Shown here piece after piece: positions 1-64,000 of a stretch of 64,000 bases of DNA. How positions within the stretch are numbered: position 1 is the first letter of the stretch; the number at the start of each line of letters is the position of its first letter. A program made the translations under genes and the position numbers. The DNA is from an uncultured Acidimicrobiales bacterium (GTDB lineage Bacteria > Actinomycetota > Acidimicrobiia > Acidimicrobiales > SHLQ01). The stretch lies in contig CAZLWE010000005.1 in NCBI GenBank assembly GCA_964562985.1, positions 3,241 to 67,240 on the forward strand, read 5' to 3'. Under the pieces are notes generated by a model. It was not told the origin of the DNA. It saw only the letters and a program-made list of their open reading frames with translations, and made no database searches.

Positions 1-460
1 AGAAGGGCTCTTCGTTCATGTCGTACTGCGGGGCAGGTGCAGGCTGGTTCGCGACCGGGCGTTGTTGCCCACCTCCGCCGCCCTGGCCTTGCCCAGCACC
101 GGGGCCGTTGTATTCGTTGCGGGTCAACTCTGCGGTGGCCCACTTCAGGCTCGGGGCGACATCGTCGGCGACGATCTCTACCTTCGAGCGCTTATCGCCG
201 TCCTGGTTTTGCCACGAACGCTGGTCGAGCCGGCCATATACGACGACACGAGATCCCTTCGTGAGCGAGTCGCTTACGTTCTCGGCCAACTGACGCCAAC
301 AGGTGACGTCGAAATACGAGACCTTGTCCTCTTGACCGTCGCGGCCTTTCATGTTCCATGCCACGCCGAAGTTGGCGACTGCTGCGCCGCCCGGGGTGAA
401 ACGGAGTTCTGGATCGCGGGTGAGGTTTCCGACGATGGTTACGGTGTTATCAAACGCCAT
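1..460 (-). CDS. ssb: single-stranded DNA-binding protein (stop codon runs off the window edge; missing from the ORF track)
   Basis: Manual translation from ATG at 460 gives MAFDNTVTIVGNLTRDPELRFTPGGAAVANFGVA..., then a G/Q-rich linker and the acidic tail YDMNEEPF. It follows rpsF. Confidence 0.97.
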   Translation of the reverse strand, partial: MAFDNTVTIVGNLTRDPELRFTPGGAAVANFGVAWNMKGRDGQEDKVSYFDVTCWRQLAENVSDSLTKGSRVVVYGRLDQRSWQNQDGDKRSKVEIVADDVAPSLKWATAELTRNEYNGPGAGQGQGGGGGQQRPVANQPAPAPQYDMNEEPF

Positions 461-484
461 GGTGTGTACGTGCCTTTCCCGGCC

Positions 485-823
485 TTATGCCGAGCTCGCG
501 GCACCCAGAAGGCCTCGCTTGGCGGCCTCTGACTCTGGGAGCCGAATGATCTTGTGGCGAACTACATCGTCCGCGAGTCGAAGAGCACGATCCTGTGAAG
601 ACAGGTCCTTGTACTCCGGAAGCAGGATCTCGAGCACCACGTAGATGCCTTCCCACTTGTGGTTGATCCGGTAGGCAAAGCGGCGCTTTCCCCAGTGGTC
701 GACCTTGGCTACTGATCCACCTTGGGCTTCTACCGTTTCGGTAATCAGTGTCTTCAAGTGACCATTGAGCGTTGCATCAGCAACGTCGGCGTCAAAAATG
801 ACCATTAATTCGTACGCTCGCAT
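485..823 (-). CDS. rpsF: 30S ribosomal protein S6
   Basis: MRAYELMVIFD...WGKRRFAYRINHKWEGIY...DDVVRHKII; GGGAGGTG SD upstream; rpsF-ssb order. Confidence 0.97.
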   Translation of the reverse strand: MRAYELMVIFDADVADATLNGHLKTLITETVEAQGGSVAKVDHWGKRRFAYRINHKWEGIYVVLEILLPEYKDLSSQDRALRLADDVVRHKIIRLPESEAAKRGLLGAASSA

Positions 824-837
824 GTGGAGCATCACCT

Positions 838-884
838 CCCTGTGGACTCGGTTCTTCACCGAGGCTCCGACTTTCGGAGCAGGG
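838..884 (-). promoter_or_regulatory. putative S6:S18-binding mRNA leader of the rpsF operon
   Basis: On the minus strand CCCTG...CAGGG closes two hairpins (GCTCCGA-AAG-TCGGAGC and CTCGGT-GAAGA-ACCGAG). An unpaired UCCA precedes the 3' strand, which overlaps the SD. Confidence 0.55.
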
Positions 885-1086
885 CATCTGTTTTCAGATT
901 GCTGGCATTCTCAACGATGGTCCGAAGACCACGCCAAAAACGTCAACACCTGATGCTACAAACACCGAGACGGAAATCCGAATTTGGATCGTGCAAACGA
1001 ACCTAGTCGCGCCCTATGACATCTAGCTTGTGGTTGGGTCCGCTGGACAACCCTCGGTCCGCACGTTCAAGGCGGAAACGGCGCCT

Positions 1087-1875
1087 TCAGGTGGCGAGAG
1101 CGGTGTCTTCGCCTTCTTCGCCTTCGGCAAAGACGTTCGCTCGACCGGCGATCACATAGGACGCCCACGCCAGCCCGAGGATCGGCACGCCGTAGATCAG
1201 CGACAAGAACGCAGAAGAAATACCGGGGCTATTCACTGCATTAATGATCCCCACCAGTACTGCCGCGGCTGCACCAGGTGCCAGAATCCACAGCGCCCCG
1301 AGCTGCAGGCGTCGCCGCCAGCGGCCGGTGTATTGAGCGGCTACTAGCAAGAAGAAGCCGACCGGAATGAGCGCGTTCGGAATTTCGGAGGGAATGACCT
1401 CAACAGGGCGAATCGCGGCTAATGCAGGATTGTTCTCGACGAGGATGATCCCGCTGATCGCCCCCACCATCACACAGAACAAGCCGATACGAGGAGCGAC
1501 CGTATCGAGCAGTCTCCCCTCATTGCGCCACATTCCGTAGGCGACGAGCAAAATACCAATCAGGCTCGGTGTTTGCGCGAAGACGATGCTCCAGGCGCTC
1601 TCAAACAGACCGAACCCTAAGAGAAAGAGCACCGGGGGCAGCGCACACAAGGCGGCAATCGCCATTTCTGCATACGCAGTTTCATTCTCTGAGCGAACCT
1701 CAAGAGTGGTTCGAACCGCTGCCGGAAGAAGTGAACCCGCGAAGGCGAAAGCAGCACCAGCACCGTCGCTCTCTCGAACCGCGTGTACCTCAGCCACCCA
1801 CTCCGAAAGGAAGCGCTCGTACAGTCCCCTGGGAAGCAGGACGGCAGCAACGCGGACCAACAAGACCGCAGTCAT
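1087..1875 (-). CDS. hypothetical multi-pass membrane protein
   Basis: 262-aa ORF with about 6 hydrophobic segments; N-terminal RFLSEWVAEVHAV helix. Confidence 0.7.
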   Translation of the reverse strand: MTAVLLVRVAAVLLPRGLYERFLSEWVAEVHAVRESDGAGAAFAFAGSLLPAAVRTTLEVRSENETAYAEMAIAALCALPPVLFLLGFGLFESAWSIVFAQTPSLIGILLVAYGMWRNEGRLLDTVAPRIGLFCVMVGAISGIILVENNPALAAIRPVEVIPSEIPNALIPVGFFLLVAAQYTGRWRRRLQLGALWILAPGAAAAVLVGIINAVNSPGISSAFLSLIYGVPILGLAWASYVIAGRANVFAEGEEGEDTALAT

Positions 1876-1973
1876 TTATGGTTCCTCGCGGACGGCATCC
1901 CCCAATCTTAGTGGAACTGGCCGCTTGCACCGTGAACACTCAGAACTTGCAATCCAGGCGTCCGACGCCTGCA

Positions 1974-2312
1974 TCAAGACGGTGTTCCGGCCACACTCCA
2001 GTCGATGGGGATGAGGTGCCCACAAGCGCAGCGGAAGTTGCCCGGACGCATGTCGTCACGATCCATCCAGCGAACGTGCATCACCATCTCCAAGGTTTCG
2101 CACCACACCGAATCGATGATCGAGTCGCGTTCATCCTCTTCGGGATACATCGCGACGCGAAGCTTGTGCATGCGGTCGCGCGCCTTGTCGAGTTCGACCC
2201 GCGCCTCGGCCTTCTCTCGCCAGGTCGCGCCGCGACGATTGAGAATGTCGTTGTGGTGACGCCACCGGCACAACAAATCGTCGAATGCAGCTTCTACCGC
2301 GAAATGCAGCAT
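1974..2312 (-). CDS. small hypothetical protein with a CxCxH motif
   Basis: 112-aa ORF fills the gap between co-oriented genes; FRCACGH near the C-terminus. Confidence 0.55.
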   Translation of the reverse strand: MLHFAVEAAFDDLLCRWRHHNDILNRRGATWREKAEARVELDKARDRMHKLRVAMYPEEDERDSIIDSVWCETLEMVMHVRWMDRDDMRPGNFRCACGHLIPIDWSVAGTPS

Positions 2313-2399
2313 GGGGGCGATTCTAGGTCAACAAAAGCGCACACGTCTGACCGCGGCGCGAGCACCAAGATCCCCGAAGGCAACGACAACGGCTCGGAG

Positions 2400-4472
2400 C
2401 TAGTCTCCCGAGAGCTGCGACAAGAGATAGGTGAACTCAAGCGCGGTCCGCTTTGCAGCCTCGGTTTGGTTGGCCGCAGCCGAGTGGCCACCGTCGATGT
2501 TCTCGTAGTACCAAAATGCCAAATCAGCCTCTTCGAACAACTTGGCCAGTTTGCGGGCGTGGCCGGGATGGACTCGATCGTCCTTGGTGGAGGTCACAAA
2601 CAGCGGTGTCGGGTACGGGAGCGTCGGATCGAAGTTGTGGTACGGCGAGATGGTCTCGAGGAAGGCTCGCTCGACAGGATCGTCGGGTGAGCCGTACTCG
2701 TCGACCCACGAGGCTCCCGCCAACAACAGGTGGTATCGCAACATGTCGAGCAATGGCACCTGGCAGACCACCGCGTTCCAAAGATCGGGGCGCTGGTTCA
2801 ACATGACCCCCATCAACAGCCCACCATTTGAGCCGCCCATGATCCCGAGGTGATCAGAGGAGGTAAGCCCTGTTGAAACCAGCGACTCGCCAACCGCGAT
2901 GAAGTCGTCGAAGACACGCTGACGCTGCGTCGTGAGGCCGGCCTGGTGCCAGGCGGGACCGAACTCGCCTCCGCCGCGAATGTTCGCGAGAACGAATGCG
3001 CCGCCTCGAGCAAGCCAGTTGCGGCCGATGTTGCCGCTGTAGGAAGGGTTGAGCGAAACCTGGAACCCGCCATAGCCATAGAGCAGTGTCGGAGTGGTTC
3101 CGTCGAGTTCGATGTCGGCGCGCCGCACGACGAAGTACGGCACGGTTGTTCCATCTACCGACGCTGCGCTGTGTTGCTCCACCATGAGTCCGTCAGCATC
3201 GAATCGTGCGGGCAACGTCTTCAGTGTGTCGACCTGTGCCGTGCTGCTGTCGAGCGCCAGCAACGACGTCGGGGTCAGGAAGTCTTCGTAATTGAGCAAC
3301 ACCGTCTGCTCACGCAGATCCGAGAACGCAATGCTGACGTCGCCCGTGCCGGGAAGGTCGATCGGTGTGGTCGACCATCCACCGTCGGACGGCTCGAGCT
3401 GCAAGACCTGGCCGACCACGTTGTCGGTAATAGCCAACAGGGTGGATCCGCTCGCTACCGCTACCCCACCGACCGCCTGGGTTTCGGACGGACGAAACAC
3501 CAGCTCAACCGGCGGAAGTGCATGTGTGTCGAGGAACGCGTCGAGATCGAACGCCACAAGGTCGCCGGTCACAAAGGATTCGTCCTGGGGTTGCCAGTCC
3601 TGCTCCAACGACAGAAGCAATCGTCCATGCGAAACCCCGTTTGGGCTCGACTTTGGCGGAATCGGGAACTGCACCGGTTCGCCGTCGGTGAAGAGCCAGT
3701 AGGTCGAGGTGAAGAAGGTGTCGGCTTGTGTTGCCCCGCTGAGAAGGCTGCCGTCCTCCAGCTCGATGGTGAATGGGAAGACACCTACGTCGGTCGGTGT
3801 GCCGCGCAATATCTCCACAGCCTCTGTCAGCGGAGTGCCTCGCACCCAACGCTTCACGATGAAGGGGTAGCCCGATTCGGTAACGGTTAGTTCCGCCTCG
3901 TCGGCCCAGTCGGTGGCGATGAGGACCGCATCTTCGTCGACCCACATCGCACCCTGCTTGGCTTCGGGAGTGACGAAACCGTCGGACACGAAGGACTTGC
4001 TGTCGATGTCGAACTCTCGTTGGACGATTGCGTCCTTGCCACCATCAGACAACGACAGCAGTGCCTTGGTAGCCGGTCCGCTCGGTGGACGAAATACGTT
4101 CGCGCCTTTGAATACCCAGTTGGCATCTTCGGACTCCGCGAGCGCGTCGATGTCGAGGATCGTTTCCCACTCGGGATCAACGCTGCGGTAGCTGTCGAGC
4201 GGCGTTCGGCGCCATAGGCCACGAACGTTCTGTTCGTCTTGCCAGAAGTTGTAGACCATGCCGTCACGGATCGATCCGTAGGGGATGCGGTCTTGCGCGG
4301 TCATTACTTCGAGGGCGGCTGCCTCGATCTCGGCGTAGTTCGGGTCGGACTGCAGCGCAGCGAGCGTGCGCTCGTTCTGCGCTCGGACCCAGGCCAGAGC
4401 CTCGTCGCCCTCCACCTCTTCGAGCCACAGGTGGGTCTCGTCGGATGTACTGGTGCGGGTCTCGTCGCTCAC
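2400..4472 (-). CDS. prolyl oligopeptidase (peptidase S9A)
   Basis: GGSNGGLL nucleophile motif, DDRVHPGH, GGH; LYGYGGF and NIRGGGEFG family motifs. Confidence 0.95.
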   Translation of the reverse strand: MSDETRTSTSDETHLWLEEVEGDEALAWVRAQNERTLAALQSDPNYAEIEAAALEVMTAQDRIPYGSIRDGMVYNFWQDEQNVRGLWRRTPLDSYRSVDPEWETILDIDALAESEDANWVFKGANVFRPPSGPATKALLSLSDGGKDAIVQREFDIDSKSFVSDGFVTPEAKQGAMWVDEDAVLIATDWADEAELTVTESGYPFIVKRWVRGTPLTEAVEILRGTPTDVGVFPFTIELEDGSLLSGATQADTFFTSTYWLFTDGEPVQFPIPPKSSPNGVSHGRLLLSLEQDWQPQDESFVTGDLVAFDLDAFLDTHALPPVELVFRPSETQAVGGVAVASGSTLLAITDNVVGQVLQLEPSDGGWSTTPIDLPGTGDVSIAFSDLREQTVLLNYEDFLTPTSLLALDSSTAQVDTLKTLPARFDADGLMVEQHSAASVDGTTVPYFVVRRADIELDGTTPTLLYGYGGFQVSLNPSYSGNIGRNWLARGGAFVLANIRGGGEFGPAWHQAGLTTQRQRVFDDFIAVGESLVSTGLTSSDHLGIMGGSNGGLLMGVMLNQRPDLWNAVVCQVPLLDMLRYHLLLAGASWVDEYGSPDDPVERAFLETISPYHNFDPTLPYPTPLFVTSTKDDRVHPGHARKLAKLFEEADLAFWYYENIDGGHSAAANQTEAAKRTALEFTYLLSQLSGD

Positions 4473-4481
4473 GTTCGCAGG

Positions 4482-5183
4482 CTACTCCCGCCCGTGCGCG
4501 GCTTCGCCTACGGCGAATAGCTCGATCAGATCCGTGAATCGCTCACGATGGATCAAGCGCGGGTGATCGGGCATCTCTGCGAGTTCCAGGCTCCACGTGT
4601 GGTCATGAGGGATGTGTACCGCCCCCAGCCCGACTTCGAGCGCAGGGATGATGTCGGAGCGAGGTGAGTTGCCGATCATCCATGAGTCGGCGGAATCCAC
4701 ATTGTGCTCAGAGACGACCCGGGTGTACTCAGCCGGGGTCTTCTCGACCAGGATCTCCACCGCTTCGAAGTACTTGGCGAGTCCGGTTCGTTCCACCTTC
4801 GAGCTCTGCTCGTCGTGGTTTCCCTTCGTTACCAGGATCAGACGATTCGATTCCTTGAGTGTCGTCAGGGTCTCCTCCACCCCGTCATAGGGCTCCAATT
4901 GCTCCCATTGCAGCGGACGCACCAATTGGGAGATGTGATCGCGATCCTTATCGGTCGGTTCCCGATCGGCGAACTTGCGGACCCCTTCGATCAATGAATG
5001 CTCGAAGGTCACTCGGCCGTAGCCATAGGTAACCGCGAACGCCTTTTGGATCTGGTCGAGTTCGAGGTTGATCCAGCCCGGGTCCTGGTCGGGGGCAATC
5101 CAGTTCGCGTACCGTTCGTTGATCGCATAGAAGACGGTGATGTTCTCCCACAGCGTGTCGTCGGCATCGATCAACAGGGTCAT
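4482..5183 (-). CDS. HAD-superfamily hydrolase
   Basis: DADDTLW motif I, VTKG motif II, K, and MIGNSPRSDI motif IV. Confidence 0.9.
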   Translation of the reverse strand: MTLLIDADDTLWENITVFYAINERYANWIAPDQDPGWINLELDQIQKAFAVTYGYGRVTFEHSLIEGVRKFADREPTDKDRDHISQLVRPLQWEQLEPYDGVEETLTTLKESNRLILVTKGNHDEQSSKVERTGLAKYFEAVEILVEKTPAEYTRVVSEHNVDSADSWMIGNSPRSDIIPALEVGLGAVHIPHDHTWSLELAEMPDHPRLIHRERFTDLIELFAVGEAAHGRE

Positions 5184-6415
5184 GTCGCCTCCTCAACCTC
5201 AGAGGACCGCGCGGCGAGAACCGCACACAAGGCGCCACCGGTGAAGACCAGGAAGCCAACGCCGAAGGCGGTCACCGTAGTGGTGATGAACCCATCGATG
5301 ATCGACCCAAGGATCCCTCCGAAGATAAACACGATCGCGCCGGTCACCGACGAGGCCGTACCGGCAATCGCTCCCATCGGAGCCATCGACAGCGTTTGCA
5401 TCAGCGGGGTCGTCGCGGAGTTCGTGGCGGTGAGGATCGTCACGAGAGCGAACCATAACCAGAACGATGGAACGCCACCGGAGCCGAGTGAGATGACTAC
5501 GTACACGGCCGAAGTCACGACAACTGCCACCATCATCGAGAGCAACACCCGATGTGTCCCGACGCGGGCAACAGCTCGAGCGCTCAACGTAATCGTGACC
5601 GCCATGAGCGCAGCGTTCAATCCGAAGAAGAAGGCGAACTGTGAGCCTCGCCCGAAGATCGTGCCGATGATCTGCGTGGAGCTGCCGAGCCACGGGAAGA
5701 ACGCTCCGTAGGCCAGCGTCGTGGCCAACGTGTAGAGCATGGTGTGACGATTCGTCGCCACCGTCTTGGCCGCGCGTGCAACCCGGCCAAACTCCAAAGG
5801 CAAGACGCTTTCGGGCTCGAGGGTCTCCGTCAGGCGGGAGAACCACAACCCTCCGGCAATCGCGAGTACCGCTGCTGCTGCGGTGGTAAGGCGCCACGAG
5901 CCAAACACCAATAGCAACTCGCCAAGTCCAGGGGCGAGAATCGGCACAAGCAGAAACACCGCAATGACGAATGACATGATGCGAGACATCACGTCGCCCT
6001 CGTAGGAATCGCGAACGATCGCGAGGATGACCGTTCGAGGGCCTGCTGCCGCGGCTCCCCACAACACCCGTCCCGCCAGAAACACCCCGAACGAGGACGC
6101 AAAGGTCGAGGCCAGCGCACCAATGACGATCAACGCGAGGGCCGAGTACATCACGGGCTTGCGACCGAAGCGATCGGCCAACGGCCCCCACACCAACGTT
6201 GCGACGCCCATAGCCACAAAGAAGACGGTGATGCTGAGCGAAATGGGCGAGTCGATCGGATCGAGACTGAACTCGGCCTCAATCTCATCGAAGGCCGGGA
6301 GGATCGTGTCGATGCTGATCGCGATCGTCGCCATGAGCATCGACATCATCGCAATGAACTCTCTGCGGGCCAGGCCATGACCACTCTCCGCTTGTGTGTC
6401 CGTCACGTCGACCAT
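5180..6415 (-). CDS. MFS efflux transporter, Bcr/CflA family
   Basis: About 12 TM segments; GPLADRFGRKPV motif A; AISIDTILPAF N-terminus; ATGA overlap with the HAD gene. Confidence 0.92.
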   Translation of the reverse strand: MVDVTDTQAESGHGLARREFIAMMSMLMATIAISIDTILPAFDEIEAEFSLDPIDSPISLSITVFFVAMGVATLVWGPLADRFGRKPVMYSALALIVIGALASTFASSFGVFLAGRVLWGAAAAGPRTVILAIVRDSYEGDVMSRIMSFVIAVFLLVPILAPGLGELLLVFGSWRLTTAAAAVLAIAGGLWFSRLTETLEPESVLPLEFGRVARAAKTVATNRHTMLYTLATTLAYGAFFPWLGSSTQIIGTIFGRGSQFAFFFGLNAALMAVTITLSARAVARVGTHRVLLSMMVAVVVTSAVYVVISLGSGGVPSFWLWFALVTILTATNSATTPLMQTLSMAPMGAIAGTASSVTGAIVFIFGGILGSIIDGFITTTVTAFGVGFLVFTGGALCAVLAARSSEVEEAT

Positions 6416-6546
6416 CGGGTGAGCCTAACGGTGACTCGATCCCGGGTGGCCGCCACCTCGTTGCTCATCGGCACACCAGCGAGGTCGAAGTCTGAATCAC
6501 CGACAGTTCGTGGTTACATAGAGCGAGCCAGGAGGAGGCCGGGGCG

Positions 6547-7101
6547 ATGGTGAATACCGCGGACAATCGATTCCCCTCTACGACGTGGGGTCTGGTCTCC
6601 AAGTTGCTCGTCGACGGGTTGTTCGCGTCGCTCGCCATCATCTTGATCACGATTGTCGCCGCACGAATCTTCAGCTTTCCCCCAGATGTCTTCTTTGACG
6701 GCACATCGACCGCTGGCGCGACAGCGATCAACGCGTTCGTCGGGATCGCGTTCCTCGGCGGCGCCCTCGCCCTCATCGCGCTCGGGTACCTGACGGGTCC
6801 GTTCAAGCTGGTGTTTCACATCGCCGCAATTTTGGTGATCGCCATCACAGCAATCGGATCGCTGTCCGCCGGATTCGACCGGCAGACGGATTCCTTGGGT
6901 GTCCCTACGGAAATGGCGGACCTCGTAACCGGATTCTCCGCAATGAGCGCAGCGATATGTGCGACATTTGTGTGGAAACGCGCTCGACAATTCTGGGCAG
7001 GGTTCCCAGACGCAGACGACACGGCTGCACCTCAAGACGAGGTGCGAGAGGTAAACACCGACCTGCCACCTTTCCCCCCCACCTTGTCCGACGACAACTA
7101 A
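6547..7101 (+). CDS. hypothetical membrane protein (about 4 TM)
   Basis: 184-aa hydrophobic ORF with a strong AGGAGGAGG SD. Confidence 0.75.
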   Translation: MVNTADNRFPSTTWGLVSKLLVDGLFASLAIILITIVAARIFSFPPDVFFDGTSTAGATAINAFVGIAFLGGALALIALGYLTGPFKLVFHIAAILVIAITAIGSLSAGFDRQTDSLGVPTEMADLVTGFSAMSAAICATFVWKRARQFWAGFPDADDTAAPQDEVREVNTDLPPFPPTLSDDN

Positions 7102-7143
7102 GCGCGGCTCACAAAATGCAGACACCGCATCAGGCGTCTGGGG

Positions 7144-8424
7144 TTAACGCCAGATGCGAAGGGTGGTGCCCGCACCAGCAGCAATAACAGATTCACCGAA
7201 GCTCGACACGGCGATATTGGAGGTGAGAATGCCAGGTAGGGGCACTTCCACCACCGTCGCCCAGCCGCCGGCATCATTCGTGCGGGTCATACCGATAAGG
7301 CGGTCACGATCGAATGCCGAGACCAGCGCGTCGGGTGCGCCGTCTTCGTTCACGTCGAGCGCGACTCCCATGTCGAGGTTGCGAGTTCTGATTGGATGCG
7401 ACGTGAATGCACCTGCCGATGCAGCAACACGTTCGAGGCTCGCTCCCCCGTCATTTTCGACGAGTTGGAATGCTTGAAGGATTCCGCCGATATGTGGTGT
7501 CTGCACATCGAGTATCTCCGGTTGGCCCTCGGGCCCGAAAGGGCCGATAGCGAGTTGATTGCGCCATCGGTTTCCCTGACCGATAGGTGCAGATTCGGCC
7601 AGTAGGGATCCATCGAGCTCATACACCGCCAAGCGAGCACCGCCGCTCGAATTCGACAGCGTCACCACCACTTCGACCGAGCCGTCGGCATCGATGTCGA
7701 CGAGTATCGGCGCAATGCCCTCGATCACGTCGACCTCGGGTACGACGATCCGTCCTGAGGTGTCGTCACACAAGTTCACCCACTCGACGGCAGCCGCTTC
7801 AATCGCGTCGCCGAGCACATTGTGGGCATATCGATCTGTCGGGTCAGCGAGCACGGCGAGGATCGGACCGCCGCGCACGACGCGTCCGTCGGGCAATGGA
7901 TTGTCGAAGCGATCGTGGTCGTCGAATGCCGTGCCGATCGTGCCGTCCGCCTCGACAACCGACGGGGTCGCCCCGACCGATCCGAGATCGATTACTTCAC
8001 CAGCGGCGGTCACCTGGTGGGCTGTCTGGTCCGTGGTGGTCACCAACCAACCGCCGTCCGGCGAAGGCACAACCCACTCGATCGTTGACGGCAGGACGAC
8101 ATCGACCACTGTCGCGGTGGCCAAATCGATCACCGCATCACTCAATCGGTTACCGCTGCTGCGCACATCGACTCGGCCTTGGATGGGTGGCGTCGTGCAA
8201 GCCACGGGCTCCGGAGGCGCCTGGGTCGTGATGATCGACTCAACCGGGTCGGACGGAGGCGTGGTCGTTGCGGCGGTGGTCGGCACCAGACTCTCCGCCG
8301 TTGGAGGTGTGTCGCCAGCTTGGTCGCCCGGCGCGCTGGCACAAGCAGCAACGATCAAGCCAGCACAGACGAGCATGGCCAGCGAACGAACTCGCACTAT
8401 CGACTCCTCTCGCAAGTCGAGCAA
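7144..8424 (-). CDS. lipoprotein with FG-GAP/VCBS-like Ca-binding repeats
   Basis: Lipobox IVAAC, T/P-rich linker, DIDADGSVEVV and DVNEDGAPDAL motifs. Confidence 0.75.
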   Translation of the reverse strand: MLDLREESIVRVRSLAMLVCAGLIVAACASAPGDQAGDTPPTAESLVPTTAATTTPPSDPVESIITTQAPPEPVACTTPPIQGRVDVRSSGNRLSDAVIDLATATVVDVVLPSTIEWVVPSPDGGWLVTTTDQTAHQVTAAGEVIDLGSVGATPSVVEADGTIGTAFDDHDRFDNPLPDGRVVRGGPILAVLADPTDRYAHNVLGDAIEAAAVEWVNLCDDTSGRIVVPEVDVIEGIAPILVDIDADGSVEVVVTLSNSSGGARLAVYELDGSLLAESAPIGQGNRWRNQLAIGPFGPEGQPEILDVQTPHIGGILQAFQLVENDGGASLERVAASAGAFTSHPIRTRNLDMGVALDVNEDGAPDALVSAFDRDRLIGMTRTNDAGGWATVVEVPLPGILTSNIAVSSFGESVIAAGAGTTLRIWR

Positions 8425-8428
8425 GAGG

Positions 8429-8635
8429 TTAGCCCTCGGCTACCTCTTCTGGTGCGTCGCCCTCCACGACTGACTCAGAGGATTCTTCGGTCTTGTCCTT
8501 CTCGAAGTTGTCCTCGTGGTTTACGGCGGTCACGACACCGAAGCCGGCGAGGATCGAAGCGGAGAAGACGAGGCCAGCGACCGTGGCTTTCCAACCATGG
8601 TCGGGCTTTGGTTCGGGCGCTGCGGGTCCAGCCAT
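8429..8635 (-). CDS. small single-pass membrane protein
   Basis: 68 aa; one TM and an acidic tail; sits between co-oriented genes. Confidence 0.6.
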   Translation of the reverse strand: MAGPAAPEPKPDHGWKATVAGLVFSASILAGFGVVTAVNHEDNFEKDKTEESSESVVEGDAPEEVAEG

Positions 8636-8706
8636 TCGAGTCCTTCTTTCGAACGAGTGCTACGAAAAGAGTACCGGGAGATGCATCAGAACTAGGCGCG
8701 TTGGCG

Positions 8707-9450
8707 CTAGTCGTTGTCAGGGAGGTGTGCGGCTCGCGCTCCTCCCTGCCAGTCTTCGAACTCGGGCGCATCGCTGAGTTCACCAAATACTCGTAGTTGT
8801 GGCTTCTCGCGCAACGACCGCTTCATCTCCGCGAAACCTGGATAGGCAGCCAGCGTGGTTACCGATTCCCAGAGTGGCACCGCCTCCTCGTCGGACGGGA
8901 TTCGGCTCAACACGGGCCCAAAGAATGACAATCCATCGGGTGGCTGGAAGGTAATGATCGGCGTACCGACCTCACGACCGGTGCGAGACAGCGCCATCTC
9001 GGTCTCGGTCTCGATGAGCTCGTCCCATGATTCGTCGTCTGCCGCGCTCGCATAACTCGTAGGGAGCCCGGCACGTTCGAGGGCGGCCTCGATCATCGGA
9101 ATCGTGCCTAGCGCGAGGCGATATTCCTCGTTAGGTTCCGCATCAAAGCTCGGGCCGGAGAACTCCGCATAGAGCGGACCGACCGGCTCAATCCCGAGAT
9201 CTTCGCGAACCGCAGCGCATACCCGAAGCATGCGCAACCCAGCGGTGTGGCCGTGCTCGTATTCCGGCGGGAAGTCCGTGGCGTAGTCCTTGTCCTTGTT
9301 CAGTATTCGCAACGATATGAACCGCCAATCGACGGAGAGGTCGGTTTGGGATCCGACCTTCTCGATCCATCGAGACGTGATCCATGCAAATGGACACACC
9401 GGATCGAAGAAGAACTCAATATCTGCCGCAGCCGTTTGTGAGGAGGTCAT
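8707..9450 (-). CDS. DsbA-fold mycothiol-dependent reductase, Rv2466c-like
   Basis: FFFDPVCPFAWITSRWI, GTPII, FFGPVLSRIP, FAEMKRS family motifs. Confidence 0.85.
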   Translation of the reverse strand: MTSSQTAAADIEFFFDPVCPFAWITSRWIEKVGSQTDLSVDWRFISLRILNKDKDYATDFPPEYEHGHTAGLRMLRVCAAVREDLGIEPVGPLYAEFSGPSFDAEPNEEYRLALGTIPMIEAALERAGLPTSYASAADDESWDELIETETEMALSRTGREVGTPIITFQPPDGLSFFGPVLSRIPSDEEAVPLWESVTTLAAYPGFAEMKRSLREKPQLRVFGELSDAPEFEDWQGGARAAHLPDND

Positions 9451-9535
9451 GGTGGTGTTTCTATCACCAGATTCGATCAAGGTTTTGGCCGAAGTGGCCG
9501 ATGTTTTGGGCTGCTACGGAAGTTGGGGATGGCAA

Positions 9536-10051
9536 ATGATTACAAGTGGACGATTGCTGGTGGTCGGGGCATTGGCCCTGGGTGGCTATCTATTCGTAAA
9601 CGATGTGCAGGCAGACGACGTCGTCTTCGCCCTTGAAGACGCGACCCTCCAGGCACAAGACTTCGTCGACGACGTTGAATTCGAAGGCGCTGACGACGAG
9701 TTTCCGTCGATCATCCTCGATGATGGAAGCGGCAACGACAGGGTGACCATCGCTCGACAGGGCAGCGGAGGCTTCAACGAGTTTGGGCCAACGTCGGCCG
9801 TCGCCTTCGGCTTGGATACCGACACCGAGACCGATCTCACCGTCGAGGCACCAAGCGCAATTCCTCGCCCGTCGGCGCAGACCGGTACTGCAGCGGCTGT
9901 CGAAGAGTCGCCGGCGAGCGAATCGACCGTCGCTCCGGAGACCACCACAACCGCCGCACCCGAAACCACCACAACGACGGCAGCGCCAGCAACCACCGCG
10001 GCACCCGAAACCACCGTGGCGCCAGCGCCTGAGGAACCTGCGGGCGGGTAA
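9536..10051 (+). CDS. secreted/membrane-anchored acidic protein with a Pro/Thr/Ala repeat tail
   Basis: N-terminal hydrophobic segment; PETTTTAA-type repeats at the C-terminus. Confidence 0.7.
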   Translation: MITSGRLLVVGALALGGYLFVNDVQADDVVFALEDATLQAQDFVDDVEFEGADDEFPSIILDDGSGNDRVTIARQGSGGFNEFGPTSAVAFGLDTDTETDLTVEAPSAIPRPSAQTGTAAAVEESPASESTVAPETTTTAAPETTTTTAAPATTAAPETTVAPAPEEPAGG

Positions 10052-10074
10052 TCAATTCCCGCCGACTCGGCGAG

Positions 10075-10866
10075 CTACAGCCCAGGCAGCATGGAGACGA
10101 TCTCTGGCCCACCGGTGTTGGTACGCCCGGGTATGTTGAAGAACTCCACGCCGAACGCTTGAGCGAATGCCTCATCGGGCATGGTCAGAAAGAAGCTGTC
10201 AGGCCCAATCTGGCTGCGGTGCGCAATCATGGCCTCGCGCTTTGCCCCAACCGATCCACTGACATCGAGTTGATAGGAGATGTCGTGGTGCTCGGTGCCC
10301 ATCGTCTCCACATCGACATCGGGCTCCTCCATCTCCGGATTCTCCGTTGACATCTCCGCGATCATGGCCCGGATGTAGTCGCGATTCATCGTCGCCTCGA
10401 AGACATGGTCGAGGTCGGCTTGTTGGGCAGCAGCCATTCCGACGGTGTGGACTTGGATGTGATCCGGGTGACCATACCCACCGTGATCGTCGTAGATCGT
10501 CAGAACATCAGCCTCAACATCTTCCAAGATCGCGACGAGTCGATCGACCGCCTCATCATGGTCGGCTTGCCAGAACGACGCCGGATTGTCGTTGGTCGGT
10601 TCCCCCATCATCCCGGAATCCTCATAGTCGAGGAAACGAGGAGATTCAGCACCGAGGGCCTCAGCCGACACGGCGAGTTCCTTCACCCGTCGTTCCCATA
10701 GGGCTTCCCCGTCGTCGAGCACTCCTTCTTGTGGTTCGCCTTGCTCACCTCGGGTCGCACACACCAACACCACTCGATGACCTTTGGCCGATGCAGCGGC
10801 CATCAACCCGCCGGTCGAGATTGCTTCGTCATCGGGATGGGCATGAAAACAAACGAGGGTTGCCAT
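10075..10866 (-). CDS. PIG-L/LmbE family deacetylase (Mca/MshB-like)
   Basis: HAHPDDE, TRGEQGE, DSGMMG and YGHPDH zinc-amidase motifs. Confidence 0.9.
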   Translation of the reverse strand: MATLVCFHAHPDDEAISTGGLMAAASAKGHRVVLVCATRGEQGEPQEGVLDDGEALWERRVKELAVSAEALGAESPRFLDYEDSGMMGEPTNDNPASFWQADHDEAVDRLVAILEDVEADVLTIYDDHGGYGHPDHIQVHTVGMAAAQQADLDHVFEATMNRDYIRAMIAEMSTENPEMEEPDVDVETMGTEHHDISYQLDVSGSVGAKREAMIAHRSQIGPDSFFLTMPDEAFAQAFGVEFFNIPGRTNTGGPEIVSMLPGL

Positions 10867-10876
10867 AGTCGTCAGG

Positions 10877-12163
10877 CTAGGTGGATTGACCGGAACCTCG
10901 TGCCGCCGCGAGCGCAGTTACCAACCGGGCCTCCTGGTCGGGCACGGGCATGCCGTCGTAGTCGAGCATCGCGGCGAGTCGTGTTAACGCACTCGATTCG
11001 GCATCCAACTGGGCTTTTGCTTGCTTGGTCGATAGAGACCGGCGAACGTCTCGCCTCTTCGATCCATCGAGAAGCATCTGCGCACGGTCGAGCGGCACGC
11101 CGTATCGGGCGGCGATCGCCGGCGCGAGCATGTTGTAACGCTTTTGGTCTCGATTGCGAAGCACGATCACGCCAACGGCGGTGAGCAGGAACAATACGAC
11201 AAACGACAACAAGACGATGCCCGCCACAACCATTCCCGTTTCGCTCGCAGCAATCGAAATGGATCCATTCCAAGCAGCATGGAAAGCCATCGCGACGAGG
11301 AGCCCCCAAGTCGCCGTCCACAACGGCTTGCGCCTTCGAACAGCGATTCCGATCGCGAGTCCGGCCCATGCGGTGAACAGCGGGTGGGCGAACGGGGTCA
11401 CCAGCGCTCGGCCGATGAAGACCTCCGTCAACATGCTTTGTTCCTCGGCCATAAAGAAGAAGCTGACGTTTTCGATCATCGCAAAGCCGAGCGCTGACCA
11501 ACCGGCATAGACCAGCCCATCGATAAGACCGTCGACTTCGCGACGGCGAACCATCCATACGATGGCGAGCGTCTTGGTGAGCTCTTCGATGATTGGCGCA
11601 GACGCAACAGCCGCAACCGTCTCATTGGTGAGGGTCAAGACGGTCGTATTGACGACCAACGAAATGAATCCGGCGACGAAGGCTCCCCACAAAAACGTGT
11701 GGATCTTCGATGACCATGGCTCGGGTTCAAGGCGATCGAGCCATAGCAGCGGCGGAGCAACGATGAAGAACGTCGTGAGACCGAGCAAGGTCGGCACTGG
11801 ACGCTGGAGGAGTGCGACGATGAGTAGGCCAATGCTGGGGATAGCTGCCAGCACCACCGGGACGGACAGAAACGATGGCAAGCGCGGCTTGTTCGCCGGT
11901 GGCGTTAGCGCACTGGCCGGTGGCACGACAACCGGTCCCGTATCGATTCCTCCGACGCTCACCGCCGGTGGTGGTGGCTGTAGAACGGGCCGAGGTTGAT
12001 CGATATGTGCTGTCCACTGCTGACCGTCGAACCAGCGCCAATTTCCTTCGCGCCACGGATCCGCATACCACCCGGCTGGTTGGGAGGGCGGGGGCGGCGT
12101 TTTTGGCGGTGGTGGCTGCGGCAGCCCCGAGAAGTGTCCGGGTGGTGGTGCAGCGTTGGTCAC
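10877..12163 (-). CDS. PrsW-family intramembrane metalloprotease with an N-terminal DUF2510-like domain
   Basis: APIIEELTK, GFAMIEN, HPLFTA and HAAWN motifs; GWYADP...RWFDGQQWT domain. Confidence 0.88.
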   Translation of the reverse strand: MTNAAPPPGHFSGLPQPPPPKTPPPPSQPAGWYADPWREGNWRWFDGQQWTAHIDQPRPVLQPPPPAVSVGGIDTGPVVVPPASALTPPANKPRLPSFLSVPVVLAAIPSIGLLIVALLQRPVPTLLGLTTFFIVAPPLLWLDRLEPEPWSSKIHTFLWGAFVAGFISLVVNTTVLTLTNETVAAVASAPIIEELTKTLAIVWMVRRREVDGLIDGLVYAGWSALGFAMIENVSFFFMAEEQSMLTEVFIGRALVTPFAHPLFTAWAGLAIGIAVRRRKPLWTATWGLLVAMAFHAAWNGSISIAASETGMVVAGIVLLSFVVLFLLTAVGVIVLRNRDQKRYNMLAPAIAARYGVPLDRAQMLLDGSKRRDVRRSLSTKQAKAQLDAESSALTRLAAMLDYDGMPVPDQEARLVTALAAARGSGQST

Positions 12164-12225
12164 GTCGTCAGTCTTGGCGATGGTCCACGGCTGAGCAACC
12201 GTGGACGGAATCTATTTCGTATCAG

Positions 12226-12576
12226 TTACTCAAGGCCGAAGGACTCGAGTTGTACACCGCACGACTCCATCGACTGACGAATGGGTTCGAGCACCTCGCT
12301 GATATTGATTCCCGCTTCACCGGCTCCAAGGGCGATCAGTCCAGCTAGATCGCGGCTCGAGCTGTTGTCGACGAAGCACTCGGCTTCCTCAAAGGTCAAC
12401 GGTGAACCTACCGAGAGCGTGGCCGCGAGCTGGCCTCGTCCGTCCTCGGTCTCGAGGAGCACATCAATCTCGGCCTGAGCTTCGGCAATGACCGGGTTGT
12501 CAGACACGTCGTCGCCGCACGCGCTGAGCACCAGCCCAAGACCAAAGAGAAAGCCAACTAAACGACGCAAAATCAT
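12226..12576 (-). CDS. hypothetical lipoprotein
   Basis: Signal peptide with lipobox VLSAC. Confidence 0.7.
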   Translation of the reverse strand: MILRRLVGFLFGLGLVLSACGDDVSDNPVIAEAQAEIDVLLETEDGRGQLAATLSVGSPLTFEEAECFVDNSSSRDLAGLIALGAGEAGINISEVLEPIRQSMESCGVQLESFGLE

Positions 12577-12684
12577 AGTGATGACTTTGCCACAGCGACG
12601 CCTCGCTACCACACCAGCCTGCTACCTCCACCACTACGGTTGTGTGTGGGTGATGACTTGTTGGCGCTGGTGAACGACACCGCA

Positions 12685-13563
12685 CTATCTGGGTAGAGCC
12701 ACCAACCGGTCCACCGAATGCGTCTCGCCTTCACCCTCGATGGGGGATCCAGCCTCTTCGGTGACGCTTGCGCTGGTCCGCATGAACCCCGTTGCGGCAA
12801 CGGCAAGAAGTGCAAACTCGGTACCGAAGAAGGTGAGGCCAAGCCAGATCTCCAAGGAGGCGTGGAAGCTAAAGAGCACGAGGGCGTAGAACCCGCGTGT
12901 ACGTCGAAAGGTGAGGCCCAAGAGTGCGGTCGTTTCAGTGAAGAGCACGATGGATTGTCCAAGTGCGGCAACCCATGGTGTATCGACGATCCAATGAGCG
13001 ATTGGGTCGTTGACGTCGAAAGCGGTAAGCCATACGCGAAGCGCCGTCCCGTCCGCCCAAGCCAGCCCACTGGTCCTGAGCTTCTCGAGGCCTGCCAGGG
13101 TGTACCCCCAGCCCAACACCACGGCGACGGCGGTCCACACCCAGCGGGGAAGCGCAAGCTTTCCGGCTTGCAACCAAGTTCCCAAGCCGAGAACCAAGAG
13201 CACGGCGAATGGCTGGAACAGTTGATGGCGCGAGTAAAGCTCTTGTTCGACACGGAACGACCCCAGCACGAGCAGTGCAACAACGGTGACGCATGCGCCG
13301 ATGATTGCCAGGCGATCCAGGGCTATCCAGAGAACGACTCCAACGCCGAAGAACACGGTCGCGAGAACTATGACACTCGAGTGTGTCCATGTGTCTTCCG
13401 GAAGAACGAGGCCCAGCACGGAAAGGTAGTTCTCGCGGGGGTCGGTTCCCAGTTGCGTCGGCAAGCGAAGGATGGTCAGGATGCTCAGGACGCCGAGACC
13501 GGCTACCACCAGTCGCGTGAACCATGCGGGAACCGTCGAACGGTCTAGCGATCGAATCGCCAT
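12685..13563 (-). CDS. HTTM-domain (vitamin K-dependent carboxylase/SdpB-like) membrane protein
   Basis: YTLAGLEKL..SGLAWADGTAL, a TM Glu and FSFH..I.LG..F, all typical of HTTM domains. Confidence 0.7.
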   Translation of the reverse strand: MAIRSLDRSTVPAWFTRLVVAGLGVLSILTILRLPTQLGTDPRENYLSVLGLVLPEDTWTHSSVIVLATVFFGVGVVLWIALDRLAIIGACVTVVALLVLGSFRVEQELYSRHQLFQPFAVLLVLGLGTWLQAGKLALPRWVWTAVAVVLGWGYTLAGLEKLRTSGLAWADGTALRVWLTAFDVNDPIAHWIVDTPWVAALGQSIVLFTETTALLGLTFRRTRGFYALVLFSFHASLEIWLGLTFFGTEFALLAVAATGFMRTSASVTEEAGSPIEGEGETHSVDRLVALPR

Positions 13564-13952
13564 GAGCCTGTTTCTTCTCGACTGATCGAACCGTCGTCGA
13601 ACGCTTCGACCGTCGTCTGGGTCACCACGATCCACGGCAGATCGGTATCGGGGAGCCGCTCCTCGACACGTCTCGTAATGTCGGCTGGGTCAGCGGGCTG
13701 GCCTGCCGGGTTCGGGCCAGGTGAACGAAGCCCATACTTCGCATCTGGGTTGATGACGTAGTCGCTGTTCAGCTCGAACGCATGGGCGGACACAGGCCCG
13801 TCAGGGCCCTCCACCTGTAGCCAAGACATCGACGTGGTTCGATCAGAGAACATCGGATAGGTCGAAAACGGAAAAAGATCGGGGCGCGTCGCGATGTGGC
13901 CGACAAGGAACAAGGCGAGTGTTCCAAGAACGATCCACTCGCGACGGTTCAT
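13545..13952 (-). CDS. small membrane-anchored partner of the HTTM protein
   Basis: N-terminal TM followed by FPFSTYPMFS; overlaps the HTTM start by 19 nt. Confidence 0.65.
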   Translation of the reverse strand: MNRREWIVLGTLALFLVGHIATRPDLFPFSTYPMFSDRTTSMSWLQVEGPDGPVSAHAFELNSDYVINPDAKYGLRSPGPNPAGQPADPADITRRVEERLPDTDLPWIVVTQTTVEAFDDGSISREETGSWRFDR

Positions 13953-14186
13953 GGTTCCCATTCGGCAGGCGAGGTTGACCCGACATGGGCCCCTCGACTC
14001 AGTATCGGCGGTAGCTGTAACAGCAGTCCCCAAATACTCACGATTGTGAAGTGATCGAACTCGGATCCGCGACGTGCGGCAGCAAGACCATCGTCATCTT
14101 CGCCCGACGGTCTCGGATAACCGGTTTCGGCTTAAGAATCGCGAGATCCGACCGAAAGATCGGTAACGGAGCTGGAAGGAGCACCA

Positions 14187-14465
14187 GTGATTAAGCGACA
14201 GAAATCTAAAGGCGGCGCAACAAAGGTGACCTTCGCTCTTCCGATCGAAGATGCACCGGCAGACACTTCAGTAGTCGGCGACTTCAACGATTGGGATCCG
14301 TTGGCGAACCCGATGAAGAAGCGCAGCAACGGCACCCGCAGCGCATCCGTAGAGATCGACGAAGGCGAAGTTGTCAGCTTCCGGTATCTGGCCGACGGCG
14401 GCCATTGGTTCAGCGACGGCGACACCGACATCACCGACGAAGGCAACAGCCAACTCGCTGCCTAA
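14187..14465 (+). CDS. isoamylase early-set (CBM48-like) domain protein
   Basis: KVTFALP...VVGDFNDWDP...MKKRSNGT...FRYLADGGHW; GAAGGAG SD. Confidence 0.88.
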   Translation: MIKRQKSKGGATKVTFALPIEDAPADTSVVGDFNDWDPLANPMKKRSNGTRSASVEIDEGEVVSFRYLADGGHWFSDGDTDITDEGNSQLAA

Positions 14466-14546
14466 GGCTCGAGCCAAGAGCTACAACGGCTCATCGAAAC
14501 CACGCACCCCATAGCCCAGCTAATTCGTTCGACCGGGTCGTGATGA

Positions 14547-15725
14547 TTACAGCGATCCCTGTGGCAAAACGTCGTGTACTCCCGAGCGCTCGTGGTCTTC
14601 TCGGAGGCGGCGAAGGCGGCTGTGGAATTGATCGCGGTCGATCGTTCCGAGGCGCAAATGGCGGCGGCCTCCATCGAGCGAGATGGCGCCCCGACCATGG
14701 AGGACTCGCTGATTGTCGTACACGATTGCTTGACCGGGTTGGAGTTTCATCTGTATGGCACGACTCGGGTCGTTCACCATCTTGGTAAAGGTGATGAACG
14801 CTCGGTAGTAGCGACCGACGAGCGAGGGCTCGACGTCGAGCGGTGCCATCGAACGTTCGTGGAATCGGATGCCGCAGACCTCGTGGTCGCGATCCAGACT
14901 GATAATCGGTGCGTGCGCGACGAGGTGAACGTCTTCACCCTGGTCGACCGAGTCGGATCGATGACGAATGAACGGCACCGATATCTCGCTCAAGAGATCG
15001 AACGCGTCGGGGTCGTTCGTTCGAAGATCCTCGGCTATCGCAAACCCGTCGACCAGCAGTGAGTCGCCGCCCTCCGACGCCTCGATGCAGTGCAGGAACG
15101 AGCATCCACTTGGGGTGTAGCGATACGGATCATCGGTGTGCGGGTCCAGGGCAAGGCCTGATTGAGATAGCTCCCAGACCTCGGGCTCCACAACAATGTC
15201 GAACAACCGGCCGAAGTCGGTTTCGCGGACTCGCCCGACGAGCGCCGCCAGCGCTTCGGTGTCGCTAACCCCACCGGGAATCTGCTCGACCAACGCTGCA
15301 CCGTAGGTATTGACGGCCTCGAGCAACTCCAAATGATCGGCACTCCCCCGCGTCGGAAAGGCAAAGGTGGGCAGCGAGTCTCCAGCGCGGAATGATTCCG
15401 CTATGCGAAGCCTCGCGCGATCGTGGGCCTCATAGGAGTGACGCCGCAGCCACTCGAAGTCGAACACCGAGACATGACCGTCGGAGAACTCGATTTCTAG
15501 GTCGCCATCATCATTGGGAGCTGCATCCACGACCACCAGATCCGGGTCGAGATCAACCACTGAATATGTTCGGATCGCCGATCGTTTGTCGCCGCCGGTC
15601 GAGCAATTATCTCGAAGCCACAACGCATGAAACCGACTTCGAGCACCATCGGACCATCGCAGCTGGAGGCCATCGTTGGTTACTTCAACCGTTGACGCAG
15701 CGGTATCGAATTCCATGAGGCGCAT
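14547..15725 (-). CDS. TauD/TfdA-family Fe(II)/2-oxoglutarate dioxygenase, gamma-butyrobetaine hydroxylase-like
   Basis: N-terminal WLRDNC...WSDG..S.F domain; HTDDPY and DNQRVLHGR iron ligands. Confidence 0.88.
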   Translation of the reverse strand: MRLMEFDTAASTVEVTNDGLQLRWSDGARSRFHALWLRDNCSTGGDKRSAIRTYSVVDLDPDLVVVDAAPNDDGDLEIEFSDGHVSVFDFEWLRRHSYEAHDRARLRIAESFRAGDSLPTFAFPTRGSADHLELLEAVNTYGAALVEQIPGGVSDTEALAALVGRVRETDFGRLFDIVVEPEVWELSQSGLALDPHTDDPYRYTPSGCSFLHCIEASEGGDSLLVDGFAIAEDLRTNDPDAFDLLSEISVPFIRHRSDSVDQGEDVHLVAHAPIISLDRDHEVCGIRFHERSMAPLDVEPSLVGRYYRAFITFTKMVNDPSRAIQMKLQPGQAIVYDNQRVLHGRGAISLDGGRRHLRLGTIDRDQFHSRLRRLREDHERSGVHDVLPQGSL

Positions 15726-15754
15726 CGTAAACCCGATACGCCAGTATCAACCAA

Positions 15755-16615
15755 CTAGTCCTCTACGCTGCCCGAGCCATACAGTCCGAATGCCTCGACC
15801 TGATCATCGTCGAGGTGGTAGCTCTCGTCGTGATTTGGAAATGCTCCGGAGCGAACATCGTCGGCATAGCTAGAAAGCGCATCGATCGTTGCGGTCTTCA
15901 GGTCTGCGTAGCGGCGCACGAACTTCGGGACGAATCGATCTTCGATACCGAGTACGTCGTGGTACACGAGCACTTGTCCATCACAATGGGGCCCGGCGCC
16001 GATGCCGATCGTTGGGATATCGAGTGCCCCGGTGATGGCCTCTGCGACCTTTACGGGAATGCCCTCGAGCACGATGGCGAAACAGCCCGCATGCTGTAAC
16101 GCCTTCGCGTCTTCGATCAACTCCAAGGCGGCTTCGGCTTGGCGGCCCTGCACTTTGAAGCCACCCATCGCATGAACCGACTGCGGAGTGAGCCCGATAT
16201 GGCCCATGACGGGAATCTCCGCATCGATCAAGGATTCGATCATCGGTAAGCGCTTGCGGCCGCCTTCGAGCTTTACGCACTGGGCTCCTGCTCGTACGAG
16301 GGTGGCAGCGTTGCGGACCGTCTCCTCGACCGAGACGTGGTAGCTCATCCATGGCAGGTCGCCAATGATGAGACAGTCGGGATTCGCGCGAGCGACGGCG
16401 CGCGTGTGATGCGCGATGTCGTCGACCGTTACCTGCAACGTGTCGTCGTAACCGAGGACGACCATCGCAACCGAGTCGCCGACGAGGATCATGTCGATCC
16501 CCGCGTCGCTTGCGGCGCGAGCGCCGGGCGCGTCGTAGGCCGTCAACATGACGAGCGCATCTTCTCCCGCAGCACGCTTGCGCGCAGCGATCTTTGGAAC
16601 GGTGACCTTGGCCAT
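15755..16615 (-). CDS. panB: 3-methyl-2-oxobutanoate hydroxymethyltransferase
   Basis: MLTAYDA, ILVGDSVAM, VKLEGG, HIGLTPQS and DGQVLV motifs. Confidence 0.97.
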   Translation of the reverse strand: MAKVTVPKIAARKRAAGEDALVMLTAYDAPGARAASDAGIDMILVGDSVAMVVLGYDDTLQVTVDDIAHHTRAVARANPDCLIIGDLPWMSYHVSVEETVRNAATLVRAGAQCVKLEGGRKRLPMIESLIDAEIPVMGHIGLTPQSVHAMGGFKVQGRQAEAALELIEDAKALQHAGCFAIVLEGIPVKVAEAITGALDIPTIGIGAGPHCDGQVLVYHDVLGIEDRFVPKFVRRYADLKTATIDALSSYADDVRSGAFPNHDESYHLDDDQVEAFGLYGSGSVED

Positions 16616-16677
16616 CGCTTTCTCCTTACCGTCCAGTGCACAGGGGCTACCGGCAGCGTTCTATGAGTCTACCCCTA

Positions 16678-16704
16678 CAACGTCAGCCCCTAAAAATGAT
16701 TCCC
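16678..16704 (-). promoter_or_regulatory. SigH/SigR-type ECF promoter upstream of panB
   Basis: Minus strand reads GGGAAT-N17-GTTG, 63 bp upstream of the panB ATG. Confidence 0.5.
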
Positions 16705-16721
16705 GTGTGGGGGCGGGCCCA

Positions 16722-16730
16722 TGTGGACAA
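16722..16730 (-). promoter_or_regulatory. DnaA box (TTGTCCACA)
   Basis: Exact actinobacterial consensus in the panB-DUF5318 intergenic region. Confidence 0.45.
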
Positions 16731-16777
16731 GCATCAATCCGCAGAGCGCACACAGCCGTTTCGTCGGAACCCCGGGA

Positions 16778-17149
16778 CTACACCACCGGGTTCGTGCGCA
16801 TGAGATGATTCCATCCACACGACGTGCACACCTCTACGTCGTATCCGGTGAAATCTCCCGAATACGAACGAATGCGGTTCATATCCAAGTTCGTGACGAT
16901 GCAACGTCCCGACGCGGGAAGCCGAGGCCCGAAAACGTAGAGCACCTCGACCAGGTTTTGTTTCCCGCAGATTGGGCACAACGTCTCGACCGGCATACCA
17001 CACTCGCGTGCATTACGCATGAGTTCGCGCTGAGCATCGCAAACCTCCGAACGGGTCGCCTCACCGGTCTTGTACGCCCGGATGGTCCGCTCCCGAGCGA
17101 GCCGAAAGTCGATCGAGCCTCCGGCACCGTCGGCAAAAGCGTGCGCCAT
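16778..17149 (-). CDS. DUF5318-family protein
   Basis: IDFRLAR...EVCDAQREL..CPICG..YVFGPRLP...VEVCTSCGWNHL. Confidence 0.85.
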   Translation of the reverse strand: MAHAFADGAGGSIDFRLARERTIRAYKTGEATRSEVCDAQRELMRNARECGMPVETLCPICGKQNLVEVLYVFGPRLPASGRCIVTNLDMNRIRSYSGDFTGYDVEVCTSCGWNHLMRTNPVV

Positions 17150-17222
17150 GGCTAGCTCACCCTCCAAACCCAAATCGGTCGGCTCATGATTCACACCGTA
17201 CCGGCAAAGTACAGTCGCAGAG

Positions 17223-17885
17223 ATGCAGGAATGGACGCGATACACGACCGCTGGGGCAACCGGGGCGGGCCGACCGGACAACTTCGTGGAGCTAGGGCCG
17301 GACCACACCGATGGTCTCGATCGCCGACTGCTTGGTGAAGTCGAGGGTCAACGAGTTCTCGATCTTGGCTGCGGTGCTGGACGATCGTCGATCGCACTCG
17401 CTCGCCAGGGGGCTCGGGTTGTGGCGATCGATCCCGACCCGATCGAGGTTGATCGTGTTCGGATGGCAGCCGAAGTAGCCGAAGTACATGTGGAAGTTCA
17501 TCACGGCGACTTGGCAGAACTCGCCTTTCTTCCCGCGGACAGTTTCGACGCAATCGTCGCCGTGCACTCGCTCGCGTCGATCGACAATATCGGTCGGGTT
17601 TTTCGCCAAGCGCATCGACTGCTCCGCGCCGATCGCCCGCTCCTGATGACCCTCCCGCACCCGGCATCGCTCGTCCTCGACGAGGACGCATCGAGTGTGC
17701 TCCGTCCATATGGTTCTGACGAACCGATGGGCGCCGGTGAACATCTCACCTATCCCCACACGATCGGCAACACCTTTACGCAGCTCACTCGAGCGAATTT
17801 CCGAGTGGACACCCTCATCGAATCCACCGGCAACACCTCGATGCCAACGTCGGTGGTACTGCGAGCACGTAAAATCGGAACCTAG
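17223..17885 (+). CDS. class I SAM-dependent methyltransferase
   Basis: VLDLGCGAG motif I; AIDPD; SFDAIV motif. Confidence 0.88.
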   Translation: MQEWTRYTTAGATGAGRPDNFVELGPDHTDGLDRRLLGEVEGQRVLDLGCGAGRSSIALARQGARVVAIDPDPIEVDRVRMAAEVAEVHVEVHHGDLAELAFLPADSFDAIVAVHSLASIDNIGRVFRQAHRLLRADRPLLMTLPHPASLVLDEDASSVLRPYGSDEPMGAGEHLTYPHTIGNTFTQLTRANFRVDTLIESTGNTSMPTSVVLRARKIGT

Positions 17886-17948
17886 CTACGTTGAGCGTGT
17901 AACTGGCGACAGAAACAGGAAATGAACTACCCACTGGATTTCCCCAGC

Positions 17949-17970
17949 TGTGGATAACCCCTGTTGATTA
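17949..17970 (-). promoter_or_regulatory. DnaA box pair (perfect TTATCCACA plus degenerate TAATCAACA)
   Basis: TGTGGATAA at 17949-17957, then CCCC, then TGTTGATTA; lies in a convergent intergenic gap. Confidence 0.45.
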
Positions 17971-19218
17971 CCTATCTCGGCGATACTTGCCGCGTAGATA
18001 GCTGGCCTCGCCTTCGCCATCCAGCGGGCCCTCCTCTAAGCGTCGTTCGCGCAAAACCCCCAACGCTGCGCCGACCTCAGGACCAGCAGGAATCGACAGA
18101 ATCTCCATCACTTCTTCACCGTCGAGTACAGGCGAAAAGTCCGAGAGATCCTCGATCGCTTCGAGTTCGCGATAGACCCGCGGAAATGATCGGTCATCGA
18201 GGTCCAACACCTTGATGAGATCCATCAATAGCGGAACCGATTGGAATCCAACCCGGTCGATCAGTCGTCTCACGGTCGATTCGTCAAACTCACGTTCACC
18301 GTGTTCCACCACATCCAACCCCGCCAATACCCGCCGTATCGCTCGCGCGTCAGTATTTGAGTACCGAAGCGAATCGAGCTGCACCCCACGCGCGGAGGCG
18401 GGCGCATGGCTGAACACCACGGCTCGCCGCAACGACAGATCGACCGGCGATCGATCGAGTTCAACACCGAGGCCGGCAAGGTCATCTGCGGGCACGGTGT
18501 CCGCCACATACTCCCAAGCTCCAACCGAAGCCAAAAAGGCGATGCCGCTCGAAGGTGCCGACGCGGCGAGCAACTTGTCGAACTCATCACGGACTCGTTC
18601 GATCGAGACGATCCGCATTCGATCGATCAAATCCGATGCAGCGGCGAAGACATCGTCATCCACGGTGAGTCCGTACCGAGCAATGAAGCGCGCGGCGCGC
18701 AGAATTCTCAACGGGTCGTCCTGAAAGGACACCTGCGGCTCAACCGGCGTTCGCAATACCCGTTGTTCGAGATCCGAGGCTCCCCCAAAGGGGTCGATGA
18801 GCTCCGCTTCGCTTTCGTCTAACCCCACCCGTATCGCCATGGCGTTGATCGTGAAGTCCCGACGGGACAGGTCCAGCTCAATATCGTCGCCAAATTCCAC
18901 TTCTGGCTTTCGCGAACCATCGCCATATGACTCGGCACGATGCGTGGTGATCTCATACGGGCGATTGCCGACCCGGCAACCAATGGTGCCGAAACGTTCG
19001 CCTTGAGCCCAGAGCGCATCGGCAAACGGCGCGACCAATTCTTTGATCTCGAGCGGGCGGGCATCGGTTGTGAGGTCGAAGTCGAGAGACTCAATGGGCG
19101 CTCCAAGATGGAGATCCCGAACGATGCCACCGACGAGATACAGCGATTTTCCCGCGCGAGAAAAAGCCTCCGTCAACGGACGGATCTCATCGAGGACAAC
19201 CTGGCTCAAAGCGGGCAC
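17968..19218 (-). CDS. cca: CCA tRNA nucleotidyltransferase (class II) with an eroded HD domain; start approximate
   Basis: LVGGIVRD, DFD, EITTHRAESY, RRDFTINAMA and DDPLRILRAARF motifs. Confidence 0.92.
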   Translation of the reverse strand: MPALSQVVLDEIRPLTEAFSRAGKSLYLVGGIVRDLHLGAPIESLDFDLTTDARPLEIKELVAPFADALWAQGERFGTIGCRVGNRPYEITTHRAESYGDGSRKPEVEFGDDIELDLSRRDFTINAMAIRVGLDESEAELIDPFGGASDLEQRVLRTPVEPQVSFQDDPLRILRAARFIARYGLTVDDDVFAAASDLIDRMRIVSIERVRDEFDKLLAASAPSSGIAFLASVGAWEYVADTVPADDLAGLGVELDRSPVDLSLRRAVVFSHAPASARGVQLDSLRYSNTDARAIRRVLAGLDVVEHGEREFDESTVRRLIDRVGFQSVPLLMDLIKVLDLDDRSFPRVYRELEAIEDLSDFSPVLDGEEVMEILSIPAGPEVGAALGVLRERRLEEGPLDGEGEASYLRGKYRRDR

Positions 19219-19361
19219 GCCGCAGAGGCTACGGGAACCTTGAGTACCCTCGGGGTATGTTGCTGGATCGTTTGCACCGCCCCGTGCGTGGCGTTCGAAT
19301 TGTGCGCCGCGAAGAAAGCGATCCAAATCCGTCGTTTCGGGTGCAGCTAATCCCTCTGCGG

Positions 19362-19958
19362 ATGCTCGCCACGAGCGATGTCGAGCGACTGAAGAACCAA
19401 TACCAGGACAGTCCCGGACCCATCGTGACGAGTGCCTTGGGACCCAGAGAACAAGCGCCCTTTCTCGAAGCGGGCTTTGTCCCCCGGGAGTCGTTGTATC
19501 TCCTACGCCACAACTTGGAAGGCATCCGCGCTGATCAAGGACGAGCAAAGGTTCGCAATGCGCGCCGGACAGATCTCGACTCAGTGCTGAAGATCGATCG
19601 GCAAGGGTTTGATGATTTTTGGGCCTTCGATCGAGACGCCATTAGCCACGCCCGCAAAGCCACCCCCAGTCATCGGTACGTGGTGGCGACCATCGACCGG
19701 ACCGTGCACGGCTATGCGATTACCGGACAAGCCGGAAAGTCTGGCTACCTGCAACGACTGGGCGTTGCCGAACAATCTCGACAACAAGGCATCGGCGGAC
19801 AGCTGATTACAGATTCACTGAGGTGGGCCCAGCGAGCGGGAGCCCACGAGGTGCTCGTCAATACCCAAGAGATCAACGAGACCGCTCGACGCATCTACGA
19901 GCGGCACGGGTTCACGCTCGATACCGAACGCTTGACCGTGCTGGAATGGGTCAGATGA
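19362..19958 (+). CDS. GNAT N-acetyltransferase; start uncertain
   Basis: LQRLGVAEQSRQQGIGGQL acetyl-CoA motif; N..A.RIYERHGF. Confidence 0.85.
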   Translation: MLATSDVERLKNQYQDSPGPIVTSALGPREQAPFLEAGFVPRESLYLLRHNLEGIRADQGRAKVRNARRTDLDSVLKIDRQGFDDFWAFDRDAISHARKATPSHRYVVATIDRTVHGYAITGQAGKSGYLQRLGVAEQSRQQGIGGQLITDSLRWAQRAGAHEVLVNTQEINETARRIYERHGFTLDTERLTVLEWVR

Positions 19959-22006
19959 TTACTGGCCGGCCAACCCTGACCGTCGCGCTCGCGATAATCG
20001 CGCTGGTCTTGGGCGCCACAACTTCGTTGGCGGCACAAAATCTGGGCTCGGTTGAACTGGTGGCCCAAAGTGCGTGGGTGGACGAGGGTGGAATCTTCAA
20101 TGCCCAAGTGCGCGTCGCTGGCGCCGGTCCCGAATCCACGGTGTCGGTGCGAGTCCTATCTCCATGGCAATCCCGCGCAGATTTCCTTTCCGGTGACATC
20201 GCCGACACCGAGACGGTTTTGAACTTAGATCCCATCGTCCTCGCCGATGCTCAAGAGACGAGTAACGAGGTGCTGTCCTTGGAGATCGAGCTGGCGCGAT
20301 CAATACCGACGACCCAGGAAGACACCGACGCGCAGGACTCGCTTCCCATCCTCGTCACTTCTGGCACCACCGCCGTCTTCCCACTGGAGATTTCGCTGGT
20401 CTCACCCGATGGCGAAATCCTCGACAGCTTGCTCACCTCGATCATCCACATACCGAGAGTCGGTCGAGGACTCCCGCTAACTGCGGCCATGGTGATCGAG
20501 TCCGACGTTGGAGCAACGATCGACAGCGCCGGACAGAGCACATTGACCCCGGCGGAATTGGCCGAACTCGAAATCATCATCGATGCGATCGCGCAACACC
20601 GAGCAGGGCGCGTATCGCTCGCGATCACAGGGGAAACGCTGCTGGCGCTTGAACGAAGCGAGCTCGAGGGCGCACAAGCCCTTCTCGAAACGATCGCAAC
20701 CGAACTCACCTCACAGCAACTTCTGCCACAACCGCTCACCAACCTTGAGGAACAGGCGTGGATCGACGCGGAGTTCGACGACGAACTCGCTGACCTATAC
20801 GCACGGAACGCCGAGATCACCCAAGAACTCATCGGTGCATCCCCGAGCAACTCGGTCGCGGTGCTGGACCAAACGATTACGCCTTCGGGTTTGGCCGAGT
20901 TGCAGCGGCTCGGCATCAACGGAGCGATCGTCGAACCAACCCATATCGAACCACTCGACAGCGAGATATTTCCCGAACCTCTCACCAACCGGTTCCTCGT
21001 GCCAGCACCAGGGATCGATCCGCTACCGGCCATGGTGATCGACCTCGATCTCGGAGCACATTTCCTCAGCACCGATCCGGTCCCCGTCGCGGCCAACCGG
21101 ATGCTCGCCGAACTCACCCTCATCGCTATCGGACAGCTGGACATTGCTGCGGGCGTCGTGATCAGACCACCCCGCGGATGGGAAGCGAACGCGTCGTTTC
21201 TCAACATCGTGCTGAGCGGTATTGAGAGAATCCCAACCCTTACGGGAGCAACACTCCAAGAGGCGCTCGCCGACACCGCATTCGCTCCCTCAGCGGGACC
21301 CGACACATTGAGTCCGCCACTACAACGAGCTCTGCAACCGCAGCTCCAACCGACCGATCTGCGGTCGTTTCGAACCGAGTTCAACCAGGCCCAAACAGCC
21401 ATCGATGCCTGGGCCACCGTGATCGAAAGCGACACCGCTTCTGTGGGGCGCCTTCATGAGTTGCTGGAGCTCAGCACCAACAGCGATCACAGCGAATTGG
21501 AACGGGCAGCCTTCATCGAACAGATCTACAACATCATCGACACCCAAAAAGATGGATCGATCACTACCCCTCCCATCGAAACCATCACCTTGACTGGCCG
21601 AAGCTCCAATGTTCCAGTGTTGATCGACAACAACTTAGGCATCGACGCCCAGGTGATCTTGGTGCTCGACAGTGAAAAGTTGGACTTTCCCGAGGGCCGC
21701 GAGGTAACCGCAGTTCTCACTCCGGGATCAAACCGGATCGAAGTTCCGATCGAGACCAGGGGCTCGGGTGATTCACCGATCCGGATTCAAATCTTTAGCC
21801 CGGACCGCTCCGTGTTGCTGGGATCATCGGAGGTCGTCGTGCGAGCATTCGCCTTCTCGGGTGTTGGACTGATCATCGGCGTCCTCGCGATACTGGTTTT
21901 GGTCCTGTGGTGGTTGCGGCACCACGGCAAAGATGGGGATACAGTCGACACCGACGTCCCTGCCCGCCCGGATTCACAAGATTCCGGGGAACTCATCGGA
22001 GTCTGA
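19955..22006 (+). CDS. DUF6049-like (Rv3909-like) secreted, C-terminally anchored protein
   Basis: Signal peptide; C-terminal ITLTGRSSNVPV.I.N...plus a TM; conserved position after cca. Confidence 0.75.
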   Translation: MITGRPTLTVALAIIALVLGATTSLAAQNLGSVELVAQSAWVDEGGIFNAQVRVAGAGPESTVSVRVLSPWQSRADFLSGDIADTETVLNLDPIVLADAQETSNEVLSLEIELARSIPTTQEDTDAQDSLPILVTSGTTAVFPLEISLVSPDGEILDSLLTSIIHIPRVGRGLPLTAAMVIESDVGATIDSAGQSTLTPAELAELEIIIDAIAQHRAGRVSLAITGETLLALERSELEGAQALLETIATELTSQQLLPQPLTNLEEQAWIDAEFDDELADLYARNAEITQELIGASPSNSVAVLDQTITPSGLAELQRLGINGAIVEPTHIEPLDSEIFPEPLTNRFLVPAPGIDPLPAMVIDLDLGAHFLSTDPVPVAANRMLAELTLIAIGQLDIAAGVVIRPPRGWEANASFLNIVLSGIERIPTLTGATLQEALADTAFAPSAGPDTLSPPLQRALQPQLQPTDLRSFRTEFNQAQTAIDAWATVIESDTASVGRLHELLELSTNSDHSELERAAFIEQIYNIIDTQKDGSITTPPIETITLTGRSSNVPVLIDNNLGIDAQVILVLDSEKLDFPEGREVTAVLTPGSNRIEVPIETRGSGDSPIRIQIFSPDRSVLLGSSEVVVRAFAFSGVGLIIGVLAILVLVLWWLRHHGKDGDTVDTDVPARPDSQDSGELIGV

Positions 22007-22009
22007 TCT

Positions 22010-22852
22010 ATGACCATTCGCATCGTGACCGACAGTGCCTGTGACCTGTCGGACGAGGAGCTCGCTCATTGGGGAATCGGCATGGTTCCCTTGTCGATCC
22101 GTTTCGGCGACGAGGAATTCATCGACCGCACCCAGCTCTCCACCGACGAGTTTTATCGTCGGCTCGGTGCATCCGAGGTTCTGCCAGAAACCGCAGCGCC
22201 TTCGCCAGGCGCCTTCGTCGAGATGTTCAACGCCATGCAGGCCGAAGGCGCAACCGGGGTTGTCTGCATCAACCTTTCAGAAGCACTGTCTGCAACGATT
22301 CAGGCAGCTCGAACGGCCGCATCCTCCGATGACGTAACCATCGATGTGCGGGTGGTCAATTCGAAGCAGCTAACCGGCGGTCTCGGGTCGATTGTGCTCG
22401 CCGCAGCCAAAGCCGGTCGCGACGGATCCTCCGCCGATGAGATTGTTTCGTTGGCCGAGGACATGAGTAGCCGTACACACGTTTACGCAACGCTCGACAC
22501 CCTGGAGAATCTGAAGAAGGGTGGACGAATCGGAGGTGCTCAAGCCACGTTCGGCGCCATGTTGTCCATCAAGCCGTGTCTCGATCTATCGACCGGAGAG
22601 GTCGTCGCTGCGGGTAAGCAGCGAACTCGCAGACGCTCTCTCGCGTGGATTCGCCAACAGCTCATCGACGCCGGCGATGACATCGACAACCTCGCCATCT
22701 TGCACTCGAACGCGAGCGACATCGACGAGTTCATGGCGTCGGTAGCCGACGTACCAAGCGTTGCGAGCGCTCGCACGAACATCATCGGTGCCGTGATCGG
22801 GACCCACGGCGGTCCGGGCATTATTGGCATCACCTACCAACGCTCGAAGTAG
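22010..22852 (+). CDS. DegV-family fatty-acid-binding protein
   Basis: IVTDSACDL, TAAPSPG, LSEALSAT, LKKGGRIG and IGTHGGPG motifs. Confidence 0.93.
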   Translation: MTIRIVTDSACDLSDEELAHWGIGMVPLSIRFGDEEFIDRTQLSTDEFYRRLGASEVLPETAAPSPGAFVEMFNAMQAEGATGVVCINLSEALSATIQAARTAASSDDVTIDVRVVNSKQLTGGLGSIVLAAAKAGRDGSSADEIVSLAEDMSSRTHVYATLDTLENLKKGGRIGGAQATFGAMLSIKPCLDLSTGEVVAAGKQRTRRRSLAWIRQQLIDAGDDIDNLAILHSNASDIDEFMASVADVPSVASARTNIIGAVIGTHGGPGIIGITYQRSK

Positions 22853-22898
22853 AGCTGATCTATCCCGTGACATCTGGCCAACTACGGTGTGGTGCGCT

Positions 22899-24716
22899 AT
22901 GGCGCACACCCCGCCCGATCTTCGCATGAGTCGCCGTCGACTCGCCGATCGCTACGAAATAGTCGTTCGACGTGGTAGCGGAGGCATGGCCGAAGTATGG
23001 GAAGGCGTCGACCACAATCTCGGTCGAAAGATCGCGATCAAGGTCTTGCATGGCCACCTGGCGGAGAACCCGTCGGTTCTCAACCGCTTTCGAAGTGAAG
23101 CCCAAGCTGCTGCACGTCTGACTCACCCCGGCATCGTCGCCATCTACGACACGGTCACTACCGACGACACCGACGCCATCATTATGGAATTGGTCGAAGG
23201 CCGAGATCTTCGAACGATGCTCGACGAGCGCCCCACGCTTGCGCTCACCGACGCGGCCGAGGTCGGTATGCAACTCGCCGCGGCACTCGGCCACGCACAC
23301 CAACACGGCATCATCCATCGCGACGTGAAGCCAGCCAACATTCTTGTTCGGGCCGACCGACGAGTGAAGCTCTCCGACTTCGGAATCGCCAAAGCTCTCG
23401 ATCAGACCGGTCACACCGAATCCGGTTCGCTCGTTGGAACGGTGAAGTACCTGGCTCCCGAGCAACTCGAGGGGCGAACCGCAGATGCTCGAACCGACCT
23501 CTACTCGCTCACTACGTTGCTCTACGAGATGTTGTGCGGTGAGGTTCCCTTTGCTGCGAACGATCTGGTCACCGCAATGAAGCGGGTGAAGGAAGATCCC
23601 CCGTCGGCTCGACGCAAGCGCGCAGACCTGCCACCCGCGTTCGACGCGTTCCTTATGCGAGGACTGGCCCGAAACCCAGATGACCGGTACCCCGATGCAG
23701 CGTCGTGGTCGTCAGCGCTACGGGCCAGCATCAGCGGTGATACCACCGTCGTCGACTCCCACCCGTTGAAGGAGCGGACGTCGATTCCGATCAAGAACCC
23801 GCAAGGTCATGAACTTCTCGGGACCGTTCCAACTCGAGCGCCAAAGAAACCAGCTCCAACTCCACCTCGCGCATCCGGTCCATCCACTCCACGCAAAGCG
23901 CCAGCAAAAGCTGACCCGGCGGTCGCGAAGCATCATCGTCGCAACCGAGGGCGACTCGCATTTGCCGGGCCACTCATCGCCTTGGCGCTTGGCATCGCTG
24001 CGGTGGTGACCGTATGGCTTCTTCTCACCAACGGGTCGACCTCGGTCGATTCCGCTGATGATGGAGCCCCCGCGGAAAGCACCGAGGAGGTAGTCGAGGC
24101 CGTAGAGCAAACCTCGTCCACGACAACGCCCGAACCCGAGCAGACCACCGATCCCGCAGAAGACGAGCTCTCGACACAAAGCACCGAAGCGCCTCTCGTC
24201 GAAACCACCACCACCACGACGACCTCCATCCCAGAGTTCGTAAATGGCCAACGCGCCATCGCCTTCGACCCCTTCGGTAACGACGGCGAACACGATGACA
24301 TCGCCTTTCGAGCACTCGATGGAAACATCGACACGTTCTGGAACACACAGTCCTACCGGACCCGGTTCTTTAGTGGTCTAAAGGAGGGCGTCGGGTTGAT
24401 CGTCGAATTCGAAGAACCGCAACAAGTGAACGAACTGTCGGTCACAACGGACCGAATCGGGTGGGGTGCTCGTGTGTACCGAAGCGATTCCATCGCCACT
24501 GACCTCGCTGGCTGGGGAAACCCGATCGGTGAATTCAACGAGCTTGATCCCTCAACGTCGCTCGACATTGAAGATGGTTCGTCGCTAGCGGTTCTGCTCT
24601 GGATCACCGACTTGGGCCTCAACCCACAACAAAGCGCTGAGGACTACGATGCGCAGGTGGCAGAGGGCGGATTCGAACAACGGCTCGTCGTGAACGAGAT
24701 TACTATCGCGGGTTAA
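22899..24716 (+). CDS. membrane Hanks-type Ser/Thr protein kinase with an extracellular beta-sandwich domain
   Basis: GSGGMAEV, IAIK, RFRSEA, HRDVKPAN, DFGIAK, GTVKYLAPE; then a TM, a T-rich linker and ALDGN..TFW.T..Y...KEGVGL. Confidence 0.93.
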   Translation: MAHTPPDLRMSRRRLADRYEIVVRRGSGGMAEVWEGVDHNLGRKIAIKVLHGHLAENPSVLNRFRSEAQAAARLTHPGIVAIYDTVTTDDTDAIIMELVEGRDLRTMLDERPTLALTDAAEVGMQLAAALGHAHQHGIIHRDVKPANILVRADRRVKLSDFGIAKALDQTGHTESGSLVGTVKYLAPEQLEGRTADARTDLYSLTTLLYEMLCGEVPFAANDLVTAMKRVKEDPPSARRKRADLPPAFDAFLMRGLARNPDDRYPDAASWSSALRASISGDTTVVDSHPLKERTSIPIKNPQGHELLGTVPTRAPKKPAPTPPRASGPSTPRKAPAKADPAVAKHHRRNRGRLAFAGPLIALALGIAAVVTVWLLLTNGSTSVDSADDGAPAESTEEVVEAVEQTSSTTTPEPEQTTDPAEDELSTQSTEAPLVETTTTTTTSIPEFVNGQRAIAFDPFGNDGEHDDIAFRALDGNIDTFWNTQSYRTRFFSGLKEGVGLIVEFEEPQQVNELSVTTDRIGWGARVYRSDSIATDLAGWGNPIGEFNELDPSTSLDIEDGSSLAVLLWITDLGLNPQQSAEDYDAQVAEGGFEQRLVVNEITIAG

Positions 24717-25312
24717 TGCAAACGCTCGCCGAGGACGACGACCTTATCCGCGCTGCTCAGCGCGGTGATATGGCGTCGCTCGAGATCCTTCTCGATCGCC
24801 ATCACGATCGCCTGCGGGCGGTTTGCGCGAAGGTAGTTGGTCGCGGCGCCGACGCCGACGACGCCGCACAGATGGCCCTTATTTCGATCGTGAAGAACCT
24901 CGATCGGTACGACGGACGAGCCAAGTTCACGACCTGGTCGTATCGGATTGCGACCAACGCCGCGATCGACGAGCTACGTAAGCGGAAACGACGAGGCGCC
25001 ACCTCTATCGATGATGAGGACAGCCACCTACAGATAGCCGCCGCCGGAAACCTCGGAGAAGCAACCACCGCGCGGATGGTCGTTAATGACGCCCTTGAAA
25101 AGCTCCCAGAGGATTTTCGCCTACCGGTCATTCTGCGAGATTTGTGTGGTCTGGACTATGAACAAATCAGCGAGGTGTTGGAGATTGCTCCGGGCACCGT
25201 ACGGTCGAGAATTGCGCGCGGCCGTTCCAAATTGGCTGACGTCATCGGTGATGTGACAGACGGCGGGAACCAAGGCGGCTCGACGGGCGTACAAGGAAAC
25301 GACCATGAGTAA
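24716..25312 (+). CDS. ECF RNA polymerase sigma factor (SigM-like by synteny)
   Basis: DADDAAQ, FTTWSYRIATN region 2; YEQISEVL..GTVRSRIARGR region 4. Confidence 0.92.
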   Translation: MQTLAEDDDLIRAAQRGDMASLEILLDRHHDRLRAVCAKVVGRGADADDAAQMALISIVKNLDRYDGRAKFTTWSYRIATNAAIDELRKRKRRGATSIDDEDSHLQIAAAGNLGEATTARMVVNDALEKLPEDFRLPVILRDLCGLDYEQISEVLEIAPGTVRSRIARGRSKLADVIGDVTDGGNQGGSTGVQGNDHE

Positions 25313-26207
25313 CGAACGCTTCGACGACGAGCTCTTGTCGGCCATCATCGATGGTGATGCCGATGAAGCTAGCGTCGCGTCCGTTCTCGCGGACGAAACG
25401 GCAAGTCAGCGCCTCGACGCGATGCGGACGGCAGCTGGCATCGTTGCCGAAGAACCTGCGCCCGCGACTCCTGCACGGCGGGAACAATCGATCGCCGCCG
25501 CGCTCGCTGCGGCCAAGCCTGCCCCCGAAGTCACGTCACTCACCACCGAACGCGTCGCTCGACGGTCCGGGCCGAGTCCGAAGATTCTTGCAATCGCCGC
25601 TGCCGTGTTGTTGTTCATCATCGCTATCCCGGTGATTGCTGGCATTCGTTCCGCATCCGTTGAAACCGCTACCGACGCAGCTGCAGAGGCCTCCACTGAA
25701 CTCGGCGCAAGTGATGCTGCGGCCGACGTAGTCGAAGATGCCGTCGATGGCGACGACGACGAGGCTATGGAAGATGACGGTGGCGTGCTAAGCGACGATG
25801 ACGAAGAAGAGGCCATGGAGGACGACGAGGGAGATGTCCCGGCAGCCGTCCAGTCCCCGGAGTCTGCCGACGACGCTGGTGACGCTGGTGATGCCGAGGA
25901 AGAATTCGCTCCAGTCACCGAGCGCTCCCTCGCTGAACGACTAGCCGCTCGTCCACCAGCTGTATCGGCCTCGGAATCACTGATCGGCATCGACGATCTC
26001 ATCCAACTCGGAAGCGTGTTCCCCCAGTACACCCTCGACGAGCTTCTCGACGCCGGGGTGAGTCCAGATTGCGTAGATCAAGACTCCACCGCGGTTGGTT
26101 TTGACGTGGTACTGCTGGACGACGAATCGCGACTCATCATCGTCGAGTTCTTCGACGATGAAACGACCCGACTGCTCGACGCAGAGGACTGCTCCGTACT
26201 TCGCTAG
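25305..26207 (+). CDS. putative single-pass anti-sigma factor
   Basis: Overlaps the sigma stop; N-terminal ELLSAIIDG, one TM, very acidic C-terminal part. Confidence 0.7.
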   Translation: MSNERFDDELLSAIIDGDADEASVASVLADETASQRLDAMRTAAGIVAEEPAPATPARREQSIAAALAAAKPAPEVTSLTTERVARRSGPSPKILAIAAAVLLFIIAIPVIAGIRSASVETATDAAAEASTELGASDAAADVVEDAVDGDDDEAMEDDGGVLSDDDEEEAMEDDEGDVPAAVQSPESADDAGDAGDAEEEFAPVTERSLAERLAARPPAVSASESLIGIDDLIQLGSVFPQYTLDELLDAGVSPDCVDQDSTAVGFDVVLLDDESRLIIVEFFDDETTRLLDAEDCSVLR

Positions 26208-26217
26208 GCTGCCTGCT

Positions 26218-26526
26218 ATGTCCACGACGAGCAACGACTCCCCCGACTGGCCAAGACAAGCAACGGAGACCATCGTTGGCTTCGTCGACAACGTAAAGCA
26301 CAAGACGACCGAGCCTGCAACAAAAGCCGTTCGTGCGATCGTTTATGGAATTGCCATCGCACTTCTTGGTGTTCCCGCTCTGATCATGCTGCTCGTCGGC
26401 ATCGTCCACGGACTCAACCAAGTCGCAACCGGCGTCCTTGGGTTGGGTGTGTGGCTGGTGTATCTCGTCCTCGGCGTGATCTTCACCATCGTCGGAGCCG
26501 TGCTCTGGCGTAAACGCGTTGCCTAG
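26218..26526 (+). CDS. small 2-TM membrane protein
   Basis: DWPRQATETIVGFVDNVK..TT.PA..AVRAIVYG followed by two TMs. Confidence 0.75.
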   Translation: MSTTSNDSPDWPRQATETIVGFVDNVKHKTTEPATKAVRAIVYGIAIALLGVPALIMLLVGIVHGLNQVATGVLGLGVWLVYLVLGVIFTIVGAVLWRKRVA

Positions 26527-26581
26527 CCGTTCTTTCAACGGATCCAGCAACAAACCAGTCCACAAAAGTTAGGAACCCCCA

Positions 26582-27550
26582 ATGGCTGACAACGTCCGTA
26601 ACGTCGTCATCATCGGCTCAGGCCCCGCTGGCCTCACCGCCGCAATTTACGCTGCCCGTGCATCGCTCGAACCACTGGTATTGGAAGGCGAGCCATCCTC
26701 CACCAGCGATCAGCCAGGCGGACAACTCATGCTGACGACCGACGTCGAGAACTTCCCCGGTTTCCCCGAAGGCATCATGGGCCCGGAGCTCATGATCAAC
26801 TTCCGCACCCAGGCGGCACGGTTCGGCGCGCAGATCGAAACCGTAAAGGCATCCAAGGTCGACCTCTCCGAGCGTCCCTTCAAGATCTGGGTCGGTGACC
26901 CAGAGGCTGCTGAGCCGACGTACCTGGCAAAGTCGGTCATTGTTTCGACCGGTGCGCAGTCACTGATGTTGAACCTCGATCGTGAAACCGAGCTCATTGG
27001 CCATGGCGTGTCCACATGCGCAACATGCGACGGCTTCTTCTTCCGAGACCACGAGATCGCGGTCGTCGGCGGAGGCGATTCAGCCCTCGAAGAAGCCAGC
27101 TTTCTGACGAAGTTTGCGTCGAAGGTGTACGTGGTCGTACGACGCGATGAACTTCGAGCATCACAGATCATGCAAGATCGCGCTCACGCGAATCCAAAGA
27201 TCGAATTCGTCTGGAACACCAAGGTCGTCGAGTATCTCGGCGATTCCAAGCTGGCTGGTGTTAAGACGCAAAGCACGGTCGATGACTCCATTTCGGAATT
27301 GCCGGTCACGGGCCTGTTCATCGCTATTGGACACAAGCCCAATACCGGTTTGTTCGAAGGCCAGCTCGACATGAAAGACAACGGCTATTTGCAAGCCACC
27401 CCAGGGCGCACGGCAACCAATATCGAAGGCGTCTTTGCGTCTGGCGATGTCCAGGACGACTACTACCGTCAAGCAATTACCGCCGCCGGTTCGGGTTGCG
27501 CGGCAGCCCTCGAAGCCGAACGTTGGCTTGAAGAACAGGGCGAGCACTAG
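26582..27550 (+). CDS. trxB: thioredoxin-disulfide reductase
   Basis: GSGPAG, CATCDG and VVGGGDSA motifs. Confidence 0.98.
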   Translation: MADNVRNVVIIGSGPAGLTAAIYAARASLEPLVLEGEPSSTSDQPGGQLMLTTDVENFPGFPEGIMGPELMINFRTQAARFGAQIETVKASKVDLSERPFKIWVGDPEAAEPTYLAKSVIVSTGAQSLMLNLDRETELIGHGVSTCATCDGFFFRDHEIAVVGGGDSALEEASFLTKFASKVYVVVRRDELRASQIMQDRAHANPKIEFVWNTKVVEYLGDSKLAGVKTQSTVDDSISELPVTGLFIAIGHKPNTGLFEGQLDMKDNGYLQATPGRTATNIEGVFASGDVQDDYYRQAITAAGSGCAAALEAERWLEEQGEH

Positions 27551-27559
27551 TATTTGTAC

Positions 27560-27585
27560 GGAATGGAAACGCTCAACGAGTAGTT
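27560..27585 (+). promoter_or_regulatory. SigR/SigH-type ECF promoter upstream of trxA
   Basis: GGAAT-N18-GTT in the trxB-trxA gap. Confidence 0.65.
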
Positions 27586-27620
27586 TCACATTGTGCACGC
27601 AAGAGAAATGAGACAGTCCT

Positions 27621-27950
27621 ATGGCTTCTGAAAATGTCCTCAATCTGGATGACTCCAGCTTCACCGACACCATCTCGTCAAGCGACGAACCAGTGTTGGT
27701 CGACTTCTGGGCTGAATGGTGTGGCCCCTGCAAGATGATCGCCCCAATCATGGACGAGATCGCCGACGAGCAGGTCGGAACCCTGAAGATCGCCAAGGTG
27801 AACATCGACGAGGCATCGGGAACCGCTCTCCAAAACGAAGTAATGAGCATTCCAACCATGATCTTGTTCAAGGGCGGTGAGCCGGTGAAGAAGATCATCG
27901 GCGCGAAGCCCAAGGATGCGATCATGGAAGAAATCGCCGAATTTATCTAA
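27621..27950 (+). CDS. trxA: thioredoxin
   Basis: WAEWCGPCK active site; MSIPT. Confidence 0.98.
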   Translation: MASENVLNLDDSSFTDTISSSDEPVLVDFWAEWCGPCKMIAPIMDEIADEQVGTLKIAKVNIDEASGTALQNEVMSIPTMILFKGGEPVKKIIGAKPKDAIMEEIAEFI

Positions 27951-28077
27951 CGATCTCCACGCTTGTTTCGCTTCGGCGACGAGCTCATCAGATTACGTTT
28001 GCGCCGCTGTGTCCACGTGACGCGGCGGCGTTTCGCGTCCCCCGTGGGTGTGGCGTGGTACGGCTAGGGTGAAGCCT

Positions 28078-29079
28078 ATGGACGAACCTCGCCCACGGTT
28101 ACAACGCGGTGATGTCGGTCCAGCCGTCGTCGACTTACACCGTCACCTCACAATCGCTGGATACCCGATCGAAACCGTGCACCTCGATCGCTTCGATGGC
28201 ATTACCCACGATGCCGTAACCGCATTTCAGCGCCGACGCGGCTTGGAAGCAACCGGCACCGTTGGCGGCGAGACTTGGCGATCGCTACACGAGGCCGGGC
28301 ATCATTTCGGTGAGCGACTGCTATGCCGTCGGACGCCAATGATGCGAGGCGATGACGTCGCCGAGCTACAACTGCTCTTGGGAAGTCTCGGTTTCGATAC
28401 CGGGTGGATCGACGGAATCTTCGGTCCAGAAACCGAAGATGCAACCGCAGACTTTCAACGCAACGCAGGATTGCCTGTCGACGGTGTGGCCGGACCGACC
28501 ACCATCTCCACCTTGACCAGACTTCGCCTTTCTGCAAACGCTGCTCGGCCAGTCGCAGCAGTTCGCGAACGTGAACGACTTCGAGGTGGATCACAAGGAC
28601 TCGTCGGACGCCGAATAGTGGTCGGCGATCTTGGTCAATCACCGGCCATCGCTGGTGAAATTGGTGCCAAGCTCCGAGGAGAAGGCGCTCGGGTTCTCCT
28701 ATTGCACCACCGCGACGGTTCTACCCACGCTCGCGCCGCCAACCAGTTCGACGCGGAGATTTACCTCGGTCTGATCGCAGTCGACGAGGAAACATGCAGC
28801 GTGTCCTTCTATGAAACCGACGCTTTCTCAAGTTACGGCGGTCGCGACATCGCCAACCTCGCCACGGACACGCTGTCGCTGGCGCTTCGAATCCCCGGAG
28901 AGACGATCGGTACTCGATCTCCGGTACTTCGTGAAACGCGTATGCCTGCCGTCGTCTTTCGCCTAGGACCTCAGAGTGAACTCGAGTCTGCACGGAGCAC
29001 TGTCGCTACCGCGATCCACGAAGCGATGGTGCAATGGGTGGATGAGCTCGAGAGCACCGAACGAACGGTGTCTTCGTAA
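28078..29079 (+). CDS. CwlM-like protein: peptidoglycan-binding domains plus a degenerate Amidase_3 domain
   Basis: Two PG-binding repeats (DGIFGPETEDA..FQR..GL..DG..GP.T); the amidase fold lacks its Zn ligands; synteny trxA-cwlM-parB. Confidence 0.8.
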   Translation: MDEPRPRLQRGDVGPAVVDLHRHLTIAGYPIETVHLDRFDGITHDAVTAFQRRRGLEATGTVGGETWRSLHEAGHHFGERLLCRRTPMMRGDDVAELQLLLGSLGFDTGWIDGIFGPETEDATADFQRNAGLPVDGVAGPTTISTLTRLRLSANAARPVAAVRERERLRGGSQGLVGRRIVVGDLGQSPAIAGEIGAKLRGEGARVLLLHHRDGSTHARAANQFDAEIYLGLIAVDEETCSVSFYETDAFSSYGGRDIANLATDTLSLALRIPGETIGTRSPVLRETRMPAVVFRLGPQSELESARSTVATAIHEAMVQWVDELESTERTVSS

Positions 29080-29099
29080 TCGAACGTTCGTTCGATTAC
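29076..29099. terminator. hairpin between the convergent cwlM-like gene and parB (likely bidirectional terminator)
   Basis: GTAATCGAAC-GTTC-GTTCGATTAC, a perfect 10-bp stem. Confidence 0.65.
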
Positions 29100-29986
29100 T
29101 ACTTCGCTATCACCCGGTAGATGCGCTCAAGATCGCTCAGATCTGCATAGTCGATCACGATCTTGCCCTTTTTCGCGCCGAGGGACACCCCAACCCGAGT
29201 GTCCAGATGCTCTGACAGGAGTCGTTCGAGCTCCAACAGAGCGGGGGCGCGGGTATCACCCACGGTCCGCTTCTTCGATTTCGACGGCCCACCGGAGTCT
29301 GCGTCACCCGCTGGATCACCAGCAAGGTCTTCACCACGAAGTAGTTGCTCAAGTTCTCGAACGGTCAGTTGCTCATCGACACAACGTTCGGCCAAGCTGA
29401 CCTGTGCATCCTCGTCTTCGCAACCGAGAATCGTTCGGGCATGGCCCGCACTGAGCTGTCCATTCCCGACAAGACGCTGCACTCCCATCGGGAGCGCCAG
29501 GAGCCGGAGGATATTGCCCACCGCAGGACGAGACTTACCAACTCGCTTCGCGATCTTTGCTTGGGTAAAGCCGAAGTCGTCCACAAGCTGCTGATACGCC
29601 GCAGCCTCTTCGAGCGCGTTGAGGTCTTGACGATGCAGGTTCTCCACGAGCGCCTGTTCAAGGGAGGCCGTATCGTCCGCGTCGCGGACGATCACCGGAA
29701 TATCTTGCAGTCCAGCACGCTTTGCCGCTCGCCAACGTCGCTCCCCCGCGATCAACTCATAGCTATCACCATCACGGCGTACCAGAAGCGGCTGAAGCAC
29801 ACCGAGTTCTCGGACGGAGTTCGTCAACGAGTCCAACGTCTCCTCGTCAAAGTGATCTCGCGGCTGATACTGATTTGCGCGGATGGACGACACCGCCACC
29901 GTTTGAAAGGTCGCTTCGGGATCATCGGTGACGTCTGACGGAATCAGTGCGCCAAGACCTCGGCCGAGGCCGCTTGGACGGGTCAT
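29099..29986 (-). CDS. parB: chromosome partitioning protein ParB
   Basis: GLGRGLGALI, YELIAGERRWRAA, ENLHRQDLN, HTH with GKSRPAV.N.LRLL. Confidence 0.97.
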   Translation of the reverse strand: MTRPSGLGRGLGALIPSDVTDDPEATFQTVAVSSIRANQYQPRDHFDEETLDSLTNSVRELGVLQPLLVRRDGDSYELIAGERRWRAAKRAGLQDIPVIVRDADDTASLEQALVENLHRQDLNALEEAAAYQQLVDDFGFTQAKIAKRVGKSRPAVGNILRLLALPMGVQRLVGNGQLSAGHARTILGCEDEDAQVSLAERCVDEQLTVRELEQLLRGEDLAGDPAGDADSGGPSKSKKRTVGDTRAPALLELERLLSEHLDTRVGVSLGAKKGKIVIDYADLSDLERIYRVIAK

Positions 29987-30849
29987 TCTTCTTCTCCTTG
30001 ATCAGCGGAGGGCTCGCTTGGCGCCGTGCCAGCATCGGAATCTTCCTCGCCCAAATCCAACTCGTTGCCCATCACTTCGTTCGCGAGATCTCGATATGCC
30101 TGCGCCCCGCGATTGTCTGGATCAAAGACCGTGATCGGTTGACCATACGAAGGTGCCTCAGAGAGTCGCACCACTCTCGGGATCACGATCTTGCAGACCT
30201 TTTCACCAAAGTGGCTCCGGACTTCGTCGACAACTTGACCGGCAAGCTTCGTTCGAGCGTCGTACATCACCAACACAATCGTGGAGATCTCCAACTCTGG
30301 GTTCAGGCTCTTGCGAACAAGCTCGACATTGCGGACAAGTTGGCCGACACCCTCGAGCGCGTAGTACTCACATTGGATCGGAACCAGAACTTCGGTAGCG
30401 GCGACCAGTGCATTAATGGTGAGGAGCCCAAGCGACGGTGGGCAGTCGATAAAGACGAAGTCATAGTCATCGGCAATCGGCGTGAGCGCGTCGATAAGCC
30501 GGCGTTCGCGATTGAACCCGGGCACTAACTCAATCTCAGCTCCTGCCAGATCGAGACTAGACGGAGCGACAAAGAGGCCTTCAACGTCTGCAGCGGGTTC
30601 GAGCGTGTCCTCAAGAGGAGTATCCCCTAACAACACGTCGTACATATTCTTCTCGATAGCTCGAGGATTGATTCCGAGCCCGGTGCTTGCATTCGCTTGA
30701 GGATCAAGGTCTATGAGAAGCACCCGGTTGCCAAGCTCCGCTAAAGCAGCACCAAGATTGACCGTTGTGGTGGTCTTTCCAACGCCGCCTTTTTGGTTCG
30801 CAATCGCAATAACTCGCGTCCCGCTACCTGTTCCCATAGGTTCAGTCAT
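29983..30849 (-). CDS. parA: chromosome partitioning ATPase ParA/Soj
   Basis: NQKGGVGKTTT, DLDPQAN, IDCPPSLG and QCEYYALEG motifs. Confidence 0.97.
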   Translation of the reverse strand: MTEPMGTGSGTRVIAIANQKGGVGKTTTTVNLGAALAELGNRVLLIDLDPQANASTGLGINPRAIEKNMYDVLLGDTPLEDTLEPAADVEGLFVAPSSLDLAGAEIELVPGFNRERRLIDALTPIADDYDFVFIDCPPSLGLLTINALVAATEVLVPIQCEYYALEGVGQLVRNVELVRKSLNPELEISTIVLVMYDARTKLAGQVVDEVRSHFGEKVCKIVIPRVVRLSEAPSYGQPITVFDPDNRGAQAYRDLANEVMGNELDLGEEDSDAGTAPSEPSADQGEEE

Positions 30850-30927
30850 ATCGACCCTAAGGTACTACCAAAGAACCACCCGTTGGTGACACTGGAGAGA
30901 TTTGTGCCGAATTACCCAGCAGATGAT

Positions 30928-30943
30928 TGTTTCACGTGAAACA
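30928..30943. other. parS centromere site 1
   Basis: Perfect palindrome TGTTTCACGTGAAACA. Confidence 0.96.
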
Positions 30944-31062
30944 TTTGCGTGTGCTGCTGCCGTGAGCCGGTAGTTCCGCTGAGCACGCAGAGCGAAGCGA
31001 ACGTGCGATTGGAACCCGTGCCGCCAAAATAGCGAAGCGATGGCGGCTAAGGCTTCAGATAA

Positions 31063-31078
31063 TGTTTCACGTGAAACA
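31063..31078. other. parS centromere site 2
   Basis: Perfect palindrome TGTTTCACGTGAAACA, 135 bp from site 1. Confidence 0.96.
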
Positions 31079-31093
31079 CTTCTTGTTCTTCTT

Positions 31094-31705
31094 CTAGAAC
31101 AAGGGTTTCTTGCGGGCGCCTTTGCGGGGGAGAGACGGGAGTTCTCGCTCCGTTCGTTGAAATCGTAGGTACCGGCCCGCATCTGTCGTCCACTCATGAT
31201 CTCGGGCTAGTCCTGTTGTTTCTTCAACTTCGGTCATTGGCCAGCGAGCATCCATGTCCCCATCAAACGGTTCGCTGGTTATGAGTCCCCCTCCAGGGCG
31301 AAGGAATCCTGACGCGCATTCTGCGGTGTCCGCTGGTGGGCCAAATGACCGCGCTGTTACCCAATCCGCCGACCCTCGAAGCGTCGAACGGGCTGCCACT
31401 ATCGCGTCGCCGGTGTACACCTCGACTCGGTCGCTCAGTGCAAGCCGTCGAATCGCCCGACGGAGCAAGTCCGTCCGTCCTTCTCGTCGTTCAATGAGGG
31501 TCCATTGCGTGTCTGGGCACGCGTCGGCAAGGATGAGCCCGGGGATCCCTACTCCGGTACCGAGATCGACGCAGTAGCCCTGTAGCGATTCACCCTGGGC
31601 CAAAAATGCAATGAACCCCATGGCATGTCGGCCATGGGGTTCACTTTCGCCGCCGATCTGTCCTGCTCGAATACCTTCTTGCAGAATTTCATCGACGGGC
31701 CGCAT
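31094..31705 (-). CDS. rsmG: 16S rRNA m7G527 methyltransferase
   Basis: VDLGTGVGIPG, LIERREGR and VTARSFG motifs; position between jag and parA. Confidence 0.85.
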   Translation of the reverse strand: MRPVDEILQEGIRAGQIGGESEPHGRHAMGFIAFLAQGESLQGYCVDLGTGVGIPGLILADACPDTQWTLIERREGRTDLLRRAIRRLALSDRVEVYTGDAIVAARSTLRGSADWVTARSFGPPADTAECASGFLRPGGGLITSEPFDGDMDARWPMTEVEETTGLARDHEWTTDAGRYLRFQRTERELPSLPRKGARKKPLF

Positions 31706-31714
31706 ATCGTGAGT

Positions 31715-32716
31715 CTAGGAGACCGGGCGGATCACCACCCGGCGACGAGGCTCTTGTCCCTCGGACCCAGTCTCGACTCCGTCAACCTCAGAAATAGCAT
31801 CATGAACGACCTTGCGGTCGGCAGCGCTCATCGGCTCAAGGAGCTTCTCATTACCCGACTCTGCCACTTCGGTTGCAAGCTTCTGCGCAAACTCTCCCAG
31901 AGCCGCTGTCCGTCGCATGCGGTAGCCAGCAACATCAACGCGCAGTCGATCGGTCTTGGCTCCTTCAGCATTTCGCTGCACCACCGTGCGAGTGAGCTCC
32001 TGAAGTGCGCTGAGCGTGTTGCCCTTCGGTCCGACAAGGAGACCAAGCTCTTCACCGCTGACGGCGAGCTCGATCGCCCCATCATCGGCCTCTTCTTCGA
32101 CCAGGGCAACCGAACCGGTCATCCCGAAGGAAGTCAGCACGCCCTCCAGGAAACCATAGGCAACCTCTTCTTGTTCTTCTCTAGTTACTGTTGCTTCCAT
32201 TGTTTCCTTCTTCCCCGAAACCTTCTCGCTGCCCACAGTAGCTGCCGCTGCTGTGTTGCCTGAGCCCTTTTGTCCATCGCCGTCATTACGATGACCGCCT
32301 TGCTTGTTGGCTTGCTTGTTCTTGTTTTGATTCGACGACTTTGAGCCGTTTCCATTGCCGGCTTTCGAACGGTTGTTCTCATTCGACTTCGACTTCGCGC
32401 CACCGTTGTTGTTCGATGACTTACCCGAGTTTCTATTGTTGCCACCGTTGTTGCCGCCGCCTTGGCTCTTGCCGTTGCGATTGCGGTTGCGGTTGCGGTT
32501 TCCCCCATTTCGGGAGCGTCGTTCATCTTTCGCGGCAGGCTGGCGAGGTCGAACACGTGCGCGAACCTTCGCCTCAACCTTTACACGGCCAAAGAGACCC
32601 TTTTGCACATCATTGACAACATCGAATTCAGCCTCATCGGCCACAATTCCAAGCTGATCGAGTGCATTGCTCTTCGCCTCATCGAGCGTGGTGCCTGATG
32701 TGGTGATCCAATCCAT
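31715..32716 (-). CDS. jag: Jag/EloR (KhpB) RNA-binding protein with KH and R3H domains
   Basis: N-terminal Jag_N, LVGPKGNTLSALQ KH domain, PMSAADRKVVHD R3H domain. Confidence 0.92.
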   Translation of the reverse strand: MDWITTSGTTLDEAKSNALDQLGIVADEAEFDVVNDVQKGLFGRVKVEAKVRARVRPRQPAAKDERRSRNGGNRNRNRNRNGKSQGGGNNGGNNRNSGKSSNNNGGAKSKSNENNRSKAGNGNGSKSSNQNKNKQANKQGGHRNDGDGQKGSGNTAAAATVGSEKVSGKKETMEATVTREEQEEVAYGFLEGVLTSFGMTGSVALVEEEADDGAIELAVSGEELGLLVGPKGNTLSALQELTRTVVQRNAEGAKTDRLRVDVAGYRMRRTAALGEFAQKLATEVAESGNEKLLEPMSAADRKVVHDAISEVDGVETGSEGQEPRRRVVIRPVS

Positions 32717-32719
32717 TGA

Positions 32720-33886
32720 TTACCTCTTCTTTTTCTTGCGCGCCTTGGGCTCAACATGTGTCCGAGCACTAGCGCTTCGACCGCTGGCATTTCGACCTGG
32801 AGCAGAACTCCTCGCCTTTACCGCAGTCTTTGATTTTGACGAATTCTTGGCACCGCCGCCCTTGCCGCCGCCGTTTTTGGGCTTCTTTCCACCGCCGTTG
32901 TTCTTGCCACCCTTATTCGAGTTCTTTCCACCGCCGTTGTTGCCGCCGCCCTTGGGCCCCTTCTTGCCACTACCACCCTTGTTCGAACCGCCATCACCGT
33001 CTTGAGGGCCCCTCTTTCCAGACGCTTCACGGTTCTTACGGACCTGCGCTCCCAAGGAATCTTCACCGGAATAGAACTGACGAGTGATGTAGTACTGCTG
33101 AGCGATTCGGTAGATGTTGGAGACCAGGAAGTAGAACACGATTGCGGCCGGCAACGTGAAGGAGAAGACGGGGAGGAAGAAGGGAATGATCTTCATCACC
33201 ATTTCCTGGGTGGGGTTGATTGGCGCTCCGGTTTGGCGACGACGAATCATCTGATGCTGCAGCCAGCCACTGACGCCCACCACCAGCACCAAAATCAAGT
33301 AGGGGAGGGCGTCGGAGATACCTTGACCACTAAGCACTTCGCTAGCGGAGCGTGAGATATCGAATCCGAGAGCCTCCATGCGATTCGAGCTCGACAAGTC
33401 CGTAAACAGTTGGCTATCTCGGTCCACAAATGCGGGATTGAACTGGTTTAGCTCCGCATTTTCAAAGGTCCCAAGTTCCGTGTCACTGGTGACGTTTCCG
33501 GCGGTCGCGCCGATCTGAAAGCCAATGTTGGTTGCTCGGCGAGTCAACCCAAGAATGACGCGATACAGCACCAAGAAGATCGGTATCTGGAACAACAGGG
33601 GCAAACAGCCACCAACGGGGTTGATGTTGTTCTCTTGATAGAACTCCATCAACTCTTTGTTCATGGCCTCCTTGTCGTCGCCCTTGCCTCCCTTGTGTTT
33701 GTCCTGGATCGCCTTAAGTTCGGGCTGCAACAGTGACATCTGCAGTTGCGAGCGCGTTCCCTTCAGCGTCAGTGGTGTAGAGATCACCAATACGACGAGC
33801 GTCAACAAGACGATCGCCACGACATAGGAGTTGATGCCGTTGAGGTCGTAGAAGAAGGATAGAAGATCCGCGAGGAGATCGAACAT
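32720..33886 (-). CDS. yidC: membrane protein insertase YidC
   Basis: LQPELKAIQ, NPVGGCLPLLFQIPI, YFLVSN; long basic G/N/K tail. Confidence 0.95.
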   Translation of the reverse strand: MFDLLADLLSFFYDLNGINSYVVAIVLLTLVVLVISTPLTLKGTRSQLQMSLLQPELKAIQDKHKGGKGDDKEAMNKELMEFYQENNINPVGGCLPLLFQIPIFLVLYRVILGLTRRATNIGFQIGATAGNVTSDTELGTFENAELNQFNPAFVDRDSQLFTDLSSSNRMEALGFDISRSASEVLSGQGISDALPYLILVLVVGVSGWLQHQMIRRRQTGAPINPTQEMVMKIIPFFLPVFSFTLPAAIVFYFLVSNIYRIAQQYYITRQFYSGEDSLGAQVRKNREASGKRGPQDGDGGSNKGGSGKKGPKGGGNNGGGKNSNKGGKNNGGGKKPKNGGGKGGGAKNSSKSKTAVKARSSAPGRNASGRSASARTHVEPKARKKKKR

Positions 33887-34107
33887 CAGTTCGCCTTTCG
33901 AACAGGTACGGGGTCATATCCATGACCGCCCCAGGGGTGGCACCGACAAATTCGTTTGACGCCGAGCCACGTCCCACGGCACAAGCCATGGTCGGCAATC
34001 GCTTCGTCGGTGTAGAGCGAGCACGACGGCGTGTATCGACACGTGGGCGGTCGAGTGACCGACCACGATCGGTACAACGCAATAAGCCGTCGCGCGATGA
34101 TGGTCAT
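33886..34107 (-). CDS. yidD: membrane protein insertion efficiency factor YidD
   Basis: [26 protein letters not shown]. Confidence 0.95.
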
Positions 34108-34108
34108 C

Positions 34109-34453
34109 TCAGCCGGTTTCCATTGATTTATCAATGTTTTTCATGGTCTCAACGAGTTGATCACGCAATTCGGCATAGCTTCGCCGAACGGCACTTGGAT
34201 ATACGACAATCATTGCTGATTCAATGCGGGTTGAGCGGTCACCCACTATCTCGCTCAGCGCAGCTCGCAGGCGGCGCCGAAGACGATTGCGTACGACCGC
34301 GTTACCGACCTTGCGTGAAATCGAGAACGCCACTTGAGGCGAATCTGTTCCGGATCCGGTCAGATATCGAATCCGCAGATCTCGAGACTTCACGCTGTCC
34401 CCATCAGCAAACAGTGTTGCGATGGTTCCGCGATCGGTAATGCCCGAGATCAA
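34109..34453 (-). CDS. rnpA: ribonuclease P protein component
   Basis: [22 protein letters not shown] (RNR motif). Confidence 0.92.
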
Positions 34454-34584
34454 GCAGCCAGCTTGTGCCGACCCTTGCGGCGCCGGTTTTTGATGATCTC
34501 ACGACCCGCACGGGTGGACATCCGTGACCGAAAACCATGCTTTTTCGCCCGTTTGCGGACATTTGGCTGATACGTACGCTTCAT
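34450..34584 (-). CDS. rpmH: 50S ribosomal protein L34
   Basis: [28 protein letters not shown]. Confidence 0.98.
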
Positions 34585-34832
34585 AACAATCTCCGTACTG
34601 GTGGGCGTTAGGCGATGCATACACGCTCGTACCACCGAGGTTGAGCATGTTGTCGAAGTGGGGACGCACCCGCAGCCAACGCGAAAGAAGAACTTGGCAA
34701 TACTAGCCCAAACAGCGGCGATTTCAACAGGTCACCCTGTGGTAGGCGCGCGATTCGACAACGAGGAAAGATTCGCGCGAATGTCGCGAGCCTCAATAGC
34801 GAGAACGCGCGAAATTCCAACAGTTTTGGATG

Positions 34833-34922
34833 TTTTCCACACCCAGTTGGCGTTGACCGCAAAGCCGCGCGAGGGTTGCAAGATCCGTTGCTTTCCACAC
34901 CTGTGGAGAGTGCTGTGGAAAG
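34833..34922. other. DnaA-box cluster upstream of dnaA (oriC left part / dnaA autoregulation)
   Basis: TTTTCCACA 34833, CTTTCCACA 34891, TGTGGAGAG 34902, TGTGGAAAG 34914. Confidence 0.75.
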
Positions 34923-34926
34923 AGGG

Positions 34927-36363
34927 ATGACATCTGACATGCGTGACGCGGTCAAACTCTGGGAGAGTTGCTCAGCGCTTATTCGCGCACAAGTGTCCGA
35001 TGCGGTGTGGAATACGACGTTTCATAACATTGAAGCGATCGATCTGACCACCGACGAAATCACGGTTGTCGTTCCGTCTCAAATCATCAAAGAACGCATA
35101 GAAGCCAGATATTTGGCCATTGTGCGAGACGCGATCACCGAAACCCACCGAGGGCCCCTCGATATGTCGCTGCAAGTTCGTGCAGACGACACGATTGGAC
35201 TCGATGAGCAAACGCTTCTCGGCCTGGACTCCACCGTCTTGGATCTCACCGAAGACGATCCTCGCCTAGATGTGCAGCTACCGGACGTCTCCACGGTCGA
35301 AGCCCGCCCTGAGCCCGTCGGTGAACTTCCAGGTCGTCCACCTGTTGGCGGAGACCAGTACACCTTTGACGCGTTCGTTACCGGTACCGGTAACCGGTTC
35401 GCCCACGCCGCGGCCTTGTCTGTTGCCGAAACGCCCGCCAAGTCCTATAACCCGCTCTTCATCTATGGAGACGCCGGCCTCGGCAAGACCCACTTGCTCC
35501 GAGCTATCGAGAACTACGTCCATACGCACTACCCCCACTTCACCGTGCGATACGTATCAACCGAGACGTTCCTCAACGAATTCGTCGACGCTATTCGACA
35601 GAACACCACTATCCAGTTCAAACGCCGCTACCGAGAAATCGATGTACTTCTCGTCGACGACATCCAATTCGTTGAAGGTAAAGAAGGTCTCCAAGAAGAG
35701 TTCTTCCATACCTTCAACACGTTGCATCAGGCCAACCGTCAGATCGTCTTGACCTGTGACCGGCCGCCCGATTCGATTCCCACTCTGGAAGATCGGCTGC
35801 GGAGTCGTTTCAAGATGGGGCTCATCACCGATATCCAGCCCCCTGACGTAGAGACCCGTCTCGCGATTCTTCACAAGAAGGCTGAAAACGCGAAAGTCGA
35901 CATTCCCCACGACGTGCTGATGTTCATCGCTGAGCGTGTGACCGACAACATTCGAGAACTCGAGGGCGCGCTTACCCGCGTGACCGCATTTTCCAATCTC
36001 ACTGGGGAACCACTGACAATCGATATGTGCCAACGAGTACTCAGTGATCTACTCACGGCCAAACAACCCCGTCAGATCACCGCCGAGATGATCCTCACCG
36101 AAACCGCTGACATGTTTGGTTTCACCATCGATGAGATAACAGGAGCATCACGACGTCGGCCTCTCGTGACCGCACGACAGGTCGCCATGTATGTCTGCCG
36201 TGAAGCCACCGAGCTTTCCTATCCGGCCATCGCCCGTGAATTTGGTGGTCGAGATCACACGACGGTCATCCATGCGGTCGACAAGATCACCAATCTGATG
36301 GCGGAACGTCGCCAGATCTACGACCAAGTCACTGAGCTAAACGCACGGCTCCGATCGAACTAG
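34927..36363 (+). CDS. dnaA: chromosomal replication initiator DnaA
   Basis: YNPLFIYGDAGLGKTHLL, LLVDDIQF, RELEGAL, RQVAMY and GGRDHTTV motifs. Confidence 0.99.
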   Translation: MTSDMRDAVKLWESCSALIRAQVSDAVWNTTFHNIEAIDLTTDEITVVVPSQIIKERIEARYLAIVRDAITETHRGPLDMSLQVRADDTIGLDEQTLLGLDSTVLDLTEDDPRLDVQLPDVSTVEARPEPVGELPGRPPVGGDQYTFDAFVTGTGNRFAHAAALSVAETPAKSYNPLFIYGDAGLGKTHLLRAIENYVHTHYPHFTVRYVSTETFLNEFVDAIRQNTTIQFKRRYREIDVLLVDDIQFVEGKEGLQEEFFHTFNTLHQANRQIVLTCDRPPDSIPTLEDRLRSRFKMGLITDIQPPDVETRLAILHKKAENAKVDIPHDVLMFIAERVTDNIRELEGALTRVTAFSNLTGEPLTIDMCQRVLSDLLTAKQPRQITAEMILTETADMFGFTIDEITGASRRRPLVTARQVAMYVCREATELSYPAIAREFGGRDHTTVIHAVDKITNLMAERRQIYDQVTELNARLRSN

Positions 36364-36383
36364 CGCGACTGTTCGCGCGGAAA

Positions 36384-36610
36384 GTGTTCACAGGCAGTGG
36401 AAAACATGGGGATAACTTCACTATCGCCTGGTCACAAGCATGTGTGCAGCCAACGTCAAACTGTGGAGCTCGCGCAAGTCATCCACCGCGCGGATGTTCG
36501 ATCGACTCTTTTCTGTGGACTCGGTGGACAAACACTGAACGCGAAATCGTTCATTTTCCAGTCAAAAACGACTATCGTCCACAATCCACACGCCTATTGC
36601 TTCCTACTAC
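36384..36610. other. oriC (dnaA-dnaN intergenic): DnaA boxes plus putative DnaA-trio unwinding site
   Basis: TGGGGATAA 36407, TGTGGACTC 36514, GGTGGACAA 36523, TCGTCCACA 36575, CAATCCACA 36582, followed by CGC-CTATTGCTTCCTACTAC. Confidence 0.8.
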
Positions 36611-36646
36611 CGAATCCAATCCAACTCGATGGAGAAATGTGGACCG

Positions 36647-37738
36647 ATGAAATTCCGATGTGAACGTGATGTTCTCCTCGATGCACTAAGCACTGCAGGA
36701 CGAGCTGTTGGTGGTCGCGCAGGCAACGTTGCGCTGAGCGGACTACATCTCGAGCTCGCAGGTGATGAGCTACGAGTAACTGGATCTGATCTCGACATGA
36801 CTATCGCCCAATCGGTCGTAGTGGCAGGAGATACCGACGGCATTGTTGTGGCTCCATCAAAGCTGCTCGCCGATATTGTGCGGGCCCTCGGGCCAGGCGC
36901 CGTCGATGTGATTGTTGATGGCGAAGAGATTCAAATCACTGCAGGTCGATCAGAGTTCTCTATGCGGACGATTCCTGCCGATGATTTCCCTCGGGTCGGA
37001 TCACCAGAGGGTGACGAGGTTACATTGAGCGCTGCGGCACTTTCCGATGCGCTAACCCAAGTAGTGAAGGCTGCATCGGGAGATGACTCTCGTCCAATCC
37101 TCACCGGCGTTCTGCTCGCTGCAGAAGGTGAAGGTCTCCGGTTGGTTTCGACCGACTCGTATCGGTTGGCCGTTCGTGATTTGCCGGGTACGACGGTGCT
37201 CGATAGTGACCAGTCGGTTCTTGTTCCATCGCGAGCATTGGCCGAACTAAATCGAGTGTTTGGTGAGAACGACGAGGTATCGCTGCGCCTTGGTGAACGT
37301 GATGCGAGCTTTGAGGTCGGCGGCACCCAAGTAGTGACCAGGTTGATTGAAGGCGAGTTCCCGAATTATCGCGGCTTGATTCCCGAGAGTTATCCCAACG
37401 AGCTCACCGTAAATCGAGCGGAGCTCCTCGAAGCGGTTCGGCGTGTACGACTCATGGCTCAAGAAGCCACCCCAATTCGTCTGAGCATGCGTGCTGATGC
37501 CTTGGAGCTCGTTGCTGTTACCCAAGACGTTGGCCAGGCCCAAGAAGTGCTCGACGCGAGCTACACGGGTGAAGAGTTGACGGTTGCCTTTAACCCGGAC
37601 TACCTGATCGATGGTATCGAGGTCACTCGAGGTGAAGAGGTAGCGCTACAAACCGTGGACCCGTTGAAGCCAGCCGTGATGCGCGGGGCCGATTCTGAGG
37701 ACTTCTTGTACCTACTGATGCCCGTTCGCGTTTCGTAG
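36647..37738 (+). CDS. dnaN: DNA polymerase III beta sliding clamp
   Basis: MKFRCERDVL, VSTDSYRLA, RLIEGEFPNY, AFNPDYLIDG and YLLMPVR motifs. Confidence 0.98.
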   Translation: MKFRCERDVLLDALSTAGRAVGGRAGNVALSGLHLELAGDELRVTGSDLDMTIAQSVVVAGDTDGIVVAPSKLLADIVRALGPGAVDVIVDGEEIQITAGRSEFSMRTIPADDFPRVGSPEGDEVTLSAAALSDALTQVVKAASGDDSRPILTGVLLAAEGEGLRLVSTDSYRLAVRDLPGTTVLDSDQSVLVPSRALAELNRVFGENDEVSLRLGERDASFEVGGTQVVTRLIEGEFPNYRGLIPESYPNELTVNRAELLEAVRRVRLMAQEATPIRLSMRADALELVAVTQDVGQAQEVLDASYTGEELTVAFNPDYLIDGIEVTRGEEVALQTVDPLKPAVMRGADSEDFLYLLMPVRVS

Positions 37739-38044
37739 TTACGTCTCGAAGCGGGCTGCCGCGGCATCAATCGCCATAGCGAGAGCAAGATCCAGCTGCG
37801 TGATCCCTGAAGGATCATGGGTGAGGAGATCGATGACCACTCGGTTGTACACGTTGGACCATTCGGGATGGTGGTCAATTCGCTCTGCAACCATCGCAAC
37901 CTCGGTCATGCATGCGAAGGCGGAGACAAAATCTTTGAACGACACCTCACGGTGTAATTTTCCCGAGACCACATCCCAATCCGAGTGCAACTCGGCCATT
38001 GCCTCAACGATCTCGTCCATTGGAAGTACGGCAGGTCGTGACAT
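37739..38044 (-). CDS. phhB: pterin-4-alpha-carbinolamine dehydratase
   Basis: AERIDHHPEWSNVYNRV...THD..GIT.LD family signature. Confidence 0.92.
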   Translation of the reverse strand: MSRPAVLPMDEIVEAMAELHSDWDVVSGKLHREVSFKDFVSAFACMTEVAMVAERIDHHPEWSNVYNRVVIDLLTHDPSGITQLDLALAMAIDAAAARFET

Positions 38045-38092
38045 GCACACGAGCATGGCATATTCGACCGGCGATGGATCGCAGTAAGGCCG

Positions 38093-38135
38093 AAAACGGG
38101 CGAAGCCCCGCCCCCTTACGGGAGCGGGGCGTTCG
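38093..38135 (-). terminator. intrinsic terminator of the FG-GAP gene
   Basis: GC-rich stem GCCCCGC/GCGGGGC plus CCC/GGG; TTTT follows on the minus strand; 21 bp after the stop. Confidence 0.7.
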
Positions 38136-38156
38136 GTGCCCAGTTGAACTAGTTGG

Positions 38157-40223
38157 TTAGAGTTCGCAACCGACTATCGCTTCGGCGATACCAGCAGCGT
38201 CAGCGACACAGGTATCGAGGCCGCCGCCACCGATGTAGCTGTCTACGCCAGCGCCACCGTCAAGAATGTCAGGACGAGTACCGCCGACAAGGGTGTCGTT
38301 ACCGGCGTTGCCGTTAATGACGTCAGCCTTTTGGCCGCCACGAAGGTTGTCGTCGCCAGCGCCGCCTTCGATGGTGTCGGTACCTTCGTTCCCACGAATC
38401 TCGTCGTCGCCAGCGCCACCGATAAGGGTGTCCTTACCCTTACCGCCGGCGATGAAGTCGTCGCCACCCTGGCCGTAGACAATGTCCTTGCCCTGACCAG
38501 CTTCGATGATGTCGTTACCGGTTCCGCCAAAGACGACGTCCTGTCCGTCGCCAGCGATGATGGTGTCGTCGCCGCCTTCGCCACAGATTACGTCGAAGCC
38601 GTCGCCAGCCACGATTCGGTCATCACCTGGGGTTCCCAAGATGACGTCGTTGCCAGCGGTTGGGAGCTCACCGAGGTTCAGGTTGACCGTGACATCAAGA
38701 CCGCCACACTGCGGAACAGGAACAGGTGCAGGTACCGGAGCTGGTGCTGGAGCCGTTGTCGTTGTGGTTGGAGCAGGTGCAGGTGCTGGGGCCACAGTGG
38801 TTGTCGTCGGCGCTGGTGGTGCCGTTGTGGTCGTGGTTGGAGCCACAGTGGTTGTCGTCGGCGCGGGAGCCGTCGTTGGAGGGGCCGTCGGCGCGGTGCC
38901 AGGGATTGGGGTGCCCGTCGTGTTGAACACGTACGCTGCGCCTGAGTCCTGGTTGTCGATGTCGATATCGACGTTGGGTGCTCCAGCGACGATGTTGGTG
39001 CCCGAGAGAGCAACCGACAATCCGAGCTGGTCACTACCAACACCATTCGACGCGGTGTACTTGGTTTCTTCAACCCAACCTGCGCCGTTATTGGCAAATG
39101 AGAAGACCGAACCTTCAGCTGAACCAAAGAGGCTCGAGTCACCGGAGGAACCGATGATGATGCGGCCGCCCTCGATGTCGACGTCGTCACCGAACTTGTC
39201 GGTGCCTGCTTCGTCGGATGCAACGAGGATGTCTGATTGGCTCCATGTGGTTCCAACACGACCGAAGACGTAGGCAACACCGGAGTCAGCGCCGCTGTCT
39301 TCATTCAGGGCTGGATCGCCCATGATGGTGGTTGAGTCAGCGCGTGGTGCGCCGATGACAACAACGTCGCCGTCGATAGCGATCGAGTCACCGAAGATGT
39401 CGCCAGCGGCTGCATCGGATGCAACGAGCTTGCTCTGCTGGGACCATGCGGCACCGCTACGGGTGAAGACGTAGCCAGAGCCCTGGCTAGTGTCGTCAAA
39501 TGGTGCGCCAGCAACTGCGGTATCACCGCTGATATCAACAGCGAGGCCGAATCGATCGTTGGCTGCGCCGTCAGCTGGAGAGAGCTGGGCTTGCTGCGAC
39601 CAAGTTGCACCGTTCTGGGTGAATACATAGGCCGATCCTGCATCGAGGCCCTGCGTTGGGGCACCCACGATGAAGCTGGTGCCGTCGATGGCAACCGCTT
39701 GGCCGAAGTTCTCCTGGAAGACGCCAGGGCTGACTCGCTGCTGCTGTGTCCAGACACCGGCGTTTCGGGTGAAGACGTAGGCGGCACCGGAGCGAGGCTC
39801 GCCGCCATTAGCGATTGGTGCACCGATCACAGCGACGTCGCCGTCGATGGCAACCGATTGACCGAAGAGGTCGTCGAAAAGTCCGCCGAAGCCGCTCGGG
39901 GTGAGCTTGGCCTCAAGGGTCCAGTTAGCGCCGGACTGTGTAAATACGTATACAGCGCCAGCGTTGGTCGAGGCGTCATCATCGAGTGGAACACCGACGA
40001 GCATTGTGTTGCCGTCGATCGCGATCGACTGGCCGAAGAAGTCGGTTGCTTCTTGGTCAGCTGCGGCCGTGACCTGTACGTCTTCAGTGACGCTATCGGT
40101 AACGGTCTGGGCGCCGCTGACAGCGGTGAAGCCGAGAAGCAGAGAACCAGTCAACGCTGCTGAGGAGATCACAGTTCTCCGGAGCCAGCGTGAGCTGGAA
40201 ATAGAAGGGGACTTATTAGGCAT
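38157..40223 (-). CDS. secreted protein: 7 FG-GAP repeats, P/T linker, RTX-like Ca-binding nonapeptide repeats
   Basis: Signal peptide; 7 x FG.SVAIDG...GAP...G.AYVF; TTTVAP linker; GGxGxD repeats. Confidence 0.9.
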   Translation of the reverse strand: MPNKSPSISSSRWLRRTVISSAALTGSLLLGFTAVSGAQTVTDSVTEDVQVTAAADQEATDFFGQSIAIDGNTMLVGVPLDDDASTNAGAVYVFTQSGANWTLEAKLTPSGFGGLFDDLFGQSVAIDGDVAVIGAPIANGGEPRSGAAYVFTRNAGVWTQQQRVSPGVFQENFGQAVAIDGTSFIVGAPTQGLDAGSAYVFTQNGATWSQQAQLSPADGAANDRFGLAVDISGDTAVAGAPFDDTSQGSGYVFTRSGAAWSQQSKLVASDAAAGDIFGDSIAIDGDVVVIGAPRADSTTIMGDPALNEDSGADSGVAYVFGRVGTTWSQSDILVASDEAGTDKFGDDVDIEGGRIIIGSSGDSSLFGSAEGSVFSFANNGAGWVEETKYTASNGVGSDQLGLSVALSGTNIVAGAPNVDIDIDNQDSGAAYVFNTTGTPIPGTAPTAPPTTAPAPTTTTVAPTTTTTAPPAPTTTTVAPAPAPAPTTTTTAPAPAPVPAPVPVPQCGGLDVTVNLNLGELPTAGNDVILGTPGDDRIVAGDGFDVICGEGGDDTIIAGDGQDVVFGGTGNDIIEAGQGKDIVYGQGGDDFIAGGKGKDTLIGGAGDDEIRGNEGTDTIEGGAGDDNLRGGQKADVINGNAGNDTLVGGTRPDILDGGAGVDSYIGGGGLDTCVADAAGIAEAIVGCEL

Positions 40224-40384
40224 GGGCACGGCCTTTCGTGATTTATGTGTGTCGTGACTAATACGAGTTTCACGCGGAGGGGTTTTTGCCGCCTGATACG
40301 AAAGGCTCGTCATCACTGGGCTGAAAGGGCTACGCGCCCGCACGTCAACTCCGCACGGCAACGACACACTTCTAAGCTGGAGCT

Positions 40385-42001
40385 ATGGAACTCTCGCTGC
40401 AGAAGCTCGATACCCAAATCGATCGACAAGGACCTCTGTTGTTTGTGATTGCCGACGGGTTCGGTTGCGCTGACTATTTGCCGTCGAACGCGATTGCCAT
40501 GGCGGAGACACCAAACATCGATGCGCTACTCGTCGATTCAATCGAGCTAAAGGCGCATGGCCCCGCAGTTGGCTTGCCGACCGAGGGCGATATGGGAAAC
40601 AGCGAGGTGGGACACAATGCCTTGGGAGCAGGCCGGATCTTCGAGCAGGGCGCAAAGCTCGTGAACAAAGCGATCGCCGAAGGATCCATGTTTGAAGGCG
40701 AGGCGTGGCAAAGCGTTATCGCGTCAGGCAAAGACGGCACGTTGCATTTCATTGGCCTGCACTCCGATGGCAACGTGCACTCTCACACCGACCATCTCTA
40801 TGCGATGCTGCGTGCCGCAGCAGATGCAGGGGTCCAAAGTTGCGCGGTGCACATCCTTCTCGACGGCCGTGACGTTGATGCCCGTTCGGCCTTGCCCTAT
40901 ATCGAGGCCACCGAAGCGGTGCTCGCCGAGATCAACTCCGCTCACGATGGAGCGAACTACCGAATCGCCTCCGGTGGCGGTCGGATGTCGATCACCATGG
41001 ATCGTTATGGAGCTGACTGGCCGATGGTCGAGCGCGGGTACAACACCCATACGCATGGCGTTGGTCGCCAATTCGCGTCGGCCGCCGAAGCGGTCGAGAC
41101 GATGTACGGCGAGTCCGACGCGGGCGATCAGTACCTCGATGGCTTCGTCATTGCTCAAGATGGCGAAGCGGTTGGAACGATTTCCGATGGCGATGGGGTT
41201 GTGCTGTTCAATTTCCGTGGCGACCGCGCGATCGAGATCAGTCAGGCCTACGAAGAGGAGGAGTTTGCGTTCTTCGATCGAGGAAGTAACCCGAAGGTCA
41301 ACTACGTCGGACTCCTGCAATACGACGGCGATGCGTTTGTCCCGAAGCGATACCTCGTCGACCCGCCATCGATCGAGAACACGGTGGGGGAGTACCTGTG
41401 TGCTGTTGGGCTACGGAGCTTCGCGATTAGCGAGACGCAGAAGTATGGACATGTCACCTACTTCTGGAACGGGAACCGCTCCGGATTTATCGATGAAGAG
41501 CTCGAGACCTACGTTGAGATTCCGTCGGACAACATCGAGTTCAACAAGGCGCCCGCGATGAAAGTGCGCGAGTGCACCGACGCGGTCATTGAGATGCTTC
41601 GCTCTGGCGACTTCGACTGGGGCCGAGTGAACTTCGCGAACCCAGACATGGTGGGCCACACCGGTGACCTCAACGCCACGATCGAAGCGATTCGTGTGCT
41701 CGACGATTGTGTTGGCAAGCTCGTTGCGGTGATCGAGGAGCTTGGTGGAGCGTTGATCTTCACCGCCGATCACGGCAACGCCGACATCATGTACAAGGAG
41801 AAGGATGGCGAGCGGATTCCGGTGACCAGCCACACGCTGTCGCCCGTACCGTTCGGGATTCTTGATACGTCATCGACCGAGTACTCCTGGGCCGGAGTCG
41901 AGGGCGCGGGTATCTCCAACGTGGCAGCAACGATTGTGAACCTGCTCGGCTTCGAAGCGCCAGCCGACTACGACACCAGCCTGATCTCGATTTCTGGGTA
42001 G
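40385..42001 (+). CDS. gpmI: 2,3-bisphosphoglycerate-independent phosphoglycerate mutase
   Basis: MGNSEVGH, DGRD, NFRGDR, NPDMVGHTG and TADHGN motifs. Confidence 0.96.
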   Translation: MELSLQKLDTQIDRQGPLLFVIADGFGCADYLPSNAIAMAETPNIDALLVDSIELKAHGPAVGLPTEGDMGNSEVGHNALGAGRIFEQGAKLVNKAIAEGSMFEGEAWQSVIASGKDGTLHFIGLHSDGNVHSHTDHLYAMLRAAADAGVQSCAVHILLDGRDVDARSALPYIEATEAVLAEINSAHDGANYRIASGGGRMSITMDRYGADWPMVERGYNTHTHGVGRQFASAAEAVETMYGESDAGDQYLDGFVIAQDGEAVGTISDGDGVVLFNFRGDRAIEISQAYEEEEFAFFDRGSNPKVNYVGLLQYDGDAFVPKRYLVDPPSIENTVGEYLCAVGLRSFAISETQKYGHVTYFWNGNRSGFIDEELETYVEIPSDNIEFNKAPAMKVRECTDAVIEMLRSGDFDWGRVNFANPDMVGHTGDLNATIEAIRVLDDCVGKLVAVIEELGGALIFTADHGNADIMYKEKDGERIPVTSHTLSPVPFGILDTSSTEYSWAGVEGAGISNVAATIVNLLGFEAPADYDTSLISISG

Positions 42002-42084
42002 GGGTCAGCGGGCGTTGGTTAGCCAAGCTCGCAGCTCGCTCGAATTTCAACAGACACAGGATTCGCCTTTGCGCCCCGCTCGCC

Positions 42085-42113
42085 GGGAATAGATTTCGCA
42101 TAGTGAAAGTTGA
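42085..42113 (+). promoter_or_regulatory. SigH/SigR-type ECF promoter of the dnaK operon
   Basis: GGGAAT-N18-GTTGA. Confidence 0.75.
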
Positions 42114-42129
42114 GTGGATCTGACTAAGG
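42109..42129. promoter_or_regulatory. HAIR (HspR operator), distal dnaK copy
   Basis: GTTGAGT-N7-ACTAAGG against the consensus CTTGAGT-N7-ACTCAAG. Confidence 0.6.
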
Positions 42130-42205
42130 ATCGCACGATGGTGCGGCATCAAGAGGAACCTAAGGACTTTGCGAAGTCCCGCGATCTCCTTCCCTGGTGC
42201 TTACA

Positions 42206-42226
42206 CTTGAGCGCTGTCCACGCAAG
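42206..42226. promoter_or_regulatory. HAIR (HspR operator), proximal dnaK copy
   Basis: CTTGAGC-N7-ACGCAAG (2 mismatches), flanked by A/T. Confidence 0.75.
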
Positions 42227-42294
42227 TTTTAACAAACAGACAACTTGTCGCCGATTGAACTCGGAGACATCCCGCAATTCAGGAGCATGACCAC

Positions 42295-44129
<1,835 letters not shown>

Positions 44130-44133
<4 letters not shown>

Positions 44134-44744
44134 GCCATTCTGAGGAATCGGCTATCGACCACCTGGTCGACGAAGCCCTAGAGGGTCGGGCGGCAGCCGA
44201 AGCAGAAACTGCTCCGAGTCGCGTCTCTATGGCCACCGACTCAGAGGCGGAGAACGCCGATGCGGATGTCGATGACTTCGAATCTGTGGGCCCCGGTTTT
44301 GCGGGCAGCGAGGAGATCGCCGCGCTGCGCGCCGAGCGTGACAGCTTTCTTGCCGATACGCAACGGATCACCGCGGACTTCGCGAACTACCGCAAGCAAT
44401 CCGATAAGCGCGTCCTCGAGGCAGCTGCGACGCAGTCGGCATCGTTGGTGCGAGACCTCATCCCGATCCTTGATGCCTGTGATAGCGCAATCGTTCAGGA
44501 TCCAGATTCAGCGGTTGGTCCTATTCGCGCTGCGCTGATCGGTGAGCTCGAAAAGAATGGTCTGGAGTTGTTGGCGCCGACCGACAATGAACTGTTCGAT
44601 CCCGAGCAGCACGAGGCAGTTATGCACGAACCTGCATCAGACGACAGCGACTTCGACGAGCCCGTAGTCGGTGAAGTGTTTCGTGCTGGCTACACCTGGA
44701 AGGGTCGTGTCGTGCGACCCGCCATGGTGAAGGTCGTTGGCTAG
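44130..44744 (+). CDS. grpE: nucleotide exchange factor GrpE
   Basis: [31 protein letters not shown]. Confidence 0.96.
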
Positions 44745-44782
44745 CACCAAATGAATAGACACACCCGGGGAGGTGAGTAGTA

Positions 44783-45697
44783 GTGGATGCACAACGCGAA
44801 TGGTTGGAGAAGGACTACTACAAGATCCTGGGAGTCGATCAGTCTGCGACGGCCAAGGAACTCTCGAAGTCGTATCGGACTCTGGCTCGTCAGTATCACC
44901 CCGACACCAACCACGGAGATGCCAAGGCCGAAGAACGGTTCAAGGAGATCTCTGCTGCCTACGAGGTATTAGGCGACGAGAAGACGCGGCGTCGCTACGA
45001 CGAGTTTCGTCGCCTCGGAGGTGGCGCCAGCTTTGGCGGCGGTGGGTTCAACACCGGTGGACGCGGAGGGCAAGACCTCGGCGATCTTTCTGATCTAATC
45101 GGCGGACTATTCGGCGCGGGCCGCGGCGGTCAACGATCGGGTTTTGGCTTTGGTCAGATGCCCGGTTTGGACCTACAAGCATCGCTTCACTTGTCCTTCG
45201 AAGAGGCGATCAAGGGGGTCACCAAGACCGTACGACTCAGCTCTGAAGCGTTGAGCGCGCCGATGGAAGTAAATGTTCGGATCCCTGCTGGGGTGAAGGA
45301 CGGGCAACGGATTCGGGTTCCCGGAAAGGGCGCACCATCTCGCGAGGGTGGTGAACCCGGTGATCTGTTGGTCACCATCGGCATCGAAGCACACGACGTC
45401 TTCGAGCGAGATGGCAACAACTTACGAGTCCAAATTCCCGTCACCTATAGCGAGGCGGTACTGGGTGCCGACGTCAAGGTTCCCACCATGAACGACACCG
45501 CGGTGACCGTTCGGGTTCCCGCGGGTACCTCATCGGGCAAGGTGCTTCGGGTTCGTGGTCGAGGTATAAAGACCTCATCGAATACTGGCGATCTATTGGT
45601 AAACGTGGTGGTACACGTTCCGCCACACCTTTCCCAAGAAGAGCGCGAGCTGATCGAGAAACTCCATGCGGTCGAAAAGCCCGCTCCGAGGCCGTAA
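44783..45697 (+). CDS. dnaJ: J-domain co-chaperone, class B (no zinc finger)
   Basis: KDYYKILGV, YHPD, G/F region and C-terminal domains; no CxxCxGxG motif. Confidence 0.93.
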   Translation: MDAQREWLEKDYYKILGVDQSATAKELSKSYRTLARQYHPDTNHGDAKAEERFKEISAAYEVLGDEKTRRRYDEFRRLGGGASFGGGGFNTGGRGGQDLGDLSDLIGGLFGAGRGGQRSGFGFGQMPGLDLQASLHLSFEEAIKGVTKTVRLSSEALSAPMEVNVRIPAGVKDGQRIRVPGKGAPSREGGEPGDLLVTIGIEAHDVFERDGNNLRVQIPVTYSEAVLGADVKVPTMNDTAVTVRVPAGTSSGKVLRVRGRGIKTSSNTGDLLVNVVVHVPPHLSQEERELIEKLHAVEKPAPRP

Positions 45698-45699
45698 CC

Positions 45700-46107
45700 A
45701 TGACATCTCCGAAGCAGACAACCAGAAACGGTTCGGTATACGTCATCTCGGTGGCAGCCGAGCTCTCGGGGATGCATCCTCAAACGCTGCGCATTTATGA
45801 GCGCAAGGGACTGGTCTCACCCGCGAGAACGTCGGGTGGGTCACGTCGTTATAGCGATGCCGATGTGGCGCTGTTGCAACGAATCTCGGAGCTGACTTCT
45901 GAGGGAATGAACCTTGTTGGGGTGAAGCGAATCCTCGACCTGGAACATCAGGTGGCAAAGCTTGAACGCGAACTGGAGACCTTGCGCAAGGCTCACGACG
46001 GCGATGTGGATCAAGCACGAACCTCGGCGATTCGCGAGACCGAACGCAACTACCGACGAGATCTCGTTCCGCTGCGTCAAACGGTCACCATTTACCGAGA
46101 GGGCTAG
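45700..46107 (+). CDS. hspR: heat-shock repressor HspR (MerR family)
   Basis: VYVISVAAELSGMHPQTLRIYER.GLVSPART.GG.RRYS. Confidence 0.96.
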   Translation: MTSPKQTTRNGSVYVISVAAELSGMHPQTLRIYERKGLVSPARTSGGSRRYSDADVALLQRISELTSEGMNLVGVKRILDLEHQVAKLERELETLRKAHDGDVDQARTSAIRETERNYRRDLVPLRQTVTIYREG

Positions 46108-46172
46108 GACATGGCGGGCTTTGCCAGGCCTACCAACTCGTAGCTCAGGTCGACCAAACGACGGGCCGTTTC

Positions 46173-47564
46173 CTAGGCGCCCTTGAGGAACTTGGATATG
46201 GCGTAGGCAACTTTTGCCTCGCGATCGCTTGCTTCTTCTCGGTCATCTGCCGTAGCAAGAATTGCGCGGCTGCTCCGGACTCCGAGCCATCGGAAGGGTT
46301 CAGGCTCCCAAGAGCGGGCCTTGTGCCCGACCCACGGGAGCGATGTTCGCTCTGTCGATTCACCGCGAATGAGTTCAGCCATGGTTCGACCGGCGAGGTT
46401 TGCGGCGGCGACGCCTTCGCCGACGTAGCCACCAAGCACACCGACGCCACTCGACCGATCGAAGCGCAAGCCCGGCACCCAGTCGCGAGGAATGCCGAGC
46501 ACCCCGCCCCATCGGTGGGTGAATTGGGTGTTGCCGAGGACGGGGAGCATGTCGATGAGTGTCTCGCGCAGAAGTGCGTGTGACGGGCCGTGCGTTTCGG
46601 CGTGCGGGCTGATCGCTGAACCCCACAGGTAGGGCACGCCGCGGCCGCCGAATGCGAGCCGGTTGTCAGCGGTTCGCTGGCCGTAGATCACCATGAAGCG
46701 GTCGTCGGAGAACGTTGGTCGGTCGGCGAGGCCGATCTCCTCGAACACTTCATTGGAGAGCGGTTCGGTTGCAACCATGAGCGAATAGACCGGGAGCAGG
46801 GCTCGGCGCTCGCCCGCAAGGTCCCTTGTGTATGCCTCGGTAGCTTGCACCACGACATTGGCTCTGACCACGCCTCGGTTTGTTCGCACCAAGTTGGGTT
46901 CGATCTCGGAAACTGCGGTGTTCTCGACGATCGTCACCCCGGCCGCCTCGACCACATCGGCCAGTCCACGAGTCAGCTTGGCAGGATCGATGGCGGCGCA
47001 ATGCGGAAAGTAGATGCCCGACTTCACGTTGGTGGCGTTGAGGTAGCTGCGAGCGGCGTCGGGTTCGAGCAGTTCACCGTGCGCTCCGTCGGCGATCTCA
47101 CTTCGTTGTCTATTGGCCTGAGGCGTGTTGCGTGCCAGTCGGATCCATCCACCCTTGGCGTAGTCACATTCGATCGCTTCGGCGTCGGCAATGCGGCCGA
47201 TCTCATCGACCGCGTCTTGCACCGCTCGATCGAGGCGGTTGGCGGCGTCCATCGATGACCACTGCGCATACTTCTCCGGGCTGGAGGCGAGTTCACCGAC
47301 CGCCCAACCGCCATTGCGACCCGATGCACCGAATCCGCAGAAGTCCTTCTCGACGACCATTACGCGAAGTGTTGGGTCGGCTCGGATGAGGTAGTAGGCC
47401 GTCCACAGACCGGAGAATCCGCCGCCGACAATGGCCACGTCAACGTCGCCGTCGCCTTGCAGCGCTGGTCGTCGTTCGATCGTCCCGAGGCGATCCAGCC
47501 ACAGAGCCATCGTCGAGGAGTTCTCAAGGAATGCATCTGCGGCGGGCAGCATCGACTTCGACAT
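46173..47564 (-). CDS. FAD-dependent oxidoreductase, PuuB/OrdL-like amine oxidase
   Basis: AIVGGGFSGLWTAYYL, GASGRNGGW, WEPEPFRWLG. Confidence 0.88.
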   Translation of the reverse strand: MSKSMLPAADAFLENSSTMALWLDRLGTIERRPALQGDGDVDVAIVGGGFSGLWTAYYLIRADPTLRVMVVEKDFCGFGASGRNGGWAVGELASSPEKYAQWSSMDAANRLDRAVQDAVDEIGRIADAEAIECDYAKGGWIRLARNTPQANRQRSEIADGAHGELLEPDAARSYLNATNVKSGIYFPHCAAIDPAKLTRGLADVVEAAGVTIVENTAVSEIEPNLVRTNRGVVRANVVVQATEAYTRDLAGERRALLPVYSLMVATEPLSNEVFEEIGLADRPTFSDDRFMVIYGQRTADNRLAFGGRGVPYLWGSAISPHAETHGPSHALLRETLIDMLPVLGNTQFTHRWGGVLGIPRDWVPGLRFDRSSGVGVLGGYVGEGVAAANLAGRTMAELIRGESTERTSLPWVGHKARSWEPEPFRWLGVRSSRAILATADDREEASDREAKVAYAISKFLKGA

Positions 47565-47588
47565 AGTTTGGAAATCTACATGATGGCG

Positions 47589-47599
47589 CTGAATTTCAG
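47589..47599. promoter_or_regulatory. candidate operator palindrome in the divergent oxidoreductase/gabT promoter
   Basis: CTGAA-T-TTCAG in an AT-rich gap of about 108 bp. Confidence 0.3.
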
Positions 47600-47672
47600 A
47601 GAATTTGTTTCCGAAGTGTGCCTAATCCATTGCCAATTCGATTTTCAGCCTCGGGATCACTAGTTTTTGACC

Positions 47673-49016
47673 ATGTCGTCGATTCAACTCAAGACTGCGA
47701 TACCGGGACCTCGAAGCGCGGAGATCGTGGAGCGCCGGCGCGCAGCGATGAGCGCCGGAGCAGCATTTCTGACCGAACTTGCTGTCGAGTCCGCCAATGG
47801 CGCCGTCGTCACCGACGTCGATGGCAACCAGCTTTTGGACTTCGCCGGGGGTATCGGCGTGCTCGCCGCTGGCCACTGTCCTCCAACCGTTGTCGAGGCC
47901 ATCAAGGACCAGGCAGGCGAGTTGCTGCACATCTGCGGCATCGTCGCAACCCATGACTCGATGGTCGACCTGTCCGAAGCACTGAACGCCGCCGCGCCCG
48001 GGGACTTCCCGAAGAAGACACTGCTCATGAACTCTGGTGCCGAAGCAGTGGAGAGCGCAGTCAAGCTCGCTCGTGCCGCCACCGGTCGCGCCGGAATCCT
48101 CGTCTTTGAAGGCGCCTATCACGGGCGCACAAACATGACGATGTCGATGACGAGCAAGTACGGGCTCTTCAAAAAGGGGTTCGGGCCATTCGCGTCGGAG
48201 GTCTACCGGATTCCTTTCCCGAACGTGCTGCGCCGTCCCCCAGGCGCCGACCCCGAGCAGTTCGTTGGCTGGTCGATCCAGAAGCTCCGCGAAGCGTTGA
48301 TCAGTCATGTCGACCCATCGGCAATCGCCGCCATCGTCATCGAACCAGTCCAGGGCGAAGGCGGTTTCATCCCGGCACCAAAGCCATTCCTTGAAGAGAT
48401 TCGAGCGATCTGTGACGAGCACGGAATCGTGATGGTCGCCGACGAAGTCCAAGCGGGCTTTGGTCGCACCGGCAGACTCTTCTCCATCGAGCACTCCGGC
48501 GTTGTTCCGGATCTCATCACGATGGCCAAGTCGATGGGCTCGGGCATGCCGATCTCCGCGGTTGTCGGCCGCGCCGAACTGCTCGACGCCGCACATCCGG
48601 GCGGCATGGGCGGCACCTATAGCGGCAACCCGGTCGCGTGTGTCGCAGCTCTCGAGACCATCAAGTTGATCAATTCGCCCGAATTCTTGGGCCGCGCCGA
48701 AGAGATAGGCATACGACTTCGCGCAGGCCTCGAAGAGCTTCAGGCAAAGCACCCGGGTCGCATCGCCGAGGTCCGCGGTCTCGGCCCGATGCTCGTCATC
48801 GAATTGGTTTCCGACGAAAACCTGACCCCAGACCCACCGCTCACTCAGGCGGTCAACAAGGCCACCTTGGCTCGGGGCCTCATCACGATTCGTGCCGGAT
48901 TGTTCAGCAACTGTGTGAGGTTCCTCCCTCCATTGAACATCACCGATGAACAGCTCGACGAGGCCCTCGCGGTTCTCGATGAAGCGTTCACTGACGCTCT
49001 GGCTGCGACCGCTTGA
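47673..49016 (+). CDS. gabT: class III PLP aminotransferase, 4-aminobutyrate aminotransferase-like
   Basis: DFAGGIG, NSGAEAVE, YHGRT, EPVQGEGG, DEVQAGFGRTG, TMAKS, GGTYSGNP. Confidence 0.88.
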   Translation: MSSIQLKTAIPGPRSAEIVERRRAAMSAGAAFLTELAVESANGAVVTDVDGNQLLDFAGGIGVLAAGHCPPTVVEAIKDQAGELLHICGIVATHDSMVDLSEALNAAAPGDFPKKTLLMNSGAEAVESAVKLARAATGRAGILVFEGAYHGRTNMTMSMTSKYGLFKKGFGPFASEVYRIPFPNVLRRPPGADPEQFVGWSIQKLREALISHVDPSAIAAIVIEPVQGEGGFIPAPKPFLEEIRAICDEHGIVMVADEVQAGFGRTGRLFSIEHSGVVPDLITMAKSMGSGMPISAVVGRAELLDAAHPGGMGGTYSGNPVACVAALETIKLINSPEFLGRAEEIGIRLRAGLEELQAKHPGRIAEVRGLGPMLVIELVSDENLTPDPPLTQAVNKATLARGLITIRAGLFSNCVRFLPPLNITDEQLDEALAVLDEAFTDALAATA

Positions 49017-50107
49017 TGAGCACCCCGATTCGTATACTCGACCTCGCAGGTTCGCCAACCCAGATCGGGTCGCGCCACGGTGAGCTGCACGCGGAAGAGA
49101 TTCGCAAGTACGCCAACGAACGCGTGGATTTGGTCGCTTCGGGGTTGTGGAGCGGTGGCCCGCTCACGCGAACCGAAGTGCTCGATATTGCCGACTCGAT
49201 GCTCGAAGCACACGAGGATTTCGATGCTGCGTTGTTCGAAGAGCAAATAGCAATGGCAACAGCTGCTGGTATCTCGACCGCAGAGGCCGTCATCGCCGGA
49301 GGGTTCACCGACTTCGTCGACACCGTTCGTGCAGTGGTCGGCGGTCCGATCCCAACCGAGGTCATCGAAGACGACTGCACGGCGATGATCGTTCCCGATA
49401 GCCGTGCCTCAGGGCAGGGAATCCTCGGTCAGACCTGGGACATGCACGACAGCGCAACCGAACACGTCGTGCTCTTGCGCATTCGCCCAGACGACGCTCC
49501 CGCGGCGTTGGTGTTCACCACGACGGGATGTCTCGGACAGATCGGTATGAACGAGGCGGGAGTTTGCGTTGGGATCAACAACTTGGTCGGAACCGACGGC
49601 ACCCGTGGAGTGACGTGGCCATCGGTTGTTCGAGCCATGCTCAAGACCGAGACCGCAGCCGAAGCCAAGAGCGTGCTGCTGAGTGCCGATCTTGCTGGCG
49701 CCCACAACTTCTTGGTCCTCGATAAACACGGCGACGGTTACACCGTTGAAGCAATGCCCTCGGCCAGACCGAGCATCGAGCTCACGAATGAGCCGATCGT
49801 GCACACAAACCACACGGTTCTGCCAGAAGCCACCGCTGTGCAGGCCGACAAGGCCCCGGGGTTGATGGACAGCTCTGCCTCGAGGTTTGATACCGCAACC
49901 GCTTTGCTTGCCGATGGTGACATCGATGTCGAGCGAGTGATGGACATAACCCGCGAACCCGAAGCCATTTGTCAGGCGGCGGTCGATCCGTATCACATCG
50001 AGTCCAGCGGAGCGGCAATCATGCGCCCTTCTACAGGCGACTTCTGGGCGTGCTGGGGCCGCCCCATCGACAACGAGTACGAGAGGATCAGCTGGGAGAG
50101 CGAATGA
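49016..50107 (+). CDS. C45-family autoproteolytic Ntn acyltransferase/amidohydrolase
   Basis: G..HGE..AEEI prodomain, DDCTA (Cys nucleophile), GQTWD, GMNEAGV and HTNH motifs. Confidence 0.85.
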   Translation: MSTPIRILDLAGSPTQIGSRHGELHAEEIRKYANERVDLVASGLWSGGPLTRTEVLDIADSMLEAHEDFDAALFEEQIAMATAAGISTAEAVIAGGFTDFVDTVRAVVGGPIPTEVIEDDCTAMIVPDSRASGQGILGQTWDMHDSATEHVVLLRIRPDDAPAALVFTTTGCLGQIGMNEAGVCVGINNLVGTDGTRGVTWPSVVRAMLKTETAAEAKSVLLSADLAGAHNFLVLDKHGDGYTVEAMPSARPSIELTNEPIVHTNHTVLPEATAVQADKAPGLMDSSASRFDTATALLADGDIDVERVMDITREPEAICQAAVDPYHIESSGAAIMRPSTGDFWACWGRPIDNEYERISWESE

Positions 50108-50202
50108 GGACTTCTCGACCTACCGACTTCCAGCGCCCCTGCGAGGCCAGCCGCCCATATCACGGCCGCCGGCCTGGCCAGACTGCGCGGTGCGGACAAT
50201 GA
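50104..50202 (+). CDS. putative 32-aa small protein (MRTSRPTDFQRPCEASRPYHGRRPGQTARCGQ)
   Basis: ATGA overlap with both the upstream stop and the downstream start. Confidence 0.35.
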   Translation: MRTSRPTDFQRPCEASRPYHGRRPGQTARCGQ

Positions 50203-50882
50203 CTCTCGTCGCTACGGGACCAACCTCCGGACTGCAATACGTGCGGATTGAGCCGCATATGTGCAAGGCACTTGAAGCTCTTGAGCTTGAAGCGTTCCCG
50301 ACCGCCGATCCGGCCGATCTCTATGACGAGGGCGAATTGTTGCATGTGGCCGCCGAGTTCCCCGAGGGGAGCGTGATCGGATTCGACGGCGACCAGCGCG
50401 ACGAACCCGTAGCTGTGGGCTTGGGAGTACGGGCCCACTTCGACTTTGCGAATCCTCAGCACAACCTGAAGGACTTCTTCCGAGATGCACAGACCGAGTC
50501 CGGCGACGATCCGACCGGCCCCTGGTACTACGGCACCGACATCGTGGTGCGTCCCGATTATCGCCGACGCGGCATCGGGCGCGAACTCTACGACCTGCGC
50601 AAGCAGATCTGCGCCGACTTGAAGCTCGCGGGGATTATCGCGGGCGGTGTCATACCCGGCTATGCCGAGCACAAGGACACGATCTCGGCTGACGAGTACA
50701 TCGAGAAGGTCGTCGCAGGGGAACTGTATGACCCGACCTTGACGTTTCAGCTGGAGAACGGGTTTGAAGCGCCGTGCGCACTCAAGAACTACATGAAAGA
50801 CCCAGCGGTCGACGACTACGCGTCGCTGATCGTGTGGCACAACCCGGACTACTCCGCACCTAGTGATGAGGTGGCCTCATGA
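50199..50882 (+). CDS. GNAT N-acetyltransferase, YkwB-like
   Basis: YYGTDIVVRPDYRRRGIGRELY; IIAGG.IPGY...EYIEKV..GELYDPTLTFQL.NGF. Confidence 0.85.
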   Translation: MTLVATGPTSGLQYVRIEPHMCKALEALELEAFPTADPADLYDEGELLHVAAEFPEGSVIGFDGDQRDEPVAVGLGVRAHFDFANPQHNLKDFFRDAQTESGDDPTGPWYYGTDIVVRPDYRRRGIGRELYDLRKQICADLKLAGIIAGGVIPGYAEHKDTISADEYIEKVVAGELYDPTLTFQLENGFEAPCALKNYMKDPAVDDYASLIVWHNPDYSAPSDEVAS

Positions 50883-51331
50883 CGGCGATCACCATTGATG
50901 AAATCGACCGCGAACTCATCCGGGCGTTACAGGCCGATGGCCGAGCGTCGTACATGGACCTGAGTCGCCTTGTCGGGTTAAGCGATGCAGCGTGTCGCCA
51001 ACGGGTGATGCGCTTGCTCGAAGAAGAAGTCATCGACATCGTTGCGGTCACCGACCCGGTGAAGTTAGGACTTGAGTTCCAGGCATTGCTCGGGATCAGC
51101 GTGAGCTGTGACGTGCGCCAAATCGCCGCCGCAATCGAGGCTTACGACGATGCCGTGTATGTCGTGATGGCAACGGGCCGGTTCGATCTGCTGGTGGAGC
51201 TCGTGAGTCAAGATCGCGAGAGTTTCGTCGGTGTTTCAAACGCAATACGAACAATGGATGGCGTTGCCGGTGTCGAAGTGATGTCGTATCTCGGAATAAC
51301 CAAACAGACCTACGACTGGGGAGTCGGCTAA
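50879..51331 (+). CDS. Lrp/AsnC-family transcriptional regulator
   Basis: IDEIDRELIRALQADGRASY HTH; TGRFDLLVE. Confidence 0.92.
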   Translation: MTAITIDEIDRELIRALQADGRASYMDLSRLVGLSDAACRQRVMRLLEEEVIDIVAVTDPVKLGLEFQALLGISVSCDVRQIAAAIEAYDDAVYVVMATGRFDLLVELVSQDRESFVGVSNAIRTMDGVAGVEVMSYLGITKQTYDWGVG

Positions 51332-51333
51332 GC

Positions 51334-52422
51334 ATGTCCAGCGAACCCACTGCACAAACAGCAGTGACGATCTCGGGGGTTACGAAACGCTTTGGCGACG
51401 TCGTAGCCGTCGACAACATCGATCTCGACATTGCCGATGGCGAGTTCTTCGCAATGCTCGGCCCGTCGGGCTGTGGCAAGACGACGACGCTACGGATGAT
51501 CGCCGGGCTCGAGTTTCCATCTGAGGGCTCGCTCAAGATCTTCGGCGAGGAAGTCGGCACACTCCCGCCGAACAAACGACCGGTCAACACCGTGTTCCAG
51601 AGCTACGCGCTCTTCCCCCATTTGAGCGTGGTCGACAACGTGAGCTTCGGATTGCGGATGACGGGCACCGCCAAGAAGGAAGCCAGCGCCCAGGCTCGGG
51701 AAATGCTGGAGCTCGTGCAGCTCAACGAGATGGTCGAGCGCAAGCCCAATCAACTCTCGGGCGGCCAACAGCAACGTGTTGCCTTGGCTCGGGCGTTGGT
51801 GAACAAGCCAAAGGTGCTGTTGCTCGATGAACCCTTGGGTGCGCTTGACCTGAAGCTGCGCCAAGAGATGCAGACCGAACTTAAGTCGTTGCAACGAGAG
51901 CTTGGTGTGAGCTTTGTTTTCGTCACGCACGACCAAGAGGAAGCCATGGCGATGTCCGATCGCATCGCGGTGATGAACGACGGCCAACTTCTCCAAGTGG
52001 GCCCACCGACAGATATCTACGAACGTCCCGCGAACCGATTTGTTGCCGACTTCATCGGCCAGTCGAATTTGCTCGATGCCACCGTGCAAGACGCGAACTC
52101 CATCGTGTTGACCAACGGAGCCGTGCTCGGAGCTCCAACGATGCACGCGCCGGGCACATCGGTCGCGTTGAGTCTGCGACCCGAAGCCATCAGCATTGGA
52201 GACCGAGGGTCAACGCCGAGTGCAAACGAAACGACCAGCCTCGACGGCACGGTGGCAGAGGTGACCTACCTCGGGCATGCCATCGACTACGTCGTCAAGA
52301 TCGGCTGGATCGATCTTGAAGTGCGCGGCGACGCAACGGCAGGAACGAAACGATTCACCACGGGCGATGAAGTGAGTGTCTGGTGGGATCGAGAATCCGA
52401 TTGGGTGGTGGCGAACTCGTGA
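51334..52422 (+). CDS. polyamine ABC transporter ATPase (PotA-like)
   Basis: GPSGCGKTT, LSGGQQQRVALAR, LLLDEP; TOBE tail. Confidence 0.93.
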   Translation: MSSEPTAQTAVTISGVTKRFGDVVAVDNIDLDIADGEFFAMLGPSGCGKTTTLRMIAGLEFPSEGSLKIFGEEVGTLPPNKRPVNTVFQSYALFPHLSVVDNVSFGLRMTGTAKKEASAQAREMLELVQLNEMVERKPNQLSGGQQQRVALARALVNKPKVLLLDEPLGALDLKLRQEMQTELKSLQRELGVSFVFVTHDQEEAMAMSDRIAVMNDGQLLQVGPPTDIYERPANRFVADFIGQSNLLDATVQDANSIVLTNGAVLGAPTMHAPGTSVALSLRPEAISIGDRGSTPSANETTSLDGTVAEVTYLGHAIDYVVKIGWIDLEVRGDATAGTKRFTTGDEVSVWWDRESDWVVANS

Positions 52423-53294
52423 CCAGCGCCAAGTTCACCGATATGTCCGCCAAGCACGAGCGGAATCGGCGTCGCCAGGGCTTCTTGATGGCGTTGCCCG
52501 CGTACGCGTATTTGGTGATCTTCTTCGCGGTTCCGCTCGGGATTGTCGTGGTGTATTCCTTCGCCACCCGCAACCGATTTGGTGGTACGGATCTCGCCGA
52601 GTGGAACATCGACTCCTATATTCGACTCTTCGATCCGGTCCTGCGGAACATCTTGATCCGGTCCTTCGGGCTTGCGCTTCTCACCACCGTGATCTGTTTG
52701 CTCGTTGCCTACCCGTTCGCGTACTTCCTAGCCACCCGTAGACCAACGGTCCGCAACCTGGCTTTGGTGTTTGTGATGATCCCGTTCTGGTCGAACTTCC
52801 TCGTCCGTAACTACGCCTGGCGAGTACTTCTCGGTAGTGACGGACCGGTCTCGCAGCTCACACAAGCTCTTGGTCTGGGAGAGACGCGTATTCTGTTCAC
52901 TCCAACGGCCATTGTGCTGGGGCTGGTGTACGGGTTCTTGCCCTTCATGATCCTGCCGCTCTATGCGGCGTTGGAACGACTTGATTGGGCATTGCTTGAG
53001 GCGGCGCGAGACCTCGGAGCCACCGGATTCCAGACCCTTCGAAAGGTCACCATTCCTCTATCGATGCCTGGCGTTATCGCCGGATCGATCCTGGTCTTCA
53101 TTCCAAGCTTCGGTGCGTTTGTGACCCCGGAGATCCTGGGCGGCGGGCGCGAAGTATTGCTCGGCAGCTTCATTGTGTCGCAGTTCCTCGAAGCCCGTAA
53201 CTGGCCTGTCGGAGCGGCAACCTCAACTGTCCTGATGGCGGTTATGTTGGTGTGTGCGTTGCTGTACTTCCGCAAGGGCGGGAGGACGTTGTAG
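52419..53294 (+). CDS. polyamine ABC transporter permease (PotB-like)
   Basis: PFWSNFLVRNYAW; EAARDLGA EAA loop. Confidence 0.92.
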   Translation: MTSAKFTDMSAKHERNRRRQGFLMALPAYAYLVIFFAVPLGIVVVYSFATRNRFGGTDLAEWNIDSYIRLFDPVLRNILIRSFGLALLTTVICLLVAYPFAYFLATRRPTVRNLALVFVMIPFWSNFLVRNYAWRVLLGSDGPVSQLTQALGLGETRILFTPTAIVLGLVYGFLPFMILPLYAALERLDWALLEAARDLGATGFQTLRKVTIPLSMPGVIAGSILVFIPSFGAFVTPEILGGGREVLLGSFIVSQFLEARNWPVGAATSTVLMAVMLVCALLYFRKGGRTL

Positions 53295-54118
53295 TGGCGA
53301 GCGCAAAGGAACTCCGGGGAGGCGCCAAGTGGGCGCTCAACCTCAACGCCTGGTTGGTGTACTTCTTCTTTTACGCACCGATCGCGCTGCTCGTCTTCTT
53401 CTCCTTTAGCGATGACAATCTCGTCGGTCGTTGGGGCGGATTCACCACGAGGTGGTACGGCGAGTTCCTCGAGAACGACAATGTGCAGAACGCGCTCAAC
53501 AACTCGATTCGGGTCGCGATCCTGTCGACGGTCATCTCGGTGGTGCTCGGCACCATGGCTGGACTGGCATTGGAGCGCTACCGATTCAAGGGCAGCCAAG
53601 TCTTTGACGCCCTGTTGTATCTACCGGTGATCGTGCCCGACGTGACCATGGCGGTAATGATGCTGATCTTCTTCACCAGCCTCGACGACCTGATCGGTCT
53701 CCAGATCACACGTGGCTTTTCGACCATCACGCTCGCCCACATAGCGTTCAGCATCAGTTTCGTGTCGATCGTCGTTCGCGCTCGGCTCGCTGGCACCAGT
53801 GAGGTGCTGGAGGAAGCCGCCCAGGATCTCTATGCCTCGAAGTGGCAGACCTTCCGCCACATCACCCTGCCCCAGATTCTTCCGGGCATCGTCGGCGGAG
53901 GCTTGTTGGCGTTGACCTTGTCGCTCGACGATGTCGTCATCACCCAGTTCGTAAGCGGGCCTGGCTCAACCACGTTGCCCGTCTTCGTCTTCGGCCTTAT
54001 TCGTCGCGGTGTCTCTCCGCTCATCAACGCCGTTTCGGTAGTGATGCTTGCGGCATCGGTCCTTCTCGTCCTCTTGTCGCTGCTGGCCCAGCGTGCGAGA
54101 GACGGTTCGGTCACATGA
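53294..54118 (+). CDS. polyamine ABC transporter permease (PotC-like)
   Basis: FTTRWY, LEEAAQDL, LSLDDVVIT. Confidence 0.92.
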   Translation: MASAKELRGGAKWALNLNAWLVYFFFYAPIALLVFFSFSDDNLVGRWGGFTTRWYGEFLENDNVQNALNNSIRVAILSTVISVVLGTMAGLALERYRFKGSQVFDALLYLPVIVPDVTMAVMMLIFFTSLDDLIGLQITRGFSTITLAHIAFSISFVSIVVRARLAGTSEVLEEAAQDLYASKWQTFRHITLPQILPGIVGGGLLALTLSLDDVVITQFVSGPGSTTLPVFVFGLIRRGVSPLINAVSVVMLAASVLLVLLSLLAQRARDGSVT

Positions 54119-54170
54119 TCTATCCGATTATCAACAACAAAAGCAAAGCACATCAACCTGGGAGGGAATT

Positions 54171-55334
54171 GTGAAATCAAGAAAGAACACGCGGCTAATA
54201 GCTGCGTTCTTAGCAATATCGGTCATCGCCGCAGCATGTGGCGGAGGCGACGAAGTTGCCAGCGACGCTGGTAGCGATGGCGCTGCGGAGAGCAGCGATG
54301 GTGTTCAGACCGTCTCTGCGTCTGAATGCACCGCAGGACAAGTCGATGGCGACCTCGCCATCTTCAACTGGACCGAGTACATCGATCCGCAACTCCTCGT
54401 CGACTTCTCCGAAGAATTCGGCGTCAATGTCACCGAGGACAACTACGACTCGAACGAGGCGATGCAGCCAATCATCAACGCTGGTGGTTCGGGCTTCGAC
54501 TTCATCGTGCCTTCCGACTACATGGTCGGCATCATGATCGATGCAGGAAACCTGCAACCGCTCAACCGCGATGCAATCCCAAATCTTGCGAACCTCGCTC
54601 CTGATTTTGCTGAAGGCCTGCCCTTCGATCCAGGCGCCGAGTTCAGCGCTCCATACCAGTGGGGAACCACCGGTCTTGGCGTGGATATCTCGGTTGTCGG
54701 CGAAGATTTCCCGCGGACGTGGGGTCTGATCTTCGATCCGGAAATCGCCGCAGAGTACGGCCTCGAAGGCCAATTCTCGACGCTGTTGAACGATCCTCGT
54801 GAGACCTTGGGCGCTGCGCTCAAGTTCCTCGGCTTCTCGCTCAACACCACCGACCCAGACGAACTTCAACAGGCTGAAGAACTGATCGCTTCGACCCTCG
54901 ACCGCATTGCTGCGTTCGAGTCGGATCAGTACGACGAGCTTCTCGTCCAGGGTGAAGCTGCAGTGACCCACGGTTACAGCGGCAACTTCCTCTTCCAGTT
55001 CCTCGATGCAGAGAACCCAGAGAACTTCACCTACTTCGTTCCTGAAGAGGGCGGCACGCGCTGGATCGACAACATGGCAATTCCATTTGACGCTCCAAAC
55101 CCCTGCACGGCGCACACCTTCATCAACTTCCTGCTCGACGCCGAGCGTGGTGCACAGTTGACGAACTGGAACCTGTACGCCAGCCCGAACGAGGCAGCTA
55201 CCCCGTTCATCGATCAAGAAGTACTCGACGATCCAATCGTTTACCCACTAGACGAATCGAACCTCGAAGAGATCGAAGACACCGGCGACTTCGAAATCGA
55301 ATTCAGCGACGCATTCACCGCAGCACGCGGCTAA
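54171..55334 (+). CDS. polyamine ABC transporter substrate-binding lipoprotein (PotD-like)
   Basis: Lipobox AAAC; FNWTEYID, YDSNE, VPSDY, PYQWGTTG, WIDNMAIP. Confidence 0.92.
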   Translation: MKSRKNTRLIAAFLAISVIAAACGGGDEVASDAGSDGAAESSDGVQTVSASECTAGQVDGDLAIFNWTEYIDPQLLVDFSEEFGVNVTEDNYDSNEAMQPIINAGGSGFDFIVPSDYMVGIMIDAGNLQPLNRDAIPNLANLAPDFAEGLPFDPGAEFSAPYQWGTTGLGVDISVVGEDFPRTWGLIFDPEIAAEYGLEGQFSTLLNDPRETLGAALKFLGFSLNTTDPDELQQAEELIASTLDRIAAFESDQYDELLVQGEAAVTHGYSGNFLFQFLDAENPENFTYFVPEEGGTRWIDNMAIPFDAPNPCTAHTFINFLLDAERGAQLTNWNLYASPNEAATPFIDQEVLDDPIVYPLDESNLEEIEDTGDFEIEFSDAFTAARG

Positions 55335-55362
55335 CGACTAGCTGAAGCAATTCGCCACCTAA

Positions 55363-55400
55363 GGACCCCCGGAGCAACGCTCCGGGGGTCCTGGTGTTTT
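55363..55400. terminator. intrinsic terminator after potD (probably bidirectional)
   Basis: GGACCCCCGGAGC-AAC-GCTCCGGGGGTCC, a perfect 13-bp stem followed by GGTGTTTTT. Confidence 0.85.
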
Positions 55401-55549
55401 TAGCTGAACTTGGTGGTGGGCCGGGATTGACGTTCGCCGTCGATGATGAGGTCGACCTTCTCGTTGTAGAAGCAGTAGAGGCCTTGGATGTCGATCACCG
55501 TTTCGCCATTACAGATCGCCCGAATGCGCTTGTGGCACGGCTCGAACAC
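55400..55549 (-). pseudogene. DUF427-family remnant with a large in-frame internal deletion
   Basis: Manual translation: VFEPCHKRIRAICNGETVID joined to IQGLYCFYNEKVDLIIDGERQSRPTTKFS*, which resemble the N- and C-termini of two-domain DUF427 proteins. Confidence 0.65.
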
Positions 55550-55615
55550 TGGCGACGCAGATGCTTGTGAGGTGATGATCCGATCATGCCAGACGGCTTG
55601 CCCGAGGCGCAGGGT

Positions 55616-56503
55616 TTAGCGACTGATGACGGCTTCGAGGTCGTCAACCTCTACGTCGAACACGGCCACTTCGGAGTCGGTGGCGTAGGAAAGCTCCCAG
55701 ACGGCGGCGCCAAAGGGAAGCCAATCGAAATCCCAGACGTATTCAGCGGTCATTCGGTACGTACCACTGGCGGGCTGTTCCCAGTAGGTGTGGCTACAGC
55801 CCGGGTTCGACGCTCCGGGAGACCAGGTGGACAGCTCCGCGATCGTGCACGAGAAGATGCCTGAGCCGTCGCCCGGATTGATATTGATGCGAACCAAACG
55901 GGCCCGAACGCCAACGGTTACCTGCCCTGCGGAGGCGTATTCTGCTGGGGTAATGGTGGGCCCCGGCTGATCGATCCACGTTTCGACACCGGTAATTTGC
56001 CTACCGTCAGGACTCAAGGTGAGCGGCCAAGAATAGATCGGCACGTCCTCCTGATCTCGAATATCGATTTCGGTCAGGACACCGCCTACTGGTGCGCCGG
56101 GGATGTACTGAATGACCCCGAAGTCCGCAACGGAGCCAGTGTCGTCAAGGCACTGTCGGGCGTAGTGTGTGCCGGGTACGAGCTGGGGGCCCGTCGTATC
56201 CTGGATGAAATCGTCTCCCTGGCGTGCCATGCCCCTGGCGTCGGTGTATTGCTGGGCGAAGTAGCAGGCATATATCGGGCCATTGTTTGCGACGACCCCT
56301 GGGCCAGACACGGGAACGATCTGTACTTGATCGGAAGCCCAAACGACCCCCGGGCCAGCAGTGCCACCGCTCTGTTGGGCATGAACGACTGCGCCATCGG
56401 CAGATACCACAAGGAGAGCAGTAATCAGCGCGAAAAGCCACGGTCTACGCCATCTGTGATCTCCTGGTCGCCGCTTGCCCACGAATGGAAGTTTGACACA
56501 CAT
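55616..56503 (-). CDS. secreted Cys-containing protein with a C-terminal PKD/Ig-like domain
   Basis: Signal peptide; NPGDGSG..SC...GCSHTY...Y.MTAE.VW...V.V.DLEAVI. Confidence 0.7.
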   Translation of the reverse strand: MCVKLPFVGKRRPGDHRWRRPWLFALITALLVVSADGAVVHAQQSGGTAGPGVVWASDQVQIVPVSGPGVVANNGPIYACYFAQQYTDARGMARQGDDFIQDTTGPQLVPGTHYARQCLDDTGSVADFGVIQYIPGAPVGGVLTEIDIRDQEDVPIYSWPLTLSPDGRQITGVETWIDQPGPTITPAEYASAGQVTVGVRARLVRININPGDGSGIFSCTIAELSTWSPGASNPGCSHTYWEQPASGTYRMTAEYVWDFDWLPFGAAVWELSYATDSEVAVFDVEVDDLEAVISR

Positions 56504-56534
56504 CCAGCAGTCACGAAAAGCGGTAGTTGCTAAT

Positions 56535-56562
56535 GGGAATAAAGAACTACAAGAGAAGTTGA
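56535..56562 (+). promoter_or_regulatory. SigH/SigR-type ECF promoter of clpB
   Basis: GGGAAT-N17-GTTGA. Confidence 0.65.
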
Positions 56563-56580
56563 GTTATCTGGACTCAACTT
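56556..56580. promoter_or_regulatory. HAIR (HspR operator) upstream of clpB
   Basis: AAGTTGAGT-N7-ACTCAACTT, with perfect 9-bp arms. Confidence 0.88.
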
Positions 56581-56650
56581 TCGGTTCGTCAAGGGGCGTG
56601 AAGTCGTCAGGTGCCGGAGCCGAACAAGTAACGTCGCTCGAGGAGGACGA

Positions 56651-59146
56651 ATGACAATCGACCCGAACCAATGGACGCAAAAAACCCGCGAAGGCTTCGT
56701 CGCCGCGCAGGACCTTGCAAAGACCGAATCACACCCCGAAGTCACCCCCGAGCACCTCTTGCTCGCGCTCGTCGGGCAAGCCGATGGTGTCGTGCTGCCG
56801 ATCTTGCAGCGGATGGGCCAGGAGCCGATGGTGGTTCGTAATCGGCTCAACGAGAAGCTGAAAGCCTTGCCGAAGGCATTCGGCGGGGATGTCCAACAGT
56901 CACGGGACCTGATCGGGGCCTTCGAGAAGGCCGACAAGGCCCGAGCCGACCTCGGCGACGACTACCTCTCCACCGAACATCTGCTCTTGGCGATGGCCGA
57001 CCGCCTCGACCTCGACCGCAAACAGGTCATGGAGGCGTTGCGCGAAGTTCGGGGCTCTCACCGCGTGACTACCCAGAACCCCGAGGACCAATACCAGAGC
57101 TTGGAGAAGTACGCGCGAGATCTCACGGCCGCTGCGCGAGCCCAGAAACTCGACCCGGTCATCGGCCGCGATGATGAAATTCGTCGTGTGATTCAAGTCT
57201 TGAGCCGGCGGACGAAGAACAACCCGGTCTTGATCGGCGAGCCCGGTGTCGGCAAGACGGCGATTGTCGAAGGGCTCGCGAACCGAATCGTTGAGGGCGA
57301 TGTTCCCGAGTCGCTCAAGAACAAGACGATCATGTCGCTCGATCTGTCTTCGATGGTGGCCGGCGCAAAGTATCGCGGCGAGTTCGAGGAGCGATTGAAG
57401 GCAGTCCTCAAGGAGATTGATGACGCCGACGGCCAGATCATCACGTTCATTGATGAGCTGCATACCGTCGTCGGTGCGGGCGCGGGCGGAGATAGTTCGA
57501 TGGATGCAGGAAACATGCTCAAGCCGATGCTCGCCCGCGGCGAGCTCCGGATGATGGGCGCGACCACGCTCGACGAGTTCCGCAAATACATCGAGAAGGA
57601 CGCGGCGCTCGAACGCCGGTTCCAGCAAGTTCTGGTCGAACCACCGTCGGTTGAGGACACGGTCGCGATCTTGCGCGGTCTCGCCGAACGCTATGAAGTG
57701 CATCACGGTGTGCGCATTCAAGATGCTGCGCTAGTGAGTGCTGCCGTGCTGTCCGACCGCTATCTAACCGGTCGGTTCCTTCCGGACAAGGCCATTGACC
57801 TCGTCGACGAATCCGCGTCGAAGCTCCGCATCGAGATCGACTCGGTTCCCATTGAGATCGATGTTGTCGACCGGCGAATCCGCCAGCTCGAAATGGAGCG
57901 GGTCGCCCTCCAAAAGGAATCCGACCGTGCATCTCAATCGCGCCTGGAGGACTTGGAAGGCGAGTTGGCGGATCTCACCGAGCAACTCTCTGCAATGAAG
58001 GTGCACTGGCAATCCGAACGCGATGCCATCGACGAGATTCGCACGCGCAAGGAACAGCTCGAGCAGCTCAAGCTCGATGTCGAGCGAGAGCAGGACCTCG
58101 AGAAGGCCGCCGAGATTCGATACGGGCTCATTCCGACCCTCGAAGGAGAGATAGCCGAAGCGACCGGTCGATTGAACGATCTTCAGGGTGACAACGTGAT
58201 GCTCAAAGAAGAGGTAGATGCGGAAGATATTGCGGAGGTCGTAAGCGCCTGGACCGGAGTTCCGGTCAGTCGGCTGCTCGAAGGTGAAGTACAAAAGCTG
58301 ATCCGTCTTGAGGAGGTTTTGCACCAGCGCGTCATTGGCCAGGAGGACGCGGTGAAGGTAGTCGCCGACGCGATTCGACGGAGCCGTGCCGGACTCTCTG
58401 ACCCCAACCGTCCGATCGGCAGCTTCTTGTTCCTTGGTCCCACGGGCGTTGGTAAGACCGAACTCGCTCGCTCACTGGCCGACTTCCTCTTCGACGACGA
58501 GCGGGCGATGATCCGCATCGACATGAGCGAATACATGGAGAAGCATTCGGTTTCTCGACTGATTGGTGCTCCCCCCGGATATGTCGGCTACGACGCGGGA
58601 GGGCAACTTACCGAGGCGGTTCGTCGCCGCCCGTACGCTGTTGTGCTGCTCGACGAGGTGGAGAAGGCACATGCTGATGTCTTCAACGTCTTGTTGCAGC
58701 TGCTCGATGATGGCCGACTAACCGATGGCCAGGGTCGAACGGTCGACTTCAGCAATGTCGTGCTCATCATGACGTCGAATCTTCCGGGCGACCCAATGGC
58801 ATTCTTCCGGCCGGAGTTCATCAACCGCATCGACGACATGGTGCGCTTCCGCGAACTTACCGAGGACGATCTTCGGGAGATCGTCGACATTCAACTCGAA
58901 ATCTTCAGAGGCCGTCTGGTGGATCGACACATCACGTTGGAGATCAGCGACGACGCCCGGGCGTGGTTGGCCAAGGAAGGCTACGACCCTGCCTTTGGCG
59001 CCCGGCCGCTGAAGCGTGTGGTCCAGCGCGAGGTAGCGGACAAGCTGGCCATCAAACTCCTCGATGGGTCCTTCGAGGATGAGGCAAGTATCCGCGTAGA
59101 CGTCGATGCGGAAGGCTCCTCTCTGGTGTTTGTCGAAGAAAGCTAG
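56651..59146 (+). CDS. clpB: disaggregase ClpB
   Basis: GEPGVGKT and GPTGVGKT Walker A motifs, M-domain coiled coil, GYVGY pore loop. Confidence 0.98.
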
Positions 59147-59270
59147 GCCTGCTGGATCTTCCAAATGGGCCGATTCGGCTATCTCATCACCTCGCAAACT
59201 GGGGCTAATATCTCGTTAAGTAGCGTTTTGAGCTATAAATACTACACGGCGAGATATACGGAGATAAGCG

Positions 59271-60362
59271 ATGAGTTCCTTGTTGAAACATCAATCGAAG
59301 CGAGCAGCGGGAGGGTTCCTTACCGCAGTGCTGCTGGCCTCGGTATTGAGTGTCGCCGCGGTCTCGGCGCAGACGAGCTCCGGCTCCAGTTGTTCCGGCG
59401 ATTTCGTCCGTGACATCGAGGGCATCCAATTCATCGTTGGCGGTGTCACCACGGCAGACCTCGCGCTGGCTGCCCCAATTCCTGCGGGCACCTACGACCT
59501 CAACGCCGCTTCACGCGACGAACACAATGGTCGAGAGTCCCTAGCCCCTCAGCCCCAAGAGCAGTGGGTCGTTGAGTTCCTCGATAGCAATGGCAACGTC
59601 CTCGCCACCTCTCAACCGACGGCGGATCTGGCGGACAACACGGCTGCGGCGACCTGGGATGGCTCGATCGGCTCCGTCACGCTTGCTGCTGACGCAGTGT
59701 CCGCACGAGCTGTTCACGCAGCGCCAACGTCATCGAGTGCAAACTCGGTGTTTCCTGTCTGCCTCGGTGCAACCCTCAATGCACCTGTCGCTGTCGCCGA
59801 GGACCCAGCCGACGATGAGGTCGCTCGAAGCGTTGGTGGCGACGAGGACCCAGTGACATCGTCAATCACCCTCGACTATGACTCCGATGCTGAGGCCACT
59901 TCCTCGGCTGCAGTCATCTGCGACAACAGCGCCAACGTAGAGGCTGGAGACCAGATCGACATCGTCGTAGACGATATTGAACTCGGCAGCGAGTGCGTCG
60001 TGGGCTACCCAGAGAACCTCAGTTGCACAGTCGTTGTCGATCCCGCCCCGAGCAATGTTGGTGAACGTGCTGGCGAAGTCATCATTGGATTCCCTGCTGA
60101 TGCTCCGTTGTCGGTATTCGTCGACATCGACTGCACGGACCCAGAGCTCGCAGCGGCGCCGGTGGTAACGACCGTTGCACCTGAACCAGCCGCTCCGGCA
60201 GTGACTACGACCGCAGCGCCTGCTCCCGTAACCACCACGACGGTGGCGTCCGCTGTAGCAGCAGCCACGGCAACGCCAACCACTGTTGTCTCCTCGACGC
60301 AGAACGCACCGGCCGCACCCGCCGCTCAACCACGAGTCGGTACCCCAGCCTTTACCGGCTAG
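59271..60362 (+). CDS. secreted acidic protein with Cys pairs, an A/P/T-rich tail and terminal PAFTG
   Basis: Signal peptide ending VSA; tail ...APAAQPRVGTPAFTG*. Confidence 0.8.
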   Translation: MSSLLKHQSKRAAGGFLTAVLLASVLSVAAVSAQTSSGSSCSGDFVRDIEGIQFIVGGVTTADLALAAPIPAGTYDLNAASRDEHNGRESLAPQPQEQWVVEFLDSNGNVLATSQPTADLADNTAAATWDGSIGSVTLAADAVSARAVHAAPTSSSANSVFPVCLGATLNAPVAVAEDPADDEVARSVGGDEDPVTSSITLDYDSDAEATSSAAVICDNSANVEAGDQIDIVVDDIELGSECVVGYPENLSCTVVVDPAPSNVGERAGEVIIGFPADAPLSVFVDIDCTDPELAAAPVVTTVAPEPAAPAVTTTAAPAPVTTTTVASAVAAATATPTTVVSSTQNAPAAPAAQPRVGTPAFTG

Positions 60363-60369
60363 CCGATTC

Positions 60370-60882
60370 TTATTCTGGAAGTTGCTCGGGCCCGTCACTG
60401 GGTCCGAGCTTCTTCGCGTACCAGCGCTGCGCGTAGGGGTTGTCGTTGTAGGCAGCGACGCTGAGGTAGCCCCGGCTGGTGTACATAGCGATCGCCTCGT
60501 GGAGCACGGAGTTGGTGTCGAGATACACCGTGTGGGCCTCGAAGGCGTGGCCAACATCTTCGAGATATCGCAGTGTCGCGGCACCAACGCCTCTCCCACG
60601 CCAGGCGGGGTCGACCCACATTCGCTTGATCTCAGCCACCTGTGACTCGAGCAGCTGAATCCCTCCACAGGAGACCACCTGGTCATTCACGAATCCAAGA
60701 ATGAATCGTCCCTTGGGTTCGCGAAACTGGTCTGCTCCGTGGGTCAACGCATCTCCCGGATCGAAGCCATTGGTGAAACGAGTGGCGAGTTCGGCGAAGT
60801 AGGCGGTCATCGCATCTACTGCTTCTTGGCTCTGCGGATCTACCGCAGCAAATATGACAGAGGTTTCGGGTTTGTTGCCCAC
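60370..60882 (-). CDS. GNAT N-acetyltransferase; start approximate
   Basis: [18 protein letters not shown]; [14 protein letters not shown]...GY...YNDNPYA. Confidence 0.88.
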
Positions 60883-60950
60883 GGTGTTCGACCCTATCCG
60901 TCCCGATAAAGTCAATCGGTTCTGATTTTCTGAATGGAAGGACACCACCT

Positions 60951-62231
60951 ATGGGAGCGACCGTCATTGTCGGTACGCAGTGGGGTGACGAAGGCAAGGG
61001 CAAGTTCACCGACTTGCTGGCGCGAGACATGACCACCGTTGTGCGTTTCCAGGGTGGACACAACGCCGGCCACACCATCGTTGTCGAAGGGGAGAGCTTT
61101 GCACTGCAGCTCGTGCCCTCAGGCGTGCTCTACGACCACATCACTCCCGTCATCGGAAATGGTGTCGTTGTCGACGCCGGCGTATTGCTCAAAGAGATGG
61201 CGATGCTCGAGTCAAAGGGCGTCGATACCGCGCGTCTGCGGGTAAGTGGAAACGCCCACCTCATCTTCCCGTACCACCAGAGCCTCGACGCGTTGCAAGA
61301 ACGCGCACTTGGCAAGAACAAGCTCGGCACCACCAAGCGAGGCATCGGACCGTCGTACGCCGACAAGTCCATGCGTACTGGCCTGCGGATGCAGGACATC
61401 CTCGATGAGAAGATCTTCCGAGCGAAGCTCGAGGTAGTACTCAATCAGCTCAATCCGATCATGGCCCGGGTGTACAACAAGATGGGCTTCGAGATCGACG
61501 AGATCGTCGACACGTTCCAGAACGAATACCGCCCCAAGCTTGAGCCGCTGATCGACGACGCGATTTCGTTGGTCCATGATCGTCTCGAAGCCGGAGACGA
61601 GATCTTGCTCGAAGGTGCACAGGCGACCTTCCTCGACCTCGACCACGGCACGTACCCGTTCGTGACCTCGTCGAACCCAACCGCCGGTGGCGCGTGCGTG
61701 GGCTCGGGCGTCGGACCGCGCTACATCGATCGGGTTGTCGGTGTTGCGAAGGCATACATCACGCGTGTTGGTTCGGGGCCCTTCGTCACCGAACTCTTCG
61801 ATGAGGTTGGCGACCACATCGTCGATGTGGGTCATGAGTTCGGCACGAACACCGGTCGGCGACGCCGTCCCGGCTACTTCGATTGCGTCATGATGCGCTA
61901 CGCCCGCCGGGTGAACTCGCTATCGGAAATGGCTGTCGCGAAGCTCGACGTGCTCGATCAACTCGACGAGATCAAGGTGTGCGTGGCCTATGAACATAAG
62001 GGCGAACGACTCGACGACTATCCGTACCACCAGAGCGTTCTCCATGACTGCAAGCCGATCTATGAGACCCTTCCCGGTTGGAAGACCGACCTCACCGGTG
62101 TCACGAGCAAAGCAGAGCTTCCCACCGAGGCTGCCGACTACTTGGCGTTTCTCGCCGATCAGTGCGGTTTGCCTGTGACGCTCGTGGGCGTTGGCCCCGG
62201 CCGCAAGCAGGTCTTCGACTTCTCCGCATGA
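60951..62231 (+). CDS. purA: adenylosuccinate synthetase
   Basis: [47 protein letters not shown]. Confidence 0.99.
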
Positions 62232-63451
62232 GAGTTGTAGTCGTTGGATCGGGTGGTCGCGAGCACGCGCTTGCCGACGTGCTCGGACGCACCGCGACCG
62301 ACGTTGTCGTAACCCCGGGCAACGCAGGCATCTCCGGATCGGTTGACACCCCCGCCACTGAACTCGACGCCGATCTCTTTGTGATCGGCCCAGAGGTCCC
62401 GCTTGTCGATGGCCTCGCGGACGAACTCCGTAGTCAAGGCAAGCTGGTTTTCGGTCCGGGCGCTGATGGCGCGCAGCTCGAAGGGTCCAAGGCCTACATG
62501 AAACAGCTCTTGGTTGCGGCCGGAGTGCCGACGGCCGCTCACGGAGCTTTCACCGAGGCTGCCCCGGCGCTCGAGTTCCTCGCCACCATGTCGGCGCCGT
62601 TCGTCATCAAGACCGACGGTCTGGCTGCGGGCAAAGGTGTGTTGGTTACCGACGACCGTGCTGAGGCCGAAGCAGCTATCCACGACTACCTTGCTGGTGA
62701 CGCCTTCGGCGATGCGGGCAAAACGGTCGTGATCGAAGAAGGACTCGTCGGACCCGAGGTATCAGTCTTTGCGATCTGCGATGGGACCAAAGCGGTTGCG
62801 CTCGCTCCGGCCCAAGACCATAAGCGCATTGGCGATGGCGACACCGGCCCGAACACCGGCGGTATGGGCGCCTACACGCCGCTGCCATGGGCCGACGGCG
62901 ACCTGGTCGACACCATCATGACCAGCTGCATCGAACCGACCTTGGCGGAGCTGCGTAAACGCGGCATCGATTATCGCGGCACGCTCTTTGCTGGCCTGAT
63001 GTTGACCGAGGCAGGCCCGAAGATGCTCGAATACAACATTCGCTTCGGTGACCCCGAAACCCAAGTGGTGTTGCCACGAATCGATTCCGACCTCGGCCAA
63101 CTCCTCGCCGAAGCAGCGGGCGGAAACATTGCGACCGACCCGGTCTTCTCCGATGATTCTCTGGTCGCCGTGGTGTGTGCGAGCGAGGGCTATCCCGCCT
63201 CTGCTCGAACCGGCGATGTGATCGACGGTATCGAAGCCGCCCGCGCGCTCGATGGCGTGTCCGTCTACTGCGCCGGGGTAAAGACCAACGACGCTGGTGA
63301 ACTGATCACCGGTGGTGGGCGAGTGCTGAACGTGATCGGCCGCGGCTCCACCATGGCCGAAGCCATAAGTCGGGCATATGCCGGTGTCGCTGAGATCTCC
63401 TGGCCCGGAATGCAACACCGCACCGACATCGCACATCAAGCAAGTAGCTAA
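62228..63451 (+). CDS. purD: phosphoribosylamine-glycine ligase
   Basis: [48 protein letters not shown]. Confidence 0.98.
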
Positions 63452-63463
63452 GGCGTCCTACCA

Positions 63464-63679
63464 ATGTCTGACCTAGTCCAGATCGCACTCACGAACGATC
63501 GCTTCGAAAGCGACATTCTCGCGCAGGCCGTACGGGCTGAGGGCTACACGGTTCAGCTGGTGCACCACGACGAGCTCGGCAGCGGAACCACGTCGATTAC
63601 GCGGCCCAGCTATCTGCTCGCGCACGACGCCGACGCCGAGGCCATTCGCGAGATACTCGCCCGCTCGATCGAGAGCTAG
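63464..63679 (+). CDS. small hypothetical protein (DUF2007-like)
   Basis: 71 aa; ...ESDILAQAVRAEGY...DAEAIREIL pattern; follows purD by 12 bp. Confidence 0.55.
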   Translation: MSDLVQIALTNDRFESDILAQAVRAEGYTVQLVHHDELGSGTTSITRPSYLLAHDADAEAIREILARSIES

Positions 63680-63713
63680 GTCCGGCCTAGTTCAGCTGGG
63701 CTAGCTTCGATCC

Positions 63714-64000
63714 GTGGCGAACAAGACCAAACCGACGACCGTTGACCCCGCGGCTTACATCGCGTCGATCGAACACGACACCCGTCGTGAAGACGCGCTG
63801 ACGTTGCTGGAACTGATGGGCCGCCTCAGTGGGTTCGAGGCCAAGATGTGGGGACCGACCATGGTGGGCTTTGGTCGCTATCACTACAAGTACGACACCG
63901 GTCGTGAAGGTGACTGGTTCATGGTTGGGTTCTCACCGCGCAAAGCCAACCAAGTCATCTACCTCATGCCGGGATACGAGAACTTCGACGATGAGTTGGC
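63714..64000 (+). CDS. DUF1801 (YdhG-like) protein, truncated by the window end; missing from the ORF track
   Basis: MANKTKPT...MWGPTMVGFGRYHYKYDTGREGDW..GFSPRKAN..IY. Confidence 0.88.
   Translation, partial: MANKTKPTTVDPAAYIASIEHDTRREDALTLLELMGRLSGFEAKMWGPTMVGFGRYHYKYDTGREGDWFMVGFSPRKANQVIYLMPGYENFDDEL

What the first reader, a model, noticed from the sequence alone, without database searches (positions are those of the whole stretch)
46173..55334. Polyamine cluster with a GNAT plus C45 amidohydrolase pair: possible acyl-on/acyl-off catabolic route
Seen: a PuuB-like FAD oxidase divergent from a tightly coupled operon of gabT, C45, GNAT, Lrp and potABCD. No glutamine-synthetase-like ligase, PuuD-type hydrolase or aldehyde dehydrogenase is in the cluster. 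Known: Puu/GlnA3 pathways protect polyamines by gamma-glutamylation and later remove the group; C45 enzymes (isopenicillin N acyltransferase, Drosophila Tan) cleave N-acyl amides. From memory, this GNAT subtype (ELYDPxLTFQLxNGF) often occurs fused to a nitrilase-fold amidase. Inference: the GNAT acylates a diamine, the oxidase oxidises the free end, C45 deacylates it and GabT finishes, with C45 replacing the usual hydrolase partner.
Basis: partly seen in the sequence, partly recalled or inferred. Interest (0 to 1): 0.72.

Follow-up and report, generated by a model that had tools for sequence, protein, structure and literature searches.

The report
Polyamine operon with acylate-oxidise-deacylate enzymes
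A marine actinobacterium carries a polyamine-uptake operon whose three uncharacterised enzymes (an unusual acyltransferase, an amine oxidase and an amide-cleaving enzyme) stay together, or are fused, across many species, which points to an undescribed bacterial route that breaks down polyamines by first putting a protecting acyl group on them.

Summary
At 46173-55334 a PuuB-like FAD amine oxidase faces an eight-gene operon (GabT-like aminotransferase, C45, GNAT, Lrp/AsnC, PotABCD) that ends at a strong terminator. The 64-kb window has no GS-like ligase, PuuD-like hydrolase, aldehyde dehydrogenase or agmatinase.

The module recurs in related genomes. In 51 species-level Acidimicrobiia loci, within 10 kb of the GNAT:
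- oxidase: 49
- C45: 39
- Pot transporter: 34
- class-III aminotransferase: 27
- bona fide agmatinase: 24

Gene order varies. C45::GNAT single-ORF fusions occur in at least four species.

The binding protein matches only polyamine receptors among solved structures. The GNAT folds like CurA-type GNAT decarboxylases but lacks their His/Thr dyad and keeps the CoA loop.

Best reading: an N-acylation-dependent polyamine catabolic route (acyl on, oxidise, acyl off, transaminate). It is analogous to the Puu pathway and to SSAT/PAOX but uses different enzymes.

The acyl donor, the exact substrate, the order of steps and the missing aldehyde dehydrogenase are all unverified. I found no paper describing it.

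The parts
46173..47564 (-). FAD-dependent amine oxidase/oxidoreductase (DAO family, PuuB-like), divergent from the operon
   Evidence: PF01266 197 bits. 31% identical to E. coli PuuB, E 2e-37. Best NCBIfam hit TIGR03329 at 211 bits, far below its cut-off of 632.8. Found within 10 kb of the GNAT in 49/51 species loci.
47565..47672 (.). Divergent intergenic region of about 105 bp between the oxidase and the operon; presumed promoter and Lrp-operator region
   Evidence: Sequence read. No consensus sigma-70 promoter was found, and no significant inverted repeat apart from a 9-nt pair that spans the whole spacer. The regulatory role is inferred.
47667..49016 (+). Class-III (GabT/PuuE-like) omega-amino-acid aminotransferase; the likely ATG start is at 47673
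   Evidence: PF00202 409 bits. TIGR00700 501.7 bits against cut-off 506.65. 43% identical to PuuE. A GabT-type gene is in 11/51 related loci; other loci have an AptA-like omega-transaminase in the same position.
49016..50107 (+). C45-family autoproteolytic Ntn cysteine amidohydrolase/acyltransferase; predicted nucleophile Cys121 (nt 49376-49378) after Asp119-Asp120
   Evidence: NF040521 189 bits > 85. The Cys aligns with the Cys of the DGC motif in IAT 2X1D, which is the catalytic Cys103 (residue numbering from my knowledge of that structure). The Cys is invariant in 20 homologues. AF2 model pLDDT 88; Foldseek top hit IAT, TM 0.83-0.85, E 3e-21, followed by acid ceramidase, NAAA, bile-salt hydrolases and penicillin V acylase. 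Its start overlaps the gabT stop.
50199..50882 (+). GNAT-superfamily acyl-CoA-dependent acyltransferase of a distinct CurA-fold subtype (motifs FPEG, WYYGTD, RRRGIG, ELYDPTLTFQLENGF)
   Evidence: PF00583 27.9 > 20.7. No NCBIfam model matches. AF2 pLDDT 92.8. Foldseek top hits are CurA GNAT_L 2REF/2REE (E 7e-12, TM 0.75/0.83), SxtA and GphF decarboxylases. The CurA catalytic residues T355/H389 align with G150/Q184, and both are invariant in A1. Fusion partners are listed.
50879..51331 (+). Lrp/AsnC-family transcription regulator, 4-bp overlap with the GNAT gene
   Evidence: PF13404, PF13412 and PF01037. Present in 19/51 related loci, next to the GNAT.
51334..52422 (+). PotA-type polyamine ABC transporter ATPase
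   Evidence: TIGR01187 potA 379.4 > 355.6; PF00005 + TOBE_2.
52383..53294 (+). PotB-like permease (the true start may be the ATG near 52443)
   Evidence: Best NCBIfam hit NF007044 PotB, 263 bits, below its equivalog cut-off of 348. PF00528.
53252..54118 (+). PotC-like permease
   Evidence: Best NCBIfam hit NF007047 PotC, 233 bits, below its cut-off of 326. PF00528.
54171..55334 (+). PotD/SpuE-like polyamine-binding lipoprotein (the listed ORF starts at 54048; the likely GTG start is at 54171, before the signal/lipobox ...LAISVIAAAC)
   Evidence: All 22 PDB matches are polyamine-binding proteins; the best is P. aeruginosa 3TTL, E 2.5e-56. The NWTEYI motif aligns with NWTDYI/NWSDYI of those proteins. 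The start site and lipobox are read from the translation and are inferred.
55362..55392 (+). Intrinsic terminator closing the operon
   Evidence: 14-bp stem (11 G-C), 3-nt loop, then a T-run, 28 bp after the potD stop.

Best explanation
This is a polyamine uptake-and-catabolism locus. Its core is an undescribed three-enzyme module.

Proposed pathway (every catalytic assignment is inferred; what is shown is the gene content, the conservation, the fusions and the fold and residue features):
1. A PotABCD-type transporter imports a di- or polyamine (putrescine or spermidine; agmatine in relatives that also carry agmatinase).
2. The GNAT uses an acyl-CoA to acylate one amino group. The acyl group is unknown; acetyl is the default guess.
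3. The PuuB-like flavoprotein oxidises the remaining free (or secondary) amine to an aldehyde.
4. An aldehyde dehydrogenase encoded elsewhere makes the N-acyl-omega-amino acid.
5. The C45 Ntn cysteine amidohydrolase removes the acyl group, giving GABA or beta-alanine.
6. The GabT-like transaminase passes the amino group to 2-oxoglutarate.
7. The Lrp/AsnC protein regulates the divergent promoters.

Functionally the module replaces PuuA/PuuB/PuuD of the gamma-glutamylation pathway. It mirrors the eukaryotic SSAT/PAOX route and the N-acetylputrescine-to-GABA route, but with non-orthologous enzymes.
For: Gene identities.

Operon structure and terminator.

Polyamine specificity of the transporter: potA passes the TIGR01187 cut-off. 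The binding protein's 22 PDB matches are all polyamine receptors, and it carries the NWTEY motif.

Conservation: 387 GTDB species encode a GNAT relative. In 51 species loci with at least 6 kb of flank on each side, the oxidase is within 10 kb in 49, C45 in 39, Pot in 34, a class-III transaminase in 27, and agmatinase in 24. The agmatinase passes its equivalog cut-off (TIGR01230 245 > 174).

Membership is kept while order changes. Examples are C45-PotABCD-...-DAO-GNAT in L038/L040, and PotDCBA-AsnC-AT | C45-GNAT | DAO in L089.

Flanks differ from the window (L001), so the module moves as a unit.

Rosetta-stone fusions of this GNAT subtype:
- C45::GNAT: P0202, L010, L042, L044.
- GNAT::CN_hydrolase: P0282, P0283, P0301, P0365.
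- GNAT::class-III aminotransferase: P0258.
- Flavin amine oxidase::GNAT: P0251. Its oxidase half is closest to LSD1/2, spermine oxidase, N1-acetylpolyamine oxidase and plant polyamine oxidase.

In L090 a related GNAT sits by a Pot-like transporter, 5 kb from an amine oxidase and a CN_hydrolase. That is a non-homologous amidase in the role of C45.

The C45 model matches IAT, then NAAA and acid ceramidase, which are all N-acyl-amine amidases. The nucleophile Cys is invariant.

The GNAT keeps the CoA-binding R-x-x-G-x-G loop (RRRGIG).

Established knowledge: acyl protection of an amine before oxidation or transamination is the logic of the Puu pathway and of the arginine succinyltransferase pathway. 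Review PMC9397018 states that the fate of acetylspermidine in bacteria is unknown.
Against: - No enzyme of this module has been assayed, and I found no paper on it.
- No aldehyde dehydrogenase is in the window. Only 8 of the 86 loci held (83 non-redundant) have one within 10 kb, so one pathway step has no candidate in the cluster.
- C45 is absent from 12/51 loci. The Poriferisodalis-type loci are just DAO-GNAT-agmatinase-Pot, so deacylation is either done by something else or not always needed.
- A GabT-type gene is in only 11/51 loci.
- The GNAT's nearest structural relatives are decarboxylases that lack acyl-transfer activity (bioRxiv 10.1101/2025.03.07.642089). Sequence similarity to known polyamine N-acetyltransferases is at fold level only.
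- The oxidase is a DAO-family enzyme, not a PAOX-family one, and its substrate cannot be read from sequence.
- The order 'acylate first, oxidise second' is assumed by analogy.
Confidence: 0.5

Rival explanations
1. Puu-type gamma-glutamylation pathway with a replaced hydrolase. A glutamine-synthetase-like ligase (GlnA2/GlnA3 type) encoded elsewhere gamma-glutamylates the polyamine. The PuuB-like oxidase acts on the gamma-glutamyl amine. C45 stands in for PuuD as the gamma-Glu-GABA hydrolase. The GNAT has a side role such as detoxifying excess polyamine.
For: The oxidase is 31% identical to PuuB and the transaminase 43% to PuuE. Actinobacteria use GlnA2/GlnA3 for polyamine glutamylation (PMC8998196 and PMC5403932, listed). 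IAT, the closest solved relative of the C45, cleaves a delta-(L-alpha-aminoadipoyl) amide, which is a homologue of a gamma-glutamyl amide (established knowledge). PuuA-like genes lie 9-10 kb away in L062 and L082, and PuuD-like genes are in L028 and L030.
Against: No GS-like gene is in the window, and only 2/86 loci have one. In L062 the intervening genes are unrelated (P450, CoA-transferase, ACAD). This reading does not explain why the GNAT is the oxidase's near-obligate neighbour (49/51), why C45 and GNAT are repeatedly fused, or why the GNAT is fused to a polyamine-oxidase-type enzyme.
Confidence: 0.15
2. Acetylpolyamine salvage and homeostasis rather than a linear catabolic route. C45 deacylates imported, already acylated polyamines. 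The GNAT buffers excess free polyamine, as SpeG, PaiA and BltD do. The oxidase and transaminase then degrade the free amines independently.
For: Bacterial polyamine acetyltransferases are known mainly as detoxifiers, with no known downstream step (PMC9397018). Acetylpolyamine amidohydrolases exist in bacteria (PMC4784309). The GNAT and C45 activities are formally opposite.
Against: An opposing pair fused into one polypeptide would be a futile cycle unless a step lies between the two reactions. The GNAT's fusions to an oxidase and to a transaminase place it inside the degradative sequence. The tight GNAT-oxidase linkage (49/51) is not expected for a buffer enzyme.
Confidence: 0.12
3. The 'GNAT' is a CurA-type decarboxylase of a malonyl or other beta-carboxy-acyl thioester, not an N-acyltransferase. 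The module processes a carboxylated acyl intermediate.
For: The five best Foldseek hits are CurA GNAT_L, SxtA and GphF decarboxylase domains (E 7e-12 to 4e-10). Ordinary N-acetyltransferases score about 1e-7 or weaker. The only sequence-level PDB hit is CurA, and it includes the C-terminal ELYDP...FQ region.
Against: Every known GNAT decarboxylase has an essential His plus Ser/Thr (bioRxiv 10.1101/2025.03.07.642089). In the alignment, CurA T355 and H389 fall on G150 and Q184. Both are invariant in the close family, and Q184 is near-invariant in the wide family. Caveat: that alignment has E = 0.1 and was not checked by a residue-level structural superposition.
Confidence: 0.03
4. The cluster handles a non-polyamine amine, for example 2-aminoethylphosphonate or another small amine. 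The Pot-like transporter and the DAO enzyme would then belong to the aminophosphonate-type systems they also resemble.
For: The best NCBIfam hit of the oxidase is TIGR03329, 'putative aminophosphonate oxidoreductase' (211 bits). PotA also scores 372 bits on PhnT2.
Against: Both scores are far below their cut-offs (632.8 and 457.7), while potA passes the polyamine subfamily cut-off. The binding protein matches only polyamine receptors. Agmatinase, a polyamine-pathway enzyme, is the most common extra member. None of the nine genes matches a family other than those listed above, so no phosphonate-cleaving enzyme is apparent in the cluster.
Confidence: 0.05

Closest known systems
E. coli Puu (gamma-glutamylation) putrescine utilisation pathway: PuuP, PuuA, PuuB, PuuC, PuuD, PuuE
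   Same: The logic is the same: protect one amino group with an acyl group, oxidise the other end with a DAO-family flavoprotein, remove the protecting group, transaminate GABA. The oxidase is 31% identical to PuuB and the transaminase 43% to PuuE.
   Different: There is no ATP-dependent GS-like ligase, no C26-type PuuD and no PuuC in the window. The 'acyl-on' candidate is an acyl-CoA-dependent GNAT and the 'acyl-off' candidate is a C45 Ntn hydrolase. Uptake is by an ABC system rather than PuuP.
Eukaryotic SSAT/PAOX polyamine back-conversion and the N-acetylputrescine-to-GABA route
   Same: GNAT acetylation followed by flavin-dependent oxidation of the acetylated polyamine, then (in the GABA route) aldehyde oxidation and deacetylation. 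A relative of this GNAT is fused to an oxidase of the spermine oxidase/PAOX/LSD clade.
   Different: The window's oxidase is DAO family (PF01266), not PF01593. The GNAT is only fold-level similar to SSAT, SpeG and PaiA. The deacylase is C45. The route is bacterial, operon-encoded and linked to import.
Acyl-CoA:isopenicillin N acyltransferase (IAT, PDB 2X1C/2X1D) and Drosophila Tan (C45 family)
   Same: Same family by HMM, by fold (TM 0.83-0.85) and by the aligned nucleophilic Cys. Known members cleave or exchange N-acyl groups on amines. Tan hydrolyses beta-alanyl-dopamine and beta-alanyl-histamine (established knowledge).
   Different: About 22% identity. Bacterial, in a polyamine operon, and frequently fused to a GNAT. 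Whether it hydrolyses or transfers is unknown.
CurA GNAT_L / GphF / SxtA GNAT-like decarboxylase domains of polyketide loading modules
   Same: They are the closest solved folds. They share the C-terminal extension that carries the (L/Y)xDPxLxF motif.
   Different: This protein is stand-alone, not in a PKS. The catalytic Thr/His dyad is replaced by Gly/Gln. Its context is amine catabolism.
PotABCD / SpuDEFGH polyamine ABC importers
   Same: Same four-component architecture. PotA passes the subfamily cut-off. The binding protein's best matches are P. aeruginosa 3TTL/3TTK and E. coli PotF and PotD, and it carries the NWTEY motif.
   Different: PotB, PotC and PotD score below the E. coli equivalog cut-offs. 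The binding protein is a Gram-positive-type lipoprotein. Ligand preference is unknown.
Arginine succinyltransferase (AST) pathway
   Same: An acyl-CoA-dependent N-acylation opens a catabolic route that includes a class-III transaminase and ends with a deacylase (established knowledge).
   Different: Different enzymes and substrate. It is cited only as a precedent for the logic.

Membership tests
Puu gamma-glutamylation pathway | PuuA-type glutamine-synthetase-like glutamate-putrescine ligase in the cluster | tested here: not met
   tblastn with E. coli PuuA gives no hit in the window. Hits occur in only 2/86 related loci, 9-10 kb from the GNAT.
Puu gamma-glutamylation pathway | PuuB-type DAO-family oxidase | tested here: met
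   31% identity over 375 aa, E 2e-37. The substrate is unknown.
Puu gamma-glutamylation pathway | PuuC aldehyde dehydrogenase and PuuD (C26) gamma-Glu-GABA hydrolase | tested here: not met
   No hit in the window. PuuC-like genes are in 8/86 loci and PuuD-like genes in 2/86.
Puu gamma-glutamylation pathway | PuuE/GabT GABA aminotransferase | tested here: met
   43% identical to PuuE. TIGR00700 501.7 bits, just under its cut-off of 506.65.
Peptidase C45 (IAT/Tan) autoproteolytic Ntn acyltransferase/hydrolase | Family HMM above the curated cut-off | tested here: met
   NF040521 189.2 > 85; PF03417 71.3 > 23.2.
Peptidase C45 (IAT/Tan) autoproteolytic Ntn acyltransferase/hydrolase | Nucleophilic Cys at the processing site, conserved | tested here: met
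   EDD-C121 aligns with the Cys of the DGC motif in IAT 2X1D, which is Cys103 by my knowledge of that structure. It is invariant in 20 homologues.
Peptidase C45 (IAT/Tan) autoproteolytic Ntn acyltransferase/hydrolase | Ntn alpha-beta-beta-alpha fold like IAT | tested here: met
   AF2 pLDDT 88.4. Foldseek gives IAT at TM 0.83-0.85, E 3e-21.
Peptidase C45 (IAT/Tan) autoproteolytic Ntn acyltransferase/hydrolase | Autoproteolytic maturation and amide hydrolysis or transfer activity | not testable with these tools
   Needs protein expression and assay.
GNAT superfamily acyl-CoA N-acyltransferase | GNAT fold and Pfam match | tested here: met
   PF00583 27.9 > 20.7. AF2 pLDDT 92.8; 372 PDB matches at E <= 1e-3, and the 50 listed are all GNAT-fold proteins.
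GNAT superfamily acyl-CoA N-acyltransferase | CoA pyrophosphate-binding loop (R/Q)-x-x-G-x-(G/A) | tested here: met
   R122-R-R-G-I-G127 is invariant in A1. R122 and G125 are near-invariant across the wide family, fusions included.
CurA-type GNAT decarboxylase subfamily | Closest structural similarity to CurA, GphF and SxtA domains | tested here: met
   These are Foldseek ranks 1-5.
CurA-type GNAT decarboxylase subfamily | Essential His and Ser/Thr catalytic pair (CurA H389 and T355) | tested here: not met
   In the alignment they fall on Q184 and G150, both invariant in A1. The requirement is stated in bioRxiv 10.1101/2025.03.07.642089. The alignment has E = 0.1, so a structural superposition should confirm it.
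PotABCD-type polyamine ABC importer | ATPase in the polyamine subfamily | tested here: met
   TIGR01187 379.4 > 355.6.
PotABCD-type polyamine ABC importer | Binding protein of the PotD/PotF/SpuD/SpuE type with the N-W-(S/T)-(D/E)-Y ligand motif | tested here: met
   All 22 PDB matches at E <= 1e-10 are polyamine-binding proteins. NWTEYI aligns with NWTDYI and NWSDYI. The E. coli equivalog cut-offs are not reached (182 against 636). Ligand binding itself was not tested.
SSAT/PAOX-type acetylpolyamine oxidation | Flavin amine oxidase of the PAOX/SMOX family (PF01593) | tested here: not met
   The window oxidase is PF01266. A PF01593 enzyme of the PAOX/SMOX/LSD clade is, however, fused to a GNAT of this subtype in P0251.

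The most novel reading that the evidence does not exclude
The C45 enzyme is not a simple hydrolase. It is an ArgJ-like transacylase that moves the acyl group from the N-acyl-omega-amino acid product back onto an incoming polyamine. The pathway then runs as an acyl-recycling cycle, and the GNAT only primes or tops it up from acyl-CoA. This would explain why C45 (a family whose founding member is an acyltransferase) and the GNAT are repeatedly fused, and why both deal with thioester or acyl-enzyme chemistry. Nothing here tests it. It is only not excluded.
Probability: 0.12. Interest if true: 0.85.

Novelty: new variant of a known kind. Interest (0 to 1): 0.64.

Why it matters
Five bacterial polyamine utilisation routes are recognised. 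For the 'acetylation pathway', only the first step is known in bacteria, and the fate of the acetylated polyamine is unknown (PMC9397018).

This module offers a concrete and testable candidate for a complete acylation-dependent route. It would use an uncharacterised GNAT subtype with no NCBIfam model and no close solved structure, and it would give a bacterial C45 enzyme a physiological role.

GNAT relatives occur in 387 GTDB species. The 80 best are almost all Acidimicrobiia, many named as marine or sponge-associated. Polyamines are a plausible nitrogen source for such bacteria (my knowledge, not tested here).

The fusion set (amidase, oxidase, transaminase) suggests that the same logic is used more widely, with interchangeable parts.

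Tried and rejected
- CurA-type decarboxylase reading of the GNAT: rejected because the Thr/His dyad is replaced by Gly/Gln.
- Membership in the Puu pathway: rejected for PuuA, PuuC and PuuD.
- Aminophosphonate cluster: the scores are far below cut-offs and the binding protein is polyamine-type.
- Profile search of the PDB with the narrow GNAT alignment A1: only insignificant hits, so the sequence-level link to CurA rests on one E = 0.1 alignment plus the fold search.
- Aldehyde dehydrogenase and GS-like genes 6-10 kb downstream in the Aldehydirespirator-type loci: the intervening genes are P450s, a CoA-transferase and an acyl-CoA dehydrogenase, so I do not count them as part of the module.
- Flanks of the C45-less Poriferisodalis-type locus L043: McrBC, PIN and a transposase, with no substitute amidase identified. 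An MBL-fold gene recurs upstream in 7 loci but is unassigned.
- L088 (Caldilineaceae GNAT): no informative context.
- Rfam over the whole window: no match.
- Promoter scan and inverted-repeat search in the divergent intergenic region: nothing above chance.
- Literature searches for C45 + polyamine, IAT + putrescine, GNAT + carbon-nitrogen hydrolase, and acetylputrescine catabolism: no description of this module.

Full report
**1. What is there**

On the minus strand, 46173-47564 encodes a 463-aa DAO-family FAD enzyme. It is 31% identical to E. coli PuuB over 375 residues (E 2e-37). Its best NCBIfam hit, TIGR03329, is far below its cut-off.

About 105 bp away, on the plus strand, an operon runs as follows:
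- a class-III aminotransferase (47667/47673-49016; GABA-AT equivalog 501.7 bits against cut-off 506.65; 43% identical to PuuE);
- a C45 proenzyme (49016-50107; NF040521 189 > 85);
- a GNAT (50199-50882);
- an Lrp/AsnC regulator (50879-51331);
- potA (TIGR01187 above cut-off), potB and potC;
- a PotD/PotF-like binding protein (54048/54171-55334).

The gabT stop and the C45 start share a base (TGATG). GNAT and Lrp overlap by 4 bp. Lrp and potA are 2 bp apart. Only C45 and GNAT are separated, by about 90 bp. A hairpin with a 14-bp stem (11 G-C pairs) followed by a T-run sits 28 bp after potD.

tblastn with E. coli PuuA, PuuC and PuuD finds nothing in the whole window.

The locus lies between dnaK-grpE-dnaJ-hspR and clpB. 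It is roughly 10-19 kb from dnaA-dnaN.

Names attached to close homologues place the organism in the Acidimicrobiales.

**2. Is the arrangement more than chance?**

A scan of one genome per GTDB species with a GNAT alignment found 387 species with a relative. The best 80 are all Acidimicrobiia, many of them named as marine or sponge-associated, plus one contig binned as Verrucomicrobiales.

I located relatives of each window protein in those loci by tblastn. Among the 51 loci with at least 6 kb on both sides of the GNAT (GNAT identity to the window 53-86%), the counts within 10 kb are:

| Partner of the GNAT | Loci (of 51) |
|---|---|
| Oxidase | 49 |
| C45 | 39 |
| Pot transporter | 34 |
| Any class-III aminotransferase | 27 |
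| of which GabT-type (others AptA-like omega-transaminase) | 11 |
| Lrp | 19 |
| Arginase-family gene | 24 |
| C45 + oxidase | 37 |
| C45 + Pot | 22 |
| C45 + oxidase + Pot + aminotransferase | 13 |

The arginase-family gene passes the agmatinase equivalog cut-off (TIGR01230 245-262 > 174).

Gene order is not fixed. The arrangements seen are:
- DAO | GabT-C45-GNAT-Lrp-(agmatinase)-PotABCD;
- DAO | Lrp-GNAT-agmatinase-Pot;
- C45-PotABCD-...-DAO | GNAT;
- DAO | GNAT-agmatinase-Pot, with no C45;
- in a genome with a more distant GNAT clade, PotDCBA-AsnC-AT | C45-GNAT | DAO (L089).

Flanking genes differ from the window (L001). Conserved membership with changing order and changing flanks is the signature of a functional module.

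The window's version is the one without agmatinase. tblastn finds no agmatinase anywhere in the window.

**3. Fusions**

C45 and GNAT are one reading frame in several cases: P0202/L003 (597 aa, Pfam AAT + Acetyltransf_1), L010 (629 aa), L042 (617 aa) and L044. Two more long cluster representatives, P0145 and P0178, appear.

A profile search of 1.84 billion representatives found 1012 clusters. I scanned the multi-domain ones with Pfam:
- GNAT + CN_hydrolase: P0282, P0283, P0301, P0365.
- GNAT + class-III aminotransferase: P0258.
- Flavin amine oxidase + GNAT: P0251.
- HAD + GNAT: P0271.
- GNAT + PEP-carboxylase: P0339, P0377, P0388. This last one is unexplained.

The oxidase half of P0251 is closest to LSD1/LSD2, spermine oxidase, N1-acetylpolyamine oxidase and plant polyamine oxidase (E 4e-35 to 2e-23).

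All these GNAT domains share the FPEG, YYG-D, R-x-x-G-x-G and Y..V..G...DPTLSFQL.NGF motifs, so they are one subtype.

In L090 a GNAT of the distant clade sits next to a Pot-like transporter and 5 kb from an amine oxidase plus a CN_hydrolase.

So three kinds of partner recur with this GNAT: an amine oxidase, a transaminase and an amidase. The amidase is either C45 or nitrilase-fold.

**4. The individual enzymes**

*GNAT.* It matches no NCBIfam model and has no significant sequence match in the PDB. The AlphaFold model is confident (pLDDT 92.8).

Its best structural matches are the GNAT-like decarboxylase domains of CurA, SxtA and GphF (E 7e-12 to 4e-10, TM up to 0.83). Ordinary N-acetyltransferases, including PaiA, SpeG, EctA and insect polyamine or arylalkylamine acetyltransferases, come in at about 1e-7 to 1e-6.

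Known GNAT decarboxylases need a His and a Ser/Thr, and they lack acyl-transfer activity (bioRxiv 10.1101/2025.03.07.642089). In the only available alignment CurA T355 and H389 fall on G150 and Q184. Both are invariant in the close family.

The CoA-binding loop RRRGIG is kept. I therefore read the protein as an acyl-CoA-dependent transferase that shares the CurA-type fold and C-terminal extension, not as a decarboxylase.

The acyl group cannot be inferred.

*C45.* The model (pLDDT 88.4) superposes on IAT (TM 0.83-0.85, E 3e-21). The next matches are acid ceramidase, NAAA, bile-salt hydrolases, penicillin V acylase and glutaryl-7-ACA acylase. All of these are amidases acting on N-acylated amines.

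Cys121 aligns with the Cys of the DGC motif in IAT, which I take to be the catalytic Cys103 from my knowledge of that structure. It is invariant.

*Binding protein.* All 22 PDB matches at E <= 1e-10 are polyamine receptors. The best is P. aeruginosa 3TTL at 2.5e-56, followed by 3TTK/3TTM, E. coli PotF and PotD. The NWTEYI motif aligns with their NWTDYI/NWSDYI.

From memory, 3TTL/3TTN is the spermidine-preferring SpuE, and Thr at this position goes with spermidine binders. That is a lead, not a test.

**5. Mechanism**

The simplest scheme that uses every recurrent part has six steps:
1. Import a polyamine (agmatine is first cut to putrescine plus urea where agmatinase is present).
2. N-acylate one amino group (GNAT).
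3. Oxidise the other amine (PuuB-like oxidase).
4. Oxidise the aldehyde (an enzyme not in the cluster).
5. Remove the acyl group (C45, or a nitrilase-fold amidase in other lineages).
6. Transaminate the omega-amino acid (GabT-like or omega-transaminase).

The comparative data raise it from a guess to the best-supported hypothesis, and I give it about 0.5. Only the gene content, linkage, fusions, folds and residues are shown. Every catalytic step is inferred.

Its weak points are these:
- No aldehyde dehydrogenase is in the cluster. Only 8 of the 86 loci held at that point (83 non-redundant) have one within 10 kb. A molybdenum hydroxylase pair upstream of the oxidase in 5-6 loci is a possible substitute.
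- C45 is missing from a quarter of the loci.
- The acyl donor, the substrate and the order of steps are unknown.

**6. Rivals**

- A Puu-type gamma-glutamyl route, with C45 as the PuuD substitute and the ligase encoded elsewhere (about 0.15). It does not explain the GNAT linkage and fusions.
- An acetylpolyamine salvage and buffering pair (about 0.12). Fusion of two opposing activities argues against it.
- A non-polyamine amine substrate (about 0.05).
- A true CurA-type decarboxylase (about 0.03).

The most novel reading not excluded is that C45 acts as an ArgJ-like transacylase that recycles the acyl group (about 0.12).

**7. Novelty**

Literature searches found no description of a C45-GNAT polyamine module.

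A 2022 review lists five bacterial polyamine utilisation routes. It states that the fate of acetylspermidine in E. coli is not known (PMC9397018).

The parts belong to known superfamilies, and the logic has precedents in Puu, AST and SSAT/PAOX. I therefore rate it a new variant of a known kind, of fairly high interest, and directly testable.

Noticed in passing
window 42109-42129, 42206-42226, 56558-56578: HAIR-like inverted repeats (CTTGAGT-N7-ACTCAAG, 2-3 mismatches) lie just upstream of dnaK (42295) and clpB (56651). The polyamine locus is wedged between the dnaK-grpE-dnaJ-hspR operon and clpB, which are two parts of the presumed HspR regulon. In L001 the same locus has quite different flanks.
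   Followed up: partly
window 29099-37738: Chromosomal origin region: parB, parA, jag/khpB, yidC on the minus strand, then dnaA (34876-36363) and dnaN (36629-37738) on the plus strand. The cumulative GC-skew minimum is at about 36 kb. The polyamine locus is therefore roughly 10-19 kb from oriC.
   Followed up: partly
related loci, e.g. L011:2282-3265, L043:10618-11673, L005:10965-11939: A bona fide agmatinase (above the NCBIfam equivalog cut-off) sits between GNAT/Lrp and potA in 24/51 related loci. It is absent from this window, which suggests that relatives start from agmatine and this organism starts from putrescine or spermidine.
   Followed up: yes
L059:2146-3849, L039:1968-2981 and 4-5 further loci: A molybdenum-hydroxylase gene pair (MoCoBD_2 plus a CoxS-like 2Fe-2S subunit) lies 5-8 kb upstream of the oxidase in 5-6 loci. 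It is a possible aldehyde oxidoreductase for the pathway step that has no gene in the cluster.
   Followed up: no
P0339, P0388, P0377 (representative proteins): The same GNAT subtype is fused N-terminally to phosphoenolpyruvate carboxylase in some lineages. The polyamine model does not explain this.
   Followed up: no
L005 / L014 (JBLIMK010000095.1): A contig binned as Verrucomicrobiales carries C45-GNAT-agmatinase with 73-75% identity to the Acidimicrobiia proteins. This is probably a mis-binned contig or a recent transfer.
   Followed up: no
window 38157-40367 (-): A 736-aa protein with seven FG-GAP repeats and RTX calcium-binding nonapeptide repeats, likely secreted, lies between dnaN and the phosphoglycerate mutase gene.
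   Followed up: no
window 55616-56503 (-), 59271-60362 (+), 61212-61835 (-); 60370-60948 (-): Three ORFs of 207-363 aa have no Pfam match at E <= 1e-5. A second, ordinary GNAT (PF00583, 57 bits) lies downstream of clpB. It was not examined as part of the module.
   Followed up: no
L043:6449-7537 and six other Poriferisodalis-type loci: In loci that lack C45, an MBL-fold hydrolase and an unannotated protein of about 290 aa recur 2.5-5 kb upstream of the oxidase. Whether they replace C45 is unknown.
   Followed up: partly
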